Shown piece by piece: positions 1-64,000 of a stretch of 64,000 nt of DNA. Under the pieces are notes generated by a model. It made no database searches, was not told the origin of the DNA, and saw nothing but the letters and a program-made list of their open reading frames with translations. The position numbers and the translations under genes were made by a program. The stretch's first letter is position 1; every line of letters starts with the position of its first letter. The stretch spans positions 5,522 to 69,521 of the forward strand of contig WFWY01000148.1 in assembly GCA_015490895.1 (NCBI GenBank), given 5' to 3'. This DNA is from Thiotrichaceae bacterium. GTDB lineage: Bacteria; Pseudomonadota; Gammaproteobacteria; Thiotrichales; Thiotrichaceae.

Positions 1-651
1 ACACCGGGGCGCTTCAGCTTTAATGTCAAGGGAGGGCGTTGCGAAGCCTGCCGGGGTGATGGTGTCATCAAGGTGGAGATGCATTTTCTACCGGATGTCT
101 ATGTACCCTGTGATGTGTGTGACAGCAAGCGATATAACCGTGAAACACTGGATGTTCACTACAAGGGAAAGAATATCAGTGAAGTACTGGCGATGACAGT
201 TGAAGAAGCACATGAATTCTTCAGGCCGGTTCCCAGTATTTTCGCGAAACTGGATACTTTGATGGATGTGGGTTTGTCCTATATTACCCTGGGACAAAAT
301 GCGACAACCTTGTCAGGAGGTGAAGCACAGCGCGTAAAGCTGGCCAAAGAGCTGTCCAAGCGCAGTACAGGCAAGACACTGTATATTCTGGATGAGCCCA
401 CAACAGGATTACATTTTCATGATGTTGATCAGTTGCTTAGTGTGCTACATCGCCTGCGCGATGGTGGTAATACAGTGATTGTGATAGAACATAATCTGGA
501 TGTGATTAAAACGGCGGACTGGGTGATTGATCTTGGTCCCGAAGGGGGGAGTGGTGGTGGTCAAATCGTTGCCACGGGTACGCCTGAAAGTATTGCTGCC
601 CACAAAAAGTCGTTTACGGGACATTTTTTAAAGGCTTTGCTGGTGCAGTGA
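1..651 (+). CDS. uvrA: Excinuclease ABC subunit A (UvrA), C-terminal part; 5' end lies outside the window
   Basis: Frame 1 is open from nt 1 ([40 protein letters not shown] zinc-finger). It carries the [11 protein letters not shown] signature and [12 protein letters not shown] Walker B. The tracked ORF 73..651 is only the part after the first Met. Confidence 0.95.
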
Positions 652-688
652 GCATGGATAGAAACTGAAATACAAGGAAAATACAGAG

Positions 689-1225
689 ATGAAGAAAAAA
701 CAAGTGTGCAAACTATCTCCCGTCCTCTTAGTGGTGTTGCTTGGTGGCTGCACATTAAATGAGGGTGATCCACAGACTACACTGTGCCAGAAGCTGACTA
801 CGCACCTCATGAATACAGGAGAGGTGCAATGGGGGCAGACCAGCAAGACCCCAGGTGAAGACAGAAGTATGAATGTTACCATCCGTTGGGACAGCCAGGA
901 TGCTGAGGGTACATTGCCCATGCAGGCGACCTGTCGTTATTTGTCCAATGAAGATGATGATGGTCAGGAGTATGAGCTGAACATTGTTGAAGGTTATCAG
1001 TCACTACCTGATACTATCATCATTAATGGCCACCAGGTTCGGCAACAGGATTTATATACGGCTATTCAAAAAGTAACAGGGCAGGCGTTTAGAGAAACCC
1101 TTAGTGAAGGGCATCTCCGGAAAAAAGTGGGTGAGGCAGGTCAGGTAATTAAAGAAGGTAGCCAGGAATTGCGTGAGAAGGCAGGTGAGGTATTACAAAA
1201 AGCGGGTGAACACTTACAGAAATAA
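689..1225 (+). CDS. Hypothetical lipoprotein
   Basis: N-terminal signal peptide with lipobox (VLLGGC). The C-terminus has repeated GEAGQVIKEGSQELREKAGEVLQKAGE helices. No family recognised. Confidence 0.55.
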   Translation: MKKKQVCKLSPVLLVVLLGGCTLNEGDPQTTLCQKLTTHLMNTGEVQWGQTSKTPGEDRSMNVTIRWDSQDAEGTLPMQATCRYLSNEDDDGQEYELNIVEGYQSLPDTIIINGHQVRQQDLYTAIQKVTGQAFRETLSEGHLRKKVGEAGQVIKEGSQELREKAGEVLQKAGEHLQK

Positions 1226-1295
1226 GGCAGTATGAGGTTTGCCAGTTTTCTGGGTGCACACCAATACCCAGCGTTAGCGTCAGCTTAAAGTCCTA

Positions 1296-1338
1296 GAAAA
1301 CCACTCATGACTTAATCAGTCACAAGAGGCTCCTTAAG
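1296..1338. repeat. Solo right-TIR copy of the repeat family
   Basis: GAAAACCACTCATGACTTAATCAGTCACAAGAGGCTCCTTAAG. Lies between two convergent gene ends. Confidence 0.55.
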
Positions 1339-1355
1339 TATTGAATAAGTCCAGA

Positions 1356-1874
1356 TTAGTCAGGGCTTGATTTATTGTTGTCAGAAGCAACGGCTATAAC
1401 CGCAACAGCGCCTAGAATAAGCGGCATGGTTAGCGAAGAAGCGGTTCCAGCTGTTGCTGCAATCACTGTCCCGCTGTTTTTGGCTGCGGTTGCTACTTTA
1501 GTACCTTTACCTGCACTTGTTGCTGTATTGCCAAGAGCGCTACCTCTAATGGGGAGAGCGCTGGGACAGACCTCCAGGCTTTTGATGTGGACAAAGTGTG
1601 ATGGAGGCACTTCTACCTGACAGTTTTTGTTTATCCGCAGCGTTGCTCTACCGTTGTCACCCGTGGAGAATTGATCCCCCGGCTTCAGCTGCTGGTGTAC
1701 AACGACGGGTTTTACCCGGGTAACATGTGTTGTGTACACCTTGCCAGTTACTTTTTCAACAAGAGCATTTGCAGTAGCGGTCGTGGAGAACATAGCGACT
1801 ACTACGCCAAATATACCGATAATATGGGGTGCGTGTATTATACGGGAGGGAAATAATGTGTTGATGGGATTCAT
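1356..1874 (-). CDS. Hypothetical exported protein with C-terminal membrane anchor
   Basis: Signal-peptide-like N-terminus (IIGIFGVVVAMFSTTATANA). Beta-rich middle part is loosely FecR-like (GDQFSTGDNGRATLRI). C-terminal hydrophobic segment LILGAVAVIAVA. Confidence 0.45.
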   Translation of the reverse strand: MNPINTLFPSRIIHAPHIIGIFGVVVAMFSTTATANALVEKVTGKVYTTHVTRVKPVVVHQQLKPGDQFSTGDNGRATLRINKNCQVEVPPSHFVHIKSLEVCPSALPIRGSALGNTATSAGKGTKVATAAKNSGTVIAATAGTASSLTMPLILGAVAVIAVASDNNKSSPD

Positions 1875-2046
1875 GGTATATATCCTGTAGCTAAGGTTCT
1901 GATGAACTCAGGGTTCATTGTCTCGAGCCCCTCAATACGCCAGGTGCTGACAGCCTCCTGGTGATAGAAGTGAATCAATAAAAACATCAAAAAACACAAC
2001 TATACTATATATTCTTGAATATACTATATTTCTTGAAATAAAGCCA

Positions 2047-2095
2047 CATTTCAGCCTTAGGAAAACGATTGGGGCTTGATCAGAGGCTTCTTAAC
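2047..2095. repeat. Partial MITE copy (right end)
   Basis: CATTTCAGCCTTAGGAAAACGATTGGGGCTTGATCAGAGGCTTCTTAAC matches the right ~50 bp of copy A (ATTTCAGCCTCAGGAAAACGACTGGGACTTGATCAGAGTCTCCTT). Confidence 0.65.
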
Positions 2096-2223
2096 GGTAG
2101 TTGAATATCACTCTTCCAGGTACAGAAAAAAGACAAAGTGTAGAGATATCGGAATGAATGCCCTGGCAAGGATGTCGGCTGGTTATGACAGGGAGAGGCA
2201 GTAGGAGGCTGTCCGACGGCCTC

Positions 2224-3816
2224 CTAGTCATAAATACCATGTTCACGTGTCGCCTGGAATTCAACCCCGGGCCATTTCTCTTGCGCTAACTGAAGGTTTA
2301 CTCGAGTAGGAGCGATGTAAGTTAATTCACCGGCATGATCCAGGGCCAAGTGATTCGCGGCCTTTGTTTTGAACTGATCAAGCAGGCTTTCGTCATCGCA
2401 CGCAACCCAGCGTGCAGTTTGTACATTGACAGGCTCAAAAAGGCATTCCACGTTATATTCCGATTTCAGGCGTTGCTCGACCACTTCGAACTGCAAGACA
2501 CCGACCGCGCCAAGAATTAAATCATTGTTGCGTAGAGGGCGGAAAAGTTGGGTGGCGCCTTCTTCACAGAGCTGTATAAGCCCCTTAAGGAGCTGCTTGT
2601 TTTTTAGTGGGTCTTTCAGGCGGGCACGGCGAAACAATTCAGGTGCGAAGTTTGGAATACCGGTGAAATAGAGATCTTCTCCCTGTGTAAAGGTATCACC
2701 AATGCGAATGGTTCCGTGGTTATGAACGCCTATAATGTCACCCGCATAGGCATCATCGATATGCTCCCTGTCTGCAGCCATAAAAGTGAGTGCATCAGAA
2801 ATTTTGATAGCTTTACGGGTGCGGGTATGCCGGAGTTTCATGCCTTTGTTAAAAGTACCGGAGCAGATACGCAGGAATGCAATGCGGTCACGGTGCTGGG
2901 GATCCATGTTGGCCTGAATCTTAAACACAAAACCGCTGAATTTTTCTTCAGCTGCTGAAACTTCCCTGCTAGTGGTATCACGTGGCTGGGGAGCCGGTGC
3001 ATATTCAACAAAATCATCCAGTAATTCGGCTACACCAAAATTGTTGATCGCTGAGCCAAAAAAGACGGGAGTGAGTAGGCCTTTCAGGTAGTCTTCTTTG
3101 TGGAAAGTATGGCTGGCGCCTTTTACTAATTCGATTTCCTCACGCAGCTCTTCTGCTTGCTCACCAAGGAGTTCATCCAGGCGAGGATTGTCCAGGCTAT
3201 CAATGACCTCTCCTTGCTGAATATGTCCATCATGCTGGGCGTTATACAGGTGGATACTGTCCTTGTAAATATGATAGACCCCTTTCAGCCGCTTGCCCAT
3301 GCCGATAGGCCAGGTTATCGGGGCGCATTGAATATTGAGAATATTTTCTACTTCATCAAGTAGCTCAATGGGCTCTCGGCCCTCCCGATCCAGCTTGTTA
3401 ATGAAGGTCATAATGGGGGTGTCACGCAAGCGGCATACTTCCATTAGTTTGATAGTACGAGCCTCAACACCCTTGGCGACATCAATGACCATAAGTGCTG
3501 AATCAACAGCTGTTAGTGTGCGATAAGTATCTTCAGAGAAATCTTCATGACCGGGGGTGTCCAGTAAGTTGACTACACGACCCTTATAGGGAAATTGCAT
3601 CACAGAAGAGGTAACGGAGATGCCTCTTTGTTTTTCCATTTCCATCCAGTCAGAGGTGGCATGGCGAGATGCCTTGCGTCCTTTGACGGTGCCTGCTTGC
3701 TGAATGGCGCGACCGAAGAGAAGAAGCTTTTCGGTAATGGTTGTTTTACCTGCATCGGGGTGTGAAATAATTGCAAACGTACGCCGACGCGAAACTTCTT
3801 CCTGGTATGTACTCAT
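2224..3816 (-). CDS. prfC: Peptide chain release factor 3
   Basis: 530 aa. GTPase motifs [24 protein letters not shown]. Full-length RF3-like sequence. Confidence 0.95.
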
Positions 3817-3832
3817 AATGCTGTGTATTGGC

Positions 3833-3867
3833 GGCAGAAACAGAAAAGGCCGGTCTATACCGGCCTT
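3833..3867 (-). terminator. Rho-independent terminator downstream of rpsT
   Basis: On the minus strand, a perfect 9-bp stem AAGGCCGGT / ACCGGCCTT (3846-3854 / 3859-3867) with a 4-nt loop. It is followed by TTTTCTGTTTCT. Confidence 0.7.
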
Positions 3868-3881
3868 AGAATGGCGTTGTC

Positions 3882-3945
3882 TTAAGGAGACTCTGATTTA
3901 AGTCTGATCAGAAAAACGAATCATGACCTGGCAAAGGCTTCTTAG
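3882..3945. repeat. Mini-MITE (64 bp: left TIR, short spacer, right TIR)
   Basis: TTAAGGAGACTCTGATTTAAGTC-TGATCAGAAAAACGAATCAT-GACCTGGCAAAGGCTTCTTAG. Confidence 0.65.
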
Positions 3946-3948
3946 TGA

Positions 3949-4209
3949 CTAAAGAGCGCGAATATGCTTATTTAAGCGACTTTTTTTGCGAGCGGCATTA
4001 TTTTTGTGAATGATGCCTTTATTGACCATGCTGTCAATGAAAGGAATGGCTGCGGCAAAAGCAGTTGCTGCTTGCTCTTTATCACCCTCGCTGATAGCGG
4101 CCTCAACTTTCTTGATGGCGGTACGCATGGTACTGCGATGGTGCTTATTACGCATTCTATTGTTTTCAGCTTGGCGAACACGTTTTTTGGCCTGTTTAAT
4201 ATTTGGCAC
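3949..4209 (-). CDS. rpsT: 30S ribosomal protein S20
   Basis: 86 aa, PNIKQAKKRVRQAENNRMRNKHHRS... GTG start at 4209 preceded by AGGAGA. Confidence 0.95.
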   Translation of the reverse strand: MPNIKQAKKRVRQAENNRMRNKHHRSTMRTAIKKVEAAISEGDKEQAATAFAAAIPFIDSMVNKGIIHKNNAARKKSRLNKHIRAL

Positions 4210-4226
4210 GAAAATCTCCTACAGAC

Positions 4227-4266
4227 TTCGATAAAAAAATAGGCGCGAATTATGCCTTTTATCGAA
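4227..4266 (-). promoter_or_regulatory. Leader hairpin immediately upstream of the rpsT ribosome-binding site
   Basis: 10-bp perfect inverted repeat TTCGATAAAA (4227-4236) / TTTTATCGAA (4257-4266). It encloses an inner AGGC/GCCT stem. On the mRNA strand the inner hairpin is followed by ATTTTTTTAT. Confidence 0.4.
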
Positions 4267-4647
4267 AGACATATCAACTCCTAATTGTTAATTGGGCAGG
4301 CAGTCTTGCAGTACGACGTGACTGCCCTGAGCCATCTAGAAAAAAACGGTTGTCAAAAATGAAAACCAGGCCCAGATAATAAAGCCTACAACAATCGCCA
4401 TGGGTATTTTGAAACCGAAATCTAACATGATGCACCTATATGATAATTTAAAATCGGATAATCCGAATGTTATGATATTCGAATATAGATGGCAAGCTGG
4501 TCTTTCTCGCTGTCGATCAGTTGCCTTGATGGTCTGATGAAAAAAAGTGGTAGCAGGATGCACTTGCTTTTTTCCCCCAGACAGTCGAATATTTACAGCT
4601 TCGATGTGCAAAGCATACACTCCACTACTGCCAACGGAAAAAGGCCT

Positions 4648-4911
4648 ATGAGCAAAAAAACACAGGAAACCCCAAGTTTTGAAGAGGCAATGAATGAGTT
4701 AGAGGCATTGGTCGATAGCATGGAAAACAGTACCCTTAGCCTGGAGGAGTCGCTGGAGAAGTTCGAGCGAGGAGTGCAGCTAACACGGCTTTGTCAGCAA
4801 GCATTGAGCAGGGCAGAGCAGGAAGTTCGAGTACTGAGCGGTGCGGATGATGAAACAGATTTCACCGAGCTGGTTCAGCAGGTACAGCCAGACAGTCATG
4901 GCATGGGTTAA
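4648..4911 (+). CDS. xseB: Exodeoxyribonuclease VII small subunit
   Basis: MSKKTQETPSFEEAMNELEALVDSMENSTLSLEESLEKFERGVQLTRLCQ is typical XseB. Start moved to ATG 4648 inside tracked ORF 4489..4911. The stop overlaps the ispA start (TAATG). Confidence 0.85.
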   Translation: MSKKTQETPSFEEAMNELEALVDSMENSTLSLEESLEKFERGVQLTRLCQQALSRAEQEVRVLSGADDETDFTELVQQVQPDSHGMG

Positions 4912-5804
4912 TGGCACAGCTCAGTACACAGCTAAAATATTATCAGCAGCGCATAGAAAAGGTACTGGATAGTGTGTTACCACCTGCCACAATCAATCCT
5001 GCACATTTGCATGAGGCTATGCGATACAGTGTTTTGGGGGGCGGTAAGCGGATACGCCCGCTTCTGGTCTATGCTACAGGAGAGGCTTTAGGGATAGATG
5101 CTCATATTCTGGATATCCCGGCAGCAGCCGTTGAGCTCATTCATGTCTACTCGCTTATTCATGATGATTTGCCCGCCATGGATGACGACGATCTGCGGCA
5201 CAACAAGCTTACCTGCCACAAGGCCTTTGATGAGGCCACTGCTATCCTGGCAGGTGATGCGCTACAGGCACTCTCTTCCTATTTACTGGCACACAGCCCA
5301 CAGTTGTCCATACCCGCACGGCAACGCCTTCATTTGATAGAGCTGTTGACCATGGCGTCTGGTTCTCGAGGCATGGCCGGTGGGCAGGCGATTGACCTGA
5401 TGTCCACAGGGCAATCCCTGTCAGAGCCTGAGCTGGAAAATATGCATATCCATAAAACAGGTGCACTGATTCGTGCGGCAGTACAGTTAGCCGTTGTCGC
5501 TGCAGGTGAGACCTCAAGCCACCGAAAAGAAAAGCTGGATCATTATGCAAAATGTGTAGGGCTGGCATTCCAGGTGCGTGATGATATTTTGGATATAGAA
5601 AGTGATACAGAGACATTGGGCAAGCCTCAGGGTGCGGATATAGCACTCGACAAGGTAACCTATCCGGCCATTATGGGGTTGCAAAATGCGAGGGAAAAAG
5701 CATTGCACTTATATACCGAGGCGATTACCCAGCTTGATGCTTTTGGTAGCGAGGCGGATAACCTGCGTAATATCGCAGATTTTATTGTGAAGCGTCTTAA
5801 ATAG
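4911..5804 (+). CDS. ispA: Farnesyl diphosphate synthase (geranyltranstransferase)
   Basis: Two Asp-rich motifs, LIHDDLPAMDDDDLR and FQVRDDILD. 297 aa. Sits in the conserved xseB-ispA-dxs order. Confidence 0.92.
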   Translation: MAQLSTQLKYYQQRIEKVLDSVLPPATINPAHLHEAMRYSVLGGGKRIRPLLVYATGEALGIDAHILDIPAAAVELIHVYSLIHDDLPAMDDDDLRHNKLTCHKAFDEATAILAGDALQALSSYLLAHSPQLSIPARQRLHLIELLTMASGSRGMAGGQAIDLMSTGQSLSEPELENMHIHKTGALIRAAVQLAVVAAGETSSHRKEKLDHYAKCVGLAFQVRDDILDIESDTETLGKPQGADIALDKVTYPAIMGLQNAREKALHLYTEAITQLDAFGSEADNLRNIADFIVKRLK

Positions 5805-5834
5805 ACCTATAGTAGTTCCCTCAATGGTTGTTCA

Positions 5835-7760
5835 ATGAATAGTAGCGTGTTAGACCAGATCCATACTCCTGCCGATATCCGTAAACTGGAGCCTGCCGAG
5901 CTTTCCGGCCTGTGTGATGAGCTGCGTGATTTTTTGTTAAGCTCGGTGTCGCAAACGGGTGGACACTTGTCTGCCAGTCTGGGGGTTGTGGAGTTAACAG
6001 TTGCCTTGCACTATGTATTCCAGACGCCTGGGGACAAACTGGTCTGGGATGTAGGTCATCAGGCTTATATACATAAAATGCTGACCGGGCGGCGTGAGGG
6101 TATGCAGGGTATTCGCAAAAAAGCGGGTATTTCCGGCTTTCCCAAGCGCGATGAAAGTATTTATGACACTTTTGGTACCGGGCACTCCAGTACTTCAATC
6201 AGTGCGGCTCTGGGTATGGCGCTGGCAGCAAAGCTGCAAGGCAGAGAGCAACAAAGCATCGCGATTATTGGTGATGGCGCCATGACAGCAGGTATGGCCT
6301 ATGAGGCGTTGAATCATGCCGGTGACCTGGAGGCCGATATACTGGTTATACTGAATGACAATGATATGTCAATCTCCCCCAATGTGGGTGCGCTCAGCAA
6401 ATATTTGACGCGTTTGTTATCAGGACGGTTTTATTCCCGGATCCGTGAAGGCGGGAAGAAGCTGCTATCATCCTCTCCTTCCATGCAGCGGTTTACCAAG
6501 AAAAGTGAAGAACATGTGAAAGGTATGGTGCTACCAGGAACGTTGTTTGAGGAGATGGGGTTTCACTACTTTGGGCCGGTAGACGGCCACGATGTCAATG
6601 AGCTGGTCACTATTCTGGATAACCTGAAACAGCAATCCGGGCCACGGCTTTTGCATGTTGTTACCCAGAAAGGTAAGGGTTATGCTCCTGCCGAGAATGA
6701 CCCCTGTTCGTACCATGGAGTTTCTTCCTTTAATCTGCAAGAAGGCCTGGTTGCGGTGAGTCATGCTCCCGGGTCACCAACCTACACGCAGGTTTTTGGT
6801 CAATGGCTATGCGATATGGCAGAGCGCGATAAAAAACTGGTCGCAATCACGCCTGCGATGCGTGAAGGCTCCGGTCTGGTGGCGTTTTCTGAGCGCTTTC
6901 CGGAGCGATATTACGATGTTGCCATAGCCGAGCAACATGCCATTACACTGGCAGCAGGGCTTGCATGTGAAGGTGTCAGGCCTGTTGTCGCTATCTATTC
7001 GACATTTTTGCAGCGTGCATATGATCAGTTGGTGCATGATGTAGCGATCCAGAATTTGCCGGTAATGTTTGCCATTGACAGGGCGGGGCTGGTCGGAGCA
7101 GATGGCGCTACCCATTCTGGTAACTATGATATTTCCTACTTGCGTTGTATTCCCAATATGATTGTGATGGCTCCAGCAGATGAGCAAGAGTGTCGGGATA
7201 TGCTTTATACAGGATATTGTTATCAGGGGCCTGTTGCGGTGAGATATCCGCGTGGTAAAGGAATAGGTATCCAGCCAGCAAAATCTATGCAACAAATTGA
7301 AATTGGTAGGGCTATTCAGTTAATGACGGGTAAAAAGGGAACCCGTATCGTGTTGCTGATGTTTGGTTCCTTACGTAAGGAATGTGAAGCAGCGGCGGCA
7401 GAGCTAGGGGCGGCATTGGTTAATATGCGTTTCGTCAAACCGCTTGATGAAACCATGATTCAGCAGCTTTGTAATGATTATGAGTTATTGGTTACTGTCG
7501 AGGATAATGCGGTTCAGGGTGGTGCGGGTTCTGCTGTCAATGAAGTGATTATGCAGGCGGCGCTATCTTCATCGGTACCTGCGGTTGCTCTCCTGAATCT
7601 GGGGATACCTGATCGTTATATTGCACATGCTGAGCGTGAAGAGCAACTGGAAGACTGTGGTTTGTCCGCCAGGCAGATTATCAGGCAGATCAACCGCTAT
7701 GACAATGGAAGATATTGCGCCCAGCCATTGGCTCCGATACCATCCGCTTCCCATTCATAA
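5835..7760 (+). CDS. dxs: 1-deoxy-D-xylulose-5-phosphate synthase
   Basis: 641 aa. [14 protein letters not shown] and the TPP motif [20 protein letters not shown]...LNDN. Full-length DXS-like sequence. Confidence 0.95.
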
Positions 7761-7786
7761 TCAGAGCGTGAGTAAAGCGAGTTGTC

Positions 7787-8167
7787 ATGGCTGCAAAATA
7801 TACTTTAAAAATTGTTACGGATTTTGCCTCGGCTCATACTTTAAGAGACTATCCGGGTGCCTGTAGCCGTATGCACGGGCATAACTGGAAGGTTGAGGCA
7901 GAAGTTGAGGCTGACCAGCTAGATGCAACAGGCATGGTTATAGATTTTAAAAGAATCAAGCAGGCAACCCGGGAAATTGCCTCCCGGCTGGATCATTATT
8001 ATCTGAATGATATTGAGCCTTTTACGGCACTCAATCCGACTGCTGAAAATATTGCGCGTTACTTTTATGAGGAATTGAGTAAACAGTTAAATACAGACAG
8101 CGTGAAGGTGTCCGCGGTTACCTTGTGGGAAACAGAACGAGCCTGTGTACGATACGCTGAAACCTGA
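7787..8167 (+). CDS. queD: 6-carboxy-5,6,7,8-tetrahydropterin synthase
   Basis: 126 aa. CSRMHGHNWKVE and the TLWETERACVRY C-terminus are typical of the QueD/PTPS family. Confidence 0.85.
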   Translation: MAAKYTLKIVTDFASAHTLRDYPGACSRMHGHNWKVEAEVEADQLDATGMVIDFKRIKQATREIASRLDHYYLNDIEPFTALNPTAENIARYFYEELSKQLNTDSVKVSAVTLWETERACVRYAET

Positions 8168-8279
8168 CAGGTGCAGCGGATAAGCGGAACGACTGTTGAA
8201 AATAACCTTGCATTCCCGTATAGAAAAAACCACAATATGACACGAATAAATAAAGGAACTTACCCTAGGAGACTGCCTA

Positions 8280-8915
8280 ATGAACAAATTTTTGCATGGA
8301 TTTTTTAGCTTTGGATGGCTAAAAGGGCTGGATTTTCTTCCACCGCTGCTTTTCCGTTTTTTCCTGGCTCCCATATTCTGGGTAGAAGGAAGTCGGCGCC
8401 TAGGGCTTTTCGCTGGTGATGATGTGGAATGGTGGAACCCTCTTACATGGATAGACGGTGCGGTTTATCAGCAGGGTGTTGATACCTTGAGCCAGGCACA
8501 GGGTTTTCTGTCGATTCCTGCTCCAGGCATTATGAATGGCGTGATCGGAGGTGTTGAGGTAGCTGCTGCCATTTTGTTGATCATTGGTTTTGCAGTCAGA
8601 TGGATTTCATTACCACTCATGGCGATTTTGCTGGTGATGGGATTGGCGGCAACAAGCTTTGGTACGGATCTGGTTGCAACGGGTAAAGAACTTTTGATGA
8701 CACATGGCTATATGACACCTGCCAATACGGGTATTACCTCGGCGATTACCCTGTTTTTGATGGTACTAGCACTATTTTTTATGGGGGCAGGTCGATTCTT
8801 TAGTCTGGATTGGTGGATACATCACAGTTATTTCAAGAAAATAGTGCGTCAGGAAACGGAGTCGGGTATTCGCCATGACCATGACGATCCGTTTGATGTT
8901 GATACGACTGATTAG
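8280..8915 (+). CDS. DoxX-like integral membrane protein
   Basis: About 4 hydrophobic helices. N-terminal LLFRFFLAPIFWVEG resembles the DoxX family. Acidic C-terminal tail. Confidence 0.5.
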   Translation: MNKFLHGFFSFGWLKGLDFLPPLLFRFFLAPIFWVEGSRRLGLFAGDDVEWWNPLTWIDGAVYQQGVDTLSQAQGFLSIPAPGIMNGVIGGVEVAAAILLIIGFAVRWISLPLMAILLVMGLAATSFGTDLVATGKELLMTHGYMTPANTGITSAITLFLMVLALFFMGAGRFFSLDWWIHHSYFKKIVRQETESGIRHDHDDPFDVDTTD

Positions 8916-9173
8916 TCCGGGAACAGGAAGCATATAGCGAAACGGGGGCTTCAGTCCGTTAAGTCGGGACTGATGTTCCGGCTCCATGAGTGTGTATCAA
9001 TACATATGAAGCTGCTAATAATCCCCAGCTTACTCTCTATTTTGTCCAAGTTGCGTTGAAAGTACTCATTTATTTATAAACCACGTGTTTGCGCCTTTTT
9101 CCTGGAAAGAGCGCGCAATTTGGAAGTTACGGATCGCGCTGGGTAGTTATTTTTGTGTACAAATCGGGTTGGA

Positions 9174-10463
9174 TCAGGAAGTAGAAGTCCGGTCGAATAC
9201 ACATTTTCCCTGAATAAAGGTTTTACTGCTCTTACCTGAAAAGCTCCAGCCTTCAAAGGGTGTGTTCTTTCCCTGACTGACCAGGTCGGATGCTCGTAAC
9301 TGCCAAAAGTCCTGGTTATCAAAGAGGGTAAAATCCGCTTTTCTACCAACCTGTAGCCTGCCCTGCTGGCTACCAGTGATTTCCGCAGGCCGGATAGTGA
9401 CACTGGCAATTGCCTGGTCAAGAGGCATACTTCCTTCTTCACTGAGACGAACAATCAGGGGTAGCAAGGTTTCAAAAGCTGATATGCCCGGTTCTGTTTG
9501 CTGAAAGGGAGCAAGTTTGGCATCAATTTCGTGAGGTTGGTGATCAGAGCAAATGGCATCGATGGTACCATCAGCAACCCCCTGACGTAGGGCTTCCAGG
9601 TCACGTTGGTTGCGTAGCGGTGGTTGTACATGGCAGAGTGGATTAAAGTCACTGATATCCATTTCAGTGAGGAACAGCTGGTGTGCAGCAACATCGGCTG
9701 TTACAGGGAGTCCGCGTTGCTTGGCTGTCCTTACAAGTGTAACGCTGCTGGCCGCTGACAAGCGGCACAGGTGAACGGGCACATCTAACTCTTCAATCAG
9801 GGCAATAATCTGGGCTATTGCTGTGGTTTCTGCGGCAACGGGTATGCCGGGCAATCCCATTCGGGTAGCGACAGGTCCTTCATGGACGCAGCCGTTACCA
9901 ACCAGGGCATGATCAATGGGGTGCAAAAACAGTGGCAGGTTATAGGTGGCAGCATAATCCATTGCCATGCGTAAGGTCCGGGTGTTGGAAAAGGGCTGGC
10001 GCTGATTGCTGACGCCGGTACACCCTGCATATTTTAAACCACCCATATTGGTTAATTGTTTTCCTTTCAGTCCCTGTGTAATGGCCCCAATGACGTTAAC
10101 CCGTACTTTTTTTTCGGCCCTTGCCCGCTTCATAATGAGGTTAACCATGGGCATGTTGTCGATGCTGGTTTCTGGCTCTGGCATATAATAGAGCTGGGTA
10201 ATGCCCGCGCTGACGGCGGCGAGCGCTTCACTTTCTATGCTTGCCTTGAACTCCTGCCCAGGCTCACGCAGATAAGCCGAAAGGTCAATCAAACCAGGAA
10301 AAAGCCACTGTCCAGCGGCATCAATTGTGTGGTCTGCGTGAAAGCTCTCGGGAGGTGTTTTTCCGATATGAGCAATTGTTTTTTCATCAATATAAAGGTT
10401 GCTGATGTCGTTGAAGCCGGAATCAGGGTCAATGATGTGAGCGTTAATAATCTCTTGTTTCAT
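9174..10463 (-). CDS. Dihydroorotase-like protein, probably the non-catalytic PyrC' partner of aspartate carbamoyltransferase
   Basis: 429-aa amidohydrolase/DHOase-like sequence overlapping the pyrB stop by 4 nt. The metal-binding D-x-H-x-H position reads DLSAY (nt 10272-10280), as in Pseudomonas-type PyrC'. Confidence 0.85.
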
Positions 10464-11458
10464 GAAGACTTTCCTGACTGCGAACCCATGGTCATGGACA
10501 TGATAGCCATACGTATGGCTATACCATTCGTCACTTGCGGTAGAATCACCGACTGAGGGCCATCGGCCACCTTGCTATCAATTTCCACACCACGGTTACT
10601 AGGCCCAGGGTGCATGACAATCGCTTTTGGTTTGGCATAACGAAGACCTTCTTCAGTGAGTCCGTAGCGTTTGTAAAATTCATGTGCGGAGGGTAACAGG
10701 GCGTGTTGCATACGTTCTTTTTGCAGGCGCAGCATAATAATAACATCGACATCATCCAGTCCTGCGTGCAAATCATGAAAAACATTCACCCCCATCTGCT
10801 CTATACCGGTAGGAATCAGGGTACGAGGTCCAATAACACGAACTTCTCCTGTACACAGGGTTGTCAGGGCGTGTATTTGTGAACGCGCCACCCGTGAGTG
10901 TAAAATATCTCCAACAATGGCAACTTTTAAAGGGGCAAAGGTGCCCTTGAACTGTCGTATGGTGAGCATATCCAGCATGGCTTGAGTAGGATGGGCATGC
11001 CGACCATCTCCGGCGTTTATCACACTAATGTAGGGGGCGCAGTATCGGGCAATAAAATGTGCTGCCCCGCTATGCTGGTGGCGTACTACAAACATATCGA
11101 CATTCATGGCTTCCAGGTTTCTGATTGTGTCCAGCAAGCTTTCACCTTTGGCGGTGGCAGAGGTGCGGATATCCAGGTTGATAATATCTGCAGAAAGGCG
11201 CTGTGCTGCCAGCTCGAAGGTTGTACGTGTTCGGGTGGAGTTTTCAAAAAAAAGATTAACGACTGTTTTTCCACGCAAAAGAGGGGCTTTGCGTTGTGTT
11301 TTGTTTGGCAGGGTTACAAACTGTTCTGCTCGATTCAGGATTTCCTCGAGCATGAGAGGAGGTAGTCCTTCAACCGTTAAAAAGTGCTTTAGGTGCCCCT
11401 CTTTGGTGAGTTGCAGGCTAGAGGGTAATGGGCCAGGAAGTAAGTCCGGATTAGTCAT
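10460..11458 (-). CDS. pyrB: Aspartate carbamoyltransferase catalytic subunit
   Basis: [13 protein letters not shown] and [11 protein letters not shown] motifs. 332 aa. Confidence 0.95.
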
Positions 11459-11963
11459 TTTTGGTGATGATATTCAGGGCAATGTTGTCCGGACCACTTA
11501 GTTCGATATATTGGTTGGGTTGCAAAGCTTGCTTGATCCCGCTGACATGCGCTTCTATGGGTAACTCCCTGCCTTCGCGTTCGAATAGTATGGCCAATAT
11601 TATACTGGCTGGTCTGCCATAATCATATAGTTCATTCATGGCTGCACGAATCGTTCTTCCGGTGAATAATACATCATCGACCAGGATGATGTGCCGGTCT
11701 TCTACCGAGAAAGGGAGACTGGAAGGGAGGATTTGGGGATGTAACCCGTTGCGGCTAAAATCATCACGGTAAAAGTTAATATTCAATTTTCCAATGACAC
11801 CTGGCAAGTCGAGCTTTTGATGAAGGATATCAGCCAGCCAAACACCGGCAGTATGGATGCCTACCACCAGAGGGTCTTCAATATTTCTTTCTTGCAGATA
11901 GACAGCCAGGTCTTCCGCCATTTGCTGAATCGTTTGTTCAATATTAGCCTGATATGGTTGCAT
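11451..11963 (-). CDS. pyrR: Bifunctional pyrimidine operon regulator / uracil phosphoribosyltransferase PyrR
   Basis: 170 aa. PRPP-binding motif [17 protein letters not shown]. Conserved position upstream of pyrB. Confidence 0.9.
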
Positions 11964-12375
11964 TTTTTATTACCCAGGATTCCAGAATGATGGCTGCTGC
12001 AAGCTGATCGATTTCATGCTTTCGAATTATTTTTTTGCATCCCGCCTGGCGAAGCTCTTTCAGGCGTTGTTCCGCTTCCAGTGAAGTTAGCTGCTCACTG
12101 ATAGTTTCTACGGGCAGCTGGTATCTTCCTGCTAGCTGGCGACAAAACTTTTCTACTCTGGTGGTCATCTCATTTTTAGTTCCATCCAGGTGATAAGGCA
12201 TGCCAACTATCAGGGTGTAAGGGCGCCATTCTGCGACTAGCTGACTAATGCGGCTCCAGTCAGGTTGGCCATTAATGCTGGATAAAGTGCAAAGTGGTGT
12301 TGCAATGCCGGTTTGCTTGTTGGCTACTGCAACACCGGTACGTTGCAGGCCAAAATCAAAACCAAGTACACTCAT
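11944..12375 (-). CDS. ruvX: Holliday junction resolvase-like nuclease RuvX (YqgF)
   Basis: VLGFDFGLQRTGVAV N-terminus. 143 aa. Conserved yqgE-ruvX-pyrR order. Confidence 0.9.
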   Translation of the reverse strand: MSVLGFDFGLQRTGVAVANKQTGIATPLCTLSSINGQPDWSRISQLVAEWRPYTLIVGMPYHLDGTKNEMTTRVEKFCRQLAGRYQLPVETISEQLTSLEAEQRLKELRQAGCKKIIRKHEIDQLAAAIILESWVIKNATISG

Positions 12376-12377
12376 AT

Positions 12378-13004
12378 TCAGGCGTGTCCTGCCAGGTCAG
12401 ACATTAGTCGGACATCGAAGCCAAGCAGTTGTGAAGCGTTTTGCCAGCGTGAGGGAAAGGGGGTGCTAAAAATGATTGATGATTCAATCGGACATGATAA
12501 CCAGGCGTTTTCCAGAATTTCCTCCTCTATCTGGCCGGCGCTCCAGCTGGCACACCCTAGTGTCAGAATGTAGTTGTCAGGTCCCCGTCCTCTGGCGATA
12601 TCGGCCAGAATATCCTTGGAGGCTGTGATAGCGAGGTTGTCCGAGATGCGTAGTGTGTTTTCCCAGTCTCTATCAGTATCGTGTACGACAAAGCCCTGTT
12701 CAGGCTGCACAGGCCCTCCCTGCAAAACCGGTATAGATGCCAGCTCATGGTTGCAAGAGGCTATTTTAAGGTGGTCAAGCAAATCACCCAGGTTGGTTTC
12801 TGTAGGGTGGTTGATGGTGACACCGAAACAGCCATTGGCATTATGTCTGGCGATGAGTATAACGGCTTGTTCAAACCGGGGGTCACCCATGCCCGGCATG
12901 GCGATGAGGAGTTGGTTTTGTAGTTGAAGCTCTTCTTGTTGCATAGGCTGTCGAGAGATATCGGGTTGTTGGCCGGACGTCTCCTCCTGGTGCGTGTACG
13001 TCAA
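12378..13004 (-). CDS. YqgE/AlgH family protein
   Basis: LLIAMPGMGDPRFEQAVILIARHN... and WSAGQIEEEI are typical of the family. The start may be an internal Met. Confidence 0.85.
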   Translation of the reverse strand: MTYTHQEETSGQQPDISRQPMQQEELQLQNQLLIAMPGMGDPRFEQAVILIARHNANGCFGVTINHPTETNLGDLLDHLKIASCNHELASIPVLQGGPVQPEQGFVVHDTDRDWENTLRISDNLAITASKDILADIARGRGPDNYILTLGCASWSAGQIEEEILENAWLSCPIESSIIFSTPFPSRWQNASQLLGFDVRLMSDLAGHA

Positions 13005-13937
13005 TTATTCGGTACGTAAGTCATGGTACCCCGTATCGAAAATAAAGGTTCGTGTGATTTGTAACTGATCAAATTGCTCCCGCATTTTCTTGGGTAACGC
13101 CTCAAAAGGTGAGGCTATTTTAATAATACGCAAAGCGGCATTGTCCAGGATGCGAGAGCCAGATGATGTATGTATCTGAGAGCGAATAACGTTGCCTTGT
13201 TTATCAAGTATAGCATTAACAATAAGTTTTCCATTGGTACGTAAACGGATGGCTTCCTGAGGGAAATTGGCGGTACCAATGCGTTCTACCTTTTTTGCCC
13301 AGGCATCAATGTAAGCAGCTTCCATGGCGTTTTTAGCATTGGTTGAATTCAGGTAGCGGGTTTTTGGCATTTTGGAATAATTGGCTTCTTCTTCAGCCAG
13401 TTCCGAGACGAGCCGTGCTTCTTCGCGAGTCTCATCGGTAATTTCTTTGGCATCGGCTGTCTGTACAGGTTTTTCAGGTTGCTCTTCCAGCTTGGGGCTG
13501 CGCTTGAAGGTTTCCCCTTTCGTTGTTAGCAAGAGTGTTTGTAATACGGGAGGTTTATCAGGTGCTGCCTGAGTTGATGTTATGGGTGAGATTTCATTGG
13601 GAGCCAACAGGTTTTCAGATGCCATCATGCTACGTGGGCGGTTTTTTATGTTGGTAGAGCCGCTGGCTTCCTGGTTGGCCTGGGCGATAAAGTCCGCTTT
13701 CTCTGGTGCCTGGCTGGAATGTGTATTGACAATGGATATATCCAGTAGAGTAGCGTCCTTGAGCTTGCTGGAAGTATGTACTCCAAATCCTACTGCAAAA
13801 ATAAGCAGGGCATGCAGCAGTGTTGAAAACGGCATGGTTCTCGCAAGAGAGCTGGACTGAAGAGATTCTGATACTGTAGCCATAGTTTGCTTTTTGTTCG
13901 CCTTTACCGACAATTTCCCAAAGTCACATTTTACCAC
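13005..13937 (-). CDS. TonB-family energy transducer
   Basis: N-terminal TM helix (LLHALLIFAVGFGV), a Pro/Glu/Lys-rich linker, and a C-terminal TonB_C-like domain (YIDAWAKKVERIGTANFPQEA...GNVIRSQIHTSSGSRILDNAALRII). The start could be GTG 13937 or ATG 13883. Confidence 0.7.
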   Translation of the reverse strand: MVKCDFGKLSVKANKKQTMATVSESLQSSSLARTMPFSTLLHALLIFAVGFGVHTSSKLKDATLLDISIVNTHSSQAPEKADFIAQANQEASGSTNIKNRPRSMMASENLLAPNEISPITSTQAAPDKPPVLQTLLLTTKGETFKRSPKLEEQPEKPVQTADAKEITDETREEARLVSELAEEEANYSKMPKTRYLNSTNAKNAMEAAYIDAWAKKVERIGTANFPQEAIRLRTNGKLIVNAILDKQGNVIRSQIHTSSGSRILDNAALRIIKIASPFEALPKKMREQFDQLQITRTFIFDTGYHDLRTE

Positions 13938-14033
13938 AGACTACTGGATAGTTAATGTAGCTTCTGATTAAGTGTAAAAAGAGATAATGGAGCCAAATTC
14001 ACACAGGCTTCTGGCAGGGTATAACCAGGGGGG

Positions 14034-14225
14034 TTATTGTGGGGCATACCAGTCAGGGTTGGAAACAGGTCTGTTTCTCTTTAGTTTTTTCAGGCTGAAA
14101 ACTTCTTTGCACTGTGTACAGGAATATCTGGGACCAAGGCCGAGTAATCGTTTTTGAACAAAAGTGCGCTTCACTCTGTGAATGGCAAAACTGTTGCAGC
14201 TTGGGCAATACTTTCTGGATTTCAT
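14034..14225 (-). CDS. Small zinc-ribbon-like hypothetical protein
   Basis: 63 aa with two CxxC pairs (CPSC ... CTQC). No family recognised. Confidence 0.4.
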   Translation of the reverse strand: MKSRKYCPSCNSFAIHRVKRTFVQKRLLGLGPRYSCTQCKEVFSLKKLKRNRPVSNPDWYAPQ

Positions 14226-14400
14226 TTTTTCTGATTTACCTGCTTACCGGATTCCAATACTCAATACAGGGGATATACCCTGCGACTCTAAATCAGGAAA
14301 AGAAAGTTATGTATAAAAAATAGATGATCGTATTATTCACGATGATAAAAAGTCATTTATTGCCGTGATGAGTGATGGTGAGGTATCCATTGAGGCAATC

Positions 14401-14428
14401 CTTGAATTGGGTTGTCTTGCCCCAACAT
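14401..14428 (+). promoter_or_regulatory. Candidate sigma-32 (heat-shock) promoter of hslVU
   Basis: CCTTGAA (14400-14406), a 13-nt spacer, then CCCCAACAT (14420-14428), 45 nt upstream of the hslV start. Resembles the E. coli sigma-32 consensus CTTGAA-N13-17-CCCCATNT. hslVU is a classical sigma-32 operon. Confidence 0.45.
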
Positions 14429-14472
14429 TGCACTACACTTCTTTGAAATATCTTAATGTACTGGAGTAGTCA

Positions 14473-15006
14473 GTGAAGCAATATAGAGGTACAACTATTT
14501 TGTCGGTACGACGTGATGGTCAGGTCGTTATCGGTGGAGATGGACAGGTCACACTGGGCAATACTGTCATGAAAGGCAATGCACGGAAGGTACGTCGTTT
14601 GCACAACGATCAGGTTATTGCAGGTTTTGCAGGAGGAACGGCCGATGCATTTACGCTGTTTGAACGTTTTGAAGCCAAATTACAGGAGCACAATGGTCAG
14701 CTGGTTCGTGCCGCAGTGGAGATGGCGAAAGACTGGAGGACAGACCGGATGTTGCGTAGGCTCGAAGCTTTGTTGGCGGTGGCTGACAAAGAAACTTCAC
14801 TGATTATTACTGGTAATGGTGATGTTATTGAGCCGGAAGACAACCTGATAGCGATTGGATCCGGAGGGCCCTTCGCGCAGTCAGCAGCACGTGCATTACT
14901 GGATAATAGTGCATTAAACGCACGGGAGATTGTTGAGAAAAGCCTGACTATTGCAGGAGACATTTGTATCTATACCAATAACAACCTGACTATTGAGGAA
15001 CTGTAG
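14473..15006 (+). CDS. hslV: ATP-dependent protease subunit HslV
   Basis: [23 protein letters not shown]... is canonical HslV. The only in-frame start after the upstream stop is GTG 14473 (GGAG 6 nt upstream). This gives a 6-residue extension before the catalytic Thr. Confidence 0.93.
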
Positions 15007-15007
15007 T

Positions 15008-16339
15008 ATGTCCATGACACCGAGAGAAATTGTGCATGAACTGGATAAACATGTGATTGGGCAGGATAAAGCGAAGCGTGCGGTTGCTATTGCACTGCGT
15101 AATCGTTGGCGTAGACAGCAACTGGACGATACTTTGCGCCAGGAGGTTACCCCCAAAAATATTCTTATGATAGGTCCCACCGGTGTTGGAAAAACCGAGA
15201 TCGCCAGGCGCCTGGCTAAACTGGCTGATGCTCCTTTCGTCAAGGTTGAGGCGACAAAATTTACTGAAGTTGGATACGTTGGCAAGGAAGTTGATTCCAT
15301 TATCCGTGACCTGGCTGATATGGCTGTCAAAATGACGCGTGAATCTGCTGTTAAAAAGGTTCAACATCGTGCGGAAGATGCTGCGGAAGAACGTATTCTG
15401 GATATCTTGCTACCACCGGCACGTGTCGGTAGCACAGATCCGGGAGTTGATCAGGCTTCGGAGGAAGGCTCCACACGACAGAAATTCCGTAAAAAGTTGC
15501 GGGAAGGTGAGCTGGATGAGAAAGAAATTGAAATTGATATCCGAATGAGTCCTGCCAATATTGAAATTATGACACCTCCTGGCATGGAAGACATGGCCAG
15601 CCAGCTACAGGGAATGTTCCAGAACCTGGGAAGGAAGGACAAAAAAAAGCGCAAGTTGAATATCAGGGAGGCCTTCAAGCTGTTGACTGAAGAAGAGGCT
15701 CATAAGCTGATCAATGAAGAAGAGCTCAAGTTGCAGGCATTGGAAAATGTTGAGCAAAATGGGATAGTCTTTATTGATGAAATTGATAAAGTTGTCCGTA
15801 AGGGCCAATCGGGCAGTGCTGATGTTTCTCGTGAAGGCGTACAGCGTGACCTGCTGCCATTGATTGAGGGCAGTACGGTTAGCACCAAATACGGCATGGT
15901 TAAAACAGATCATATTCTGTTCATCAGCTCGGGCGCTTTTCACCTGTCAAAACCTTCGGATTTGATACCGGAGTTACAGGGTCGTCTGCCTATTCGCGTT
16001 GAGATGGACGCACTGACAGCGGATGATTTCGCACGTATTCTGGTCGAGCCAGATGCTTCATTGACAGAGCAATATATGGGCCTGCTGGCGACCGAGGATG
16101 TCACGCTTGAGTTTACCGAAGATGGTGTTCGGCGTATTGCAGAGACAGCCTACAAGGTTAATGAAAGTACAGAGAATATTGGTGCACGTCGGTTGCACAC
16201 AGTGATGGAGCACCTGCTGGAAAGTACCTTGTTTGATTCCCCTAACGGGAAAACCAGAGTTGTCATTGATGCACAGCAGGTTGATGAAAAAATGGGTAAA
16301 CTGGCTGAGGATGAAGACTTAAGCCGTTATATCCTATAA
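15008..16339 (+). CDS. hslU: ATP-dependent protease ATPase subunit HslU
   Basis: [20 protein letters not shown] and Walker [16 protein letters not shown]. Start placed at ATG 15008, 1 nt after the hslV stop. Confidence 0.95.
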
Positions 16340-16423
16340 TCCGGGGTTATGGTCATCTGTTTCTCAGAGCCCCTTGATTATTGAATACACGCTGATCCCT
16401 ATAACATAAGAAGGATAGAACCT

Positions 16424-16789
16424 ATGACTCCTGTTAATATCACACTTAATCAAAAATCTCGTATACTTGAAATTACCTGGCCCGATGATGTAGTGCATCA
16501 GCTGTCTTGTGAATATCTACGGGTTTCTTCTCCCTCTGCTGAGGTTCAGGGGCATGGGCCTGGTCAGGAAACATTGCAACTGGGCAAGGAAAATATCAAC
16601 ATCAAGGCTATTGAACCTGTAGGTAATTATGCAATCAAGCTGGTTTTTGATGATAACCATGATAGTGGTTTGTATAACTGGGGATACCTTCGGGAGTTAG
16701 GTGATAATATGGAAAGTAACTGGCAAGAATATCTGGAAAAATGCGAAGAGGCAGGTTATCAGCGTAAAGAAGAAGGTCAGGTCATATGA
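16424..16789 (+). CDS. DUF971 (gamma-butyrobetaine hydroxylase-like N-terminal domain) protein
   Basis: 121 aa. LSCEYLRVSSPSAEVQGHGPGQ and GNYAIKLVFDDNHDSGLYNW are typical of DUF971. Confidence 0.7.
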   Translation: MTPVNITLNQKSRILEITWPDDVVHQLSCEYLRVSSPSAEVQGHGPGQETLQLGKENINIKAIEPVGNYAIKLVFDDNHDSGLYNWGYLRELGDNMESNWQEYLEKCEEAGYQRKEEGQVI

Positions 16790-17184
16790 CGAATGATGCC
16801 TTGTCTGGACAGCTGGATAGTCTTGCCTATAATGTTGATGGATTGATTCCGGCCATTGCACAGCAGTATGATACAGGGGAGGTTTTGATGATGGCCTGGA
16901 TGAACCGCGCCGCTATCGCTGAAACCCTGGATACAGGACGAGTCTGTTACTGGTCACGTTCGCGCCAATCCTTTTGGCGTAAGGGTGAGTCGTCTGGACA
17001 GGTGCAGCTGCTCAGGGAGTTGCGCTTTGACTGCGATAAAGATACGTTGTTATTGCAAGTTGACCAGACCGGTCCAGCCTGTCATACCGGGCGGCGTAGT
17101 TGTTTTTACCACAGGGTATCGGGTCATGATGTGGTAATTGATTCTGAGCCGTTGATAGACCCGGCACAACTTTATCCACAATGA
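16786..17184 (+). CDS. hisI: Phosphoribosyl-AMP cyclohydrolase (monofunctional HisI)
   Basis: [48 protein letters not shown] and [20 protein letters not shown]. Overlaps the upstream gene by 4 nt. Confidence 0.9.
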
Positions 17185-17417
17185 AGCGGCTGTTGCTGAT
17201 ACTAATCAGAGCATACCAGCTCATACTAAGCCCTGTATTGGGTAGCCACTGTCGTTTTTACCCCAGTTGCTCATGCTATAGCTATGAAGCTATCACGCGT
17301 CATGGTGGTCTCAAGGGGTTGTACTTGTCTATACGGCGAATATCTCGTTGCCACCCTTGGGGTAAAGGGGGCTATGACCCTGTTCCTGAGGTGCTACTTC
17401 CCAAAAAAAGAAAATGA
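17181..17417 (+). CDS. yidD: Membrane protein insertion efficiency factor YidD
   Basis: 78 aa. [23 protein letters not shown] and [14 protein letters not shown] are canonical YidD. Confidence 0.9.
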
Positions 17418-17757
17418 GTGATATATTTCTTTTAGTTTATTGAAAACAAAAGGATATTATGTTCTATGGTTTGTGATGCCTGCCATTGCATAGTATTGAT
17501 ACGATCCCCCCTCCTTCATATCATCTAGAGTGAAAGCTGGTAATTATCAGTAAGATAGCTATTTTGTTTGGAAAGGGCGCTATCTTGCTGACATTTTTCT
17601 CGAAATACACTTTGTAGGCATAATTTTGATCATAAGAGGGTCTTGCTATACCATAGGGCTGTCATTTTATAAAGACCATAAAAAAATAAGAACAGGTTTC
17701 TAGCTATCAGGCGTAGAAGAACAAGGTTCGCTTACCACAAGCCAAGGGATATCCGTT

Positions 17758-18798
17758 TTGAGATATAAGATTATTATTACAGGGCCAGTAGGGGCAGGAA
17801 AAACGACTGCGATTAACTCCTTGACGGATCAGAAGGCGCTAAAAACAGATGCCCCGGTTTCTGACATGACAACCAGCCAGCGCAAGCCGACTACAACAGT
17901 CGCGCTAGACTACGGTGTTATTCGGCTGAACGAGGAGGATGTTGCACATGTCTACGGTACACCGGGACAGGAGCGCTTTGATTTCATGTGGGAGATCATT
18001 TCAGAAGGGGCGCATGGTCTTGTACTGTTGCTGGATAACAGCCGAAACTATCCTTTTCGGGATTTGCTTTATTATGTAAACCAGTTTCGGGATGTGATTG
18101 AAGCGGTGCCACTAATCATTGGGGTGACACGTTCAGATATCAAAAATGAGCCTGGTATTGACACCTACCGTGGCTGGATAAAAGAGCTTAATCTTGATGC
18201 AAGAGTGATGGTGGCAGATGCACGCAATAAAGAACACATTTACCAGTTAATTAATCAGTTAATCGAGTTGAGAAGTCAGGCAGTTGTGGGCAGCGTCAGA
18301 AAGATTGATAGCAGTAATACAGAGCAGACAAAGGTAGAAACAGGTATTGTCAACCCGCAAGCGTTTCAGGAGCCGAGGGTGCGGCAGCCAGGCGCGGATG
18401 AGGGAGGGGTGATCGCACCCGTTAGAGAGGCAGCATCGTTGGCATCGACACCAATGGCCTCGGCAAAGATACAGCTGACAGAAAAATCCATGGCAGCAGT
18501 AGCCAAAATTAATGGAGTGACGGGTGTTTCTTTAACGAATGATATGGGCGAGCTGATTGATTCTACTATTCTTGATGAAGATCTCAATGAGTTTATTGCC
18601 TTTCTCTCCGGTATCACACCGTCCATTCAAGAGGCTGCCAACCTGGGAGAAATTCACCGGATAATGTTAAGGGGCGTGAATGATGACAACCTAACGGTCT
18701 TTGTGGAAGAAGAGCAGTCACTGGGTGTTACTTCGTTGCATAAGACCTCGGTGCCTGCATTAAGCCAACAAATCGAAGATATGCTGCAATGGATATGA
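17758..18798 (+). CDS. Ras-like (MglA/CvnD-type) GTPase fused to a C-terminal Roadblock/LC7-like domain
   Basis: TTG start. G1 GPVGAGKTT, G3 GTPGQERF, G4-like GVTRSD. After a linker, about 110 aa resemble Roadblock/LC7 (VAKINGVTGVSLTNDMGELIDS...EIHRIMLRGVNDDNLTVFVEEEQSLGVTS). Confidence 0.7.
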   Translation: MRYKIIITGPVGAGKTTAINSLTDQKALKTDAPVSDMTTSQRKPTTTVALDYGVIRLNEEDVAHVYGTPGQERFDFMWEIISEGAHGLVLLLDNSRNYPFRDLLYYVNQFRDVIEAVPLIIGVTRSDIKNEPGIDTYRGWIKELNLDARVMVADARNKEHIYQLINQLIELRSQAVVGSVRKIDSSNTEQTKVETGIVNPQAFQEPRVRQPGADEGGVIAPVREAASLASTPMASAKIQLTEKSMAAVAKINGVTGVSLTNDMGELIDSTILDEDLNEFIAFLSGITPSIQEAANLGEIHRIMLRGVNDDNLTVFVEEEQSLGVTSLHKTSVPALSQQIEDMLQWI

Positions 18799-19475
18799 TG
18801 AACCAGATCGTGACGAATATTAGTGCGCTTCGAGGCGTGCATTATGCGTGTCTTTATAAAGATGGGGAGCAGCTGGCATCTTCTTTTCCTGAAGATCAAC
18901 AAGCTTCTATCATTCAGACTGCCGAAATTGTCGAGCAGGCATTTAGTGCACTGGAAGCCATCCAGAAAACACACAATGAAATGTACTTTTCTGTAAAGGA
19001 TAAATATCTTGCTACTTTCCGTTTATATGGCTCGCATTTCGCCATTTTATTGACAGAGAAAAAGATCAACTTTCCCCTGGTTCACATGGGGATCAAGTCT
19101 GCATCAGAAAAAATAAGACATATTATTGAAGAGGAAAAAAAGCAACAAGCCTTGATTGAAGCTCAGGCACAAATACAGGAAGCTCAAGCACAAATACAAC
19201 AAGCGCCGGTGGAAACAGCTGCTACAACCACAGCGCTAATTGTTCCAACTGAGCCCGCCTTACTGAAAAAGCTGGATCAATATTCCGCAGTACTGACCTC
19301 TTTTCTGGGTCCTGCAGCCCGTTTCGTTGTTGAAGACTGCGTAGATCAGTGGAAGCAGAAATATATTCAGAATGAAGATAATCTGGAGCATTTGGTAGAA
19401 CTTATACAGCAAGAGCTGGATACCGATGATGAAAGACAGCGATTTGCTCAGCAAATCAAATTGATTGTAGGTTGA
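18789..19475 (+). CDS. Roadblock/LC7-like protein with Gln/Ala-rich linker and unknown C-terminal domain
   Basis: The N-terminus resembles the Roadblock fold pattern (ISALRGVHYACLYKDGEQLASSF...YFSVKDKYLATFRLYGSHFAILLTE). The start is 18789 or 18795 (ATGA overlap with the upstream stop). Confidence 0.55.
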   Translation: MDMMNQIVTNISALRGVHYACLYKDGEQLASSFPEDQQASIIQTAEIVEQAFSALEAIQKTHNEMYFSVKDKYLATFRLYGSHFAILLTEKKINFPLVHMGIKSASEKIRHIIEEEKKQQALIEAQAQIQEAQAQIQQAPVETAATTTALIVPTEPALLKKLDQYSAVLTSFLGPAARFVVEDCVDQWKQKYIQNEDNLEHLVELIQQELDTDDERQRFAQQIKLIVG

Positions 19476-19484
19476 TAACACGTT

Positions 19485-19517
19485 AACGACTCATGACTTA
19501 TTCAGAGGCTCTTTAAG
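19485..19517. repeat. Solo right-TIR copy inside the GTPase cluster (between genes 2 and 3)
   Basis: AACGACTCATGACTTATTCAGAGGCTCTTTAAG. Confidence 0.6.
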
Positions 19518-19531
19518 GGTATCAAAACAGG

Positions 19532-20725
19532 ATGACATGGATAATGAATAAAATAAGAAATAAATTATTACTGGTTTTAGTTATTGTTACCTTGGTGCCC
19601 GCTATTCTCATTGGTGCCTACAGTTTGTATTCGACATCGAAAGTATTGCGTGAGAATGTTCTGGCATCTCATGTCAATAAAGTCAGTTTAATTCAGGAGC
19701 GCATTGAGAACCGACTTAGTGGCGTTGACAGTGATATTTTTTTATTGCGGGATTCAAATGCATTGCATCTATTCCTGTCATCAACTGAATCAGAAGGGAG
19801 TCGTACCCGGCGGCTTTTACTAGGTAACTTGCGCTCTAGCTTCAAGAAATTTTCTGAGAAAAAAGGGCTGTATCAACAAGTCAGGTTTATTGATGCAGAG
19901 GGTCAGGAAATTGTGCGTATAGACAGAAATGGAAATGAGTCCAGAAATGTTTCTGACACACACTTGCAGAATAAGTCATCGCGTTACTATTTTTCCAATG
20001 CACTTGATCTGGATGATGGAGAGCTGTTTATTTCTCCGATGGATTTGAACCGGGAGCAAGATGAAATCGTTAAGCCTTACCAACCAACTATTCGTTATGC
20101 TACCCCTGTATTTGATAAGAATGAAGTACTAAGAGGGTTAATTGTTCTCAATGTCGATGCCAGAAAAATCATTGAGATAATCGAGGAACAGAACAAACCT
20201 GGAGAACAGCTTATGTTTGTTGATCCGGAGGGTTTTTATTATTACCACCCGAATAAAGAAAAAGAATGGGGGGGGGAGCGCGACTTAAATACAGGGATTA
20301 GCCTGTTTAAGGAAAATAAGGCGCTAGTTCGAAAATTAAAGGGAGTGAAGAAACTGGACTATATTGAAACGGATGGCGATATCCTGATTTATAACCCGAT
20401 TTCTATACAGCAAAAAGGGCACTTTTTAGGAACACTGTTTAGTGTGCAGCCTAAAGCAGTTTTGTTTAAGCCGCTGCAGGATTATCTGCTCATCTTTTTG
20501 GGAATTGCGCTGGCGGCTTTGTTGCTTGCATTATTGTTGGCGGTTGTCTTGTCCAACTCCATTACCCGTCCATTAATCAGTCTGAAAGAAAGTGTGGAAA
20601 AACTGAGTGCAGGAGATATGGAGACTCCAATTACAGTGGATACCAAAGATGAAATCAGTGATGTGGCTCACGCGATTGAGTTGTTGCGTAAATCAATGAG
20701 AATATTGATGAAACGGTCTCGATAG
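19532..20725 (+). CDS. Membrane sensor: TM - periplasmic Cache-like domain - TM - HAMP, with no output domain
   Basis: N-terminal TM helix and a ~270-aa extracytoplasmic domain with Cache-type motifs (YQQVRFIDAEGQEIVRIDRNG, NKSSRYYF, GELFISPMDLNRE, PTIRYATPVF). A second TM helix and a HAMP domain follow (ITRPLISLKESVEKLSAGDMETPITVDTKDEISDVAHAIELL). The ORF ends 14 aa after HAMP. An alternative start is ATG 19544. Confidence 0.7.
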   Translation: MTWIMNKIRNKLLLVLVIVTLVPAILIGAYSLYSTSKVLRENVLASHVNKVSLIQERIENRLSGVDSDIFLLRDSNALHLFLSSTESEGSRTRRLLLGNLRSSFKKFSEKKGLYQQVRFIDAEGQEIVRIDRNGNESRNVSDTHLQNKSSRYYFSNALDLDDGELFISPMDLNREQDEIVKPYQPTIRYATPVFDKNEVLRGLIVLNVDARKIIEIIEEQNKPGEQLMFVDPEGFYYYHPNKEKEWGGERDLNTGISLFKENKALVRKLKGVKKLDYIETDGDILIYNPISIQQKGHFLGTLFSVQPKAVLFKPLQDYLLIFLGIALAALLLALLLAVVLSNSITRPLISLKESVEKLSAGDMETPITVDTKDEISDVAHAIELLRKSMRILMKRSR

Positions 20726-20750
20726 GCTCTTGGCAGGCAAAGGTGAATAC

Positions 20751-21035
20751 ATGAAAAATTTATTACTCTTGGTGTTTGTTCTGGCAGTGATCGTTGCGGG
20801 AGGGATTTATTGGTATGCCTCACGGATGGCTTCGGTCTCTGGCGTGGCTCATGGGCAGCCAGAGAAACTAACGCCTTCTGCTCCAGCCGAACAGGGTATG
20901 CTTCAGGCTCAGGGATCTGGAGCGGCTTTATTCGATTTGAAGAGCTCAATACAAGATGTTATAGAGGATTCAGTTCAGGAAGAGATACAGCATGCAGTAG
21001 AAGACAAGATCAAAGAAACTGAAGAGAATCAGTAG
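20751..21035 (+). CDS. Small single-pass membrane protein
   Basis: ATG 20751 preceded by AGGTGA. N-terminal TM helix (LLLLVFVLAVIVAGGIYWY) and an acidic C-terminal helix. No family recognised. Confidence 0.45.
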   Translation: MKNLLLLVFVLAVIVAGGIYWYASRMASVSGVAHGQPEKLTPSAPAEQGMLQAQGSGAALFDLKSSIQDVIEDSVQEEIQHAVEDKIKETEENQ

Positions 21036-21116
21036 TGGTTGGCAATGGCTTTGTCAAAGGCTGAATCAGAAAGTGAGTATGGATGCGAGGTTATAAATAT
21101 TATGAGAGAGAAAAAT

Positions 21117-21782
21117 ATGAAGTACAGTCAAAAGATTAGAAACATTATACATTGGGAGGCGATTCTGCTGATGATGCTATTTTTTTCATCATCACTAGTT
21201 CATGCAGAAGAAGAATACAAAGTTAAAATTACAGCCGATATGCCTTACCTGGATGTACAGCATGGTGGCAAAATAGTCCGTATAGAGCGTATTCAGGACA
21301 CAGAACATCGTCTGACCAACAGTTTTTCGAAGACATCGCGGGTTTGTCCTCCTTTTTGTGTTAACCCAATCGAGCTATCACCTCAAATTAAAACGGTCGG
21401 TGAGCTTGAACTACTTAAGTTTCTTGACAATGAGGTGAAGAACAACAAAGGGTTACTGGTCGATGCCAGGATGCCGGAGTGGTTTGAAAGGGGGACTATT
21501 CCTGGTTCGGTAAATATCCCCTTTACGGTATTGAGTAAAGGGCTGGATAGCAAGCATACGGTAAAAATTCTGAAATTACTGGGTGCTACCGAAAAAGAAG
21601 GAAAATGGGACTTTAGTAAGGCACGTCAACTAATGCTTTTTTGTAATGGAGCATGGTGTGGGCAGTCTCCCAAGGCATTGAGAAATCTTTCATCCATTGG
21701 CTATCCGGAAGAGAAACTGTTTTGGTATCGTGATGGTATGCAATCGTGGCAACAGTTAGGGCTAACGACGGTTACCCCCTAA
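21117..21782 (+). CDS. Exported rhodanese-domain protein
   Basis: Signal peptide (ILLMMLFFSSSLVHA). Rhodanese-like C-terminal domain with putative active-site loop FCNGAWCGQS. An extra CPPFC motif lies in the N-terminal part. The start could be 21102 or 21117. Confidence 0.65.
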   Translation: MKYSQKIRNIIHWEAILLMMLFFSSSLVHAEEEYKVKITADMPYLDVQHGGKIVRIERIQDTEHRLTNSFSKTSRVCPPFCVNPIELSPQIKTVGELELLKFLDNEVKNNKGLLVDARMPEWFERGTIPGSVNIPFTVLSKGLDSKHTVKILKLLGATEKEGKWDFSKARQLMLFCNGAWCGQSPKALRNLSSIGYPEEKLFWYRDGMQSWQQLGLTTVTP

Positions 21783-21804
21783 AGCAAAAAAACGGGAGAA
21801 TAAG

Positions 21805-22542
21805 ATGATGAAAAAAGCAAAACTAACTGGGGTTTGTATTGCGTTGATGTTGAGCACGACAGCTCTGGCGGAAACAGGAGCCTTGAAGGCCTCTGATGAA
21901 GAGTTAGAGGTTTTAAGTGCCGAGGCCAGCCACACCATTATGAAAGAGGAAACTCCAGAGACTCCGGTTGCCGATGAGCCTGCCGTGGCCCCGTCTGCAA
22001 CAACGAATGTTGAAGCCCTGTCTGAATCGGTTGCCAAACAATTGACGGGTATATTGGGTGCACCGGATGCAGGTGACGAGAAAAAGACCGAGGCGAAGCT
22101 GGAAGGCATGGTCTCTTCGGCGCTGTTAGAAGGAGCGAATATGGATGATTTACGCTCTGCAGTGAGTGCTGCAATGGAGGATATTGCAGTTTCTGAACAG
22201 GAAGGGGTAACTGCTGAGAAAGTAAAAAAAGCGGAACGATCCCTGAAAAAGCTGGTTGGAAAAGCTGATGACGATTATGTCAAACAACAGCAGCGAGAAG
22301 CTGAAGCTTTTGCGTCTTCATTAAAATCAGGTGCATCGGTAAGCGATAAAAAGGGTGTTGTAGAGAGTACCTCACAGGATGCCGACACGGTTATTGTTCA
22401 GCCAGGTGAATCTCTCTACAAAATTGCATTACGAATTTATGGCAGTGGAGATAATTTTGTACGGCTTTATGAGGCTAATAAAGACAGAATTGTCGATCCA
22501 AACCTTATTCGTGTAGGTCAAGTATTACGAGTGCCACATTAA
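21805..22542 (+). CDS. Secreted LysM-domain protein
   Basis: Signal peptide (GVCIALMLSTTALA), an acidic low-complexity middle, and a C-terminal LysM domain (VIVQPGESLYKIALRIYGSGDNFVRLYEANKDRIVDPNLIRVGQVLRVP). Confidence 0.7.
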   Translation: MMKKAKLTGVCIALMLSTTALAETGALKASDEELEVLSAEASHTIMKEETPETPVADEPAVAPSATTNVEALSESVAKQLTGILGAPDAGDEKKTEAKLEGMVSSALLEGANMDDLRSAVSAAMEDIAVSEQEGVTAEKVKKAERSLKKLVGKADDDYVKQQQREAEAFASSLKSGASVSDKKGVVESTSQDADTVIVQPGESLYKIALRIYGSGDNFVRLYEANKDRIVDPNLIRVGQVLRVPH

Positions 22543-22740
22543 TTCTGCATCCTCCTGTTTTAAGAGATAGCCTTCGGTGTCGTGATTGTCATCTGCTCTC
22601 GTTTTAGATCTGTACATAGCATGGCTATTTCTAACCCGGTTCAGCGGTAACCAGGATGCTCTGTGAAGTAAAAGAGTGACATTAATAGGTAAGTATATTA
22701 TATTATACCGGAATTCTAATATTACTAGGGACTCCTTTAC

Positions 22741-23091
22741 ATGGCTAACATGGAATATTCAAACTTGGGTGATGGATGTGTAGTCACTACTCAACTCTTG
22801 GCAAAAGATGAAGATGTTGAACGTGCATCGAGGTCTTTGAAAGCCATCTCGCACCCTTTGCGTCTCAAGATTCTTTGTGTACTGGGCGACAAAGAAGTGA
22901 GTGTCCAGGAAATTGTTGAAATTGTTGGAACCTCACAAAGCAATATCTCTCAGCATCTTGCTATTTTGCGAGACAAAGGTGTACTTTCTTCGCGTAAGGA
23001 TGCCAATCGCGTTTTTTATAGTGTAGGTGATCGACGTATTTTAAAGCTGGTCAGCATGATGCAGGAAGTCTTTTGTCCCGCACATCTCTAA
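22741..23091 (+). CDS. ArsR/SmtB-family transcriptional regulator (candidate SqrR/BigR-type)
   Basis: HPLRLKILCVLGDKEVSVQEIVEIVGTSQSNISQHLAILRDKGVL winged helix. Apart from Cys13 in the non-conserved N-terminal tail, the cysteines are Cys46 in helix 2 and Cys112 near the C-terminus. Confidence 0.85.
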   Translation: MANMEYSNLGDGCVVTTQLLAKDEDVERASRSLKAISHPLRLKILCVLGDKEVSVQEIVEIVGTSQSNISQHLAILRDKGVLSSRKDANRVFYSVGDRRILKLVSMMQEVFCPAHL

Positions 23092-23306
23092 AAAGCTTCA
23101 TTTTTGTAGTATAGGTTGACAGCATTGCAAGGGGCTTATGCACAGGCTGTATTAACGAACCTACCGTCCCTCATTACTTCTGGTTCAGGAGGCGGGCGAC
23201 CTTTTTCTTTCACTTCGTACACTTTCTATGCGAGAAAACGCTATTTCGGGGTTTACGGATAGTCTTGCCGCGTATATCGTATGCATTTTTGAAATGGATT
23301 TGATTC

Positions 23307-23732
23307 ATGGCTGAATACCAAGAGTTTGCTCGCTCTCACCCTTATCTCGTTTTTGGTTTCCTGGCAGTGCTGGGATTTATCATCTGGTCTGAACTTGGTC
23401 GGCTGAGTCGTAAATATCGGCAACTGGGTGTGAATGAAGCGGTTCGGTTGCTCAACAAAGATAATGTCCTGTTACTGGATGTAAGAGAAGACAAAGAGCT
23501 TGATGGCGGAGTCATCCAGAATGCAAAGCATATCCCCATGAGTGAATTGAACCAGCGTCTCTCTGAGATAGAAAAAAGTAAAAATCAGCCCGTTTTGGTG
23601 TATTGTCGCAGTGGCAGTCGTTCTGCACATGCCTGTCAGACACTAACAAAGCAGGGCTTTGAAGATGTATCAAATCTTGCAGGAGGCGTGTTAGCCTGGG
23701 AGTCTGCGAATCTGCCGCTAGTTAAGAGATAA
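23307..23732 (+). CDS. Membrane-anchored rhodanese (YibN-like)
   Basis: N-terminal TM helix. Rhodanese domain with active-site loop CRSGSRS. Conserved yibN-grxC-secB-gpsA order as in E. coli. Confidence 0.8.
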   Translation: MAEYQEFARSHPYLVFGFLAVLGFIIWSELGRLSRKYRQLGVNEAVRLLNKDNVLLLDVREDKELDGGVIQNAKHIPMSELNQRLSEIEKSKNQPVLVYCRSGSRSAHACQTLTKQGFEDVSNLAGGVLAWESANLPLVKR

Positions 23733-23735
23733 GGT

Positions 23736-24074
23736 ATGGCTGGTAATAAAACACCCCTGAATAACAGAGCCAGCCGACAGGGTGCAGGGCATGGTGAACT
23801 GTCAGCTGATAAGGTGGTAGTGTATGGAACCCTTTTTTGCCCCTATTGTATGCGTGCTCGCAAGCTACTGAAGAGCAAAAAGGTTGCTTATACGGAAATT
23901 CGTGTTGATGGTGATAAAAAGCTGAGAAAAGAAATGGAGCGATTATCAGGAAGAGATAGCGTGCCACAAATATTCGTAGGTAAGGTACATATAGGAGGCT
24001 ATGATGACCTGGCTGCCCTGAATCGTAAAGGTGAACTGGATACAATGCTTCAGAAACTTAAGGAGCACGTCTAA
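23736..24074 (+). CDS. grxC: Glutaredoxin 3
   Basis: VVVYGTLFCPYCMRARKLL, SVPQIFVGKVHIGGYDDL. Carries a ~25-aa N-terminal extension if ATG 23736 is used. GTG 23814 is an alternative start. Confidence 0.85.
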   Translation: MAGNKTPLNNRASRQGAGHGELSADKVVVYGTLFCPYCMRARKLLKSKKVAYTEIRVDGDKKLRKEMERLSGRDSVPQIFVGKVHIGGYDDLAALNRKGELDTMLQKLKEHV

Positions 24075-24241
24075 AATATTCCCGGAACCATTGATACGAC
24101 TACACTCAGGTGTTGGGAGGGGTAAGGCATCGCCAAAATTACAAGCCAGCTGGTGTGCCTGCCGCGTTTGTAGCAAGCGTATCTTTGCCAGGACGGGATC
24201 ATTAAACACTCAATAATAAATAGTAAGCAGGAATCAAACTT

Positions 24242-24733
24242 ATGACAGAGCAACAGCAAGCGACGGGTCAGGCCACAGAAGAAAATCCACAGCGTTTTCT
24301 TATTCAGCGTATTTATATAAAGGATGTTTCCTTTGAGTCGCCGAATACACCTGCCGTTTACTCAGAAGAATGGAAGCCCGAGATTAACCTGCAAATGAAT
24401 ACCCAGACGACCCCGCTGGGAAATGATCACTACGAAGTCGTTTTACAATTAACAGTCACCGTAAAAAGCCAGGAAAAAACGGCATTCCTCGTTGAAGTTG
24501 CACAAGCCGGAGTGTTTGAGATAGGGGGCTATACTCAGGATGAGATGAGTCACTTGCTGGCTGCCTATTGTCCTTCTGTATTGTTCCCTTATGCGCGTGA
24601 AGCGATTGCCAGCCTGGTATCGAAAGGAAGCTTCCCTGAAATGCACCTGTCGCCTATCAACTTTGATGCACTCTATATGCAAAGACTGGAAGAAGCCAGG
24701 CAGAAAACGGCTGCCAGTACGGAAGAGGCCTAG
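24242..24733 (+). CDS. secB: Protein-export chaperone SecB
   Basis: FLIQRIYIKDVSFESPNTP, LLAAYCPSVLFPYAREAIASLVSKGSFPEMHLSPINFDALY. Confidence 0.92.
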   Translation: MTEQQQATGQATEENPQRFLIQRIYIKDVSFESPNTPAVYSEEWKPEINLQMNTQTTPLGNDHYEVVLQLTVTVKSQEKTAFLVEVAQAGVFEIGGYTQDEMSHLLAAYCPSVLFPYAREAIASLVSKGSFPEMHLSPINFDALYMQRLEEARQKTAASTEEA

Positions 24734-24735
24734 TA

Positions 24736-25758
24736 TTGGCTTCGCGGCTGAGCCGAATTTCCGTATACGGTGCAGGTTCGTGGGGAACTGCACTGGCTTT
24801 GCAGCTGGCACGAAATGGTATTGATGTTCTCCTGTGGGGGCGCTTGCCTGAGCATATTGAGCAGCTTTCACAGGATCGTGAAAATACTCGTTATCTACCG
24901 GGTATAAAATTCCCAAAGAACCTACGTTGTAGTGCTCAGCTGAAAGCGCTGGTTGAGCATTCCAGCTATCAGTTGATTGTTGTACCGTCCGTGGGCTTTC
25001 GGAACCTTGTGCAGCAACTGAAACCCTTGTTGCCGGATGAACATCGTATCTGCTGGGCCACCAAAGGAATAGAAGTAGGTAGTGGCAAACTACTACACCA
25101 GATCCTGAATGAAGAAGTGCCAGGGCGTTCTTATGCCGTGGTATCTGGCCCTACCTTTGCTCTGGAAGTCGCCAAAGGGCTACCAACAGCCATGACAGTG
25201 GCCGCCAACGACCCAGAACTGGCCAATGTTGTTGCTCGTGCATTTCAGGGTGGTAACTTCAGGGTGTATACCAGTGGTGATGTTATTGGGGTGGAGCTTG
25301 GAGGAGCTATCAAGAATGTACTGGCCATTGCTGCCGGTATTTCTGATGGCCTGGGCTATGGTGCGAATGCAAGAGCGGCACTGATTACGCGGGGCCTGGC
25401 AGAAATAATGCGCCTGGGAAGACAGCTGGGAGCACATGAAGGAACATTGATGGGACTAGCTGGTGTCGGTGATCTTGTCCTGACCTGTACCGATGATCAG
25501 TCACGAAATCGTCGTCTGGGGTTGGCGCTGGGGCAGGGCAAAAGCATTCAGCAGGCTGTCGATGAAATAGGCCAGGCAGTCGAAGGCTTGAAATCTTCTC
25601 ACTCCATTCATATGCTGGCAGAGCAGGCAGGGGTAGAAATGCCAATTTGCCAGCAGGTACATTGTATTCTTTACCAGGAGCTGCCTCCTCAACAGGCGGT
25701 GCGAGAGTTGCTATCCCGGCAGCTAAAGGCAGAGTTTCAGGAAAGGAGCAATGCATGA
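24736..25758 (+). CDS. gpsA: NAD(P)H-dependent glycerol-3-phosphate dehydrogenase
   Basis: TTG start. ISVYGAGSWGTALA Rossmann motif, GAIKNVLAIAAGISDGLGYGANA. Confidence 0.93.
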   Translation: MASRLSRISVYGAGSWGTALALQLARNGIDVLLWGRLPEHIEQLSQDRENTRYLPGIKFPKNLRCSAQLKALVEHSSYQLIVVPSVGFRNLVQQLKPLLPDEHRICWATKGIEVGSGKLLHQILNEEVPGRSYAVVSGPTFALEVAKGLPTAMTVAANDPELANVVARAFQGGNFRVYTSGDVIGVELGGAIKNVLAIAAGISDGLGYGANARAALITRGLAEIMRLGRQLGAHEGTLMGLAGVGDLVLTCTDDQSRNRRLGLALGQGKSIQQAVDEIGQAVEGLKSSHSIHMLAEQAGVEMPICQQVHCILYQELPPQQAVRELLSRQLKAEFQERSNA

Positions 25759-26237
25759 ATGAGGACGCAACCTGTACATTACAGCAGCTACTGAACCGAA
25801 TACACACTCTGCAGATTTCGAGCCTAAGCGTTAAAGGGCAGCCCAACATTAGCTATGCGCCTTATGTTAGAGACGATGACGGGCATTATTACGTTTTTAT
25901 TAGTCAGCTGGCAAGTCACACTGAAGATCTGTTGTGTAACCCCTTTGTTGCCATTATGCTCATGGAAGATGAGCAGGAAGCGAGACAAATATTCGCACGT
26001 ACGCGAGTGATTTACCATTGTCATGTCGAAAAAATAGCCCCCGATGAAGCGAATTATGCAGATAAACTGGATCAGTTTGAAAACATGTTTGGTTCGGTTG
26101 TGAGTGTATTGCGTGGTTTGTCTGATTTCATCCTGTTTCGCCTGATTCCCTATCAGGGTCGATTTGTAATGGGGTTTGGGCAGGCTTACGAACTGGAAGG
26201 AGACCAGTTTCAGACATTACGTCCCGTTATACCATGA
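25755..26237 (+). CDS. Pyridoxamine 5'-phosphate oxidase-fold (HugZ-like) protein
   Basis: Start at ATG 25755 (ATGA overlap with the gpsA stop) inside tracked ORF 25647..26237. The LSVKGQPNISYAPYV...YVFISQLASHT pattern fits a split-barrel FMN-binding fold. The family assignment is tentative. Confidence 0.55.
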   Translation: MNEDATCTLQQLLNRIHTLQISSLSVKGQPNISYAPYVRDDDGHYYVFISQLASHTEDLLCNPFVAIMLMEDEQEARQIFARTRVIYHCHVEKIAPDEANYADKLDQFENMFGSVVSVLRGLSDFILFRLIPYQGRFVMGFGQAYELEGDQFQTLRPVIP

Positions 26238-26335
26238 CCACTTTCAGGTATGCAATTTTGTCTGGATTGATTAAAGCTTATTCAGCGTAGTTTCATGGAT
26301 ATCATAATATGCTAAGTCCCGTAAAGGGGTTTAAA

Positions 26336-26689
26336 ATGTATATTATTGATAATAAAAATAATATAGATCTGGCTAACAAAATTTCCAGGTTTACGATTGT
26401 TTTGTCTGATAAAAAGGAAGGCGAAACAATGGTTGACGAGCTGAAATTACTTGCAAATGATGACTATTTTAAGATCTGGCGCGCTTTCAAGGGCAAAAAA
26501 GCACAACAGCTGTTAAGTTCAGTTATTGATGGATTGATTGTTTTTTTGTCTTGTGAGTGTGAGAAAAACACCATCACAGGTGAATTCTTTTCATTAGACG
26601 GGACAAGCGATAGTGGCTTGTTAACGGAGTATGTGCACGAGGCACAAAATGACGCATCCATTAAAATTGAAGACGCCATGCTCGCCTGA
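26336..26689 (+). CDS. Hypothetical protein (orphan, AT-rich)
   Basis: ORF with ATG 26336 after AAGGGG. No recognisable motifs. Visibly more AT-rich than its neighbours. Confidence 0.35.
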   Translation: MYIIDNKNNIDLANKISRFTIVLSDKKEGETMVDELKLLANDDYFKIWRAFKGKKAQQLLSSVIDGLIVFLSCECEKNTITGEFFSLDGTSDSGLLTEYVHEAQNDASIKIEDAMLA

Positions 26690-26746
26690 TGTACCCGGAG
26701 CTTCCTGTTCTCGGACAGCTCTTCCCAGGTGCTAAAATTTCCAGAG

Positions 26747-27139
26747 CTAATCATGTGTATTTCGCATATGGTCTGCTACATTGAAAAAAGAGCTTTTAAG
26801 GCTTTGTAACAATATCTTGTCTGTCACCTTTTCTTCCAGTGCCTGATACATGCAGCTAAGCCATTGGTCGCGTTCCAGGGAGGTGATTTTGAACGGCAAG
26901 TGGCGGCGGCGTAGCATGGGGTGACCATATTTCTCCATATACAGGGGTGGGCCTCCCAGCCAGCCGGAAAGAAACAGAAAGAGTTTGTCGCGGGATACCT
27001 TCAGGCTCCGGGCATGTAATTCACGCAGTTCCTTGACATCCTCCCTCTCATCCATCAAATCATAGAAACGGTTTACGAGCTGGCGTACGCCTTTTTCGCC
27101 TCCTATTGCGTCGTAGTGGGATGTGTTTAATGCCATCAT
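26747..27139 (-). CDS. glbO: Group II truncated hemoglobin
   Basis: YDAIGGEKGVRQLVNRFYDLM..., LFLFLSGWLGGPPLYMEKYGHPMLRRRHLPFKI, ERDQWLSCM are typical trHbO signatures. Confidence 0.8.
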   Translation of the reverse strand: MMALNTSHYDAIGGEKGVRQLVNRFYDLMDEREDVKELRELHARSLKVSRDKLFLFLSGWLGGPPLYMEKYGHPMLRRRHLPFKITSLERDQWLSCMYQALEEKVTDKILLQSLKSSFFNVADHMRNTHD

Positions 27140-27243
27140 AGCCTCTTTGCAGTAAGTCTGCTGTTGCTCAAGAAATATAACAATGTACTAATATACTGAT
27201 GCAGAGTATAATCGCGCATCGAAAAAATAACGAGTACAAGATT

Positions 27244-29064
27244 GTGATAGAAAAGCTGAGAAATATTGCCATTATTGCCCACGTTGATCATGGCAAAACC
27301 ACCTTGGTTGACGAGCTGCTGAAACAGTCCGGCACTCTGAGTGAGCGTGCTGATCATGGTGAGCGCATGATGGATTCCAATGAGCTTGAAAAAGAGCGGG
27401 GTATCACAATCCTGGCAAAAAACACAGCGATTCAGTGGGATGATTACCGAATTAATATAGTTGACACCCCTGGGCATGCAGATTTTGGTGGCGAGGTTGA
27501 GCGGGTGCTTTCCATGGTAGATAGTGTGCTGCTCATTGTAGATGCAGTAGATGGCCCCATGCCCCAGACACGTTTTGTTACCCAAAAAGCCTTTGATATG
27601 GGTTTTAAACCTATTGTGGTGATCAACAAGGTAGACAGAAATGGTGCGGATCCTCACCGGGCTCTGGATCAGACTTTTGACCTGTTTGACAAACTGGGTG
27701 CAACGGATGAGCAGTTGGACTTTCCTGTTGTTTATGCCTCTGCACTCAATGGCTATGCCGGTCTTGAAGCCGAGGTTCGCGAAGGCACGATGACGCCTTT
27801 ATTTGAAACGATTGTTTCAGAAGTGCAGCACCCTGATGTGAATCCGGATGCGCCATTCCAGTTGCAAGTGAGTTCACTGGATTACAATTCTTATGTCGGA
27901 CTGATTGGTATCGGTCGTATAAAGCAAGGTAGAATTTCTAAAAATTCACCCGTCAAAGTTATCAATGCCGAAGGTGAGATCAGAAATGGTCGTATATTAC
28001 AGATCCATGGTTTTCACGGGCTTGAACGGGTAGAGGTTCCCGCTGCACAAGCGGGTGATATCATTACTTTCACGGGCATGGATGAGTTGTATATTTCTGA
28101 TACGCTTTGCGATCCTGAACACATAGAAGCTTTGCCGGCACTAACCGTTGATGAGCCAACAGTCACCATGACCTTTCAGGTCAATAACTCCCCTTTTGCG
28201 GGTAAAGAAGGAAAATATATTACTTCACGTAATATCAAGGATCGGCTGGATGAAGAACTTCTCCATAATGTAGCTCTGCGTGTTGAACAGATGGAAGACA
28301 AGGATAAATTCAGAGTCTCGGGGCGTGGTGAGTTACATCTGGGTATTTTAATTGAGAATATGCGTCGTGAAGGCTTTGAGCTTGCTGTTTCACGGCCGGA
28401 AGTAATCATCAAGGAGGTTGATGGCGAAATGCAGGAACCCTATGAGAGTTTGACCATAGATGTGGAAACAGATCATCAGGGTGCTATCATGGAGAAATTG
28501 GGCGAGCGTCGTGGTGAATTAAAGAATATGGAGCCAGATGGTAAAGGCCGGGTTCGCCTGGAGTACATTATTCCCTCACGTGGCCTGATTGGTTATCAAA
28601 CCGAGTTTATGACTACGACCTCAGGTACAGGGTTGATGTATCATACGTTTGATCATTATGGTGCTTATAAACCCGGTGATATTGGGCAGAGAAACAATGG
28701 TGTACTGATAGCAAATGGGCAAGGCAAGGCACTGGCTTACGCATTATTTAATTTACAGGAGCGCGGCAAGCTCTTTATCGGACATGGAGAAGAGGTCTAT
28801 GAGGGCATGGTTGTTGGTATTCATAGCCGTGATAATGACCTCGTTGTCAATCCGCTAAAGGCCAAGCAGTTAACCAATATTCGTGCTGCAGGTACCGATG
28901 AAAATCTGGTATTGACCAAACCCATTCGTATGACGCTGGAGCAGGCATTAGAGTTTATTGATGATGATGAACTTGTGGAAGTGACACCTGAAAATATCCG
29001 TATCCGTAAGCGCTTTCTAAAGGAGCATGAACGTAAAAAAGCTTCGCGTACTGCTGCTGCCTGA
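27244..29064 (+). CDS. typA: Translational GTPase TypA/BipA
   Basis: (M)[43 protein letters not shown] 27244 gives the canonical N-terminus. The tracked ORF begins at 27199. Confidence 0.93.
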
Positions 29065-29140
29065 TGCACGCATCCAGTAATACTTTCTGAAGTACACACA
29101 AGTTTGCTACCATAATGGGTTTTAGTGGCGGAATAAACCC

Positions 29141-30424
29141 GTGAGACAAAATCTACTGCGTGCTGAAAGCAGTCTGCTGAGATACCCCATCCGCGAGGTG
29201 GTAGAGATAGGAAAGCGCTTCGAAAGACTCGCTCATTTCAAGATGGTTTGGGAAAATATCGGTGATCCGGTTGCCTCGGGAGAGGCTATTCCTGACTGGA
29301 TGAAAGCACTACTTCGCGAACAGATTGCGGATACGGCCAGTTATGGGTATACAGACTCCAGAGGCGATACTGCTGCACGCCAGTATGTACTGGAGCACTT
29401 TTCCAGTGAAAAGGTTTGTACCGTCGATGATATCCTGTTTTTTAATGGTCTCGGCGAAGCAATTAACAAAATACTGAATAATCTGCCCAAAGAGGCACGC
29501 GTATTAGTGCCATCTCCGACGTACCCCTCCCATGCAACCGCTGAAGCCATGCATGCAGGTTGCCATTATATTTCCTATCCTTTGGATCCTGAAAACAACT
29601 GGGAACCTGATGTTGAAGAAATAGAAAGCCATGTGCGCTATAACGAACAGATTGTAGCGATCCTGGTCATCAACCCAAACAATCCTACGGGCAGTGTTTA
29701 TCACCGGGAAACACTGGAAAAGATAGTTGCCATTGCGAAAAAATATCATTGCTTTCTGATCTTTGATGAAATTTATCATCACATGACTTTTCCAGGTGTC
29801 CAAACGACTTTGCTCTATGAGATTATCGGTGATGTGCCGGGGATCAGTATGAAGGGGATCAGTAAGGATGTACCCTGGCCGGGATCAAGATGTGGCTGGA
29901 TAGAAATTTATAATGCTGAAAAAGATCAAGGTTTTAGTGATTATATCCATGTTATTCTGCTGGCTAAAATGCTGGAGGTTTGCTCAACGGCTTTACCACA
30001 GAAGATACTTCCGGCTATTTATGGACATAAGCAGTACCCGGAAATGCTAAAAGCGCGTATTCAGAAGTATCAGCAGCGCGCCGATGAAGCAGAGCTGTTT
30101 TTCAGGAAAATTCCACAAGTACGACTAAACAAGCCGCAGGGTGTATTTTATCTGGTTGTTGAATTACTGGATCTGCCCTATGCCACACTGGAGTCAAAAA
30201 ACAAGGATGTGCGTCTGGAACTTGAGCGGCTGGAGCAGCAGAAAATGGCAGCAGACTTTCAGTTTGCCTATGAGTTGATGGGGTCAGAGGGTATTTGTGT
30301 CGTGCCATTAACGGGCTTTGGCAGTGACCTTACCGGTTTCAGGATGACCTTGTTGCAAGAAGATGATGCATTGTTTACCGATACCTTGCAACGTATAGGC
30401 AGAGCTATTCGTGCCTATTATTAA
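29141..30424 (+). CDS. Class I/II pyridoxal-phosphate-dependent aminotransferase (alanine aminotransferase-like)
   Basis: GTG start. Y(G)YTDSRGD, NPNNPTGSVY, DEIYHHM, SKDVPWPGSRCGW (PLP-Lys region). Confidence 0.85.
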   Translation: MRQNLLRAESSLLRYPIREVVEIGKRFERLAHFKMVWENIGDPVASGEAIPDWMKALLREQIADTASYGYTDSRGDTAARQYVLEHFSSEKVCTVDDILFFNGLGEAINKILNNLPKEARVLVPSPTYPSHATAEAMHAGCHYISYPLDPENNWEPDVEEIESHVRYNEQIVAILVINPNNPTGSVYHRETLEKIVAIAKKYHCFLIFDEIYHHMTFPGVQTTLLYEIIGDVPGISMKGISKDVPWPGSRCGWIEIYNAEKDQGFSDYIHVILLAKMLEVCSTALPQKILPAIYGHKQYPEMLKARIQKYQQRADEAELFFRKIPQVRLNKPQGVFYLVVELLDLPYATLESKNKDVRLELERLEQQKMAADFQFAYELMGSEGICVVPLTGFGSDLTGFRMTLLQEDDALFTDTLQRIGRAIRAYY

Positions 30425-31514
30425 ATGGCTTTCATGGCTCTGTCTTGGTAGTGTGCTGACTGCCTGTAGTTCTACACTACCTCAGAAAGATCTGCTGCCG
30501 GTTGATACGCAAGCATTAATGGTTATTGATCTTCGGCAGACCCGTACGTTACAGCAGATATTGCCAGAGCTGATTCAGCAGCAGGTAGTACTGGTTGGTG
30601 AAAGTCATACTGAGTACGCTCATCACTTACAACAGTTGGCACTTATTAAAGCGCTTCATCCGTACTGGCCAGATATGGGAATTGGTATAGAATATGTACA
30701 GCGCCCTTTTCAGCCTGTGCTGGATGCCTATATTGCCGGTACGGTGAGTGAGGCACAGATGCTAAAAAAAACACAGTGGTATCAGCGCTGGGGCTACGAT
30801 TTTCGGCTTTATCGGGGTCTTTTTCAGTATGCACGGGAGCATAATATTCCGCTGGTTGCACTGAATGCATCACGGGAGCTGACGAAAGCTGTCAGAAAAA
30901 GTGGTATAGAGGCACTACCGGTGGAATATAGGCGTCATTTGCCCGGCAAGATCACGCGAAGTGCTGCCTACCGGGATCGCCTGGCAAAGGTTTACCAGCG
31001 ACATGCGAAGGGAAGCCTCAAAGGGCTGGATGCGTTTGTGGATGTGCAGCTGACCTGGGATGAGAGTATGGCCGCAAATGCGGCTGCAGCACTACGCTCC
31101 AAAAAAATCAAACACATGGTTTTATTGGCAGGTAGTGGTCATGTGTTACGCCAGGCGATACCGGTACGACTGAAAAAATACGGTTATCGTTCCCGGGTTC
31201 TGTTGCAGGATTTACCTGATCACCTGTCAGATGCCGACTTTATTATTCCTGTTCGCAGACAAAAATTGTCGCCATCCGGAAAGATAGGCATCATGATGAA
31301 GCAGGGAAAACAGGGAGTGACCGTTGCAGGTGTGACAAAAGCACATACGGCAGGACTACAAAAAGGTGATATTATTCTGTCAATAAATGGTCTATCCGTG
31401 CAGGCACCGGAAGATATCAGCATTGAGCTTTTGAATAAACGTCCCGGTGAGGTCTTATCTATTGTGATCAAGCGTGCCTCAAAGAGATTGAAAAAAAGAA
31501 TAAAACTGTTGTAA
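30411..31514 (+). CDS. ChaN-like lipoprotein with C-terminal PDZ domain
   Basis: GTG start. Lipobox LTAC. VVLVGESHTEYAHH and LAGSGH resemble the ChaN/Tiki haem-binding family. The C-terminus is PDZ-like (GVTVAGVTKAHTAGLQKGDIILSINGLSV). Confidence 0.6.
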   Translation: MPIIKWLSWLCLGSVLTACSSTLPQKDLLPVDTQALMVIDLRQTRTLQQILPELIQQQVVLVGESHTEYAHHLQQLALIKALHPYWPDMGIGIEYVQRPFQPVLDAYIAGTVSEAQMLKKTQWYQRWGYDFRLYRGLFQYAREHNIPLVALNASRELTKAVRKSGIEALPVEYRRHLPGKITRSAAYRDRLAKVYQRHAKGSLKGLDAFVDVQLTWDESMAANAAAALRSKKIKHMVLLAGSGHVLRQAIPVRLKKYGYRSRVLLQDLPDHLSDADFIIPVRRQKLSPSGKIGIMMKQGKQGVTVAGVTKAHTAGLQKGDIILSINGLSVQAPEDISIELLNKRPGEVLSIVIKRASKRLKKRIKLL

Positions 31515-31641
31515 TGGTAGCATTGCCGTGCCCGTCGCTGCGGATTCCTAAGTCACTCATTTGACGAATAAACCTTACTAGGGTAGGATGTTCGCCTTTT
31601 TTCTTCCGCTGGGCAGTAATGCCTGATGAGCAGGTAATCTA

Positions 31642-32814
31642 ATGGCAGATACACTCATGTCTACATATGCTCCACTACCCGTCACTTTTGAAAAAGGTGA
31701 GGGTGTTTATTTATGGGATTCACATAACAGGCAATATCTGGATGCTATTTCAGGTATAGCTGTTTGTAGCCTGGGGCACGCGCGACGAGAAGTGGCAGAT
31801 GCCTTGTGTGACCAGGCCAACCGGCTGATTCATACTTCTAACCTCTACCAGATTGATTTACAAAAACAACTGGCGGACAAGCTCTGTGAGCTGTCTGCAA
31901 TGGATGAAGTGTTTTTCAGCAATTCAGGCACCGAGGCAAATGAGGCTGCTATCAAGCTGGCACGTCTTTTCGGTAGCAGAAAAGGTATCAGTCGGCCAGA
32001 AATTATTGTTGTGGAGGGTAGTTTTCATGGGCGTACACTGGCCGCCTTGTCAGCTACCGGGAATGCAAAAATACAGCAAGGTTTTAGCCCACTGGTTGAG
32101 GGGTTTATTCGAGTGCCCTATAACGACCTGGAGGCAATCAGGAAGCTGATCGAGATGCATCCTGATATCGTTGCAGTGATGGTTGAACCGGTACAGGGGG
32201 AAGGTGGTGTTAATATTCCCGCTCCTGGCTATTTGTCAGAAATCCGTCAGCTCTGTGATGAGCAAGGCTGGCTGTTTATGCTAGATGAGATCCAAACGGG
32301 GATGTGTCGGACGGGGAAATGGTTTGCCTTTCAGCATGAACCTGTCAAGCCAGACGTGATGACTCTGGCCAAGGCTCTGGGTAATGGTGTGCCGATAGGT
32401 GCCTGTCTTGCCAGCGGACGGGCTACAGGTGTGTTCACTGCCGGTACCCATGGCTCAACTTTTGGTGGCAACCCGCTTTCTTGCCGGGCAGCACTGGCAG
32501 TTATTGAGGTGATGCAAAGGCAGGCTCTGGACAGGCAGGCAGCTAACCTGGGGGACTATTTTCTGGGTACATTTAGCGAGCAGCTCTCGGGTGTGCCAGG
32601 CGTGTCAGGTATTCGAGGGAAAGGTCTGATGCTGGGAATAGAACTGGAAAAAGAGTGTACCGAACTGGTCGCACATGCACTAGAGCAAGGTGTGTTAATT
32701 AATGTTACCGCAAGCAGGGTTGTGCGTTTGTTACCTCCACTGATACTGACAACGGAACAGGCTGACCAGATTGTTGAAACAGTGGTCGGTCTGATCACGC
32801 AATTCCTGAAGTAA
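31642..32814 (+). CDS. argD: Acetylornithine aminotransferase
   Basis: Class III aminotransferase with [39 protein letters not shown]. Adjacent to argF. Confidence 0.9.
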
Positions 32815-32818
32815 TATC

Positions 32819-33733
32819 ATGCAGACAAACACAAGACACTTCCTGACACTGATGGATTTCACTCCTCAGGAGCTGGATACCCTGATTAGAAAAGCGATTG
32901 AGTTAAAGCGTATGTGGAAGCAGGGAGATCCCTATTTTCCACTGAAAAATCGTACCCTGGCGATGATTTTTGATAAATCTTCTACGCGTACACGCGTATC
33001 CTTTGAAGTGGGCATGACTCAGCTGGGTGGGCATGCCTTATTTCTTTCTCCTAATGACAGTCAGCTGGGTAGGGGGGAGCCGATTGAAGACTCGGCACGT
33101 GTTATTTCGCGCATGGCCGATGCCGTTATGATTCGTACCTTTGAGCATGCCATGGTAGAGAGATTTGCCCAATATTCACAGGTTCCGGTGATTAATGCAC
33201 TGACGGATGATTACCACCCCTGCCAGTTATTAGCGGATGTGATGACGTATGTCGAGTTGCGTGGATCCATCAAGGGTGCTCAAGTTACCTGGGTCGGTGA
33301 TGGAAATAATATGTGTCATTCCTGGATGAATGCAGCGCGGCAGTTTGATTTTCAGTTAAATATAGCCTGCCCTAAAGGCTATGAGCCGAATGCTGATCTT
33401 TTGGCCGAATTGTCGGGTAGAGCAAAGGTTATCCATGATCCACAGGAAGCCTGCGAACAAAGTGATGTGGTGGTAACCGATGTTTGGGCCAGCATGGGGC
33501 AGGAAGACGAACAAAAGAAAAGGGAGAGGGATTTTGCAAACTATCAGGTGAATTCTGCACTGATGGCAAAAGCCGACAAAGATGCTCTGTTTATGCACTG
33601 TTTGCCAGCTCACCGTGGGGAAGAGGTGAGCACTACCGTACTGGAAGGCTCTCAGAGTGTGGTCTGGCAAGAAGCGGAAAACCGGCTGCATGCACAGAAA
33701 GCTCTGCTGCTTTTGTTACTGGTTGAGCTTTAA
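32819..33733 (+). CDS. argF: Ornithine carbamoyltransferase
   Basis: [24 protein letters not shown]. 304 aa. Confidence 0.93.
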
Positions 33734-33777
33734 GAGCCTCAGAAAAACGAGTCATGACTTGTTTAGAGTCTCTTTAG
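33730..33777. repeat. Mini copy of the TIR repeat family (truncated left TIR plus right TIR) abutting MITE copy A
   Basis: TTAAGAGCCTCAGAAAAACGAGTCATGACTTGTTTAGAGTCTCTTTAG. Its first TTAA contains the argF stop codon. Confidence 0.6.
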
Positions 33778-33939
33778 GGGGCTCTGATTAAGTCCGGTCG
33801 AATTTCCTGTGAGATGAAATTCGTCAGTTTTTTGATAGAAACGTTAGCAACAGTCATTCTGTTGGTCACTTTTATAGCGAAAAAATGGCGATATTTCAGC
33901 CTCAGGAAAACGACTGGGACTTGATCAGAGTCTCCTTTA
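33774..33939 (+). mobile_element. MITE-like element, copy A (~166 bp, with terminal inverted repeats)
   Basis: The ends TTAGGGGGCTCTGATTAAGTCC and GGACTTGATCAGAGTCTCCTTTA are inverted repeats of each other. The interior is ~96 % identical to the reverse complement of 36207-36373. Confidence 0.8.
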
Positions 33940-34032
33940 GCAGCTTGTCCGGGAATGAACCCTGAGAGGCTCACCCAGGGTTCAACCATGCATAAAAGGA
34001 AACCTCTGCGGTTGCCTTCAGTGTTATAATTA

Positions 34033-34067
34033 CAAAGCAAAAAGAGTCGGAGCATTCAGCCCTGACT
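34033..34067 (-). terminator. Probable rho-independent terminator downstream of rplI
   Basis: On the minus strand, AGTCAGG...CCGACT forms a 6-bp stem with one bulge. It is followed by CTTTTTGCTTTG. Confidence 0.5.
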
Positions 34068-34069
34068 TA

Positions 34070-34591
34070 TTATTCTTCTTCGTCAGTGGTTGCGCTTGCA
34101 GCTTCTTCTTCAGCATCAATCTCATCAATAATGGATGAGACTTCCCCGTCACCTTCTACGACCACTTTGACGATGGCATTAATTTCAGTATGCAAGTGAA
34201 TGAGTACGTCATGGCTACCCGTTTCACGAATAGGGCCTTCAGGCATACGGATTTCGCTACGCTCAACCGTTACGCCTGTGGCAATCAGCGCATCAGAAAT
34301 ATCCGCAGGGGAGACAGAACCAAACAGTTTACCCTCAATACCGGAATTCGCGGTTATATGAACAGTGATGCCATCCAGTTCTGCTTTCCTGGCTTCTGCT
34401 GCTGCTGTTGCTTCAGCTTCAGCTTTTTCAAGCTCTGCACGGATGGCTTCAAATTCTTCCAGGTTGGCTTTGGTTGCCATTTTGGCTTTTTTCTGAGGCA
34501 CTAAATAGTTACGCGCATAACCGGAGCGTACGTTGACAACATCACCCAGGGAGCCCAGGTTTTCAATTTTTTCAAGAAGTATGACTTCCAT
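34070..34591 (-). CDS. rplI: 50S ribosomal protein L9
   Basis: MEVILLEKIENLGSLGDVVNVRSGYARNYLVPQKKA. Start moved to ATG 34591. Carries a ~25-aa acidic C-terminal tail. Confidence 0.93.
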   Translation of the reverse strand: MEVILLEKIENLGSLGDVVNVRSGYARNYLVPQKKAKMATKANLEEFEAIRAELEKAEAEATAAAEARKAELDGITVHITANSGIEGKLFGSVSPADISDALIATGVTVERSEIRMPEGPIRETGSHDVLIHLHTEINAIVKVVVEGDGEVSSIIDEIDAEEEAASATTDEEE

Positions 34592-34615
34592 CGTTTTCAC
34601 CTTAATCAAGTAAGT

Positions 34616-35509
34616 TTATTTCTTAATCAGCTTTGCTCTAAAGTCAGCAAAACTGTCAATTATTCCAAATGCCACCACCAGCAATGCAATGTGAACCGGC
34701 AACATGATAAACAACACATAGAATATAACCAACAGAGTGCGGTGTAATTCGCGTTGCTTGACAACGGCATGTAGCAGACTGATGCCCTGAAACAGGAAAA
34801 CAGCAAGACCACATACCAGTAACTCTATTGCTACAGAGTGCTGGGTAAAAGCTGTTACACCCATCAGCAGGAGTACAGCACTCGCTGCAGGCTTTCCTAG
34901 TCGTATCGTCCTGAATTCTTCGCCAAAGCCGCCAGGGTTATAAAGTTGTGCCTGCCAGAATCGCGCAAGCAGCATTGACAGGCTCCAGCTCATGCTCATT
35001 AGCAGGGCAACAAATGCAGTCATCCAGTAAGAGGCCGTGCTTAACCATTTCTGTATATCCAGATCCGGGTTGTTACTGGCCTCCAGAGCAGGCTTTACGT
35101 TTTTTTCCAGGATCGCTGACCAAAAACTGCCTGGTTCAGGGACGAATATATGAAACAGTAAAACACCGATGCTAGTGAGTAAAAAAATACTCTCCAGCGT
35201 GAGTTTCCAGGAAACACTGTAGTGTAAAACCGCAGCGAATAGTACAACTGGAAGCCATTGTAACAAACCCAGCAAAAAGCCATCAGCCAGGCTGCCTTCA
35301 CCACCACTAAGTGCGAGGGGCAAGAGACTGAGAGTTGCGGCTCCTGCAATGCTCAGGTACAAGCCTGATTGCCAACCCTTCCGTAAAGTTACCAATGCAA
35401 TCGCGGCATTGGCAAACAGACTCAGTAGCGGCAAAAACAGACCGATAATGGAAAACAGCATTAAAAAGCTGAATGCCTGAATCCGACCTGCCATAATAAA
35501 GCGGGCCAT
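34616..35509 (-). CDS. DUF2232-like polytopic membrane protein
   Basis: 297 aa with about 7 hydrophobic helices, embedded between rpsR and rplI. The family call comes from context and topology only. Confidence 0.55.
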   Translation of the reverse strand: MARFIMAGRIQAFSFLMLFSIIGLFLPLLSLFANAAIALVTLRKGWQSGLYLSIAGAATLSLLPLALSGGEGSLADGFLLGLLQWLPVVLFAAVLHYSVSWKLTLESIFLLTSIGVLLFHIFVPEPGSFWSAILEKNVKPALEASNNPDLDIQKWLSTASYWMTAFVALLMSMSWSLSMLLARFWQAQLYNPGGFGEEFRTIRLGKPAASAVLLLMGVTAFTQHSVAIELLVCGLAVFLFQGISLLHAVVKQRELHRTLLVIFYVLFIMLPVHIALLVVAFGIIDSFADFRAKLIKK

Positions 35510-35540
35510 GGTCTATCTCCTGTTTGCTAGATGCAGCGCT

Positions 35541-35768
35541 CTATTTGTGCTGGTCGGTATACGGCAGCAAAGCCAGAAAACGGGCACGCTTGATAGCGGT
35601 TGCCAGTTGGCGCTGGTACTTTGCAGAAGTGCCTGTAATGCGGCTGGGAACAATTTTTCCGGTTTCTGTAATAAAGTCCTTGAGCAGATCCAGGTCTTTA
35701 TAATCAATATCTGTAATACCTTCCGCGGTAAAACGGCAATATTTCTGTCTTCTAAAAAAACGTGACAT
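35541..35768 (-). CDS. rpsR: 30S ribosomal protein S18
   Basis: [52 protein letters not shown]. Confidence 0.95.
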
Positions 35769-35791
35769 GGTTGTTATCTCCCGTTGTTAAG

Positions 35792-36133
35792 CTAAGCTTT
35801 TGCATCTTTTTTGTCACTTTCCTTGCTCAGCAAAGAAGGTGAAGTAACTGCCTCATCACGTTTAATGACCAGTTTGCGAAGAATCGCATCATTAAAGCGG
35901 AACAGGTCTTCAAGTTTGGCCAGAGCCTCGCTGCTACACTCAATATTCATGAGTACATAGTGGGCTTTATGTAGCTTAACAATCGGGTAAGCGAGTTGAC
36001 GACGACCCCAGTCTTCCAGGCGGTGGATAGTCCCGTTGTCTTCTTCAACCAAAGTGCGGTAGCGTTCGATCATGGCAGGAACCTGCTCACTCTGATCGGG
36101 ATGTACCAGAAATACAATCTCGTAGTGTCTCAT
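35792..36133 (-). CDS. rpsF: 30S ribosomal protein S6
   Basis: [25 protein letters not shown]...[12 protein letters not shown]. Confidence 0.95.
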
Positions 36134-36206
36134 TGTAGCTCCTTATGGATAAATTGCCTTCCAGTGTGTCGATTAAAGGAAACACAGGTAAGACAAGGAG
36201 ATAGGT

Positions 36207-36373
36207 TTAAGGAGACTCTGATCAAGTCCCAAGCGTTTTCCTGAGGCTGAAATATCGCCATTTTTTCGCTATAAAAGTGACCAATAGAATGACTATTGCT
36301 AACGTTTCTATCAAAAAACTGACGAATTTCATCTCACAGGAAATTCGACCGGACTTAACCAGAGGTTCCTTAA
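36207..36373 (-). mobile_element. MITE-like element, copy B (inverted relative to copy A)
   Basis: TTAAGGAGACTCTGATCAAGTCC ... GGACTTAACCAGAGGTTCCTTAA. The reverse complement aligns to 33774-33939 with only about 4 substitutions in the ~145-bp core. Confidence 0.8.
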
Positions 36374-36467
36374 TGACCCAAAGGCGCGACATTATTCATG
36401 AAGAAGTCTTTATTGTCAATGAAAATCTATAGCTTGAAGCCACTGGAGATCTGCTATCCTTGACTGC

Positions 36468-36812
36468 ATGCAAACCATTCAAAAGCTTACCCAGTTTGAT
36501 TATTATCATTGTCTGGGAAATTTGTCAGGTGATGCGCTGGTGTTTTTTACCAGCCCTGCCTGTGGTGCCTGCAAACAGCTTCGCAAAGCATTGGAGCGCT
36601 ATGTGCAACAATATGACAACCTGCGGGTGTTTGAAATAGATGCGGTGCATGAATCAGGGCTGGTGAAAACCTTTGAAGTGTTTCATTTGCCGAGTATGTT
36701 TTTGTATCGTGACGGACAGTTTCATTGTGAGTTACACAGTGAAGCACACCCGCAAAAGCTGCATGCAGCGATAGCGAAAGCTTATCAGATGCCTGCTGAA
36801 GAAGAGCCGTGA
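36468..36812 (+). CDS. Thioredoxin-fold protein
   Basis: 114 aa. The FFTSPACGACKQL CxxC motif sits in a thioredoxin-like context. Confidence 0.65.
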   Translation: MQTIQKLTQFDYYHCLGNLSGDALVFFTSPACGACKQLRKALERYVQQYDNLRVFEIDAVHESGLVKTFEVFHLPSMFLYRDGQFHCELHSEAHPQKLHAAIAKAYQMPAEEEP

Positions 36813-36813
36813 A

Positions 36814-37455
36814 GTGATGAGACAGCTTGATTTATTTAGAACAATAGAGAGCAACTGGTTGCCTTATGATGGGGAGGTCTACTATGCACCGGCAGTGATT
36901 GATAAACAGCAAGCGAAAGCCTTTTTTGTGCGGCTACTTAAAGGGGTCGCCTGGAAGCCTGACGAGGCCATTATTTACGGCAAACGTCTTGTTACCTCTC
37001 GGCTGACGGCCTGGTATGCGGATAACTATTACACCTATACCTATTCCAGAGTGCCTCGCAGGGCTTTGTTATGGACCGGACTACTGCGTGAGTTGAAGCA
37101 ACAGATTGAAGAAGAAACCGGGCAGGTTTTCAATGCCTGCTTATTGAATCTCTATCATCATGGCAATGAAAGCCTGGGCTGGCACAGCGACGATGAAGAC
37201 TCGCTGCGACGTGGGGGCATGGTTGCTTCTCTTAGTTTGGGAGCAGAGCGTAAATTTGTATTTAAACACAAGCACAGTGGTGAAAAGGTGGCGCTGTTGC
37301 TGGAGTCAGGAAGCTTGCTGCGAATGCAGGGTGATACACAGTTAAACTGGTTGCACAGTTTGCCAAAGATGACCCGGGTTTCAGAGGCCAGAATTAATCT
37401 GACCTTTCGGCAAATGCGTATTGATGCCGTCAATAAATACTTCAGAAAACCGTGA
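36814..37455 (+). CDS. alkB: Alpha-ketoglutarate-dependent dioxygenase AlkB
   Basis: LLNLYHHGNESLGWHSDDE (HxD) and INLTFR. 213 aa. The start is GTG 36814 or ATG 36817. Confidence 0.85.
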   Translation: MMRQLDLFRTIESNWLPYDGEVYYAPAVIDKQQAKAFFVRLLKGVAWKPDEAIIYGKRLVTSRLTAWYADNYYTYTYSRVPRRALLWTGLLRELKQQIEEETGQVFNACLLNLYHHGNESLGWHSDDEDSLRRGGMVASLSLGAERKFVFKHKHSGEKVALLLESGSLLRMQGDTQLNWLHSLPKMTRVSEARINLTFRQMRIDAVNKYFRKP

Positions 37456-37466
37456 AAAGGAATCCT

Positions 37467-37826
37467 ATGAAATATCTCCTGCTGGTTGCACATGGTAGCC
37501 GCCGTGCAGCCTCAAATGACGAAGTACGTACACTGGCTCATCAGATGAATACCTTGCAGGATGAGTATGATGAGGTAGGCAGTGCCTTTCTTGAGCTGGC
37601 TGAACCGATGATTCCGGATGGTATTCGACAGGCAATCGCAAAGGGCGCAAATGAAGTGGTGGTGTTGCCCTATTTTTTATCAGCTGGGCGACATGTTAGT
37701 AAGGATGTGCCTGCTGAAGTAGATAGTGTACAAGCCGAGTACCCAGAAGTGAAGATTCGCATTGCTCCTTATCTGGGTAGTGCTACGGGTATTGCGGATC
37801 TTTTGCTGGAACAGGCGAGGAAGTAA
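37467..37826 (+). CDS. CbiX/SirB-type sirohydrochlorin chelatase (short form)
   Basis: MKYLLLVAHGSRR and VVVLPYFLSAGRHV. Start moved to ATG 37467, preceded by AAGGA. Confidence 0.7.
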   Translation: MKYLLLVAHGSRRAASNDEVRTLAHQMNTLQDEYDEVGSAFLELAEPMIPDGIRQAIAKGANEVVVLPYFLSAGRHVSKDVPAEVDSVQAEYPEVKIRIAPYLGSATGIADLLLEQARK

Positions 37827-37827
37827 G

Positions 37828-38361
37828 TTGCCCTCTGTAGCTACAGTGATAAGGCTGGGGGTGAGTCAGTGCCTGTTGGGGGATTCCGTGCGCTATGACG
37901 GCAAGCATAAATATTGTGCCAGTTTACAGGAAAACCTGAACGGAGAGTTTGTTCTGGAGGGGTTTTGTCCGGAAGTGGCAGCTGGTATGGGAGTGCCACG
38001 CCCACCTATTCAGTTGGTATACTTTCATAGTGGTATAGAGGTCTGTGATGTGGCAAACACTGGAAAAAAGAGAACGCGACAGCTCACTGACTATGCACGA
38101 TGTGAAATGCAAAGGCGTATTGCAACACTCAGCGGTTTTATTTTCAAGAAAGGCTCGCCAAGTTGTGGCCCGGAAGGGGTTGCTGTGTTTAACCCGCAGG
38201 GGCATGTGTTACATCGGCAAGGTGTGGGTGTTTTTGCTGCGATGATTCAGCAGCAGTTTCCACAACTGCCAGTTATTGATGAAAAAGGTTTTGAAAACCC
38301 CATGCGGCGAGAGCAATACCTGCATGCTGTCAGAGCATATTTTCAAACGCAGTCAACCTGA
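37828..38361 (+). CDS. DUF523 family protein (YbbK/TudS-like)
   Basis: IRLGVSQCLLGDSVRYDG...CPEVAAGMGVPRPP...KGSPSCG Cys pattern. The start is probably TTG 37828 or GTG 37846, after the cbiX stop. Confidence 0.65.
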   Translation: MPSVATVIRLGVSQCLLGDSVRYDGKHKYCASLQENLNGEFVLEGFCPEVAAGMGVPRPPIQLVYFHSGIEVCDVANTGKKRTRQLTDYARCEMQRRIATLSGFIFKKGSPSCGPEGVAVFNPQGHVLHRQGVGVFAAMIQQQFPQLPVIDEKGFENPMRREQYLHAVRAYFQTQST

Positions 38362-38396
38362 TAAGCTCATTTGATTCACTGCCACGAATTTTCGCT

Positions 38397-39155
38397 TTAA
38401 ACGGTCAAGTCCGACAGACTCCTTACAGTAATCACTTCGATAGCCTTTTCCTGTGCCTGTTGCTTGTCCTGTGCGGTATTATATCCCCAGTCCGCAAGTC
38501 GTAACCTTATGTTTTTGAGTGCCGGGTTATGTTGCACTTTGAGTAGAGTTGGCAAGCGATCTTCAATAAAAATAATGGATTTTTCAGGGTGTTGTCGCAA
38601 TAGTTGTTGCAAGACGTCCTGTTTGCTGTGCTGTCGATCCATGCCGAAAATTTGCGGCATGGGTATGCTAATGTTATTACCCCGTAAAATTCGGCTGACA
38701 AAGCGTTCCTGTTTGGTTGTCAGGATATAAAAAGCGTCTTTGGACAGACTGCGTAACGGGCTTTCAATGCCGGGAAATAGCGGGTTATGGTCGAGCCAGT
38801 CCTGTTCATCTTTCTGTATCCACTGATCTCTCACGCGGGCAAACTGTTGCTTGAGTGTGGCGATATCCAGGTTGCTCTCGATGAGAAGGTCGCCCAGATG
38901 GGTTTCGTAATGCCTGCATAAATCGTTAGCAGAGGTTCCCTGGAAAAGCGCACGCATAATCAGAGTGGCTTCATAGCCTGTTTCCAGATAAGGTCTGACT
39001 TGTCGAAAAGCATCTATAGAGGGCTGGTCTATTGATACCCCGGCCATCTCTGGCCAAAAATACTGAGCAGACTTAAATCCTGTCATGGCTGTTTCAATGG
39101 CGCTGTCGCAGATCACACCATCAAAGTCGAGTGCATAAAGAAAGTGGTTTGTCAT
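38397..39155 (-). CDS. HAD-superfamily hydrolase
   Basis: YALDFDGVICDS motif I (DxDG). 252 aa. Confidence 0.7.
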   Translation of the reverse strand: MTNHFLYALDFDGVICDSAIETAMTGFKSAQYFWPEMAGVSIDQPSIDAFRQVRPYLETGYEATLIMRALFQGTSANDLCRHYETHLGDLLIESNLDIATLKQQFARVRDQWIQKDEQDWLDHNPLFPGIESPLRSLSKDAFYILTTKQERFVSRILRGNNISIPMPQIFGMDRQHSKQDVLQQLLRQHPEKSIIFIEDRLPTLLKVQHNPALKNIRLRLADWGYNTAQDKQQAQEKAIEVITVRSLSDLTV

Positions 39156-39264
39156 GAAAGTGATAGGTTAACTGATAAAAGATTGCACCCATTTAACCAC
39201 AAGATAGATGCTGCCGATACACAGGGTACAGGCAAGTACCAGTTTTACAGCGCGTTGAAGTCGA

Positions 39265-41085
39265 TTATTCATGATGTTGATACCTGTATGCCACCGCGAT
39301 CAGTGAGGCATAGCTATAGGGGTTGGATTCAATGGCCTGGGTTGAGTAGCCTAGCACCTTGCGGACATTGGTTGTCATTGCAGGTACCTTAGCCAGCATA
39401 CTGGCACGAATTAACAGGGTTTCAGCAGAAGGGTAAGGGCTATCAACGAGGTGAGCTGTCTGTACGCCTTCAGGTAATAACTGTTTCTCGGATTCCTGCC
39501 AGGTGTGGTTTTTATAAAACTGCTGCCAGGCATACTCAAGCAGCTTGATTCCGGTGGTTCGTGCCTGCTGGTTGTTGCTGGCATCTGCCCAGCTCAATAG
39601 CCCCCATGCGGCAGCGGCATAATCACCCAGTGTGCCCGGTGTGGCACTGTTGGCAGCAGGTTTTAATGTTTTCCCATTCCACAGGGTTGCAAGGAAATGG
39701 GCAAGTCTTTCACCCGTGGGTTTCAGTGCAGGGTCGCTATCCAGTGCTTTGGCCAATGCGGCCAAAGCCAGTCCGTTCCATGCGGTTAATCGTTTATGGT
39801 CTCTGGGGAGAGAGCGATGCTGCTGGCGATAACGTTTCAGTTTGTTTTTCAAATGAGCAAGTTGCTCATGCACCTTGTTTTCGGGTTGTTTCAGCTGTCT
39901 GGCGATGGCTCCGGGGCTTGTCTGCATCATCGGCAGGATGCCCGCCTCAAGCTCAGGTGGTTGATTCATTTCCCATGCCATATTGGCTAATTTAAGTTCA
40001 GCTGTAGACAGAATCTGTTTTAACTGATCCTGTGTCCACAGGTAGTAGCCGCCTTCAATACCTTTATCGTCAACAGCCGACAGGCTGGCTATGAAGGCTC
40101 CTGTGGAGGGGTCCATCATGCTTTCCTGAAGAAAATACAGCGTTTCCAGGGCTATTTTTCGATAGGGAGCGTGGTGATAATATTTAGCAGCATCAAGATA
40201 GAGCATGGGTAGCATGGCATTGTTATAGAGCATTTTCTCAAAGTGTGGTGTCTGCCAGCCCGGGTCAACGGTATAACGAAAAAAACCGCCGCTTAACGTA
40301 TCATGCAAACCTTTGCTTGCCATGGTGTCGAGTGTTAGCCGGATGAACTCGTCAACCGCCGGTTTTTTGAAGTGTTTGTTAAGCTCCAGAAGTGCAAGTA
40401 TTTGTGGTGAGGAGGGGAACTTTACCTGCTCACCCAGTCCTCCCTGAAAGGTATCTGCGGAATTCATAATAGCGGTTATCAAAGCTGCGCTGTTATCGGC
40501 GATATGCTTTTTTTTACCCTTAACTTCCTGGCTATTCAATGTGAAACTGAGTCTATTGTTCAATATTTCAGCATCATATGTCAGTTGTTTACGGTTGTCT
40601 TTCCACTGTCCGGCAAGGTCGCTAAGTGCTCGGGAGAATGCTGGTTGAGGGATATAGGTAGCCCCAACCAGTGGATAGCCTTCTGGTGTCATAAAAATAT
40701 TCAGGGGCCAGCCCGCTGTGCCGTTGGTGGCGCTGACAAACTCAATCAAGCGTTTATCCAGCACGGGGTTAAGTTCGCGGTCTACTTTGACGGGAATGTA
40801 GTGCTGATTTAATTTTTTGGCAATTTCAGCATTGGAATAGCTCTCCCGATGCATGACATGACACCAGTGACAGGCATAGTAACCAATAGAGATAAATAAT
40901 AACTTGTCTTCCTTGCGTGCTTTTTCGATGGCGGCACTACCCCATTCCATCCAGTCCACAGGGTCGTTACCATGCATGGCTAAATAGGGAGAAGCATGGT
41001 TTTTTAACGCATTAGCGAAGGCCAGAGGCATGAGCAGTAACCAGAGGAGGCTCATAGCGTTAATGATGAAAACTGTTTTTTTCAT
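39265..41085 (-). CDS. Exported thioredoxin-domain protein (DUF255/YyaL family, N-terminal Trx fold plus alpha/alpha-toroid)
   Basis: Signal peptide MKKTVFIINAMSLLWLLLMPLAFA (start moved to ATG 41085). SPYLAMHGNDPVDWMEWG and GYYACHWCHVMHRESY are characteristic of DUF255. Confidence 0.8.
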   Translation of the reverse strand: MKKTVFIINAMSLLWLLLMPLAFANALKNHASPYLAMHGNDPVDWMEWGSAAIEKARKEDKLLFISIGYYACHWCHVMHRESYSNAEIAKKLNQHYIPVKVDRELNPVLDKRLIEFVSATNGTAGWPLNIFMTPEGYPLVGATYIPQPAFSRALSDLAGQWKDNRKQLTYDAEILNNRLSFTLNSQEVKGKKKHIADNSAALITAIMNSADTFQGGLGEQVKFPSSPQILALLELNKHFKKPAVDEFIRLTLDTMASKGLHDTLSGGFFRYTVDPGWQTPHFEKMLYNNAMLPMLYLDAAKYYHHAPYRKIALETLYFLQESMMDPSTGAFIASLSAVDDKGIEGGYYLWTQDQLKQILSTAELKLANMAWEMNQPPELEAGILPMMQTSPGAIARQLKQPENKVHEQLAHLKNKLKRYRQQHRSLPRDHKRLTAWNGLALAALAKALDSDPALKPTGERLAHFLATLWNGKTLKPAANSATPGTLGDYAAAAWGLLSWADASNNQQARTTGIKLLEYAWQQFYKNHTWQESEKQLLPEGVQTAHLVDSPYPSAETLLIRASMLAKVPAMTTNVRKVLGYSTQAIESNPYSYASLIAVAYRYQHHE

Positions 41086-41405
41086 AGATTCTCTCATTAT
41101 ACACTGGTATGCATTAATTACGGAGCCAGGAGACTGTCTGAGAGGGGGCTGTGAAAGTGCCCCTGATAGTTGCCTATGCCTCCTTATCGAAATCGAAAAG
41201 CTTCCGGAAGGGAGCTTCCGCAAGTAATGGTGATCACAAAAAAACCTTGTTGTCTATAACTTTCAGTTAAACGCTATAACTGATATACTGGTCAGTTCAT
41301 TTTATGCACATTTATCTTGTGTGTGGGGCAAAGAGGTAACTTAACTTTAACAGATATAGCCGCTCTTACATTAAGTTACCCAATATAATTACAATGGTGG
41401 TCAGT

Positions 41406-42500
41406 ATGTCAAAAAATAAAGCATTTGCGTGTCTCCTTTCTGTGTTGTTCTCTACACAGGTACAGGCGTATTCCTTTTGGGAAGAAGAAGAGGACAATAT
41501 CGAAGAGAGAGCCACTGTTGTGCCGCCAGCCCCTGAAGCAGAGCAAACACTTGCCAGGCATATTGAGCCTGCAATGAGAGGAGGTGGTGATACACTCCAG
41601 CCTCAGCCTGTGGCACCTAAGGCTGCACCCAGGCCAATGGTACTGCCACCTGACCCAAGTATTCGCTTGAGGCCTGCTGCCAATAATCCAACCATTAATA
41701 AAAATTTGCGGGTGTCACTGCAGAGTAATTATATGAAAGAAGTTGAGCGCTGGTACAGATCAGGTGCTGACGTGAACAGTATGGATCCTCAGGGTCGTAC
41801 ATTGCTCTACCTTGCCATTTTGCGACACCATACTCCCGGAATCGAGTTTCTGTTGCTACGTAAGGCTGATGTCAACAAGGCCAATGAGAATGGCGGTACG
41901 CCTTTACAGGCAGCGGTATCAACCGGACAAAGCAGAGTGGTGAAAATGTTGTTGGAGCGTCATGCGGCGGTCACTAAAATGCCTAATGGCGATACGATGG
42001 TACATACTGCCATGGTGAAGGGGAATACACCGATTGTTATGGATTTGCTTGAAAAAGGTGTGGATGTTAATAAAACCTATGGAGCGGGTAAAACCCTGTT
42101 GCATATAGCCGCTTCTAAAAACATGCCTGGGCCAATCCAGGCTTTACTGAATAGCGGTGCAAATGTGAATGCGACCGATAATGAAGGGGTCACTCCTTTG
42201 CATGAAGCTGCTGCCCGCGGCCACAAGGCTGTCGTTGAATTATTAATTAGCCGAAATGCCAATATTAAAATGGAAACGGTTAAAAAATGGCGTCCCATTC
42301 ATCATGCCGCACGCTTTGGGCATTCCGATATTGTAAGCTTGCTTTTGACAAAAGGAGCATCTGCCAATGACCGCACCGTTTCGGGGAAGACACCATTGGC
42401 TCTGGCAAAGCATTTGAACCACGATAGCGTGGTTGACCTGCTTGCGCCACGCACATCAGGGGGAAGTTCAGGTGCATCACGGCGTGGATGGTTCTGGTAG
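41406..42500 (+). CDS. Exported ankyrin-repeat protein
   Basis: Signal peptide and a Pro-rich linker. About 6 ankyrin repeats follow (GRTLLYLAILRHH, GGTPLQAAVSTGQ, GKTLLHIAASKN, GVTPLHEAAARGH, WRPIHHAARFGH, GKTPLALAKHLNH). Confidence 0.8.
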   Translation: MSKNKAFACLLSVLFSTQVQAYSFWEEEEDNIEERATVVPPAPEAEQTLARHIEPAMRGGGDTLQPQPVAPKAAPRPMVLPPDPSIRLRPAANNPTINKNLRVSLQSNYMKEVERWYRSGADVNSMDPQGRTLLYLAILRHHTPGIEFLLLRKADVNKANENGGTPLQAAVSTGQSRVVKMLLERHAAVTKMPNGDTMVHTAMVKGNTPIVMDLLEKGVDVNKTYGAGKTLLHIAASKNMPGPIQALLNSGANVNATDNEGVTPLHEAAARGHKAVVELLISRNANIKMETVKKWRPIHHAARFGHSDIVSLLLTKGASANDRTVSGKTPLALAKHLNHDSVVDLLAPRTSGGSSGASRRGWFW

Positions 42501-42798
42501 GTCTCAGTACCAGCAGAATACCCGGACAAAACCTGGATAAGCATGGCAGTACGCGAGATATTACGGGTAGGTAATCCGCTACTTTGACAGCAATCAGTGC
42601 CTGTTACAGGGTTCCATAGCGATGTACTCAATACTCTTGTACAGGAAAAGATACGATGCATGCAGCCAATGGTGCGAGCCTGGCTGCCCCTCACTGAAGA
42701 AATCAGCCAGTGTTAGATAGCCAGTCTGAAAGCTAGCTTGAGGAGTCTCTTGTACCTGATTCTGGCTTAAAGCGCCCAATCAAGAATTCCATTCCAGG

Positions 42799-43857
42799 TT
42801 AATCAGTCTCTTTCCCTTTATTGCGGCGCTCATCTTCTTCGCGCTCTCTGGCCTCTTCAGCTTCAATACGGTCGAGTTCGGCTTCCATTTCTTCATCCGT
42901 CATGGGGCTGTAATCTTCGCCATCTACATAGCCCCCATTTTCTGTATCCTCCAGATTGTCGTCATCCACTTCTTCATAAATGTAATCGTCATCCTCCCAA
43001 AGTGGGGTTTTAGCGGTGGTTGCAGTACCTGCTGCTGTAGCAGCGGTCGTTGTCGTGTGATCTGTTGATTGAGGTTCGGCATCCATTGCCTCTTTGGCGG
43101 CACCGGCTTCACGAATCCTTTTTTTAAAAAAGCGGCTGGAAAACAGGCCAATTTCAAACAGTAGCCACATGGGGATGGCTAGCATAATTTGTGAGACAAC
43201 ATCGGGAGGGGTTAATAGCATGCCTATGACAAAGGCGCCTACTACAACGTAAGGCCGCTTTTTCCCGAGTTTCTCGGCAGTTGTAATGCCGGTGGTAATC
43301 AGCAGGATGGTCGCAATAGGCATTTCAAAGCCAAATCCAAAGGCAATGAAAATCATCATGACAAAATCCAGATAAGAGCTAATATCCGGGACGGCCATAA
43401 CTCCGGCAGGTGTCATGGCCTGGACGACTTTAAAGACCATGGGTAGCAACAGGTAATAGGCAAAGGCAATGCCCAGATAGAAAAGGGCGATGCTGGAAGT
43501 GAGAAGCGGGATAACCAGGCGCTTTTCATGTTTGTATAAACCCGGTGCGACAAAGGCCCAAAGTTGATAAAAGACATAGGGGAGGGCGATCAGAAAAGCA
43601 GCCAGCAGAGCTACTTTATAGGGGATAAAGACGGGCGCAATCGGCCCGGTTGCGATCATGCCTTGCCCCTGGGCAAGGACGGGGGCTGCCAGCCACTGGT
43701 AAAGATCCTGTGCGAAAGGGAACAGAACCACGAAAACCACACCAATCGCCAGTACCATACGTAACAGGCGATCACGCAGTTCAATCAGGTGTGCCAGAAA
43801 ACCCATTTCAGAGGCTTCGGAGTGATCTACGTCATTAGCCGTTTTCTTTGTGGTCAT
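42799..43857 (-). CDS. tatC: Twin-arginine translocase subunit TatC, with a ~104-aa acidic C-terminal extension
   Basis: FLAHLIELRDRLLR and 6 TM helices, including LLTPPDVVSQIMLAIPMWLLFE. The tail is rich in T/A, then D/E. Confidence 0.9.
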   Translation of the reverse strand: MTTKKTANDVDHSEASEMGFLAHLIELRDRLLRMVLAIGVVFVVLFPFAQDLYQWLAAPVLAQGQGMIATGPIAPVFIPYKVALLAAFLIALPYVFYQLWAFVAPGLYKHEKRLVIPLLTSSIALFYLGIAFAYYLLLPMVFKVVQAMTPAGVMAVPDISSYLDFVMMIFIAFGFGFEMPIATILLITTGITTAEKLGKKRPYVVVGAFVIGMLLTPPDVVSQIMLAIPMWLLFEIGLFSSRFFKKRIREAGAAKEAMDAEPQSTDHTTTTAATAAGTATTAKTPLWEDDDYIYEEVDDDNLEDTENGGYVDGEDYSPMTDEEMEAELDRIEAEEAREREEDERRNKGKETD

Positions 43858-44206
43858 TCGTTTGGGTTGGTAAGTCGTTGTGAGTGACGGCGGAGCCTGT
43901 TTTTATACCTGTTTTCTCGAGCAGATTTTCATCCAGCTCCTGAACTTCCTTGTGAATGGTTTGCTGGGTATTTTGCATCATGTCACGTAGCTCGCTGATT
44001 TCCTGCTCCTGTTTGGAGAGCATGGCTTTCATTTCTTCTGCGCGTAGCTCTTTTTCGATATCTGAACGCGTTGTATTGATAAAGGCACGTGCCTTGCCAA
44101 CAAATTTTCCAACCTTGCGTGCCACGGCAGGCAGGCGTTCGGGGCCGATAACCAGCAAGGCGATAACGGCAACGACAATCATTTCCAGAAAGCCAGAGTC
44201 AAACAT
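43835..44206 (-). CDS. tatB: Twin-arginine translocase subunit TatB
   Basis: MFDSGFLEMIVVAVIALLVIGPERLP. Start moved to ATG 44206. Confidence 0.85.
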   Translation of the reverse strand: MFDSGFLEMIVVAVIALLVIGPERLPAVARKVGKFVGKARAFINTTRSDIEKELRAEEMKAMLSKQEQEISELRDMMQNTQQTIHKEVQELDENLLEKTGIKTGSAVTHNDLPTQTNDHKENG

Positions 44207-44245
44207 AGGCAAGCAAACCAAAAATCATGAAGGTGTTGTCCGCAT

Positions 44246-44485
44246 TTAAACGTTATCTTTTGACCGGGTTTTTGCTTCACTGTCGATAACCTGGCTCTCT
44301 TTCCTGGATACCTTGGGGGCTTCTTTTTCTGCTTCGTTACCGGCATCCGACATGGATTTTTTAAAGTTCTTAATGGCGCTGCCTAAATCGCCACCGGCAT
44401 TGCGTAGCCTTTTGGTTCCAAAAATGACCAGTACGATGACTAATATTAATAATAATGACCAGGGGCTTATTCCGCTAAATCCCAT
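44246..44485 (-). CDS. tatA: Twin-arginine translocase subunit TatA
   Basis: [35 protein letters not shown]. Confidence 0.9.
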
Positions 44486-44503
44486 GTTGTATCTCCTACG
44501 TAA

Positions 44504-44833
44504 TTAATTTGTGCTGCTCCGGCTTGCTTTCTCGGCCAAACCAGATGTACCAAAGCGGCGTTCCAGTTCGGCGAGTACAGCATCAGGGTGCAATCCCTGG
44601 TCTGCCAGTAATACCAGAGTATGAAACCATAAATCAGCTACTTCATAGATGATATGACTCTCATCACCATCTTTGGCGGCCATGACTGTTTCGGTGGCTT
44701 CCTCTCCTATCTTCTTAAGGATAGCATCAAGCCCCTTGTCATACAGTTTGGCAACATAAGAGCTGTCGGGTTCTGTGCCTTTGCGCGACTCTAGCACATC
44801 TGCTACCCGTGAGAGGATATTTTCGTTATTCAT
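44504..44833 (-). CDS. hisE: Phosphoribosyl-ATP pyrophosphatase (monofunctional HisE)
   Basis: [24 protein letters not shown]...[13 protein letters not shown]. Confidence 0.9.
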
Positions 44834-44863
44834 AAATTCTGCCTTAACGGTGATGATGTGGGC

Positions 44864-45637
44864 TTAAATTCGCATCTCAATGCCTTGTGCTGCCATATAG
44901 GCCTTGGTTTCACCAACAGTATACTCACCAAAATGAAAGATACTGGCTGCCAGTACAGCATCCGCACCGCCTTTGAGAACACCATCAGCCATATGTTGCA
45001 AGTTACCCACGCCTCCGGAAGCAATAACCGGAATATTGACCGCATCTGTGATAGCCCTGGTGAGTGGCAGGTTAAAGCCTGTTTTGGTACCATCGCGATC
45101 CATGCTGGTAACCAACAGTTCACCCGCGCCATATTCAGCCATTTTTAGAGCCCATTCTACTGCATCAATACCGGCATCCTTACGCCCACCATGCGTAAAG
45201 ATATTCCATTTTAAGGGCTCATCTTTCGCGCTGACCTGTTTGGCATCTATAGCAACGACAATACATTGCGAGCCAAAGAACTCACTGGCTTCCCGTACCA
45301 GTTCAGGATTAAACACTGCAGCGGTATTAATCGCTACCTTGTCTGCACCGGCATTCAGCATTTTTCGCACATCTTCGACCTTGCGTACACCGCCGCCTAC
45401 CGTCAGAGGAATAAAGACCTGCGAGGCAACATCTTCCACCACATGCAAAATGGTCTCGCGGTTATCGGAGCTGGCGGTAATATCCAGAAAGGTGATTTCA
45501 TCGGCTCCCTCGCGATTATAGCGGGCAGCAATTTCTACCGGGTCACCGGCATCCCGAATATCCACGAAATTGACACCCTTGACGACGCGACCGTTATCAA
45601 CGTCCAGGCAGGGGATAATACGTTTTGCCAGTCCCAT
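44864..45637 (-). CDS. hisF: Imidazole glycerol phosphate synthase cyclase subunit HisF
   Basis: [24 protein letters not shown]...[13 protein letters not shown]. Start moved to ATG 45637. Confidence 0.95.
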
Positions 45638-45638
45638 C

Positions 45639-46379
45639 TTAAGTAGCTCCCAGTTTATCAGCATAGCGCTGGGCGGCTGCCAGGTTTATGGTGCCTTCGT
45701 AGATGGAACGCCCCAAGATTGCGCCCATAATGCCACTGGATTCTTTGCTGCAGACCGCTTCTACGTCCTTCATGTTGGTCATGCCACCAGAGGCAATCAC
45801 GGGGATGGATATGCTTTCAGCCAGTGCTACCGTGGCATCCAGATTCAAGCCCTGCATCATGCCATCACGTGCTATATCGGTATAGACAATCGCGCTCACA
45901 CCAGCCTGTTCAAACTGCCTGGCAAGATCAATCGCCGATACGCTGGATACCTCAGCCCAGCCTTCAGTCGCCACCATGCCGTCTTTGGCATCAATGCCGA
46001 CAATGACATGTTCCGGAAACTGTTTGCAAAGTTCAATTATAAAGGCAGGCTCTTCAACGGCTTTGGTGCCAATAATGCAGTATTTGACACCTGCATTCAG
46101 GTAGGCTTCCACGGTAGGGATATCCCGAATGCCACCACCGATCTGTACAGGCACATCAGGAAACTTTCCGGCAATTGATTCAATCACAGCACTATTGACA
46201 GGCTTGCCCGCGAATGCACCATTTAGGTCAACCAGATGTAAGCGCCGTGCACCTTTATCTACCCATTGCTGTGCCATATCTACCGGGCTATCGGAAAATA
46301 CCGTGGTCTCTTCCATACGACCTTGCCGTAGGCGTACACATTTACCATCTTTTAAATCTATTGCAGGTATAAAAAGCAT
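45639..46379 (-). CDS. hisA: ProFAR isomerase HisA
   Basis: [22 protein letters not shown]...LHLVDLNGA...GGGIR. Confidence 0.95.
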
Positions 46380-47035
46380 TACAACATACCATCCCAGGTC
46401 GTAAAATTTTTCAGAAGCTGGAGCCCATCATCCGCACTTTTTTCGGGGTGTGCCTGAATCGCAAATACATTATCACGGGCAATCGCTGAGGCATAAGCAA
46501 TACCATAGTCCGTTTCGCCAGTGACCAGGCTGTCCTCATCGGGCTGCACATAGTAACTATGCACAAAGTAAAAGCGTGAGCCGGAGGGGATGCCTTTCCA
46601 TAGAGGGTGATCGGTTTTGTGGACGATCTGGTTCCAGCCCATTTGCGGTATTTTCAGGCGCTCTGTTGAAGGTACGGTAGCGTCATGATCAATCACATTC
46701 GCGAATTTGCGGACTTCGCCAGCATAGATGCCTAAACAGTCTATGCCTTCATTTTCTTCACTGTGCTCCATGAGCACCTGCATACCCATACAGATACCCA
46801 AAAAGGGTTTACTATTTGCTGCCTCTCTTACCACATCAATGAGCTGGTGCTGCTCAAGTGCACGCATGCAGTCGCGCGCGGCACCCTGACCGGGAAATAC
46901 CACACGCGTGGCGTTTAGAATCGTATCCCTGTTGGAGGTGATCTCAATGGTAGCAGCAGGGGCGACATGGTGTATTGCCTGAGAAACCGAGCGCAAGTTT
47001 CCCATACCGTAATCAATAATTGCAATCAGTGACAT
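46379..47035 (-). CDS. hisH: Imidazole glycerol phosphate synthase glutaminase subunit HisH
   Basis: [24 protein letters not shown] (catalytic Cys), AIQAHPEKS. Confidence 0.95.
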
Positions 47036-47043
47036 AGGAGTAC

Positions 47044-47640
47044 TCAGAGTGAGCCCTTGGTAGATGGAATCAGATCATCCATGCGTTCATCCCTGGATAC
47101 GGCCATACGCAGAGCGCGACCGAAAGCTTTAAACACGGTCTCAGCGATATGGTGGGTGTTTCTGCCTTCCAGGCAGTCTATATGCAGAGTCACATTGGCG
47201 TGATTAACAAAACCCTGAAAAAATTCGTGGAATAGTTCGGTATCAAAATTGCCGACATGATGACGCGGATAGACCACCCGGTTATACAGCCCAGGTCTGC
47301 CGGAGAAATCAATCACCACACGAGAAAGTGCCTCATCTAGAGGGACATAAGCATGCCCATACCGGGTCAGGCCTTTTTTATTCCCAACTGCTTTGGAAAA
47401 GGCCATGCCCAGCGTAATGCCAATATCTTCAACGGTGTGATGGTCGTCAATATGATTGTCACCCGTAGCATCAATATCAATATCAATCATGCCATGACGG
47501 GCTACCTGATCCAGCATGTGTTCCAGAAAGGGAACGCCAATCTTGAAGCGCGAGATACCCGTTCCATCCAGGTCAATCTTGACGCGAATCTGGGTTTCCA
47601 TTGTGTCACGTTCAACGGTGGCGGAGCGCTCGGTAACCAT
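47044..47640 (-). CDS. hisB: Imidazoleglycerol-phosphate dehydratase
   Basis: [41 protein letters not shown]. Confidence 0.95.
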
Positions 47641-47719
47641 TGTTCTCTCTCATTCATTTTGGGAGACGTATAATAGCACGGGATTAGCCGCTGTAACTAC
47701 TGACACGAGTTGGGTGACC

Positions 47720-47794
47720 AGAAAATGAATGACGAATAGATCAGGAGTCCCTTATATCTAGAGTCTCTTTTAGTTATAATCAGGCTCCTTTAAC
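47720..47794. repeat. Cluster of three degenerate TIR-like units
   Basis: AGAAAATGAATGACGAATAGATCAGGAGTCCCTTAT / TCTAGAGTCTCTTTTAG / TTATAATCAGGCTCCTTTAAC. Confidence 0.45.
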
Positions 47795-47817
47795 CACTCA
47801 ACAGATAATTACTATAC

Positions 47818-48237
47818 ATGCCCACGGATACAAACGCAGCTGTCACCATTGCACAGCAATGGCTGGATGCATCAGCGCGAACCGCAACTGAAAAGCAGTT
47901 TGATGCACATTTTAACCTTATCTCCAGGCGTGTCCGGGTAACGGGTATCCCTGGTATCGAAAGTGTCAGTTATCAGGATTGGGCGCGACAGTCGGAAAAA
48001 GAATTCAAGGATAATGTTCTCAAAAGCGTCAGCTACAAAGGGCTTAAGGTGGTTGCCAGCAATGAAAAGCAAATCATGTTTCAAACGCTTGAAACCATTG
48101 TTGCCAATGATGGGTTAAAGAAGTCCCAGGGTATTGAGGTAGTGCTGGAAAAAGAGGAAGATGGTGTCTGGAGGGTTATTCAGGAAAGGGTAATGCCGCG
48201 TGAAGAGGCACAGCACTTTGGGTTGATTGCGTCGTAG
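47818..48237 (+). CDS. Hypothetical protein, possibly NTF2/SnoaL-like fold
   Basis: 139 aa. The N-terminal helix IAQQWLDAS and the terminal DGVWRVIQERV pattern suggest an NTF2-like cone. Weak call. Confidence 0.4.
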   Translation: MPTDTNAAVTIAQQWLDASARTATEKQFDAHFNLISRRVRVTGIPGIESVSYQDWARQSEKEFKDNVLKSVSYKGLKVVASNEKQIMFQTLETIVANDGLKKSQGIEVVLEKEEDGVWRVIQERVMPREEAQHFGLIAS

Positions 48238-48415
48238 AGCAGGTGACATAGTAGCCTTGTCAGGCTGGCAAAACAGGAATGTAATCGCTTGAATCAGGAA
48301 GACCATCTGGAGAGCCTCGATGCTTGGATATAACTTCCCGGTGTGAAAACTGGCAAATATCCATAGTGGGTATGCTAAGCTCCTCACTTTTTCGATTAGT
48401 TAAAAGGATGTTCGT

Positions 48416-49183
48416 TTGTCCAGAGAATCACTGACCCGTAGAACCGTTCCTTTAAGCAGCAAGCTGGTACAGCAATCCCATTTATTTGCAGCACTTCCCG
48501 AAGAACTGGTGCGGGAGATGACGGAGTATTTTCGGGCAGAGCGCTGGGAGAAGAAGACCTATATTGATCAGGAAACACTGCAACATCGTTTCTATATTCT
48601 GCTTGAGGGGCGCATTGAAATGATGCGTACCAATCCGGACACCGGGCGTAGTATTACGCTGGATCTGTTGTCACCGGGTGATGGTTTTGATGTCATTACC
48701 CTGCTGGATGGAAGGGTGCATGAAATGTTTTTTTCACCACTTGAAGCGCTCAAGGTGATCTCTGCACCGATTGAAAAAATGCGTGAGTGGATCTGGACTT
48801 ATCCTGAGTTAAATCGTCAGTTTATGCCGTATCTGGCACAAAAAATGCGTGACCAGGAAGATAAAACGACAGATCTGGCCCTGTATGATACAACGACCCG
48901 CCTTAGCAGAATTATTTTACAAAACCTGAATAAGATAAAATCCTATACAGGTATGATTCAGAACGCGCATGAACAACACCTGGTCACAGGTCTGTCAGAT
49001 GAAGTACTTGCCCGGTTAGTTGGTTCGGTCAGGCAAGTGATTAATCAGCACCTGCAATACTGGAAAAAGCAGGGAGTTATTGATAAAAAGCGTAACCAGA
49101 TCATGATCAAGGATTTGCAGGCAATTATCGATGATGCGGATTATACGGCATCTATCTATCAAACGGATGGTGTTGGTGATTGA
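48416..49183 (+). CDS. Crp/Fnr-family transcriptional regulator
   Basis: TTG start. cNMP-binding beta-roll (FYILLEGRIEMMRTNPDTGRSITLDLLSPGDGF) and C-terminal HTH (LSDEVLARLVGSVRQVINQHLQYWKKQG). No FNR-type N-terminal Cys cluster. Confidence 0.8.
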   Translation: MSRESLTRRTVPLSSKLVQQSHLFAALPEELVREMTEYFRAERWEKKTYIDQETLQHRFYILLEGRIEMMRTNPDTGRSITLDLLSPGDGFDVITLLDGRVHEMFFSPLEALKVISAPIEKMREWIWTYPELNRQFMPYLAQKMRDQEDKTTDLALYDTTTRLSRIILQNLNKIKSYTGMIQNAHEQHLVTGLSDEVLARLVGSVRQVINQHLQYWKKQGVIDKKRNQIMIKDLQAIIDDADYTASIYQTDGVGD

Positions 49184-49321
49184 TATCTGAATTCACGACT
49201 TCATGGCGGTACGACGGCACCGATTATATTGTTCGTATGCCCTGCTTCTAACCCTTTAACCCTTTAACCCTTCATGTTTCCAGAGCTTCCTCATCTGGCC
49301 AAAAGCGTTTATCCTTCCGGT

Positions 49322-50245
49322 ATGTTTGCTTTTCTTTTTAAACGCATGATGAGTGCGATTCCTACCCTGTTTGTTATTGTGACCATCGCTTTTTTTATGA
49401 TTCGCCTGGCTCCCGGTGGGCCGTTTGATGCCGAGCGTGTAGTGCCTGCAGCAATCGCAGAGAATCTGGATGCCGTTTATCACCTGGATGACACTTTACC
49501 GAAGCAGTATGTCGCGTATCTTTCAGCTTTGTTAAGGGGCGACTTTGGCCCCTCTTTCAAATACCCTGACCATTCGGTGAGTGAGCTAATTGGTGAAGGT
49601 TTTCCGATATCGCTACAACTGGGAGCAGGGGCGATAGTACTGGCCTTGCTGGTTGGTATTGCGTTGGGCACGATAGCGGCGGTTTATCAAAATAGCTGGG
49701 TTGATTATGCGGTCATGTTTGTTTCCATGACTGGTATTACTGTGCCGAACTTTGTGATGGCACCGTTGTTGGCACTGGTATTTGGTGTATTGCTGGGTTG
49801 GTTGCCAGTGGCGGGCTGGGGGCAGTGGTCGCATTGGGTGTTGCCGGTAATTGCATTGGCATTGCCACAGATTGCAGCGGTGGCACGGATGACTCGTGGT
49901 AGCTTGATCGAGACCCTGAATGCGCCGTATATTCGTACCGCCAAAGCCAAGGGCTTGCCCCTGCCATTGATATTGAGGCGGCACGCTTCACGAGCTACCC
50001 TGTTGCCGCTGTTGTCCTGGTTAGGGCCAGCTATTGCTGCGACGGTGACCGGTTCAGTGGTGATTGAGCAGATCTTCTCTCTGCCGGGTATTGGGCGCTA
50101 TTTTGTTAATGGCGCACTAAACCGGGATTATACCCTGGTCATGGGAGTCGTGATTTTTTATGCGATGTTGATTGTCGCGATGAATGTGCTGGTGGATATA
50201 CTGTATCGCTGGCTGGATCCAAGGATTCAACATGAAAATGGTTAA
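49322..50245 (+). CDS. oppB: Oligopeptide ABC transporter permease OppB
   Basis: FKRMMSAIPTLFVIVTIAFFMIRLAPGGPF and GDFGPSFKYPDHSV closely parallel E. coli OppB. Start moved to ATG 49322. Confidence 0.9.
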   Translation: MFAFLFKRMMSAIPTLFVIVTIAFFMIRLAPGGPFDAERVVPAAIAENLDAVYHLDDTLPKQYVAYLSALLRGDFGPSFKYPDHSVSELIGEGFPISLQLGAGAIVLALLVGIALGTIAAVYQNSWVDYAVMFVSMTGITVPNFVMAPLLALVFGVLLGWLPVAGWGQWSHWVLPVIALALPQIAAVARMTRGSLIETLNAPYIRTAKAKGLPLPLILRRHASRATLLPLLSWLGPAIAATVTGSVVIEQIFSLPGIGRYFVNGALNRDYTLVMGVVIFYAMLIVAMNVLVDILYRWLDPRIQHENG

Positions 50246-51116
50246 TGTTCAGGAGCAGGTAATAGACCGCTCCCTGAGTCCATTCCACAAATCGTTGTAT
50301 CGCTTGTATCGCAACCGGGCGACGATGCTGAGTGTGGCGCTATTAGTCATCATCCTGTTGCTTTGCCTGATTGGGCCGGAACTCTTGCACTGGCGCTATG
50401 ATGAGGTGGACTGGGAGCATATGGGGGTGGCACCAGACTGGGTATCCGGGCACTATCTGGGAACTGATGCCAACGGGCGGGACTTACTGGCACGTATTCT
50501 GCAGGGTGGGCGTATTTCATTAATGGTCGGGCTGCTGGCCACGGCCGTGAGCCTGGTAATTGGTGTAACGTATGGTGCCATTGCCGGGTATGTTGGTGGG
50601 CGGCTGGATCACATCATGATGCGTTTAGTGGATGTTTTGTACGCCTTGCCATTCATGTTTTTCGTGATTCTTCTGACTGTTTATTTTGGGCGTAGCTTAT
50701 GGCTGATCTTTATTGCCATTGGTGCGGTAGAATGGCTTACCATGGCGCGTATCGTGCGCGGACAAACCTTGTCGATCAAGCAACGGAGTTTTATTGAGGC
50801 CGCCAGACTAAGTGGAGCGGGCAATGCAGCCATCATTTTTCGATATATTATTCCCAATACACTCGGCCCGGTAATTATTTATGCAACATTAATGGTGCCA
50901 CAGGTGATTTTATTCGAGTCATTTTTAAGTTTTCTGGGGCTAGGGGTTCAGGAGCCGATGACCAGCTGGGGTGTATTGATTGCAGAGGGTGCCGCAGAAA
51001 TGGAGTCTTCGCCATGGATGATTATATATCCAGCAGTTTTTTTGTCGTTGACACTATTTGCGTTGAACTTTATCGGTGATGGATTACGCGATGCCTTTGA
51101 TCCCAAGGATAGATGA
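50232..51116 (+). CDS. oppC: Oligopeptide ABC transporter permease OppC
   Basis: HYLGTDANGRDLLARILQGGRISL, EAARLSGAGNAAIIFRYIIPN. Start at ATG 50232, overlapping the oppB end. Confidence 0.9.
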   Translation: MKMVNVQEQVIDRSLSPFHKSLYRLYRNRATMLSVALLVIILLLCLIGPELLHWRYDEVDWEHMGVAPDWVSGHYLGTDANGRDLLARILQGGRISLMVGLLATAVSLVIGVTYGAIAGYVGGRLDHIMMRLVDVLYALPFMFFVILLTVYFGRSLWLIFIAIGAVEWLTMARIVRGQTLSIKQRSFIEAARLSGAGNAAIIFRYIIPNTLGPVIIYATLMVPQVILFESFLSFLGLGVQEPMTSWGVLIAEGAAEMESSPWMIIYPAVFLSLTLFALNFIGDGLRDAFDPKDR

Positions 51117-51162
51117 GGATGGTTAATTACATCCAATCCCGCGTGTCCACTGAGGAGGCGGT

Positions 51163-52128
51163 ATGAGCATGCTGGAAGTGAATAATCTCACTGTATCTTT
51201 TTCCCAGGAGCAGGGGGAAATTGCAGCAGTTCGCAATGTGAGTTTTTCCATAGACGAAGGTGAGACGCTGGCGGTGGTGGGTGAATCGGGTGCAGGAAAA
51301 AGTCAGATATTTCATGCCCTGTTAGGACTACAGGCAAAAAATGCCACGGTTCAGGGCAGTGCCCTATTTATGGGGCAGGAGCTGGTTGGACTCTCCGGGC
51401 GCGGTTTAAACCGTTTGCGGGGTAATGCCCTGCGAATTGTGTTTCAGGATCCCATGACGGCGCTTAATCCCTATCTGAGAATAGGCCTACAGTTGACCGA
51501 GGTGCTACAGGTGCATCAGCAGTTCTCATTTGCACAAGCGCAACGTCAGGTACTACAGGCACTGGAGGAGGTCAAACTCAGCCAGCCAGAGCGATGTTTC
51601 CGGCAATACCCGCATGAGTTATCCGGCGGTATGCGCCAGCGCGTGATGATTGCTATGGCACTGTTAGGCAGTCCACGGCTAATTATTGCTGATGAGCCTA
51701 CCACTGCACTGGATGTGACGGTGCAGTCCGAAATTATCAGTCTGCTGAGAAAGGTGCATGAACGTCACGGCACTTCTATGGTGCTCATTACACATGATAT
51801 ACCACTCGTTGCCGGGCTATGTGAACGCATAATGATTATGTATGCCGGAAAAGTCGTGGAAACAGGTACGGTGCAGGAAATCCATCAGCAGGCACAACAC
51901 CCCTATACCCGCGCCTTGTTGAAGGCAACACCCGCTAAACAGGTTAGTAGAGGGAGGCTTGCGACGATCACTGGCCAACCACCAGACCCAGGGCAGCTTG
52001 CGGCAGGCTGTGCCTTTGCACCACGCTGCACTCGGGTGGATGGTCATTGCCACGCGGCGCAGCCAGAATTACTTGTGCTTTCAGAGTCACGGCGAGTTGC
52101 CTGTTTTCATGCAGAGGGTCTGTCATGA
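51163..52128 (+). CDS. oppD: Oligopeptide ABC transporter ATP-binding protein OppD
   Basis: Walker A GESGAGKS, signature LSGGMRQR, Walker [12 protein letters not shown], and a C-terminal oligopeptide-type extension with Cys residues. Confidence 0.9.
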
Positions 52129-52934
52129 CATTACTGCATGTTACGAACCTGAGTGTGGAGTTTGACAAGCAGCTCAAGGCACTGAATAACGTGTCTTTTA
52201 AACTAAAGCAAGGGGAAGTCCTGGGTATTGTGGGTGAATCCGGCTCAGGCAAATCCACACTGGCAAGAGTGATTATGCGTTTGCAGCGGCCTACCGAGGG
52301 CAGTGTGCAATGGAAATCCCGTTCTGTCTCATCCATGAATCCAACGCAGTTGCGGAATTACCGCCAACAGGTGCAAATGATTTTTCAGGATCCACTGGAT
52401 GCCCTGAATCCGCGTATGACTATCGCACAAATTATCGGTGAACCACTACGCTACCTGTCACCGCAGCTAAACCGCCAGCAATTACAGCAAAAAATAGCCT
52501 GCGTTATTGCCGCCATGGGCTTGTCCCGGAGCCAGCTAAATCGCTATCCACATGAATTCTCAGGGGGACAGTGCCAGCGCATCGGTATTGCTCGAGCCAT
52601 GATTGTTGAACCTCAATTACTGGTGTGCGATGAGCCAGTCAGTGCGCTGGATGTGTCCATTCAGGCACAGATAATAAACTTGCTATTGGAACTGAAACAG
52701 CAACAGGGCTTGTCCATGCTGTTTATCTCGCATGATTTGAGTATCGTCCGACACCTGTGTGATCGTGTACTGGTACTTTACAAGGGTGAAATTGCTGAAA
52801 TTGCTGATACCGAAACACTGTACCAATCCCCCAAAAGTGCCTATACGCAGCGTTTGCTGGCATCTATCCCCCTGCATGATCCTGTTCAGGAATGTGAGCG
52901 AATCAAAGCATGGGCGAAGTCAGGTGATGAATAG
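52125..52934 (+). CDS. oppF: Oligopeptide ABC transporter ATP-binding protein OppF
   Basis: ATG 52125 (ATGA overlap with the oppD stop). GESGSGKST, FSGGQCQR, LVCDEPVSALD. Confidence 0.9.
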   Translation: MTLLHVTNLSVEFDKQLKALNNVSFKLKQGEVLGIVGESGSGKSTLARVIMRLQRPTEGSVQWKSRSVSSMNPTQLRNYRQQVQMIFQDPLDALNPRMTIAQIIGEPLRYLSPQLNRQQLQQKIACVIAAMGLSRSQLNRYPHEFSGGQCQRIGIARAMIVEPQLLVCDEPVSALDVSIQAQIINLLLELKQQQGLSMLFISHDLSIVRHLCDRVLVLYKGEIAEIADTETLYQSPKSAYTQRLLASIPLHDPVQECERIKAWAKSGDE

Positions 52935-53129
52935 TGAATACATCTCGCTCCCCCTCTGGTAGGGAGTAAGCTGGATCGTTACGAATGTCGGTTTTTTGTG
53001 GTGAACGTTTAGCAGTGGAGAGTGAGAGTAAAGCTAAAAATGAGCGATACCCTTAAAGCACTGGACTTTCCCTGGTACGGATAGTCTAATATTGTCCGCA
53101 ATAACGCTATCTATTCCAGCAGATAATTT

Positions 53130-54809
53130 ATGATGAATGAAACAAGCAAGCCTCTTAATTTTATTGAAAAAATCATTGCCGAAGATTTGGAGTCTGGCAA
53201 GATTACCCAGGTTAAAACCCGCTTTCCACCAGAGCCGAATGGTTATTTGCATATTGGTCATGCCAAGTCGATTGTGCTGAATTTTGGTCTGGCAAAGAGG
53301 TTTGGTGGTAGCTGCAATTTGCGTTTTGATGATACCAATCCTGAAAAGGAAGATGTGGAATACGTGGCATCCATCAAGGAAGATGTGCGCTGGCTGGGTT
53401 TTCAGTGGCATGGTGATGTGCGCTTTACTTCCGGTTATTTTGATCAGCTGCATGAGTGGGCCATTTACCTGATTAAGGAAGGCAAGGCTTATGTCTGTGA
53501 TCTGAGCCAGGAAGAAGCGCGTGAATACCGTGGGACACTCACAGAGGCAGGTAAGAATAGCCCCTATCGTGAGCGCTCTATTGATGAAAACCTGCAGCTA
53601 TTTGAGAAAATGCGTCTGGGTGAATTTGACGAAGGTGCCTGTTCCTTGCGCGTAAAAATAGATATGGCGCACCCCAATATGCAAATGCGTGACCCGGTAA
53701 TTTATCGTATAAAAAAACAGGCACATCACCAGACGGGTGACAAGTGGTGTATCTACCCCTCTTATGACTTTGCTCACGGACAGGGTGATGCGATCGAAGG
53801 GATTACGCACTCCATCTGTACGCTGGAGTTTGAAGAACACCGGCCGTTGTATGACTGGTTTATCGAGAACCTTCCGGTGCCGTCTACGCCACATCAGTAT
53901 GAGTTTTCCCGTTTGAATGTGAACTATACGGTGACCAGCAAGCGCAAACTCAAACAGCTGGTGGATGAAAACCATGTAGATGGTTGGGATGACCCACGTA
54001 TGCCGACGATATCCGGGATGCGCCGCCGTGGCTTTACTCCCCAGGCTATTCGTGAATTTTGCGATATGGCGGGAGTGACACGTACAGACGGTGTCGTGGA
54101 TGTAAGCATGCTGGAGTTTGCTATTCGTGAGGATTTAAATGCCAATGCCGTGCGTGCGATGTGTGTTTTGCGCCCTCTAAAAGTCGTACTGACCAATTAT
54201 CCTGAAGATAAAACCGAGACAATGATGGCACCGGGTCATCCTCAGCGGGATGACCTGGGCACAAGAGCCTTACCCTTTAGCCGGGAAATATTTATTGATC
54301 AGGATGATTTCAGGGAAGCTGCGAATAAAAAATACAAGCGCCTGGTGATTGGCAAACGGGTTCGCTTGCGGAATGCCTATGTCATTGAAGCGGATGAGGC
54401 CATCAAGAATGAGCAGGGTAAAATCATAGAAGTTCATGCCAGAGTGATTGAAGATACGGTCGGTAAAAATCCGGCGGATGGCATTAAGCCTAAGGGTGTT
54501 ATTCACTGGGTGTCTGCTGATATGCATGTGGATTGTGAGGTGCGTTTGTATGACCGTCTGTTTACCGAAGAAGCCCCCGATGCCGGAGGTAAGGACTTTC
54601 TGGAGTCCATTAACCCTGACAGTCTTGAGATTGTGACAGGTTGTAAAGGTGAGGTTACGCTGGCAAATGCCAGGTTGACTGATCATTTTCAGTTTGAGCG
54701 GGAGGGTTATTTTATTCTGGATTCCAGCTACTCAGAGCCGGATCAACCGGTGTTTAATCGAACGATTGGTTTGCGGGATAGCTGGAATAATAACCCGGCA
54801 TTAAAATAA
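53130..54809 (+). CDS. glnS: Glutamine--tRNA ligase
   Basis: [17 protein letters not shown] (HIGH) and VTSKRKL (KMSKS equivalent). 559 aa. Confidence 0.95.
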
Positions 54810-54904
54810 TGTCATGCGGCAAATTGTTGAGCTCAGGCTAGGAGCCTATCTCTTTAGTGATATTTTTTATGGAGCTAGTTTGTTATTTGCTGTTAGCATC
54901 AAGT

Positions 54905-54925
54905 TGTGGATAACTTTGTGGATAA
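54905..54925 (-). promoter_or_regulatory. Two tandem perfect DnaA boxes
   Basis: TGTGGATAA at 54905-54913 and again at 54917-54925, the reverse complement of the consensus TTATCCACA. The two are 3 bp apart in the same orientation. Confidence 0.7.
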
Positions 54926-55007
54926 AAAAAGAGATATTACGAGAGTTTCTAGGAAAAATACATAAGACCTTGATTTGCAAATATGCCAAGGAGGTAATTT
55001 ACTTTAT

Positions 55008-55033
55008 AATCAATAAGTTATTATTTATCCAGA
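55008..55033 (+). promoter_or_regulatory. IHF-consensus site followed by a near-consensus DnaA box
   Basis: AATCAATAAGTTA (55008-55020) fits WATCAANNNNTTR. TTATCCAGA (55025-55033) has one mismatch to TTATCCACA and is oriented opposite to the tandem boxes. Confidence 0.45.
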
Positions 55034-55239
55034 TGGGCTTGCTATATGAGTATGGAAAACTACCAGGTCTTCCAGGGGATGTGAATAAGCAATCTTTTTT
55101 GGCTCGTTGTCGTCGAAAAAAATGAGCTAAAGTCAGTTTGGGTGTAACGCTTTGAAGCTATCCCCAAAGGGTTAGAGGAAAGAAAATACCCATTTACTGC
55201 ACAGCGGGATGCACAAAGTGAAGTACTCTCCCGCCGAAA

Positions 55240-56616
55240 CTAGATTTCCTTGATATTTGCAACCAGGTCATTAGCGACTTGCTGGGCATCACCGTATAAC
55301 ATGCGTGTGTTGTCAGCAAAGAACAGGTGATTTTCAATACCGGAGAATCCCTTGCCCTTGCCACGTTTAATGACAATAACATTTTTCGATTTATCAGCAT
55401 TCAGTATGGGCATACCATAAATAGGACTGTTTGGATCGGTACGAGCCGCGGGATTGACGACATCGTTGGCACCGATGACGAGTGTGACATCGGTTGTTGG
55501 AAACTCTTCGTTGATTTCATCCAGGTCGTAGATAATATCATAGGGAACCCCTGCCTCTGCCAATAGCACATTCATATGGCCTGGCATACGTCCGGCAACA
55601 GGATGTATGGCGAACTTGACAGTCACATTATGTTCCTGGAGCTGTTTGACCAGCTCCCATATTTTGTGTTGTGCCTGGGCGACTGCCATGCCATAGCCGG
55701 GCACGATGATAACCTTGTCAGCAAAGGCCATCATCACGGCCACGTCAGGCGCCTCAATTTCTTTCATGGAGCCTGTGACTTCCTGGGCATCACCGCTGGT
55801 TTCGCCAAAGTTGCTGAAGAGTACATTGCTGATAGGCCGGTTCATGGCTTTGGCCATCAGCTGAGTTAACAGGGTGCCGGCAGAGCCGACGACAATACCG
55901 GCAATCATCATGGCCGGGTTTTCCAGTACGTAGCCTTCAAAGCCTACTGCCAGGCCAGTGAGAGCATTGAACAGGGAAATTATCACGGGCATATCCGCAC
56001 CCCCGATGGGTACGGTCATCATGACACCCAATGCCAATGCCAGCATAAAAAAGATAAACAGGCCCAGCATGCTGTAATCACTGCCACCGAAAGCGATCAT
56101 GAGCCCAAGGGCAACCGTTGTCAGAAAGACTGTACCATTAACGAGCTGTTGTTTGGGGAAGCGAATGGTTTTACGCATAATGCCCTGTAGCTTGGCATAG
56201 GCGACCAGTGAGCCGGAAAAGGCCATGGTGCCGATGAGTGCACCGATCACTGCGAGAATCTGTACGATCTGGCTCATGTTGTCCTGGCGTATCAGTTCAA
56301 CCGCAGCGATGAGCGCAGCTGCACCCCCTCCTAGGCCATTATAGAGAGCAACCATTTGTGGCATGTCTGTCATGGCGACTTTCTTGCCTGAGACCCATGC
56401 GAGATAGCCACCAAGCCCCATGGCGATTACAATGAGAATGATATTGTCAATGTGGTGAACTGCCGGATGAAAGAAAGTGGCGAGTGTGGCGACTACCATG
56501 CCAATACCCGCCCAGACGATGCCTTTGCGGGCATCGCTGGGTGAGCTCATTTTCTTCAGGCCGTAAATAAAAAGGACGGCAGCAGCAAAGTAGGATGCCT
56601 GAACGATAAAATCCAT
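55240..56616 (-). CDS. pntB: NAD(P) transhydrogenase subunit beta
   Basis: 458 aa with a polytopic N-terminal half. C-terminal dIII domain includes VIIVPGYGMAVAQAQH and GANDVVNPAA. Confidence 0.95.
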   Translation of the reverse strand: MDFIVQASYFAAAVLFIYGLKKMSSPSDARKGIVWAGIGMVVATLATFFHPAVHHIDNIILIVIAMGLGGYLAWVSGKKVAMTDMPQMVALYNGLGGGAAALIAAVELIRQDNMSQIVQILAVIGALIGTMAFSGSLVAYAKLQGIMRKTIRFPKQQLVNGTVFLTTVALGLMIAFGGSDYSMLGLFIFFMLALALGVMMTVPIGGADMPVIISLFNALTGLAVGFEGYVLENPAMMIAGIVVGSAGTLLTQLMAKAMNRPISNVLFSNFGETSGDAQEVTGSMKEIEAPDVAVMMAFADKVIIVPGYGMAVAQAQHKIWELVKQLQEHNVTVKFAIHPVAGRMPGHMNVLLAEAGVPYDIIYDLDEINEEFPTTDVTLVIGANDVVNPAARTDPNSPIYGMPILNADKSKNVIVIKRGKGKGFSGIENHLFFADNTRMLYGDAQQVANDLVANIKEI

Positions 56617-56915
56617 TAGTTGTCTCCTTTCTTCTTGCTGTCAGAGGTTTTGAACATTTCCAGCATCCGTTCAGTTACTACATAGCCTCCCGCAGCATTG
56701 CCGGCGGCCAATAGTACCGCAAAAAAGCCAATCACCATTTCCAGTTGTGTATTGGCGTGACCGAGCGCTACCATGGCACCAACCAGTACGATGCCATGGA
56801 CGAAGTTGGAACCCGACATCAGGGGGGTATGCAAGATAACAGGTACCTTGGAAATCACTTCATAGCCAGTAAAGGCGGCCAACATAAAAATATAGAGTGC
56901 AACGAAGCCTTCCAT
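56616..56915 (-). CDS. pntA: NAD(P) transhydrogenase subunit alpha, part 2 (membrane)
   Basis: 99 aa with three TM helices (FMLAAFTGYEVISKVPVILHTPLMSGSNFVHGIVLVGA). ATGA-type coupling on both sides. Confidence 0.9.
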   Translation of the reverse strand: MEGFVALYIFMLAAFTGYEVISKVPVILHTPLMSGSNFVHGIVLVGAMVALGHANTQLEMVIGFFAVLLAAGNAAGGYVVTERMLEMFKTSDSKKKGDN

Positions 56916-58045
56916 TAACCTTCTCCTTCGAGTTGTTCGCGTGTGGGTAGATGATGGGTTTCGCCGTCATGTGTCAATAGGGCGCCGCTGATGACTTCAT
57001 CCTCAAAATCGGGCTGGTATTCACCGTCAACAATCATTGGCGATAAAAAATTAAATAGATTCTTGGCGTACATTTCACTGGCATGTACCGGAACCTGACT
57101 GGCTACATTTAAAGGCGCATGAATAATAACACCCTTATGTTCAATGGTTTCTCCAGCCTGTGTGAGTGTGCAATTCCCACCGCTTTCAGCGGCCAGATCA
57201 ATGATAACAGCACCTTTTTTCATACCATCGACGGTGGTTTCAGGAATAATTTTGGGAGCCGGGCGACCGGGAACCGATGCGGTGGTAATCAGTACATCTG
57301 CTGTAGCGATGTAGTCGGCCAGTTCTTGTTGCTGTTGCTGTTTTTCTTCATCAGTGAGTTCGCGGGCATAGCCACCTTCGCCTGTTGCAGAAATACTGAG
57401 CTCAATAGATTTGGCTCCCAGTGATTCAATTTGTTCTTTGGTTTCGGGGCGAACATCATAGGCTTCCACCATGGCGCCCAGACGCTTGGCGGTAGCAATC
57501 GCTTGCAAGCCGGCAACACCGACACCAATAATAATAACCCTGGAGGGGCGAATGGTTCCTGCGGCGGTGGTGAGCATGGGGAAAAAACGCGGTGCCAGAT
57601 CCGCGCCCATGATAGCTGCCTTGTAACCGGCTACGGCTGCTTGCGAAGAGAGCACGTCCATGGATTGTGCCCGTGAAATCCGTGGTACCAGCTCCATTGC
57701 AAAACTGGTAATTTTCTTTTCATTGAGCCTGGTAACAACTTCCGGGTGTTTATGCGCCAGCAAGGTGCCAATTAATACGCTGTTATCCTGCATATTCTCT
57801 ACTTCTGCGACGGTGGGGGTTTGTACCCGTAAGATAATGTCCGCCTGTTTGGCCAGTGTGGCGGCACTATCAACCATTGTTGCGCCGGCAAACATCTCAT
57901 CGGGTATGAGCGCGCCTTGCCCTGCATTTTTTTCAACCAGAACCTCAAGGCCCAGATCATTCAGTTTTTTAATGACGGTTGGCTCAATCGCAACGCGACG
58001 TTCGCCTGTTGCGGTTTCACGTGGAATACCCACTTTTAGTGTCAT
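56915..58045 (-). CDS. pntA: NAD(P) transhydrogenase subunit alpha, part 1 (dI, alanine dehydrogenase-like)
   Basis: VGIPRETATGERRVA, Rossmann motif VIIIGVGVAGLQAIATAKRLGA. 376 aa. Confidence 0.93.
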   Translation of the reverse strand: MTLKVGIPRETATGERRVAIEPTVIKKLNDLGLEVLVEKNAGQGALIPDEMFAGATMVDSAATLAKQADIILRVQTPTVAEVENMQDNSVLIGTLLAHKHPEVVTRLNEKKITSFAMELVPRISRAQSMDVLSSQAAVAGYKAAIMGADLAPRFFPMLTTAAGTIRPSRVIIIGVGVAGLQAIATAKRLGAMVEAYDVRPETKEQIESLGAKSIELSISATGEGGYARELTDEEKQQQQQELADYIATADVLITTASVPGRPAPKIIPETTVDGMKKGAVIIDLAAESGGNCTLTQAGETIEHKGVIIHAPLNVASQVPVHASEMYAKNLFNFLSPMIVDGEYQPDFEDEVISGALLTHDGETHHLPTREQLEGEG

Positions 58046-58317
58046 AAAGAAACTCCTTTGTACGGAATACAGGTTTTAGCTACCAGCAAGTTTAGCGATT
58101 TTGCCTAATGTGTGCTGAAGAATGGCAGGCAAGATGCAAATGAACGGGCATTCTAACGGAAATGTGTCCGGAAATGCACCCCCTCAATATTTTCAAAATC
58201 GAGTAAAGCATTTTTCTCTGGGGGGTTCAATCGTTATACTCATTGCTGCGGTCTGTATGTAAAGGCCAATGATAAACTGTAATCTATTGATATAACTAAA
58301 CATAAGAAAGAAAGCCT

Positions 58318-59166
58318 ATGAAACCAAGTGTGCAAGAATTTCTCGACTGGGAGCATAAATCCATCACCTTGCTGGGGATGTCAGGAGTGGGAAAAACTTT
58401 TCTCTCTACGCTGCTCAGGGAAAAAGACTGGTTTCATTATTCCGGAGATTACCGTATCGGAACACGTTATCTGAATGAAGCGATTCTGGATAATATCAAG
58501 CTACAAGCCATGCAGGTGCCCTTCTTGTGCGATTTGCTGCGCTCGGATTCCATTTATATCGAGAATAACATCACGGTTGATCACTTAAAGCCGGTTTCCA
58601 CCTTTCTGGGCAAGCTGGGTAATGTTGAGAAAGGTGGGCTGCCCCTGAAAGAATACAGGCGGCGACAGGCATTACATCGTGAAGCTGAAATTGCGGCAAT
58701 GAATGATGTACCTGATTTTATTAGCAAGGCACGGAGTATTTATGGTTTTAATCACTTTGTTAATGATGCCGGCGGCAGTGTGTGTGAGCTTGATGATCCG
58801 TCTGTAATGGCGTTGCTTGCGGAACATACGCTTATTCTTTATATCAAGGCGTCAGAGGCAGATGAAAATACCCTGATTGAGCGGGCAAAATCGGCACCCA
58901 AACCGATGTATTATCGTCCTGAATTTCTGGATCAGTTATTGAGGGAATATATGCAGGAAAAAAGTCTTGATTATACTTCCATGATCGACCCGGACTGTTT
59001 TGTACGATGGTCATTTCCCCGGCTGTTTTATGCGCGTATCCCGCGTTATGATGCTATTGCTGAAAAATATGGCTATACCGTGACGACTGAAGAACTGTTT
59101 CAGGTGAAAAACGAAATGGATTTTGTTGAACTGGTGGCGCAGGCTATCAGCAGGAAAAAGGATTAA
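58318..59166 (+). CDS. P-loop NTPase, shikimate/NMP-kinase-like, unknown substrate
   Basis: Walker A LLGMSGVGKTF near the N-terminus. 282 aa. Ends 4 nt before metA. Confidence 0.6.
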   Translation: MKPSVQEFLDWEHKSITLLGMSGVGKTFLSTLLREKDWFHYSGDYRIGTRYLNEAILDNIKLQAMQVPFLCDLLRSDSIYIENNITVDHLKPVSTFLGKLGNVEKGGLPLKEYRRRQALHREAEIAAMNDVPDFISKARSIYGFNHFVNDAGGSVCELDDPSVMALLAEHTLILYIKASEADENTLIERAKSAPKPMYYRPEFLDQLLREYMQEKSLDYTSMIDPDCFVRWSFPRLFYARIPRYDAIAEKYGYTVTTEELFQVKNEMDFVELVAQAISRKKD

Positions 59167-59170
59167 ATGT

Positions 59171-60238
59171 ATGCCATTAGTTGCTCATAACAAACTGCCT
59201 ACCTTTGCACGACTGAACCAGGAAGGACAAACGGTTCTGCAACCCGAACGTGCGTTTCAGCAAGATATACGGGAACAGCATATTGGCTTGTTAAACATGA
59301 TGCCAGATGCCGCGCTGGAGGCAACAGAGAGGCAGTTTTACCGCCTGATTGGTGAGAGTAATCCCATTATTCAGATTTATATTCACCCCTTTACCTTGCC
59401 GGAATTGCCACGGGGAGAAAAAGCACAACAGCATATTGATCGTTATTACGAAACCTTTGAAGATTTGCAGCGCGATGGACTGGACGCACTGATTATCACC
59501 GGGGCGAATGTGACTCAACCTGAGCTGTCAGCAGAGCCTTTTTGGGAGCCCCTGACCAGGGTAGTGGAATGGGCCACGCAGCATGTAACATCAACCCTCT
59601 GTTCCTGTTTGGCTACCCATGCCGTGATGGAGTTTCGTCATGGGCAAAAGCGTCGTCCCTTAAGAGAGAAGCGCTGGGGGGTGTATACACACCAAATCAC
59701 CCATCCACATCCACTGGTACGCGGTGTTAATAGCCAGTTTGATGTGCCACACTCCCGTTTTAATCAGGTGGACAGGGCGCAGTTTGACGAGGCAAAAGCA
59801 ATCGTACTGGCAGAGAGTGAGGTGGCAGGCGTTCATTTGGCAGTCAGTCGGGATGGGTTACGATTAGTCTATTTCCAGGGGCACCCGGAATATGATGCTA
59901 TTAGCCTGTTAAAAGAATATAAACGGGAAGTCATACGTTTTTTTTATCGGCAACGTAGGGACTACCCTCCCTTTCCGGTCAATTATTTTGACAGCTATGT
60001 GCGATCCATTTTTGATGAGTATCAGGATCGGGTGCAAGCAGCGATGGATAACCATGGTGATTTGCCGGAATTTCCTGAAAAGCTGATTGTGCATCGAATT
60101 CATAATACCTGGCACGATACTGGTGAAGCAATTATCGGCAAGTGGTTGGGGCTGGTTTACCAGTATACCAACCCCGACCGACGGTTGTATCTTATGGAGG
60201 GTGTTGATCCCGATAATCCGCTTGGTTTAGCCATTTAG
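59171..60238 (+). CDS. metA: Homoserine O-acyltransferase, MetA family
   Basis: IGLLNMMPD, ALIITGA, and the TSTLCSCLATHA nucleophile region. Start moved to ATG 59171. Confidence 0.88.
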   Translation: MPLVAHNKLPTFARLNQEGQTVLQPERAFQQDIREQHIGLLNMMPDAALEATERQFYRLIGESNPIIQIYIHPFTLPELPRGEKAQQHIDRYYETFEDLQRDGLDALIITGANVTQPELSAEPFWEPLTRVVEWATQHVTSTLCSCLATHAVMEFRHGQKRRPLREKRWGVYTHQITHPHPLVRGVNSQFDVPHSRFNQVDRAQFDEAKAIVLAESEVAGVHLAVSRDGLRLVYFQGHPEYDAISLLKEYKREVIRFFYRQRRDYPPFPVNYFDSYVRSIFDEYQDRVQAAMDNHGDLPEFPEKLIVHRIHNTWHDTGEAIIGKWLGLVYQYTNPDRRLYLMEGVDPDNPLGLAI

Positions 60239-60279
60239 ACAGGGGCTGCTTGAAGCAAAAAAATAAAGTAAAAAAGTAT

Positions 60280-60307
60280 TTGACATATGCGTATATAATA
60301 ATATACT
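60280..60307 (+). promoter_or_regulatory. Near-consensus sigma-70 promoter of the GNG-repeat protein gene
   Basis: TTGACA (60280-60285), a 16-nt AT-rich spacer, then TATACT (60302-60307). AGGAGA lies 6 nt before ATG 60379. Confidence 0.6.
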
Positions 60308-60378
60308 TATATTCGAATCTAATAATTCACCTCTGTAGTCACACATTAATTAATACATATTTCGTTAGGAGAAATAAC

Positions 60379-60852
60379 ATGAAACTTCAAACTATCGCAT
60401 TCGCAGCACTGGTTGCATTCTCTACTACAGCTTCTGCTGACTGGTTCGACGGCATGAACAATGGTACAGGCAATGGGCAGGCAGCTGGCAATGGTCAGGC
60501 ATGGACAACAGGTAACGGTAACGGCGCTGGTAATGGTGCTGGTAAATTGAATGGTTGGGGTGCTGGTAAAGGCGACGCTGACGGTGAAGTTGATTTTGCA
60601 ATCACCTTCAAAGGCAAAGGTCGCACTAGCATGGATACAAAAATGGCTGCTGATGGCCAGGGCGAAGCAACAGGTAATGGCCTGGCTGACTGGACAGGTG
60701 CGGGTAATGGTGCTGGTAACTCAGCAGCAAGTGCTACAGGTACTAACAATACAAATGGCGTGGGTACTTTCCCAGGAAACAATGCTCCTGTTTATATGCC
60801 TGCTCCAGTAGCTGCTCCTGCTGCCAAAGCGGAAGTAAAAGCTGAAAAATAA
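60379..60852 (+). CDS. Secreted Gly/Asn/Ala-rich low-complexity protein with GNG repeats
   Basis: Signal peptide MKLQTIAFAALVAFSTTASA. Seven GNG motifs are interspersed with W/D. The central motif is GDADGEVDFAITFKGKG and the C-terminus is APVAAPAAKAEVKAEK. Confidence 0.7.
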   Translation: MKLQTIAFAALVAFSTTASADWFDGMNNGTGNGQAAGNGQAWTTGNGNGAGNGAGKLNGWGAGKGDADGEVDFAITFKGKGRTSMDTKMAADGQGEATGNGLADWTGAGNGAGNSAASATGTNNTNGVGTFPGNNAPVYMPAPVAAPAAKAEVKAEK

Positions 60853-60880
60853 GACTGATTTCTTAGTCAGCAAGTAAGAA

Positions 60881-60911
60881 AGGCCAGCGTATGCTGGCCT
60901 TTTTTCGTTTT
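60881..60911 (+). terminator. Rho-independent terminator
   Basis: AGGCCAGC-GTAT-GCTGGCCT is a perfect 8-bp stem, followed by TTTTTCGTTTT. Confidence 0.85.
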
Positions 60912-61202
60912 GTATCCTTGATCAGAAAGGATAGATATGATTGAGTATCCTGATAAATCTAAATTCCTCAGCTGACCGCTGTGAGTCAGTATCGAGCTTA
61001 TGATTTTACATGAACATAGTGCTTATTCAGGCTTCACCCAATGGGTGAGATTGCTACAGGGTAGATTGCACAACTGTGATAGTGCATACCTGTGTTGTAA
61101 TTACTTGAAAGGGAAAACATTCCGCGCAGTTATGGATGGCGCTGAATAGTTACAAATCAGATATGTTGTTTTTTTGCCTACATGGGTATCGCAGGTTCCA
61201 GA

Positions 61203-62528
61203 TTAAAAGTAGCGTTGAATTTCTAGTTGTATGAAATCATCATTTCGCAGCGTATTAAAAATTTGGTCACTGGGATCAGAGCTGCTGATGGTCTGTAGTT
61301 CAAGGTTAATTTTTGTCGTATCACCCAGTCGACGACTTGCTTCGACACGAAAAGACTGGCTTTGATTATCAAGGTCAAAAAGCCCACCAGCCAGAATTTC
61401 TGTACTTTGTGTATCATTCAGAGCAAGGCGTGCACCGATGAAAATATCGTTTTGAAAGGGAGTTGTGGCCTGGTCATCACGTGAGTCATAGTGATACTCC
61501 ATCAGAGTGCCAAGATCAGCGGCCGAATCATTAACACCGGTAAAGGTGTATTCAAAGCCTCCCGCTGCTGCATTGTAGTCAGAGTCGCGGTATTCCCGGC
61601 GTAATGCTTCGAATTTCCATAGCCAGGCTTCACTGGTGTATTGCAGATCCAGGCCAAGTTGTTGTATCTGGCGATAGAAAGGGCGTGCTGTGGTGTTGCT
61701 GACTGGCACGAAAGCAGGTTCCCGTGATGTGCCATCAAACCAGGAGAGTCCCAGGTCAATCGCATCAAAGGTATGATCCCATCGCAATGCATAATCGAGG
61801 TGACGCTCTTCATCTGAAGATTCGTACATCGGGTTGCTGGTGTCTATGACGAGTGGTAAGCGCAGACGACCTGCTGCTCCCGGAAAAGTACGCTCCCGAA
61901 AATAAGGTAATAAATACAGGCCAAATGAGCCGTTATCCATCATGCGGCTGATGCGTAGCATGGGTTGTCCCAGCTTGTCTTCTCCATCTATATTTTCAAC
62001 ACTGTCGGTCTGGTTGATAATATCAACCAGGTGTTGGGACTCTATGACTCCCCAAAAAACTTTACTAATCCCGGCCTGAAGCTCCCAGTTTTCTGTGGCA
62101 ACGGTTGCATCTAGCTGGCGTATATCGGCATGAGTACGGGCATTGTCTTTATTATCCCAGCGGTAAAAAGGGATAAAGGTAGCGGATTTACGGTCGTTGT
62201 CCCAGCTTTTCCGAAATTCGGGTTGCAGGCTGATAGAGAAACCACCTCCTTGCTGGCCGGGGTAGAGAGCATCTTGAGAGAAATAGCGCGTTTCCAGTGC
62301 GATATTGCCTGAAAAATCGATAAGTGGTGTTGCTGTGATTGCTGCTGCTTCATTGTCAGCACTATCAGGGCTTTCATCGCTGCTTTTGAGGGAGGGGTTG
62401 TCGGTGTCAGAGGTGGCTCGGTTGTTTGCGAGCGTGCCTGTTTCAGGTGTCGGGGGAAGAGCCATGGTTTGCGTGGAAAGCAGCAGGCTGCTGAAAATAA
62501 GCGGGTGAAGTAGTGAGTATGTTTTCAT
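61203..62528 (-). CDS. Outer-membrane beta-barrel protein (family not recognised)
   Basis: Signal peptide. Alternating hydrophobic beta-strand pattern rich in Y/F/W/D/N. The C-terminal residue is Phe (LEIQRYF). Confidence 0.6.
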   Translation of the reverse strand: MKTYSLLHPLIFSSLLLSTQTMALPPTPETGTLANNRATSDTDNPSLKSSDESPDSADNEAAAITATPLIDFSGNIALETRYFSQDALYPGQQGGGFSISLQPEFRKSWDNDRKSATFIPFYRWDNKDNARTHADIRQLDATVATENWELQAGISKVFWGVIESQHLVDIINQTDSVENIDGEDKLGQPMLRISRMMDNGSFGLYLLPYFRERTFPGAAGRLRLPLVIDTSNPMYESSDEERHLDYALRWDHTFDAIDLGLSWFDGTSREPAFVPVSNTTARPFYRQIQQLGLDLQYTSEAWLWKFEALRREYRDSDYNAAAGGFEYTFTGVNDSAADLGTLMEYHYDSRDDQATTPFQNDIFIGARLALNDTQSTEILAGGLFDLDNQSQSFRVEASRRLGDTTKINLELQTISSSDPSDQIFNTLRNDDFIQLEIQRYF

Positions 62529-62548
62529 AACGTCCTTTAATGGCAGGG

Positions 62549-63004
62549 TTATAACCAGCGTCTTACAGATTGCTTATAGTCTAGGTAGGCTTGTCCAAAT
62601 TTTTCTTCAAGTATTTTTTCTTCCGGAATAATTTGTTGATGGGTTAATACACCCATAAATAATGGAATCAGAAAGAAAGGGCTCAGGCTACCCAGGTAAA
62701 TGGCCCAGCCCGTGAGGACGGTCAGCAGCCCAACATACATGGGGTTACGGGTATAGCGGTACATGCCGCTGGTTACAAGCTGGCTGGCCTTCTCCGGGGT
62801 AAAGGGGTTAGGTGTGGTATGGCGTTTGAAAAACAGCAACAGAGATGAAAGATCCAGTAGTAATGCGGCTGCGATGATTCCCAGCCCTCCTTTATTCCAG
62901 GGGGCTGGTATCCACTCCAGCAGGGGAAGGTGCCGATCCAGTAACCACATCAACCCGGCAAAAAGAAGCATATAGGCTGGGGGTGGTATTTTAAGTTTTA
63001 ACAT
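62549..63004 (-). CDS. Isoprenylcysteine carboxyl / phospholipid methyltransferase-family membrane protein
   Basis: TSGMYRYTRNPMYVGLLTVLTGWA and EEKILEEKFGQAYLDYKQSVRRWL are the characteristic ICMT/PEMT C-terminal motifs. Confidence 0.75.
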   Translation of the reverse strand: MLKLKIPPPAYMLLFAGLMWLLDRHLPLLEWIPAPWNKGGLGIIAAALLLDLSSLLLFFKRHTTPNPFTPEKASQLVTSGMYRYTRNPMYVGLLTVLTGWAIYLGSLSPFFLIPLFMGVLTHQQIIPEEKILEEKFGQAYLDYKQSVRRWL

Positions 63005-63015
63005 GTGTCGTCCAG

Positions 63016-63831
63016 TTAGCGCCTTTTTATGGCGTTTTGGTTAAAGTCTCTCGGTGTCAGGCCATTTTGGAATGTATAGTTCGTCCATGTAAGGGTCGTG
63101 GATTTCCCGGTTTGATGGTTCTGCATGTGCATTTTGGAAGGTCGCCAGTAGCGGCCGATATACTCTTTATAGCCTGAAGAAAGCAGTGTTTTCAGTTTGC
63201 TGCCCTTGCGGTCGTAAAATTCTATCTTGACCGGGCGATACTCTTTGGTATCAATCCAGCCGACCTGTCTGGAATAGCCGGAGTATTTATAGGCCGGTTT
63301 GCGCTCGATAACGTGGCAAGTCCAGCCATTACCACAGGGTTCTTCACGCAGGTAGTTATAGGTGTATTTTTCCACCTCCTGGGAGCCCAGGTCTTCAAAG
63401 GCGAACTCGCTGCCCATAAACGGCCCCGATTTGTTGCGCGAGTTGATCCGCTTCACCCGTTTCAGGGCGGGCAGATAAAGCCATTGGTCATCGGGCTTCA
63501 AGCCGTGTGAATGGGTTAGCATGGTGGTGCCTTTGACATCTGCCGGAGAGTCAAAATAGGAGAGACTTTTGTCACCATCACCGGGAACCTCCAGAGTTTT
63601 AATACGCATTTTTCGAACACTGGTTTTACCGGCACGGTTAGTCAGTATCATCGTCATATCGGCGGTAAAGTCCTGAAAGCCGGCATCCCGTGCATCGGCT
63701 TCCCTGGCTATTCGTAGCCCCTTTTGCTGTGAGGTTTCTGCGTGCAGGGTTGTTGAGATGACGGCAAGCAGGGTAAAACAGGCGATTGCCCATAGTGTTG
63801 CTGATTGGGTGATTATTATATTATTTTTCAT
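63016..63831 (-). CDS. Outer-membrane lipoprotein-sorting (LolA-like) protein
   Basis: Signal peptide. QKGLRIAREADARDAGFQDFTADMTMILTNRAGK...DDQWLYLPALKRVKRI is typical of LolA-like partners of MMPL/RND exporters. Start moved to ATG 63831. Confidence 0.7.
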   Translation of the reverse strand: MKNNIIITQSATLWAIACFTLLAVISTTLHAETSQQKGLRIAREADARDAGFQDFTADMTMILTNRAGKTSVRKMRIKTLEVPGDGDKSLSYFDSPADVKGTTMLTHSHGLKPDDQWLYLPALKRVKRINSRNKSGPFMGSEFAFEDLGSQEVEKYTYNYLREEPCGNGWTCHVIERKPAYKYSGYSRQVGWIDTKEYRPVKIEFYDRKGSKLKTLLSSGYKEYIGRYWRPSKMHMQNHQTGKSTTLTWTNYTFQNGLTPRDFNQNAIKRR

Positions 63832-63840
63832 AATGTTATC

Positions 63841-64000
63841 TTCATTTTTGTTTAGTAGACGGGTTTGCATGACCGTTGAGCCACTTGTCTATGGTGAGCA
63901 TCAAGGGAGGTAAAAAGAAGAAGTCAACGATCAGGGCAAAACTAATAACAATAGAGACCATCAGCCCCATTGAAGAGTTCAACTCAAACGATGAGGTGGC
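63841..64000 (-). CDS. RND/MMPL-type exporter, C-terminal end (5' part outside the window)
   Basis: The minus-strand frame is open to the window edge (...ATSSFELNSSMGLMVSIVISFALIVDFFFLPPLMLTIDKWLNGHANPSTKQK*). The hydrophobic terminal helix and the adjacent LolA-like partner support the call. Confidence 0.5.

What the first reader, a model, noticed from the sequence alone, without database searches (positions are those of the whole stretch)
17758..21035. Kinase-less, conservon-like module: GTPase-Roadblock fusion, second Roadblock protein, output-less Cache-HAMP sensor and small membrane protein
Seen in sequence:
- Four co-directional, tightly spaced or overlapping genes follow a 340-bp AT-rich intergenic region.
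- Gene 1 (17758-18798) has Ras-like G motifs (GPVGAGKTT, GTPGQERF, GVTRSD). After a linker it carries a ~110-aa C-terminal region with the alternating pattern of Roadblock/LC7 domains.
- Gene 2 overlaps gene 1 (ATGA) and starts with another Roadblock-like domain.
- Gene 3 is TM-Cache-TM-HAMP and stops right after HAMP.
- Gene 4 is a single-pass membrane protein.

Established knowledge: small Ras-like GTPases pair with Roadblock/LC7 partners in MglA/MglB polarity switches. In Streptomyces conservons (CvnA sensor kinase, CvnB Roadblock, CvnC DUF742, CvnD GTPase) a membrane sensor is genetically linked to the GTPase.

Inference: this locus has the sensor-Roadblock-GTPase logic but lacks a histidine-kinase ATPase domain and DUF742, and it fuses the GTPase to its putative regulator. 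It could therefore be a distinct transmembrane-signal-to-GTPase switch. The cluster looks more AT-rich than its flanks by eye, which may indicate horizontal origin.
Basis: partly seen in the sequence, partly recalled or inferred. Interest (0 to 1): 0.75.

Follow-up and report, generated by a model that had tools for sequence, protein, structure and literature searches.

The report
Roadblock-fused GTPase with kinase-less sensor
This is a conserved, uncharacterised six-gene operon of marine sulfur bacteria in which a small Ras-like GTPase is permanently fused to its own regulator domain and sits next to a membrane sensor that has no enzymatic output, which suggests a receptor-to-G-protein signalling route in bacteria that nobody has tested.

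Summary
Four co-directional genes sit at the stated coordinates with the stated motifs and domains.

- **Gene 1:** an MglA-family "Group 3" G domain (P-loop, TPGQ, G4 = TRSD, G5 = DAR), a disordered linker, then a C-terminal Roadblock domain. This is the same two-domain plan as eukaryotic and Asgard Rag/Gtr GTPases.
- **Gene 2:** a Roadblock domain, a long helix and a three-helix DUF8082 bundle.
- **Gene 3:** a TM-Cache-TM-HAMP sensor. About 100 homologue clusters all stop after HAMP, so it is not a pseudogene. Its nearest kinase-bearing relatives belong to ordinary two-component systems.

The real unit is larger than reported. A small periplasmic anchored protein, a four-cysteine periplasmic rhodanese and a LysM protein follow in the same order in at least six different chromosomal neighbourhoods, so the unit spans 17758-22542.

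The GTPase-Roadblock gene and the gene 2 homologue are paired in nearly every locus examined. The sensor is frequent but not universal.

This is not a conservon. It is a fused sister lineage of the beta/gamma-proteobacterial MglA/MglB systems. Recent horizontal transfer is not supported.

The signalling mechanism (sensor to Roadblock heterodimer to GTPase) is inferred, and the output is unknown. I rate it a new variant of a known kind, of moderate to high interest.

The parts
17418..17757 (+). 340-bp AT-rich upstream intergenic region. It holds a block of about 90 nt (roughly 17570-17660) conserved in two related genomes, containing TCTTGCT twice (17583-17589 and 17641-17647). It is the presumed promoter/5' leader of the operon.
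   Evidence: GC is 0.365. The alignment with L003 and L004 shows the conserved block and a conserved AGGnATATCCG-TTTTG start region. There is no Rfam match. A sigma-70-like site at 17496-17524 is not conserved.
17758..18291 (+). Gene 1, residues 1-178: Ras-like G domain of the MglA family, Group 3 type. Motifs: P-loop GPVGAGKTT, switch I R42-K43/T46-T47, switch II YGTPGQERF, G4 TRSD, G5 DAR.
   Evidence: Pfam ATP_bind_1 46 bits, Ras 33.6, Roc 29.9. A PDB profile search finds Rab, Ran and Ras. The domain is 50-56% identical to stand-alone GTPases of Neisseria, Thiothrix and others, with hhalign E = 2e-82. The motif definitions come from PMC4316618.
18307..18456 (+). Gene 1, residues 184-233: disordered linker of variable length and sequence between the G domain and the Roadblock domain.
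   Evidence: pLDDT is below 50 for residues 184-206 and 213-233. The alignments show no conservation and variable length.
18481..18798 (+). Gene 1, residues 242-346 plus the stop codon: C-terminal Roadblock/LC7 domain. It ends in a strongly conserved helix (SVPALSQQIEDMLQW).
   Evidence: The model topology is alpha-beta-beta-alpha-beta-beta-beta-alpha with pLDDT about 90. Robl_LC7 reaches E <= 0.01 in 44 of 84 homologues, best 2e-5. The best Foldseek matches that cover both domains are the Loki RagA-like GTPase 8yl2_B and Gtr1/Gtr2 (6jwp_B, 4arz_B). Invariant columns are listed.
18789..19475 (+). Gene 2 (228 aa; the start may be the ATG at 18795, giving the ATGA overlap with gene 1). It has an N-terminal Roadblock domain (residues 3-95, 18795-19073), a long helix (96-137), a variable linker, and a C-terminal three-helix bundle that is Pfam DUF8082 (residues 156-227, 19254-19469).
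   Evidence: The model has pLDDT 82. Foldseek matches the Thorarchaeota Roadblock 7f8m, MglB 6hjm/6izw, the Streptomyces Roadblock proteins 3leq/3kye and LAMTOR, all at probability 1.0 and TMt 0.6-0.78. Homologues carry a precomputed PF26309 annotation. There are 213 representative clusters in the family. DUF8082 also follows Pfam-positive Robl_LC7 domains and a PATAN (DUF4388) domain in other proteins.
19532..20725 (+). Gene 3 (397 aa; likely start 19544): TM1, a periplasmic double-Cache-type sensor domain (residues about 40-295), TM2 (about 318-343) and HAMP (340-389). It ends 8 residues after HAMP with the conserved tail AIELLRKSMxILMKR. It has no output domain.
   Evidence: Pfam HK_sensor_dom_bact 83.6 bits, HAMP 42 bits, dCache_1. 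About 100 homologue clusters are all 383-402 aa with the same domains. Tail conservation is shown. The protein aligns over its full length with the first 400 residues of the 614-aa HisKA_3 kinase P0255 and stops where that protein's HAMP ends.
20751..21035 (+). Gene 4 (94 aa from the ATG at 20751; the ORF opens at 20730): an N-terminal membrane anchor, a variable spacer and a conserved C-terminal acidic amphipathic helix (SIQDVIEDSVQEEIQHAVEDKI). It is probably periplasmic.
   Evidence: The sequence is. A small gene of 83-130 aa occupies this position in L002-L004, L007-L010, L012 and L083-L085. The shared C-terminal motif is visible. The L010 version has a lipoprotein signal (LSAC).
21102..21782 (+). 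Gene 5 (226 aa from the ATG at 21102; the ORF opens at 21039): a secreted rhodanese-domain protein with four invariant cysteines (KTSRxCPPFC and FCNGxWCxQS).
   Evidence: Pfam Rhodanese E = 9.6e-12. An N-terminal signal-like hydrophobic segment is visible. The gene is conserved in this position in at least 10 loci.
21805..22542 (+). Gene 6 (245 aa): a secreted protein with a signal peptide, an acidic helical region and a C-terminal LysM peptidoglycan-binding domain. It is the last gene of the conserved block.
   Evidence: Pfam LysM E = 3.8e-9. Homologues follow the rhodanese gene in L002-L010 and L083-L085. In Leucothrix a shorter homologue comes directly after the sensor or the small gene.

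Best explanation
This is a six-gene operon (17758-22542) encoding an envelope-to-cytoplasm signalling module built around a small GTPase that is tethered to its own regulator.

**Shown**
- Gene 1 is an MglA-family (Group 3-type) G domain joined by a flexible linker to a Roadblock domain.
- Gene 2 is a second Roadblock domain carrying a DUF8082 helical bundle.
- Gene 3 is a Cache-HAMP transmembrane sensor that never has a kinase.
- Genes 4-6 carry a membrane anchor or signal sequence and are probably periplasmic: an anchored acidic-helix protein, a four-cysteine rhodanese and a LysM protein.
- The block is conserved as a unit in different chromosomal contexts.

**Inferred mechanism**
1. The Roadblock domain of gene 1 pairs with the Roadblock domain of gene 2. 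This would form the usual two-subunit Roadblock platform, as in MglB dimers, LAMTOR2/3 and the RagA/RagC C-terminal domains.
2. Because the platform is covalently tethered, it acts on the G domain in cis as a GAP and/or exchange factor. This sets the GTP/GDP state.
3. The Cache domain reads a periplasmic cue. The cue may be sulfur or redox related and delivered or modified by the rhodanese, or it may be related to the cell wall through the LysM protein.
4. The HAMP domain, with its conserved C-terminal tail, passes the change on by direct protein contact. The most plausible partner is the DUF8082 bundle or the Roadblock platform. No phosphotransfer is involved.
5. The GTP-bound G domain then engages an effector that is not encoded in the operon. 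By analogy with MglA systems this would be a polarity, pilus or motility machine, but the output is unknown.
For: - **Domain assignments:**
- **Group 3 affinity:** the G domain is 50-56% identical to stand-alone GTPases that sit in [REC-like protein]-[GTPase]-[~215 aa]-[~120 aa Roadblock] operons. It has the TRSD/DAR motifs described for Groups 2 and 3 in PMC4316618.
- **One G domain with two Roadblock partners is ancestral:** this is the arrangement in Group 3 systems. Here one partner is fused and the other is translationally coupled.
- **Pairing of the two genes:** in all but two of the full-length fusion loci tabulated, the fused gene is immediately followed by a gene 2 homologue. In tandem duplicates most copies have their own partner (L015; L024, L028, L037, L046).
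- **DUF8082 recurs:** it follows other Roadblock domains and a PATAN domain.
- **Sensor:** it is conserved without any output domain in about 100 clusters and has a conserved post-HAMP tail. The same sensor is adjacent in Thiotrichaceae, Chromatiales MAGs and Pontibacterium.
- **Six-gene block with different flanks:** yidD/arsR, metG, secDF (downstream VWA in L085), recC-GST/hisBH and rpsT/hisBH; Leucothrix keeps a shorter block without the rhodanese gene in yet another context.
- **MglB can be GAP or exchange factor:** published data show this depends on the local MglA concentration (PMC13408092). That makes a tethered regulator mechanistically meaningful.
Against: - No interaction was tested.
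- The sensor is absent next to the fused pair in Thiomargarita (L014), L013 and Neptuniibacter. Amphritea L018 has neither a gene 2 nor a sensor homologue next to its fused gene, and the Amphritea L021 blast row likewise lists no gene 2 or gene 3 match, although its ORFs were not inspected. The GTPase pair can therefore work without an adjacent sensor.
- No effector is encoded in the operon.
- At the sequence level the Roadblock domains are barely detectable. Gene 2 has no Pfam Robl_LC7 hit in 29 members, and the hhalign probabilities were low.
- Genes 4-6 are confined to Thiotrichaceae-like genomes and may serve a parallel envelope function.
- GTP binding and hydrolysis are not shown for this family, whose G4 lacks the canonical lysine.
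Confidence: 0.55

Rival explanations
1. The fused GTPase and gene 2 form a self-contained MglA/MglB-like polarity or motility switch. The Cache-HAMP protein and the three periplasmic proteins are a separate envelope function that only shares a transcript. The sensor does not signal to the GTPase.
For: The gene 1 and gene 2 pair occurs without an adjacent sensor in L013, L014 (Thiomargarita) and Neptuniibacter, where gene 2 is only about 120 aa and lacks DUF8082. MglA effectors and inputs are usually encoded elsewhere (PMC4316618). Group 3 loci have been linked to pilus-dependent behaviour in Snodgrassella (PMC11112851).
Against: The same sensor family is adjacent to the pair in three orders, with different flanks. 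The sensor has no output domain of its own yet keeps a highly conserved cytoplasmic HAMP tail, which needs a protein partner. Gene spacing is tight throughout.
Confidence: 0.2
2. It is a kinase-less member or degenerate derivative of the actinobacterial conservon (AGPS: CvnA kinase, CvnB Roadblock, CvnC DUF742, CvnD GTPase), acquired horizontally.
For: It shares the same logic of a membrane HAMP sensor plus Roadblock plus a small GTPase of the MglA family. Pfam ATP_bind_1 is the best G-domain model, and NCBI names the homologues 'ATP/GTP-binding protein'. GC is somewhat low in genes 2, 3 and 5.
Against: - The G domain groups with beta/gamma-proteobacterial Group 3 GTPases at 50-56% identity.
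- G4 is TRSD, not the Group 2 NxFD.
- There is no DUF742 and no HATPase domain.
- The sensor's nearest kinase relatives are Cache-HAMP-HisKA_3 kinases of ordinary two-component systems with a NarL-type regulator.
- Conserved housekeeping synteny argues against recent transfer.
Confidence: 0.05
3. Signalling runs from the inside out. The nucleotide state of the tethered GTPase controls the conformation of the HAMP-Cache protein, and through it the periplasmic LysM, rhodanese and anchored proteins. This could, for example, couple a cytoplasmic polarity or motility cue to the cell wall.
For: Three probably periplasmic proteins, including a peptidoglycan-binding LysM protein, are the only other conserved operon members, and no cytoplasmic effector is encoded. 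MglA-controlled gliding complexes are known to connect to peptidoglycan (title and abstract of PMC11014575).
Against: Cache-HAMP modules are known as outside-in sensors. Nothing here distinguishes the direction. The periplasmic genes are missing from the Chromatiales and Oceanospirillales versions that still keep the sensor.
Confidence: 0.1
4. Gene 3 is a decayed fragment of a histidine kinase or cyclase, so the cluster is not a designed kinase-less system.
For: Gene 3 aligns with the N-terminal 400 residues of 611-626 aa HisKA_3/HATPase kinases at about 31-36% identity.
Against: About 100 clusters spanning 37-100% identity all have the same 383-402 aa length and the same end point, with a conserved tail. 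Only 25 bp separate the stop codon from gene 4, which leaves no room for kinase remnants.
Confidence: 0.02

Closest known systems
Group 3 MglA/MglB systems of beta- and gamma-proteobacteria (Wuichet & Sogaard-Andersen 2014, PMC4316618), for example in Neisseria, Kingella, Snodgrassella, Thiothrix and Sphaerotilus
   Same: The G domain is clearly homologous: 50-56% identity, the same switch I R-K/T-T residues, YGTPGQERF, a non-canonical G4 and a DAR G5. One GTPase is coupled to two Roadblock-type partners. The taxonomic range is the same, and one Thiotrichaceae MAG carries both types (L010 and L047).
   Different: Here one Roadblock partner is fused to the GTPase, and the other carries a DUF8082 bundle. 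The upstream REC-like/wHTH protein of Group 3 operons is absent. It is replaced by a downstream Cache-HAMP sensor and three probably periplasmic proteins. In a neighbour-joining tree the fused G domains separate from the stand-alone clan.
Rag/Gtr GTPases of eukaryotes and Rag-like GTPases of Asgard archaea (for example Gtr1-Gtr2 4arz, EGOC 6jwp, Loki RagA-like 8yl2)
   Same: They share the domain plan of an N-terminal Ras-like G domain plus a C-terminal Roadblock domain. They are the top Foldseek matches covering both domains. They have Roadblock-only partner proteins (Ragulator/LAMTOR), analogous to gene 2. Some Oceanospirillales loci even encode two paralogous fused GTPases in tandem.
   Different: No Gtr1_RagA Pfam match was listed. 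The G domain is of bacterial MglA Group 3 descent, so the fusion is most likely independent. A long disordered linker separates the domains. The TM-scores are low (0.31-0.40) because the domain orientation differs. There is no evidence of lysosome- or TOR-like partners.
Actinobacterial conservons / AGPS (CvnA-D, MfpB-D)
   Same: Both have a membrane HAMP-containing sensor, a Roadblock protein and an MglA-family GTPase encoded together, with the GTPase as the presumed output instead of a response regulator.
   Different: There is no kinase core and no DUF742 exchange-factor protein. The G domain belongs to a different MglA group and the phylum is different. The GTPase is fused to Roadblock. Periplasmic accessory proteins are present.
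Myxococcus and Thermus MglA/MglB (Group 1)
   Same: Both pair a Ras-like GTPase with a Roadblock regulator. The gene 2 model superposes on MglB (6hjm, 6izw, 1j3w). The conserved C-terminal helix of the gene 1 Roadblock domain recalls the regulatory C-terminal helix of MglB.
   Different: MglB is a separate homodimer and the G4/G5 motifs differ. Inputs come from Frz/RomR rather than an adjacent Cache-HAMP sensor.

Membership tests
MglA family, Group 3 (PMC4316618) | Ras-superfamily G domain with a P-loop and a switch II glutamine (TPGQ) | tested here: met
   The GPVGAGKTT and YGTPGQERF motifs are invariant. Pfam Ras, Roc and ATP_bind_1 score above their cut-offs. A PDB profile search finds Rab and Ras proteins.
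MglA family, Group 3 (PMC4316618) | G4 deviates from [NT]KxD (the lysine is often lacking) and G5 is DAR | tested here: met
   G4 is T124-R125-S126-D127 and G5 is D154-A155-R156. T124, D127, D154 and R156 are invariant in the fused-family alignments; D154 and R156 remain invariant when stand-alone Group 3 GTPases are added. The definition is quoted.
MglA family, Group 3 (PMC4316618) | Closest relatives are the beta/gamma-proteobacterial GTPases (Neisseria and others) | tested here: met
   Residues 4-169 are 49-56% identical to GTPases of Neisseria, Kingella, Thiothrix and Sphaerotilus. hhalign gives E = 2e-82.
MglA family, Group 3 (PMC4316618) | Single-domain GTPase of about 180 aa | tested here: not met
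   The protein is 346 aa with a linker and a C-terminal Roadblock domain. At least 120 homologue clusters of 312-390 aa cover 97-100% of it.
MglA family, Group 3 (PMC4316618) | Operon with an upstream conserved REC-like/wHTH protein | tested here: not met
   The upstream gene is yidD, after a 340-bp gap. The 365-480 aa upstream protein seen in 49 of the 57 stand-alone loci is absent from the fused loci.
MglA family, Group 3 (PMC4316618) | Coupled to one or two MglB (Roadblock) homologues | tested here: met
   There are two Roadblock domains, one fused and one in the overlapping gene 2.
Actinobacterial conservon / AGPS | CvnA-type sensor with a histidine-kinase ATPase core | tested here: not met
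   Gene 3 has only Cache and HAMP, with no HisKA or HATPase_c. The same is true of about 100 homologue clusters.
Actinobacterial conservon / AGPS | CvnC-type DUF742 protein | tested here: not met
   No DUF742 match appears in any of the ten proteins scanned from 16424 to 23091.
Actinobacterial conservon / AGPS | Group 2 GTPase (G4 NxFD) in Actinomycetota | tested here: not met
   G4 is TRSD. The carriers are Thiotrichaceae and other Gammaproteobacteria.
Actinobacterial conservon / AGPS | Roadblock/MglB-type protein encoded with the GTPase | tested here: met
   The Streptomyces Roadblock structures 3leq and 3kye are among the fold matches.
Rag/Gtr GTPases | G domain followed by a C-terminal Roadblock domain in one polypeptide | tested here: met
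   The Foldseek matches covering both domains are 8yl2_B, 6jwp_B and 4arz_B, over 370-378 aligned columns.
Rag/Gtr GTPases | Sequence membership (Gtr1_RagA family) | tested here: not met
   No such Pfam family appears among the hits for gene 1 at E <= 0.1, nor among the first 25 of 36 families matched by its 84 homologues. Identity to the Rag structures is 10-12%.
Rag/Gtr GTPases | Obligate dimer formed through the Roadblock domains | not testable with these tools
The pairing with gene 2 is inferred from gene order only.
Cache-HAMP transmembrane sensors (MCP / histidine-kinase type input modules) | TM, periplasmic Cache, TM, then cytoplasmic HAMP | tested here: met
   HK_sensor_dom_bact matches residues 65-295, dCache_1 residues 40-244 and HAMP residues 340-389. 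Hydrophobic segments flank the Cache domain.
Cache-HAMP transmembrane sensors (MCP / histidine-kinase type input modules) | A covalently attached output domain (kinase, MCP signalling, GGDEF and so on) | tested here: not met
   The protein ends 8 residues after HAMP.

The most novel reading that the evidence does not exclude
Gammaproteobacteria may have independently evolved a Rag/Ragulator-like device, a GTPase fused to a Roadblock domain that pairs with a Roadblock adaptor, and docked it directly onto a kinase-less transmembrane Cache-HAMP receptor. That would be a true receptor-to-G-protein pathway that bypasses phosphorylation. The DUF8082 bundle would be the coupling element, and periplasmic sulfur/redox (four-cysteine rhodanese) and cell-wall (LysM) proteins would act as co-receptors.
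Probability: 0.3. Interest if true: 0.8.

Novelty: new variant of a known kind. Interest (0 to 1): 0.62.

Why it matters
Small Ras-like GTPases with Roadblock regulators are an ancient switch shared by bacteria, archaea and eukaryotes. How bacterial versions receive signals is known only for Myxococcus (through Frz/RomR) and is still being worked out for actinobacterial conservons (through a kinase-like sensor).

This family offers a simple, compact case. It pairs a sensor that has no catalytic output with a GTPase whose regulator is tethered in cis. It would allow direct tests of three questions:
- Can a HAMP domain drive a G-protein switch by contact alone?
- What does tethering do to the dual GAP/exchange behaviour reported for MglB?
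- Can the G-domain-plus-Roadblock architecture of Rag GTPases arise convergently?

It also assigns a context to DUF8082. It points to an uncharacterised envelope sulfur/redox or cell-wall sensing route in Thiotrichaceae, some of which (Leucothrix, Cocleimonas) can be cultured.

Tried and rejected
- **Truncated-kinase pseudogene:** rejected, because length, end point and tail are conserved in about 100 clusters.
- **Kinase-bearing relatives linked to GTPases:** the one context examined (P0255) is an ordinary kinase plus NarL-type regulator pair.
- **Recent horizontal transfer:** rejected. The hslVU-hisI-yidD and arsR-grx-secB-gpsA flanks are kept in relatives down to 53% gene 1 identity. The lower GC of genes 2, 3 and 5 is only about 2-3 sd.
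- **Anti-phage defence system:** no PADLOC match for any of the six proteins.
- **Riboswitch or known RNA in the 340-bp leader:** no Rfam match.
- **Sequence-profile link between these Roadblock domains and the Group 3 MglB proteins:** the hhalign probabilities were negligible, so orthology of the individual Roadblock domains could not be established. Fold evidence was used instead.
- **Gene 2 against Pfam:** no Robl_LC7 hit in 29 members. The local Pfam copy lacks PF26309.
- **Literature:** nothing was found for DUF8082 or LokiRagO, and nothing describing bacterial GTPase-Roadblock fusions next to Cache-HAMP sensors. The library is incomplete, so this is not proof of absence.
- **Paralogues in the window:** none.

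Full report
**1. Observation.** They lie on the + strand after a 340-bp intergenic region of 36.5% GC.
- Gene 1 (17758-18798, TTG start preceded by AGGGA) carries GPVGAGKTT, YGTPGQERF and GVTRSD.
- Gene 2 overlaps it. ATG codons lie at 18789 and 18795, and the second gives the ATGA overlap with the gene 1 TGA stop.
- Gene 3 most likely starts at 19544, and gene 4 at 20751, 25 bp after the gene 3 stop.
- Two further genes follow with short gaps. One is a rhodanese protein (from 21102, about 67 bp after gene 4). The other is a LysM protein (21805-22542).
- A 198-bp gap then precedes an ArsR-type regulator gene.

**2. Gene 1.**
- *G domain, sequence.* Pfam places residues 1-175 in ATP_bind_1 (46 bits), Ras and Roc, all above their cut-offs. 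A profile of 84 homologues finds Rab, Ran and Ras chains in the PDB.
- *Model.* The AlphaFold model (84-sequence alignment, mean pLDDT 77.8) has a confident G domain, a disordered linker (residues 184-233) and a confident C-terminal alpha-beta-beta-alpha-beta-beta-beta-alpha domain at residues 242-345.
- *Roadblock support, sequence.* Robl_LC7 scores only E = 0.006 in the window protein, but it reaches E <= 0.01 in 44 of the 84 homologues, best 2e-5.
- *Roadblock support, fold.* The Foldseek matches that span both domains are a Lokiarchaeal RagA-like GTPase (8yl2_B) and yeast Gtr proteins (6jwp_B, 4arz_B). Single-domain Rab, Ras and MglA chains follow.
- *Conservation.* Both domains are strongly conserved while the linker varies in length and sequence. 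The last helix (SVPALSQQIEDMLQW) is nearly invariant.

The fusion is therefore real and under selection. At least 120 clusters at 90% identity, of 312-390 aa, cover 97-100% of the query.

**3. Lineage of the G domain.** A scan of species-representative genomes returned two kinds of relative.
- Full-length fusions occur in Thiotrichaceae (Leucothrix, Cocleimonas, Thiomargarita), Chromatiales MAGs and Oceanospirillales (Pontibacterium, Neptuniibacter, Amphritea).
- Stand-alone GTPases of 178-180 aa that are 49-56% identical over residues 4-169 occur in Neisseria, Kingella, Eikenella, Snodgrassella, Aquitalea, Thiothrix, Thiolinea, Sphaerotilus and others.

The stand-alone genes sit in a very regular operon. 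It reads [365-480 aa protein]-[GTPase]-[~215 aa]-[~120 aa Pfam-positive Roadblock].

This is the "Group 3" MglA system of Wuichet and Sogaard-Andersen. That group is confined to beta/gamma-proteobacteria. Its G4 departs from [NT]KxD, its G5 is DAR, and it has a REC-like/wHTH protein and one or two MglB homologues (PMC4316618).

The window protein has TRSD and an invariant DAR, and shares switch I R-K/T-T with the stand-alone proteins. Profile-profile comparison of the G domains gives E = 2e-82.

In a neighbour-joining tree the stand-alone GTPases form one clan and all fused ones lie outside it. This is compatible with a single fusion event, although the tree is unrooted and simple. One Thiotrichaceae MAG carries both a fused locus (L010) and a stand-alone locus (L047). 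The fused module is therefore a separate system, not a replacement.

**4. Gene 2.** The model (pLDDT 82) shows four parts:
- a Roadblock-topology domain (residues 3-95);
- a 40-residue helix;
- a variable linker;
- a three-helix bundle (residues 156-227).

Foldseek matches Asgard Roadblock proteins, Myxococcus and Thermus MglB, the Streptomyces Roadblock proteins and LAMTOR subunits, at probability 1.0 and target TM 0.6-0.78.

Sequence models miss the Roadblock domain. Databases annotate the C-terminal bundle as DUF8082, PF26309.

An exhaustive profile search finds 213 representative clusters, mostly 205-235 aa and matched end to end. A few proteins have DUF8082 following a Pfam-positive Robl_LC7 domain or a PATAN (DUF4388) domain. 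DUF8082 is therefore a recurrent appendage of Roadblock-type signalling proteins. No paper in the searchable library mentions it.

**5. Gene 3.** The architecture is TM, double-Cache-type sensor domain, TM, HAMP, ending 8 residues after HAMP.
- About 100 homologue clusters from 100% down to 37% identity are all 383-402 aa with the same domains.
- Only below about 36% identity do 611-626 aa proteins with HisKA_3 and HATPase_c appear.
- Gene 3 aligns over its full length with the first 400 residues of one such kinase and stops where its HAMP ends.
- That kinase sits next to a NarL-type response regulator, not a GTPase.
- The cytoplasmic tail AIELLRKSMxILMKR is among the best conserved parts of the family.

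The pseudogene explanation is rejected. The protein is a dedicated output-less sensor that must act through a protein partner.

**6. Extent and conservation of the unit.** I called ORFs in all fetched loci and compared them with the window proteins.
- *Core pair.* In all but two of the full-length fusion loci tabulated, the fused GTPase gene is immediately followed by a gene 2 homologue. The clear exception is Amphritea L018. The Amphritea L021 blast row likewise lists no gene 2 match, but its ORFs were not inspected. In L019 the fused gene is split, apparently by a frameshift.
- *Tandem duplicates.* In Pontibacterium each of the two copies has its own partner, and the same holds for most copies in Neptuniibacter. 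In Neptuniibacter the partner is only about 120 aa and lacks DUF8082.
- *Sensor.* It follows in the Thiotrichaceae loci except Thiomargarita L014 and two loci that lack it or are cut off (L006, L019), in two Chromatiales MAGs and in Pontibacterium. It is absent in Thiomargarita, L013, Neptuniibacter and Amphritea.
- *Genes 4-6.* In Thiotrichaceae-like genomes a small membrane-anchored gene, the rhodanese gene and the LysM gene follow in the same order.
- *Flanks.* This six-gene block has at least five different flanks. They are yidD/arsR (window, L003, L004, L008), metG (L007, L009), secDF (L010, L085; downstream VWA in L085), recC-GST/hisBH (L083) and rpsT/hisBH (L084).
- *Leucothrix.* It keeps GTPase, gene 2, sensor, an optional small gene and a short LysM homologue, in yet another context.

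The functional unit in the window is therefore 17758-22542.

**7. The probably periplasmic trio.**
- *Gene 4.* Homologues share only an N-terminal hydrophobic anchor and a C-terminal acidic amphipathic helix (consensus S-I-x-x-x-V-x-D-S-I-Q-x-D-I-Q-x-A-V). One homologue has a lipoprotein signal instead of the anchor, which places the conserved helix in the periplasm.
- *Gene 5.* It has a signal-like N-terminus and a rhodanese domain. Four cysteines are invariant, in KTSRxCPPFC and FCNGxWCxQS. This suggests sulfur-transfer or thiol-redox chemistry.
- *Gene 6.* It has a signal peptide and a C-terminal LysM domain.

Together with the Cache domain, these put four conserved elements in the periplasm.

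**8. Mechanism (inferred).** Roadblock proteins act as dimers that form a platform for one GTPase, as in MglB2-MglA, LAMTOR2/3 and the RagA/RagC C-terminal domains. This is established knowledge, and the structures appear among the matches.

Group 3 systems already pair one GTPase with two different Roadblock-type proteins. The simplest reading has three steps:
1. The fused Roadblock domain and the gene 2 Roadblock domain heterodimerise.
2. The platform regulates the tethered G domain in cis.
3. The HAMP domain of the sensor modulates this platform by contact, perhaps through DUF8082.

Recent kinetic work reports that MglB behaves as a GAP or as an exchange factor depending on the local MglA-GDP concentration (PMC13408092). 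A covalent tether would fix that concentration, which gives the fusion a plausible functional meaning.

The output is not encoded in the operon. Group 3 loci have been tentatively connected with pilus-dependent motility and host colonisation in Snodgrassella (PMC11112851), but nothing here tests that link. None of the interactions was tested, and I give the whole mechanism about even odds.

**9. Comparison with known systems.**
- *Group 3 MglA/MglB.* The module works like an MglA/MglB switch and its G domain descends from Group 3 stock. It fails two Group 3 features: a single-domain GTPase and the upstream REC-like protein.
- *Conservon.* It shares sensor-Roadblock-GTPase logic with the conservon. 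It fails the kinase core, DUF742, the Group 2 G4 motif and the taxon.
- *Rag/Gtr.* It shares the G-plus-Roadblock plan with Rag/Gtr and Asgard Rag-like GTPases but is not a sequence member of that family. The fusion is most economically explained as convergent.

I found no description of this family in the searchable literature.

**10. Origin.** Genes 2, 3 and 5 have the lowest GC among the long ORFs of the window (0.40-0.42 against 0.479 +/- 0.027), while gene 1 is average. The housekeeping flanks are identical in relatives whose module proteins have diverged to about 53% identity. The cluster is therefore old and vertically inherited in this lineage. It evolves faster than its neighbours.

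**11. Verdict.** This is a conserved but unstudied variant of the MglA/MglB theme with three distinctive features:
- a Rag-like fused GTPase;
- a kinase-less Cache-HAMP sensor;
- a periplasmic rhodanese/LysM accessory set.

Interest is 0.62, and the novelty class is a new variant of a known kind.

Noticed in passing
L020-L081 (for example L041 at 5442-9412 and L026 at 5837-11951): The stand-alone relatives of the G domain sit in a very regular operon in Neisseriaceae, Thiothrix, Sphaerotilus and others. It reads [365-480 aa protein with no Pfam match]-[178-180 aa GTPase]-[~215 aa with only a faint Roadblock signal]-[~120 aa clear Roadblock]. In Thiothrix a PAS protein and a phosphonate-type binding protein often follow. 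This is the poorly studied 'Group 3' MglA system.
   Followed up: partly
window 17570-17660: The 340-bp leader contains a block of about 90 nt conserved in two related genomes. TCTTGCT occurs twice, 58 nt apart (17583 and 17641). It has no Rfam match and could be a regulator binding site or a leader RNA.
   Followed up: partly
L009 (QOAQ01000028.1): This contig is labelled 'Aquificaceae bacterium' but carries the full six-gene block and a metG flank nearly identical in arrangement to the Cocleimonas contig L007. It is probably a binning error.
   Followed up: no
L005 at 1476-3912: On a contig of about 1.4x coverage, gene 2 is split into two ORFs, and the sensor reads through into the gene 4 homologue to give a 476-aa ORF. 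These are most likely sequencing errors rather than a true sensor and small-protein fusion.
   Followed up: no
L015, L024, L028, L037, L046: Oceanospirillales (Pontibacterium, Neptuniibacter) carry two paralogous GTPase-Roadblock fusions in tandem, most followed by their own small Roadblock gene. The arrangement recalls the RagA/RagC pair plus Ragulator subunits.
   Followed up: partly
window 21102-21782: The periplasmic rhodanese has four invariant cysteines (CPPFC and CNGxWC). It also shows weak similarity to the PQQ-associated CXXCW-motif rhodanese family (TIGR03865, E = 3e-6). It is better conserved than the signalling proteins beside it.
   Followed up: partly
P0400: In this 455-aa protein, DUF8082 follows a PATAN (DUF4388) domain. 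PATAN is another domain known to associate with MglB-type systems.
   Followed up: no
window 22741-24074: Directly downstream lie an ArsR-family regulator, a second membrane-anchored rhodanese and a glutaredoxin. The same order is kept in related genomes (L004, L008), so the locus as a whole is rich in thiol and sulfur-handling genes.
   Followed up: no
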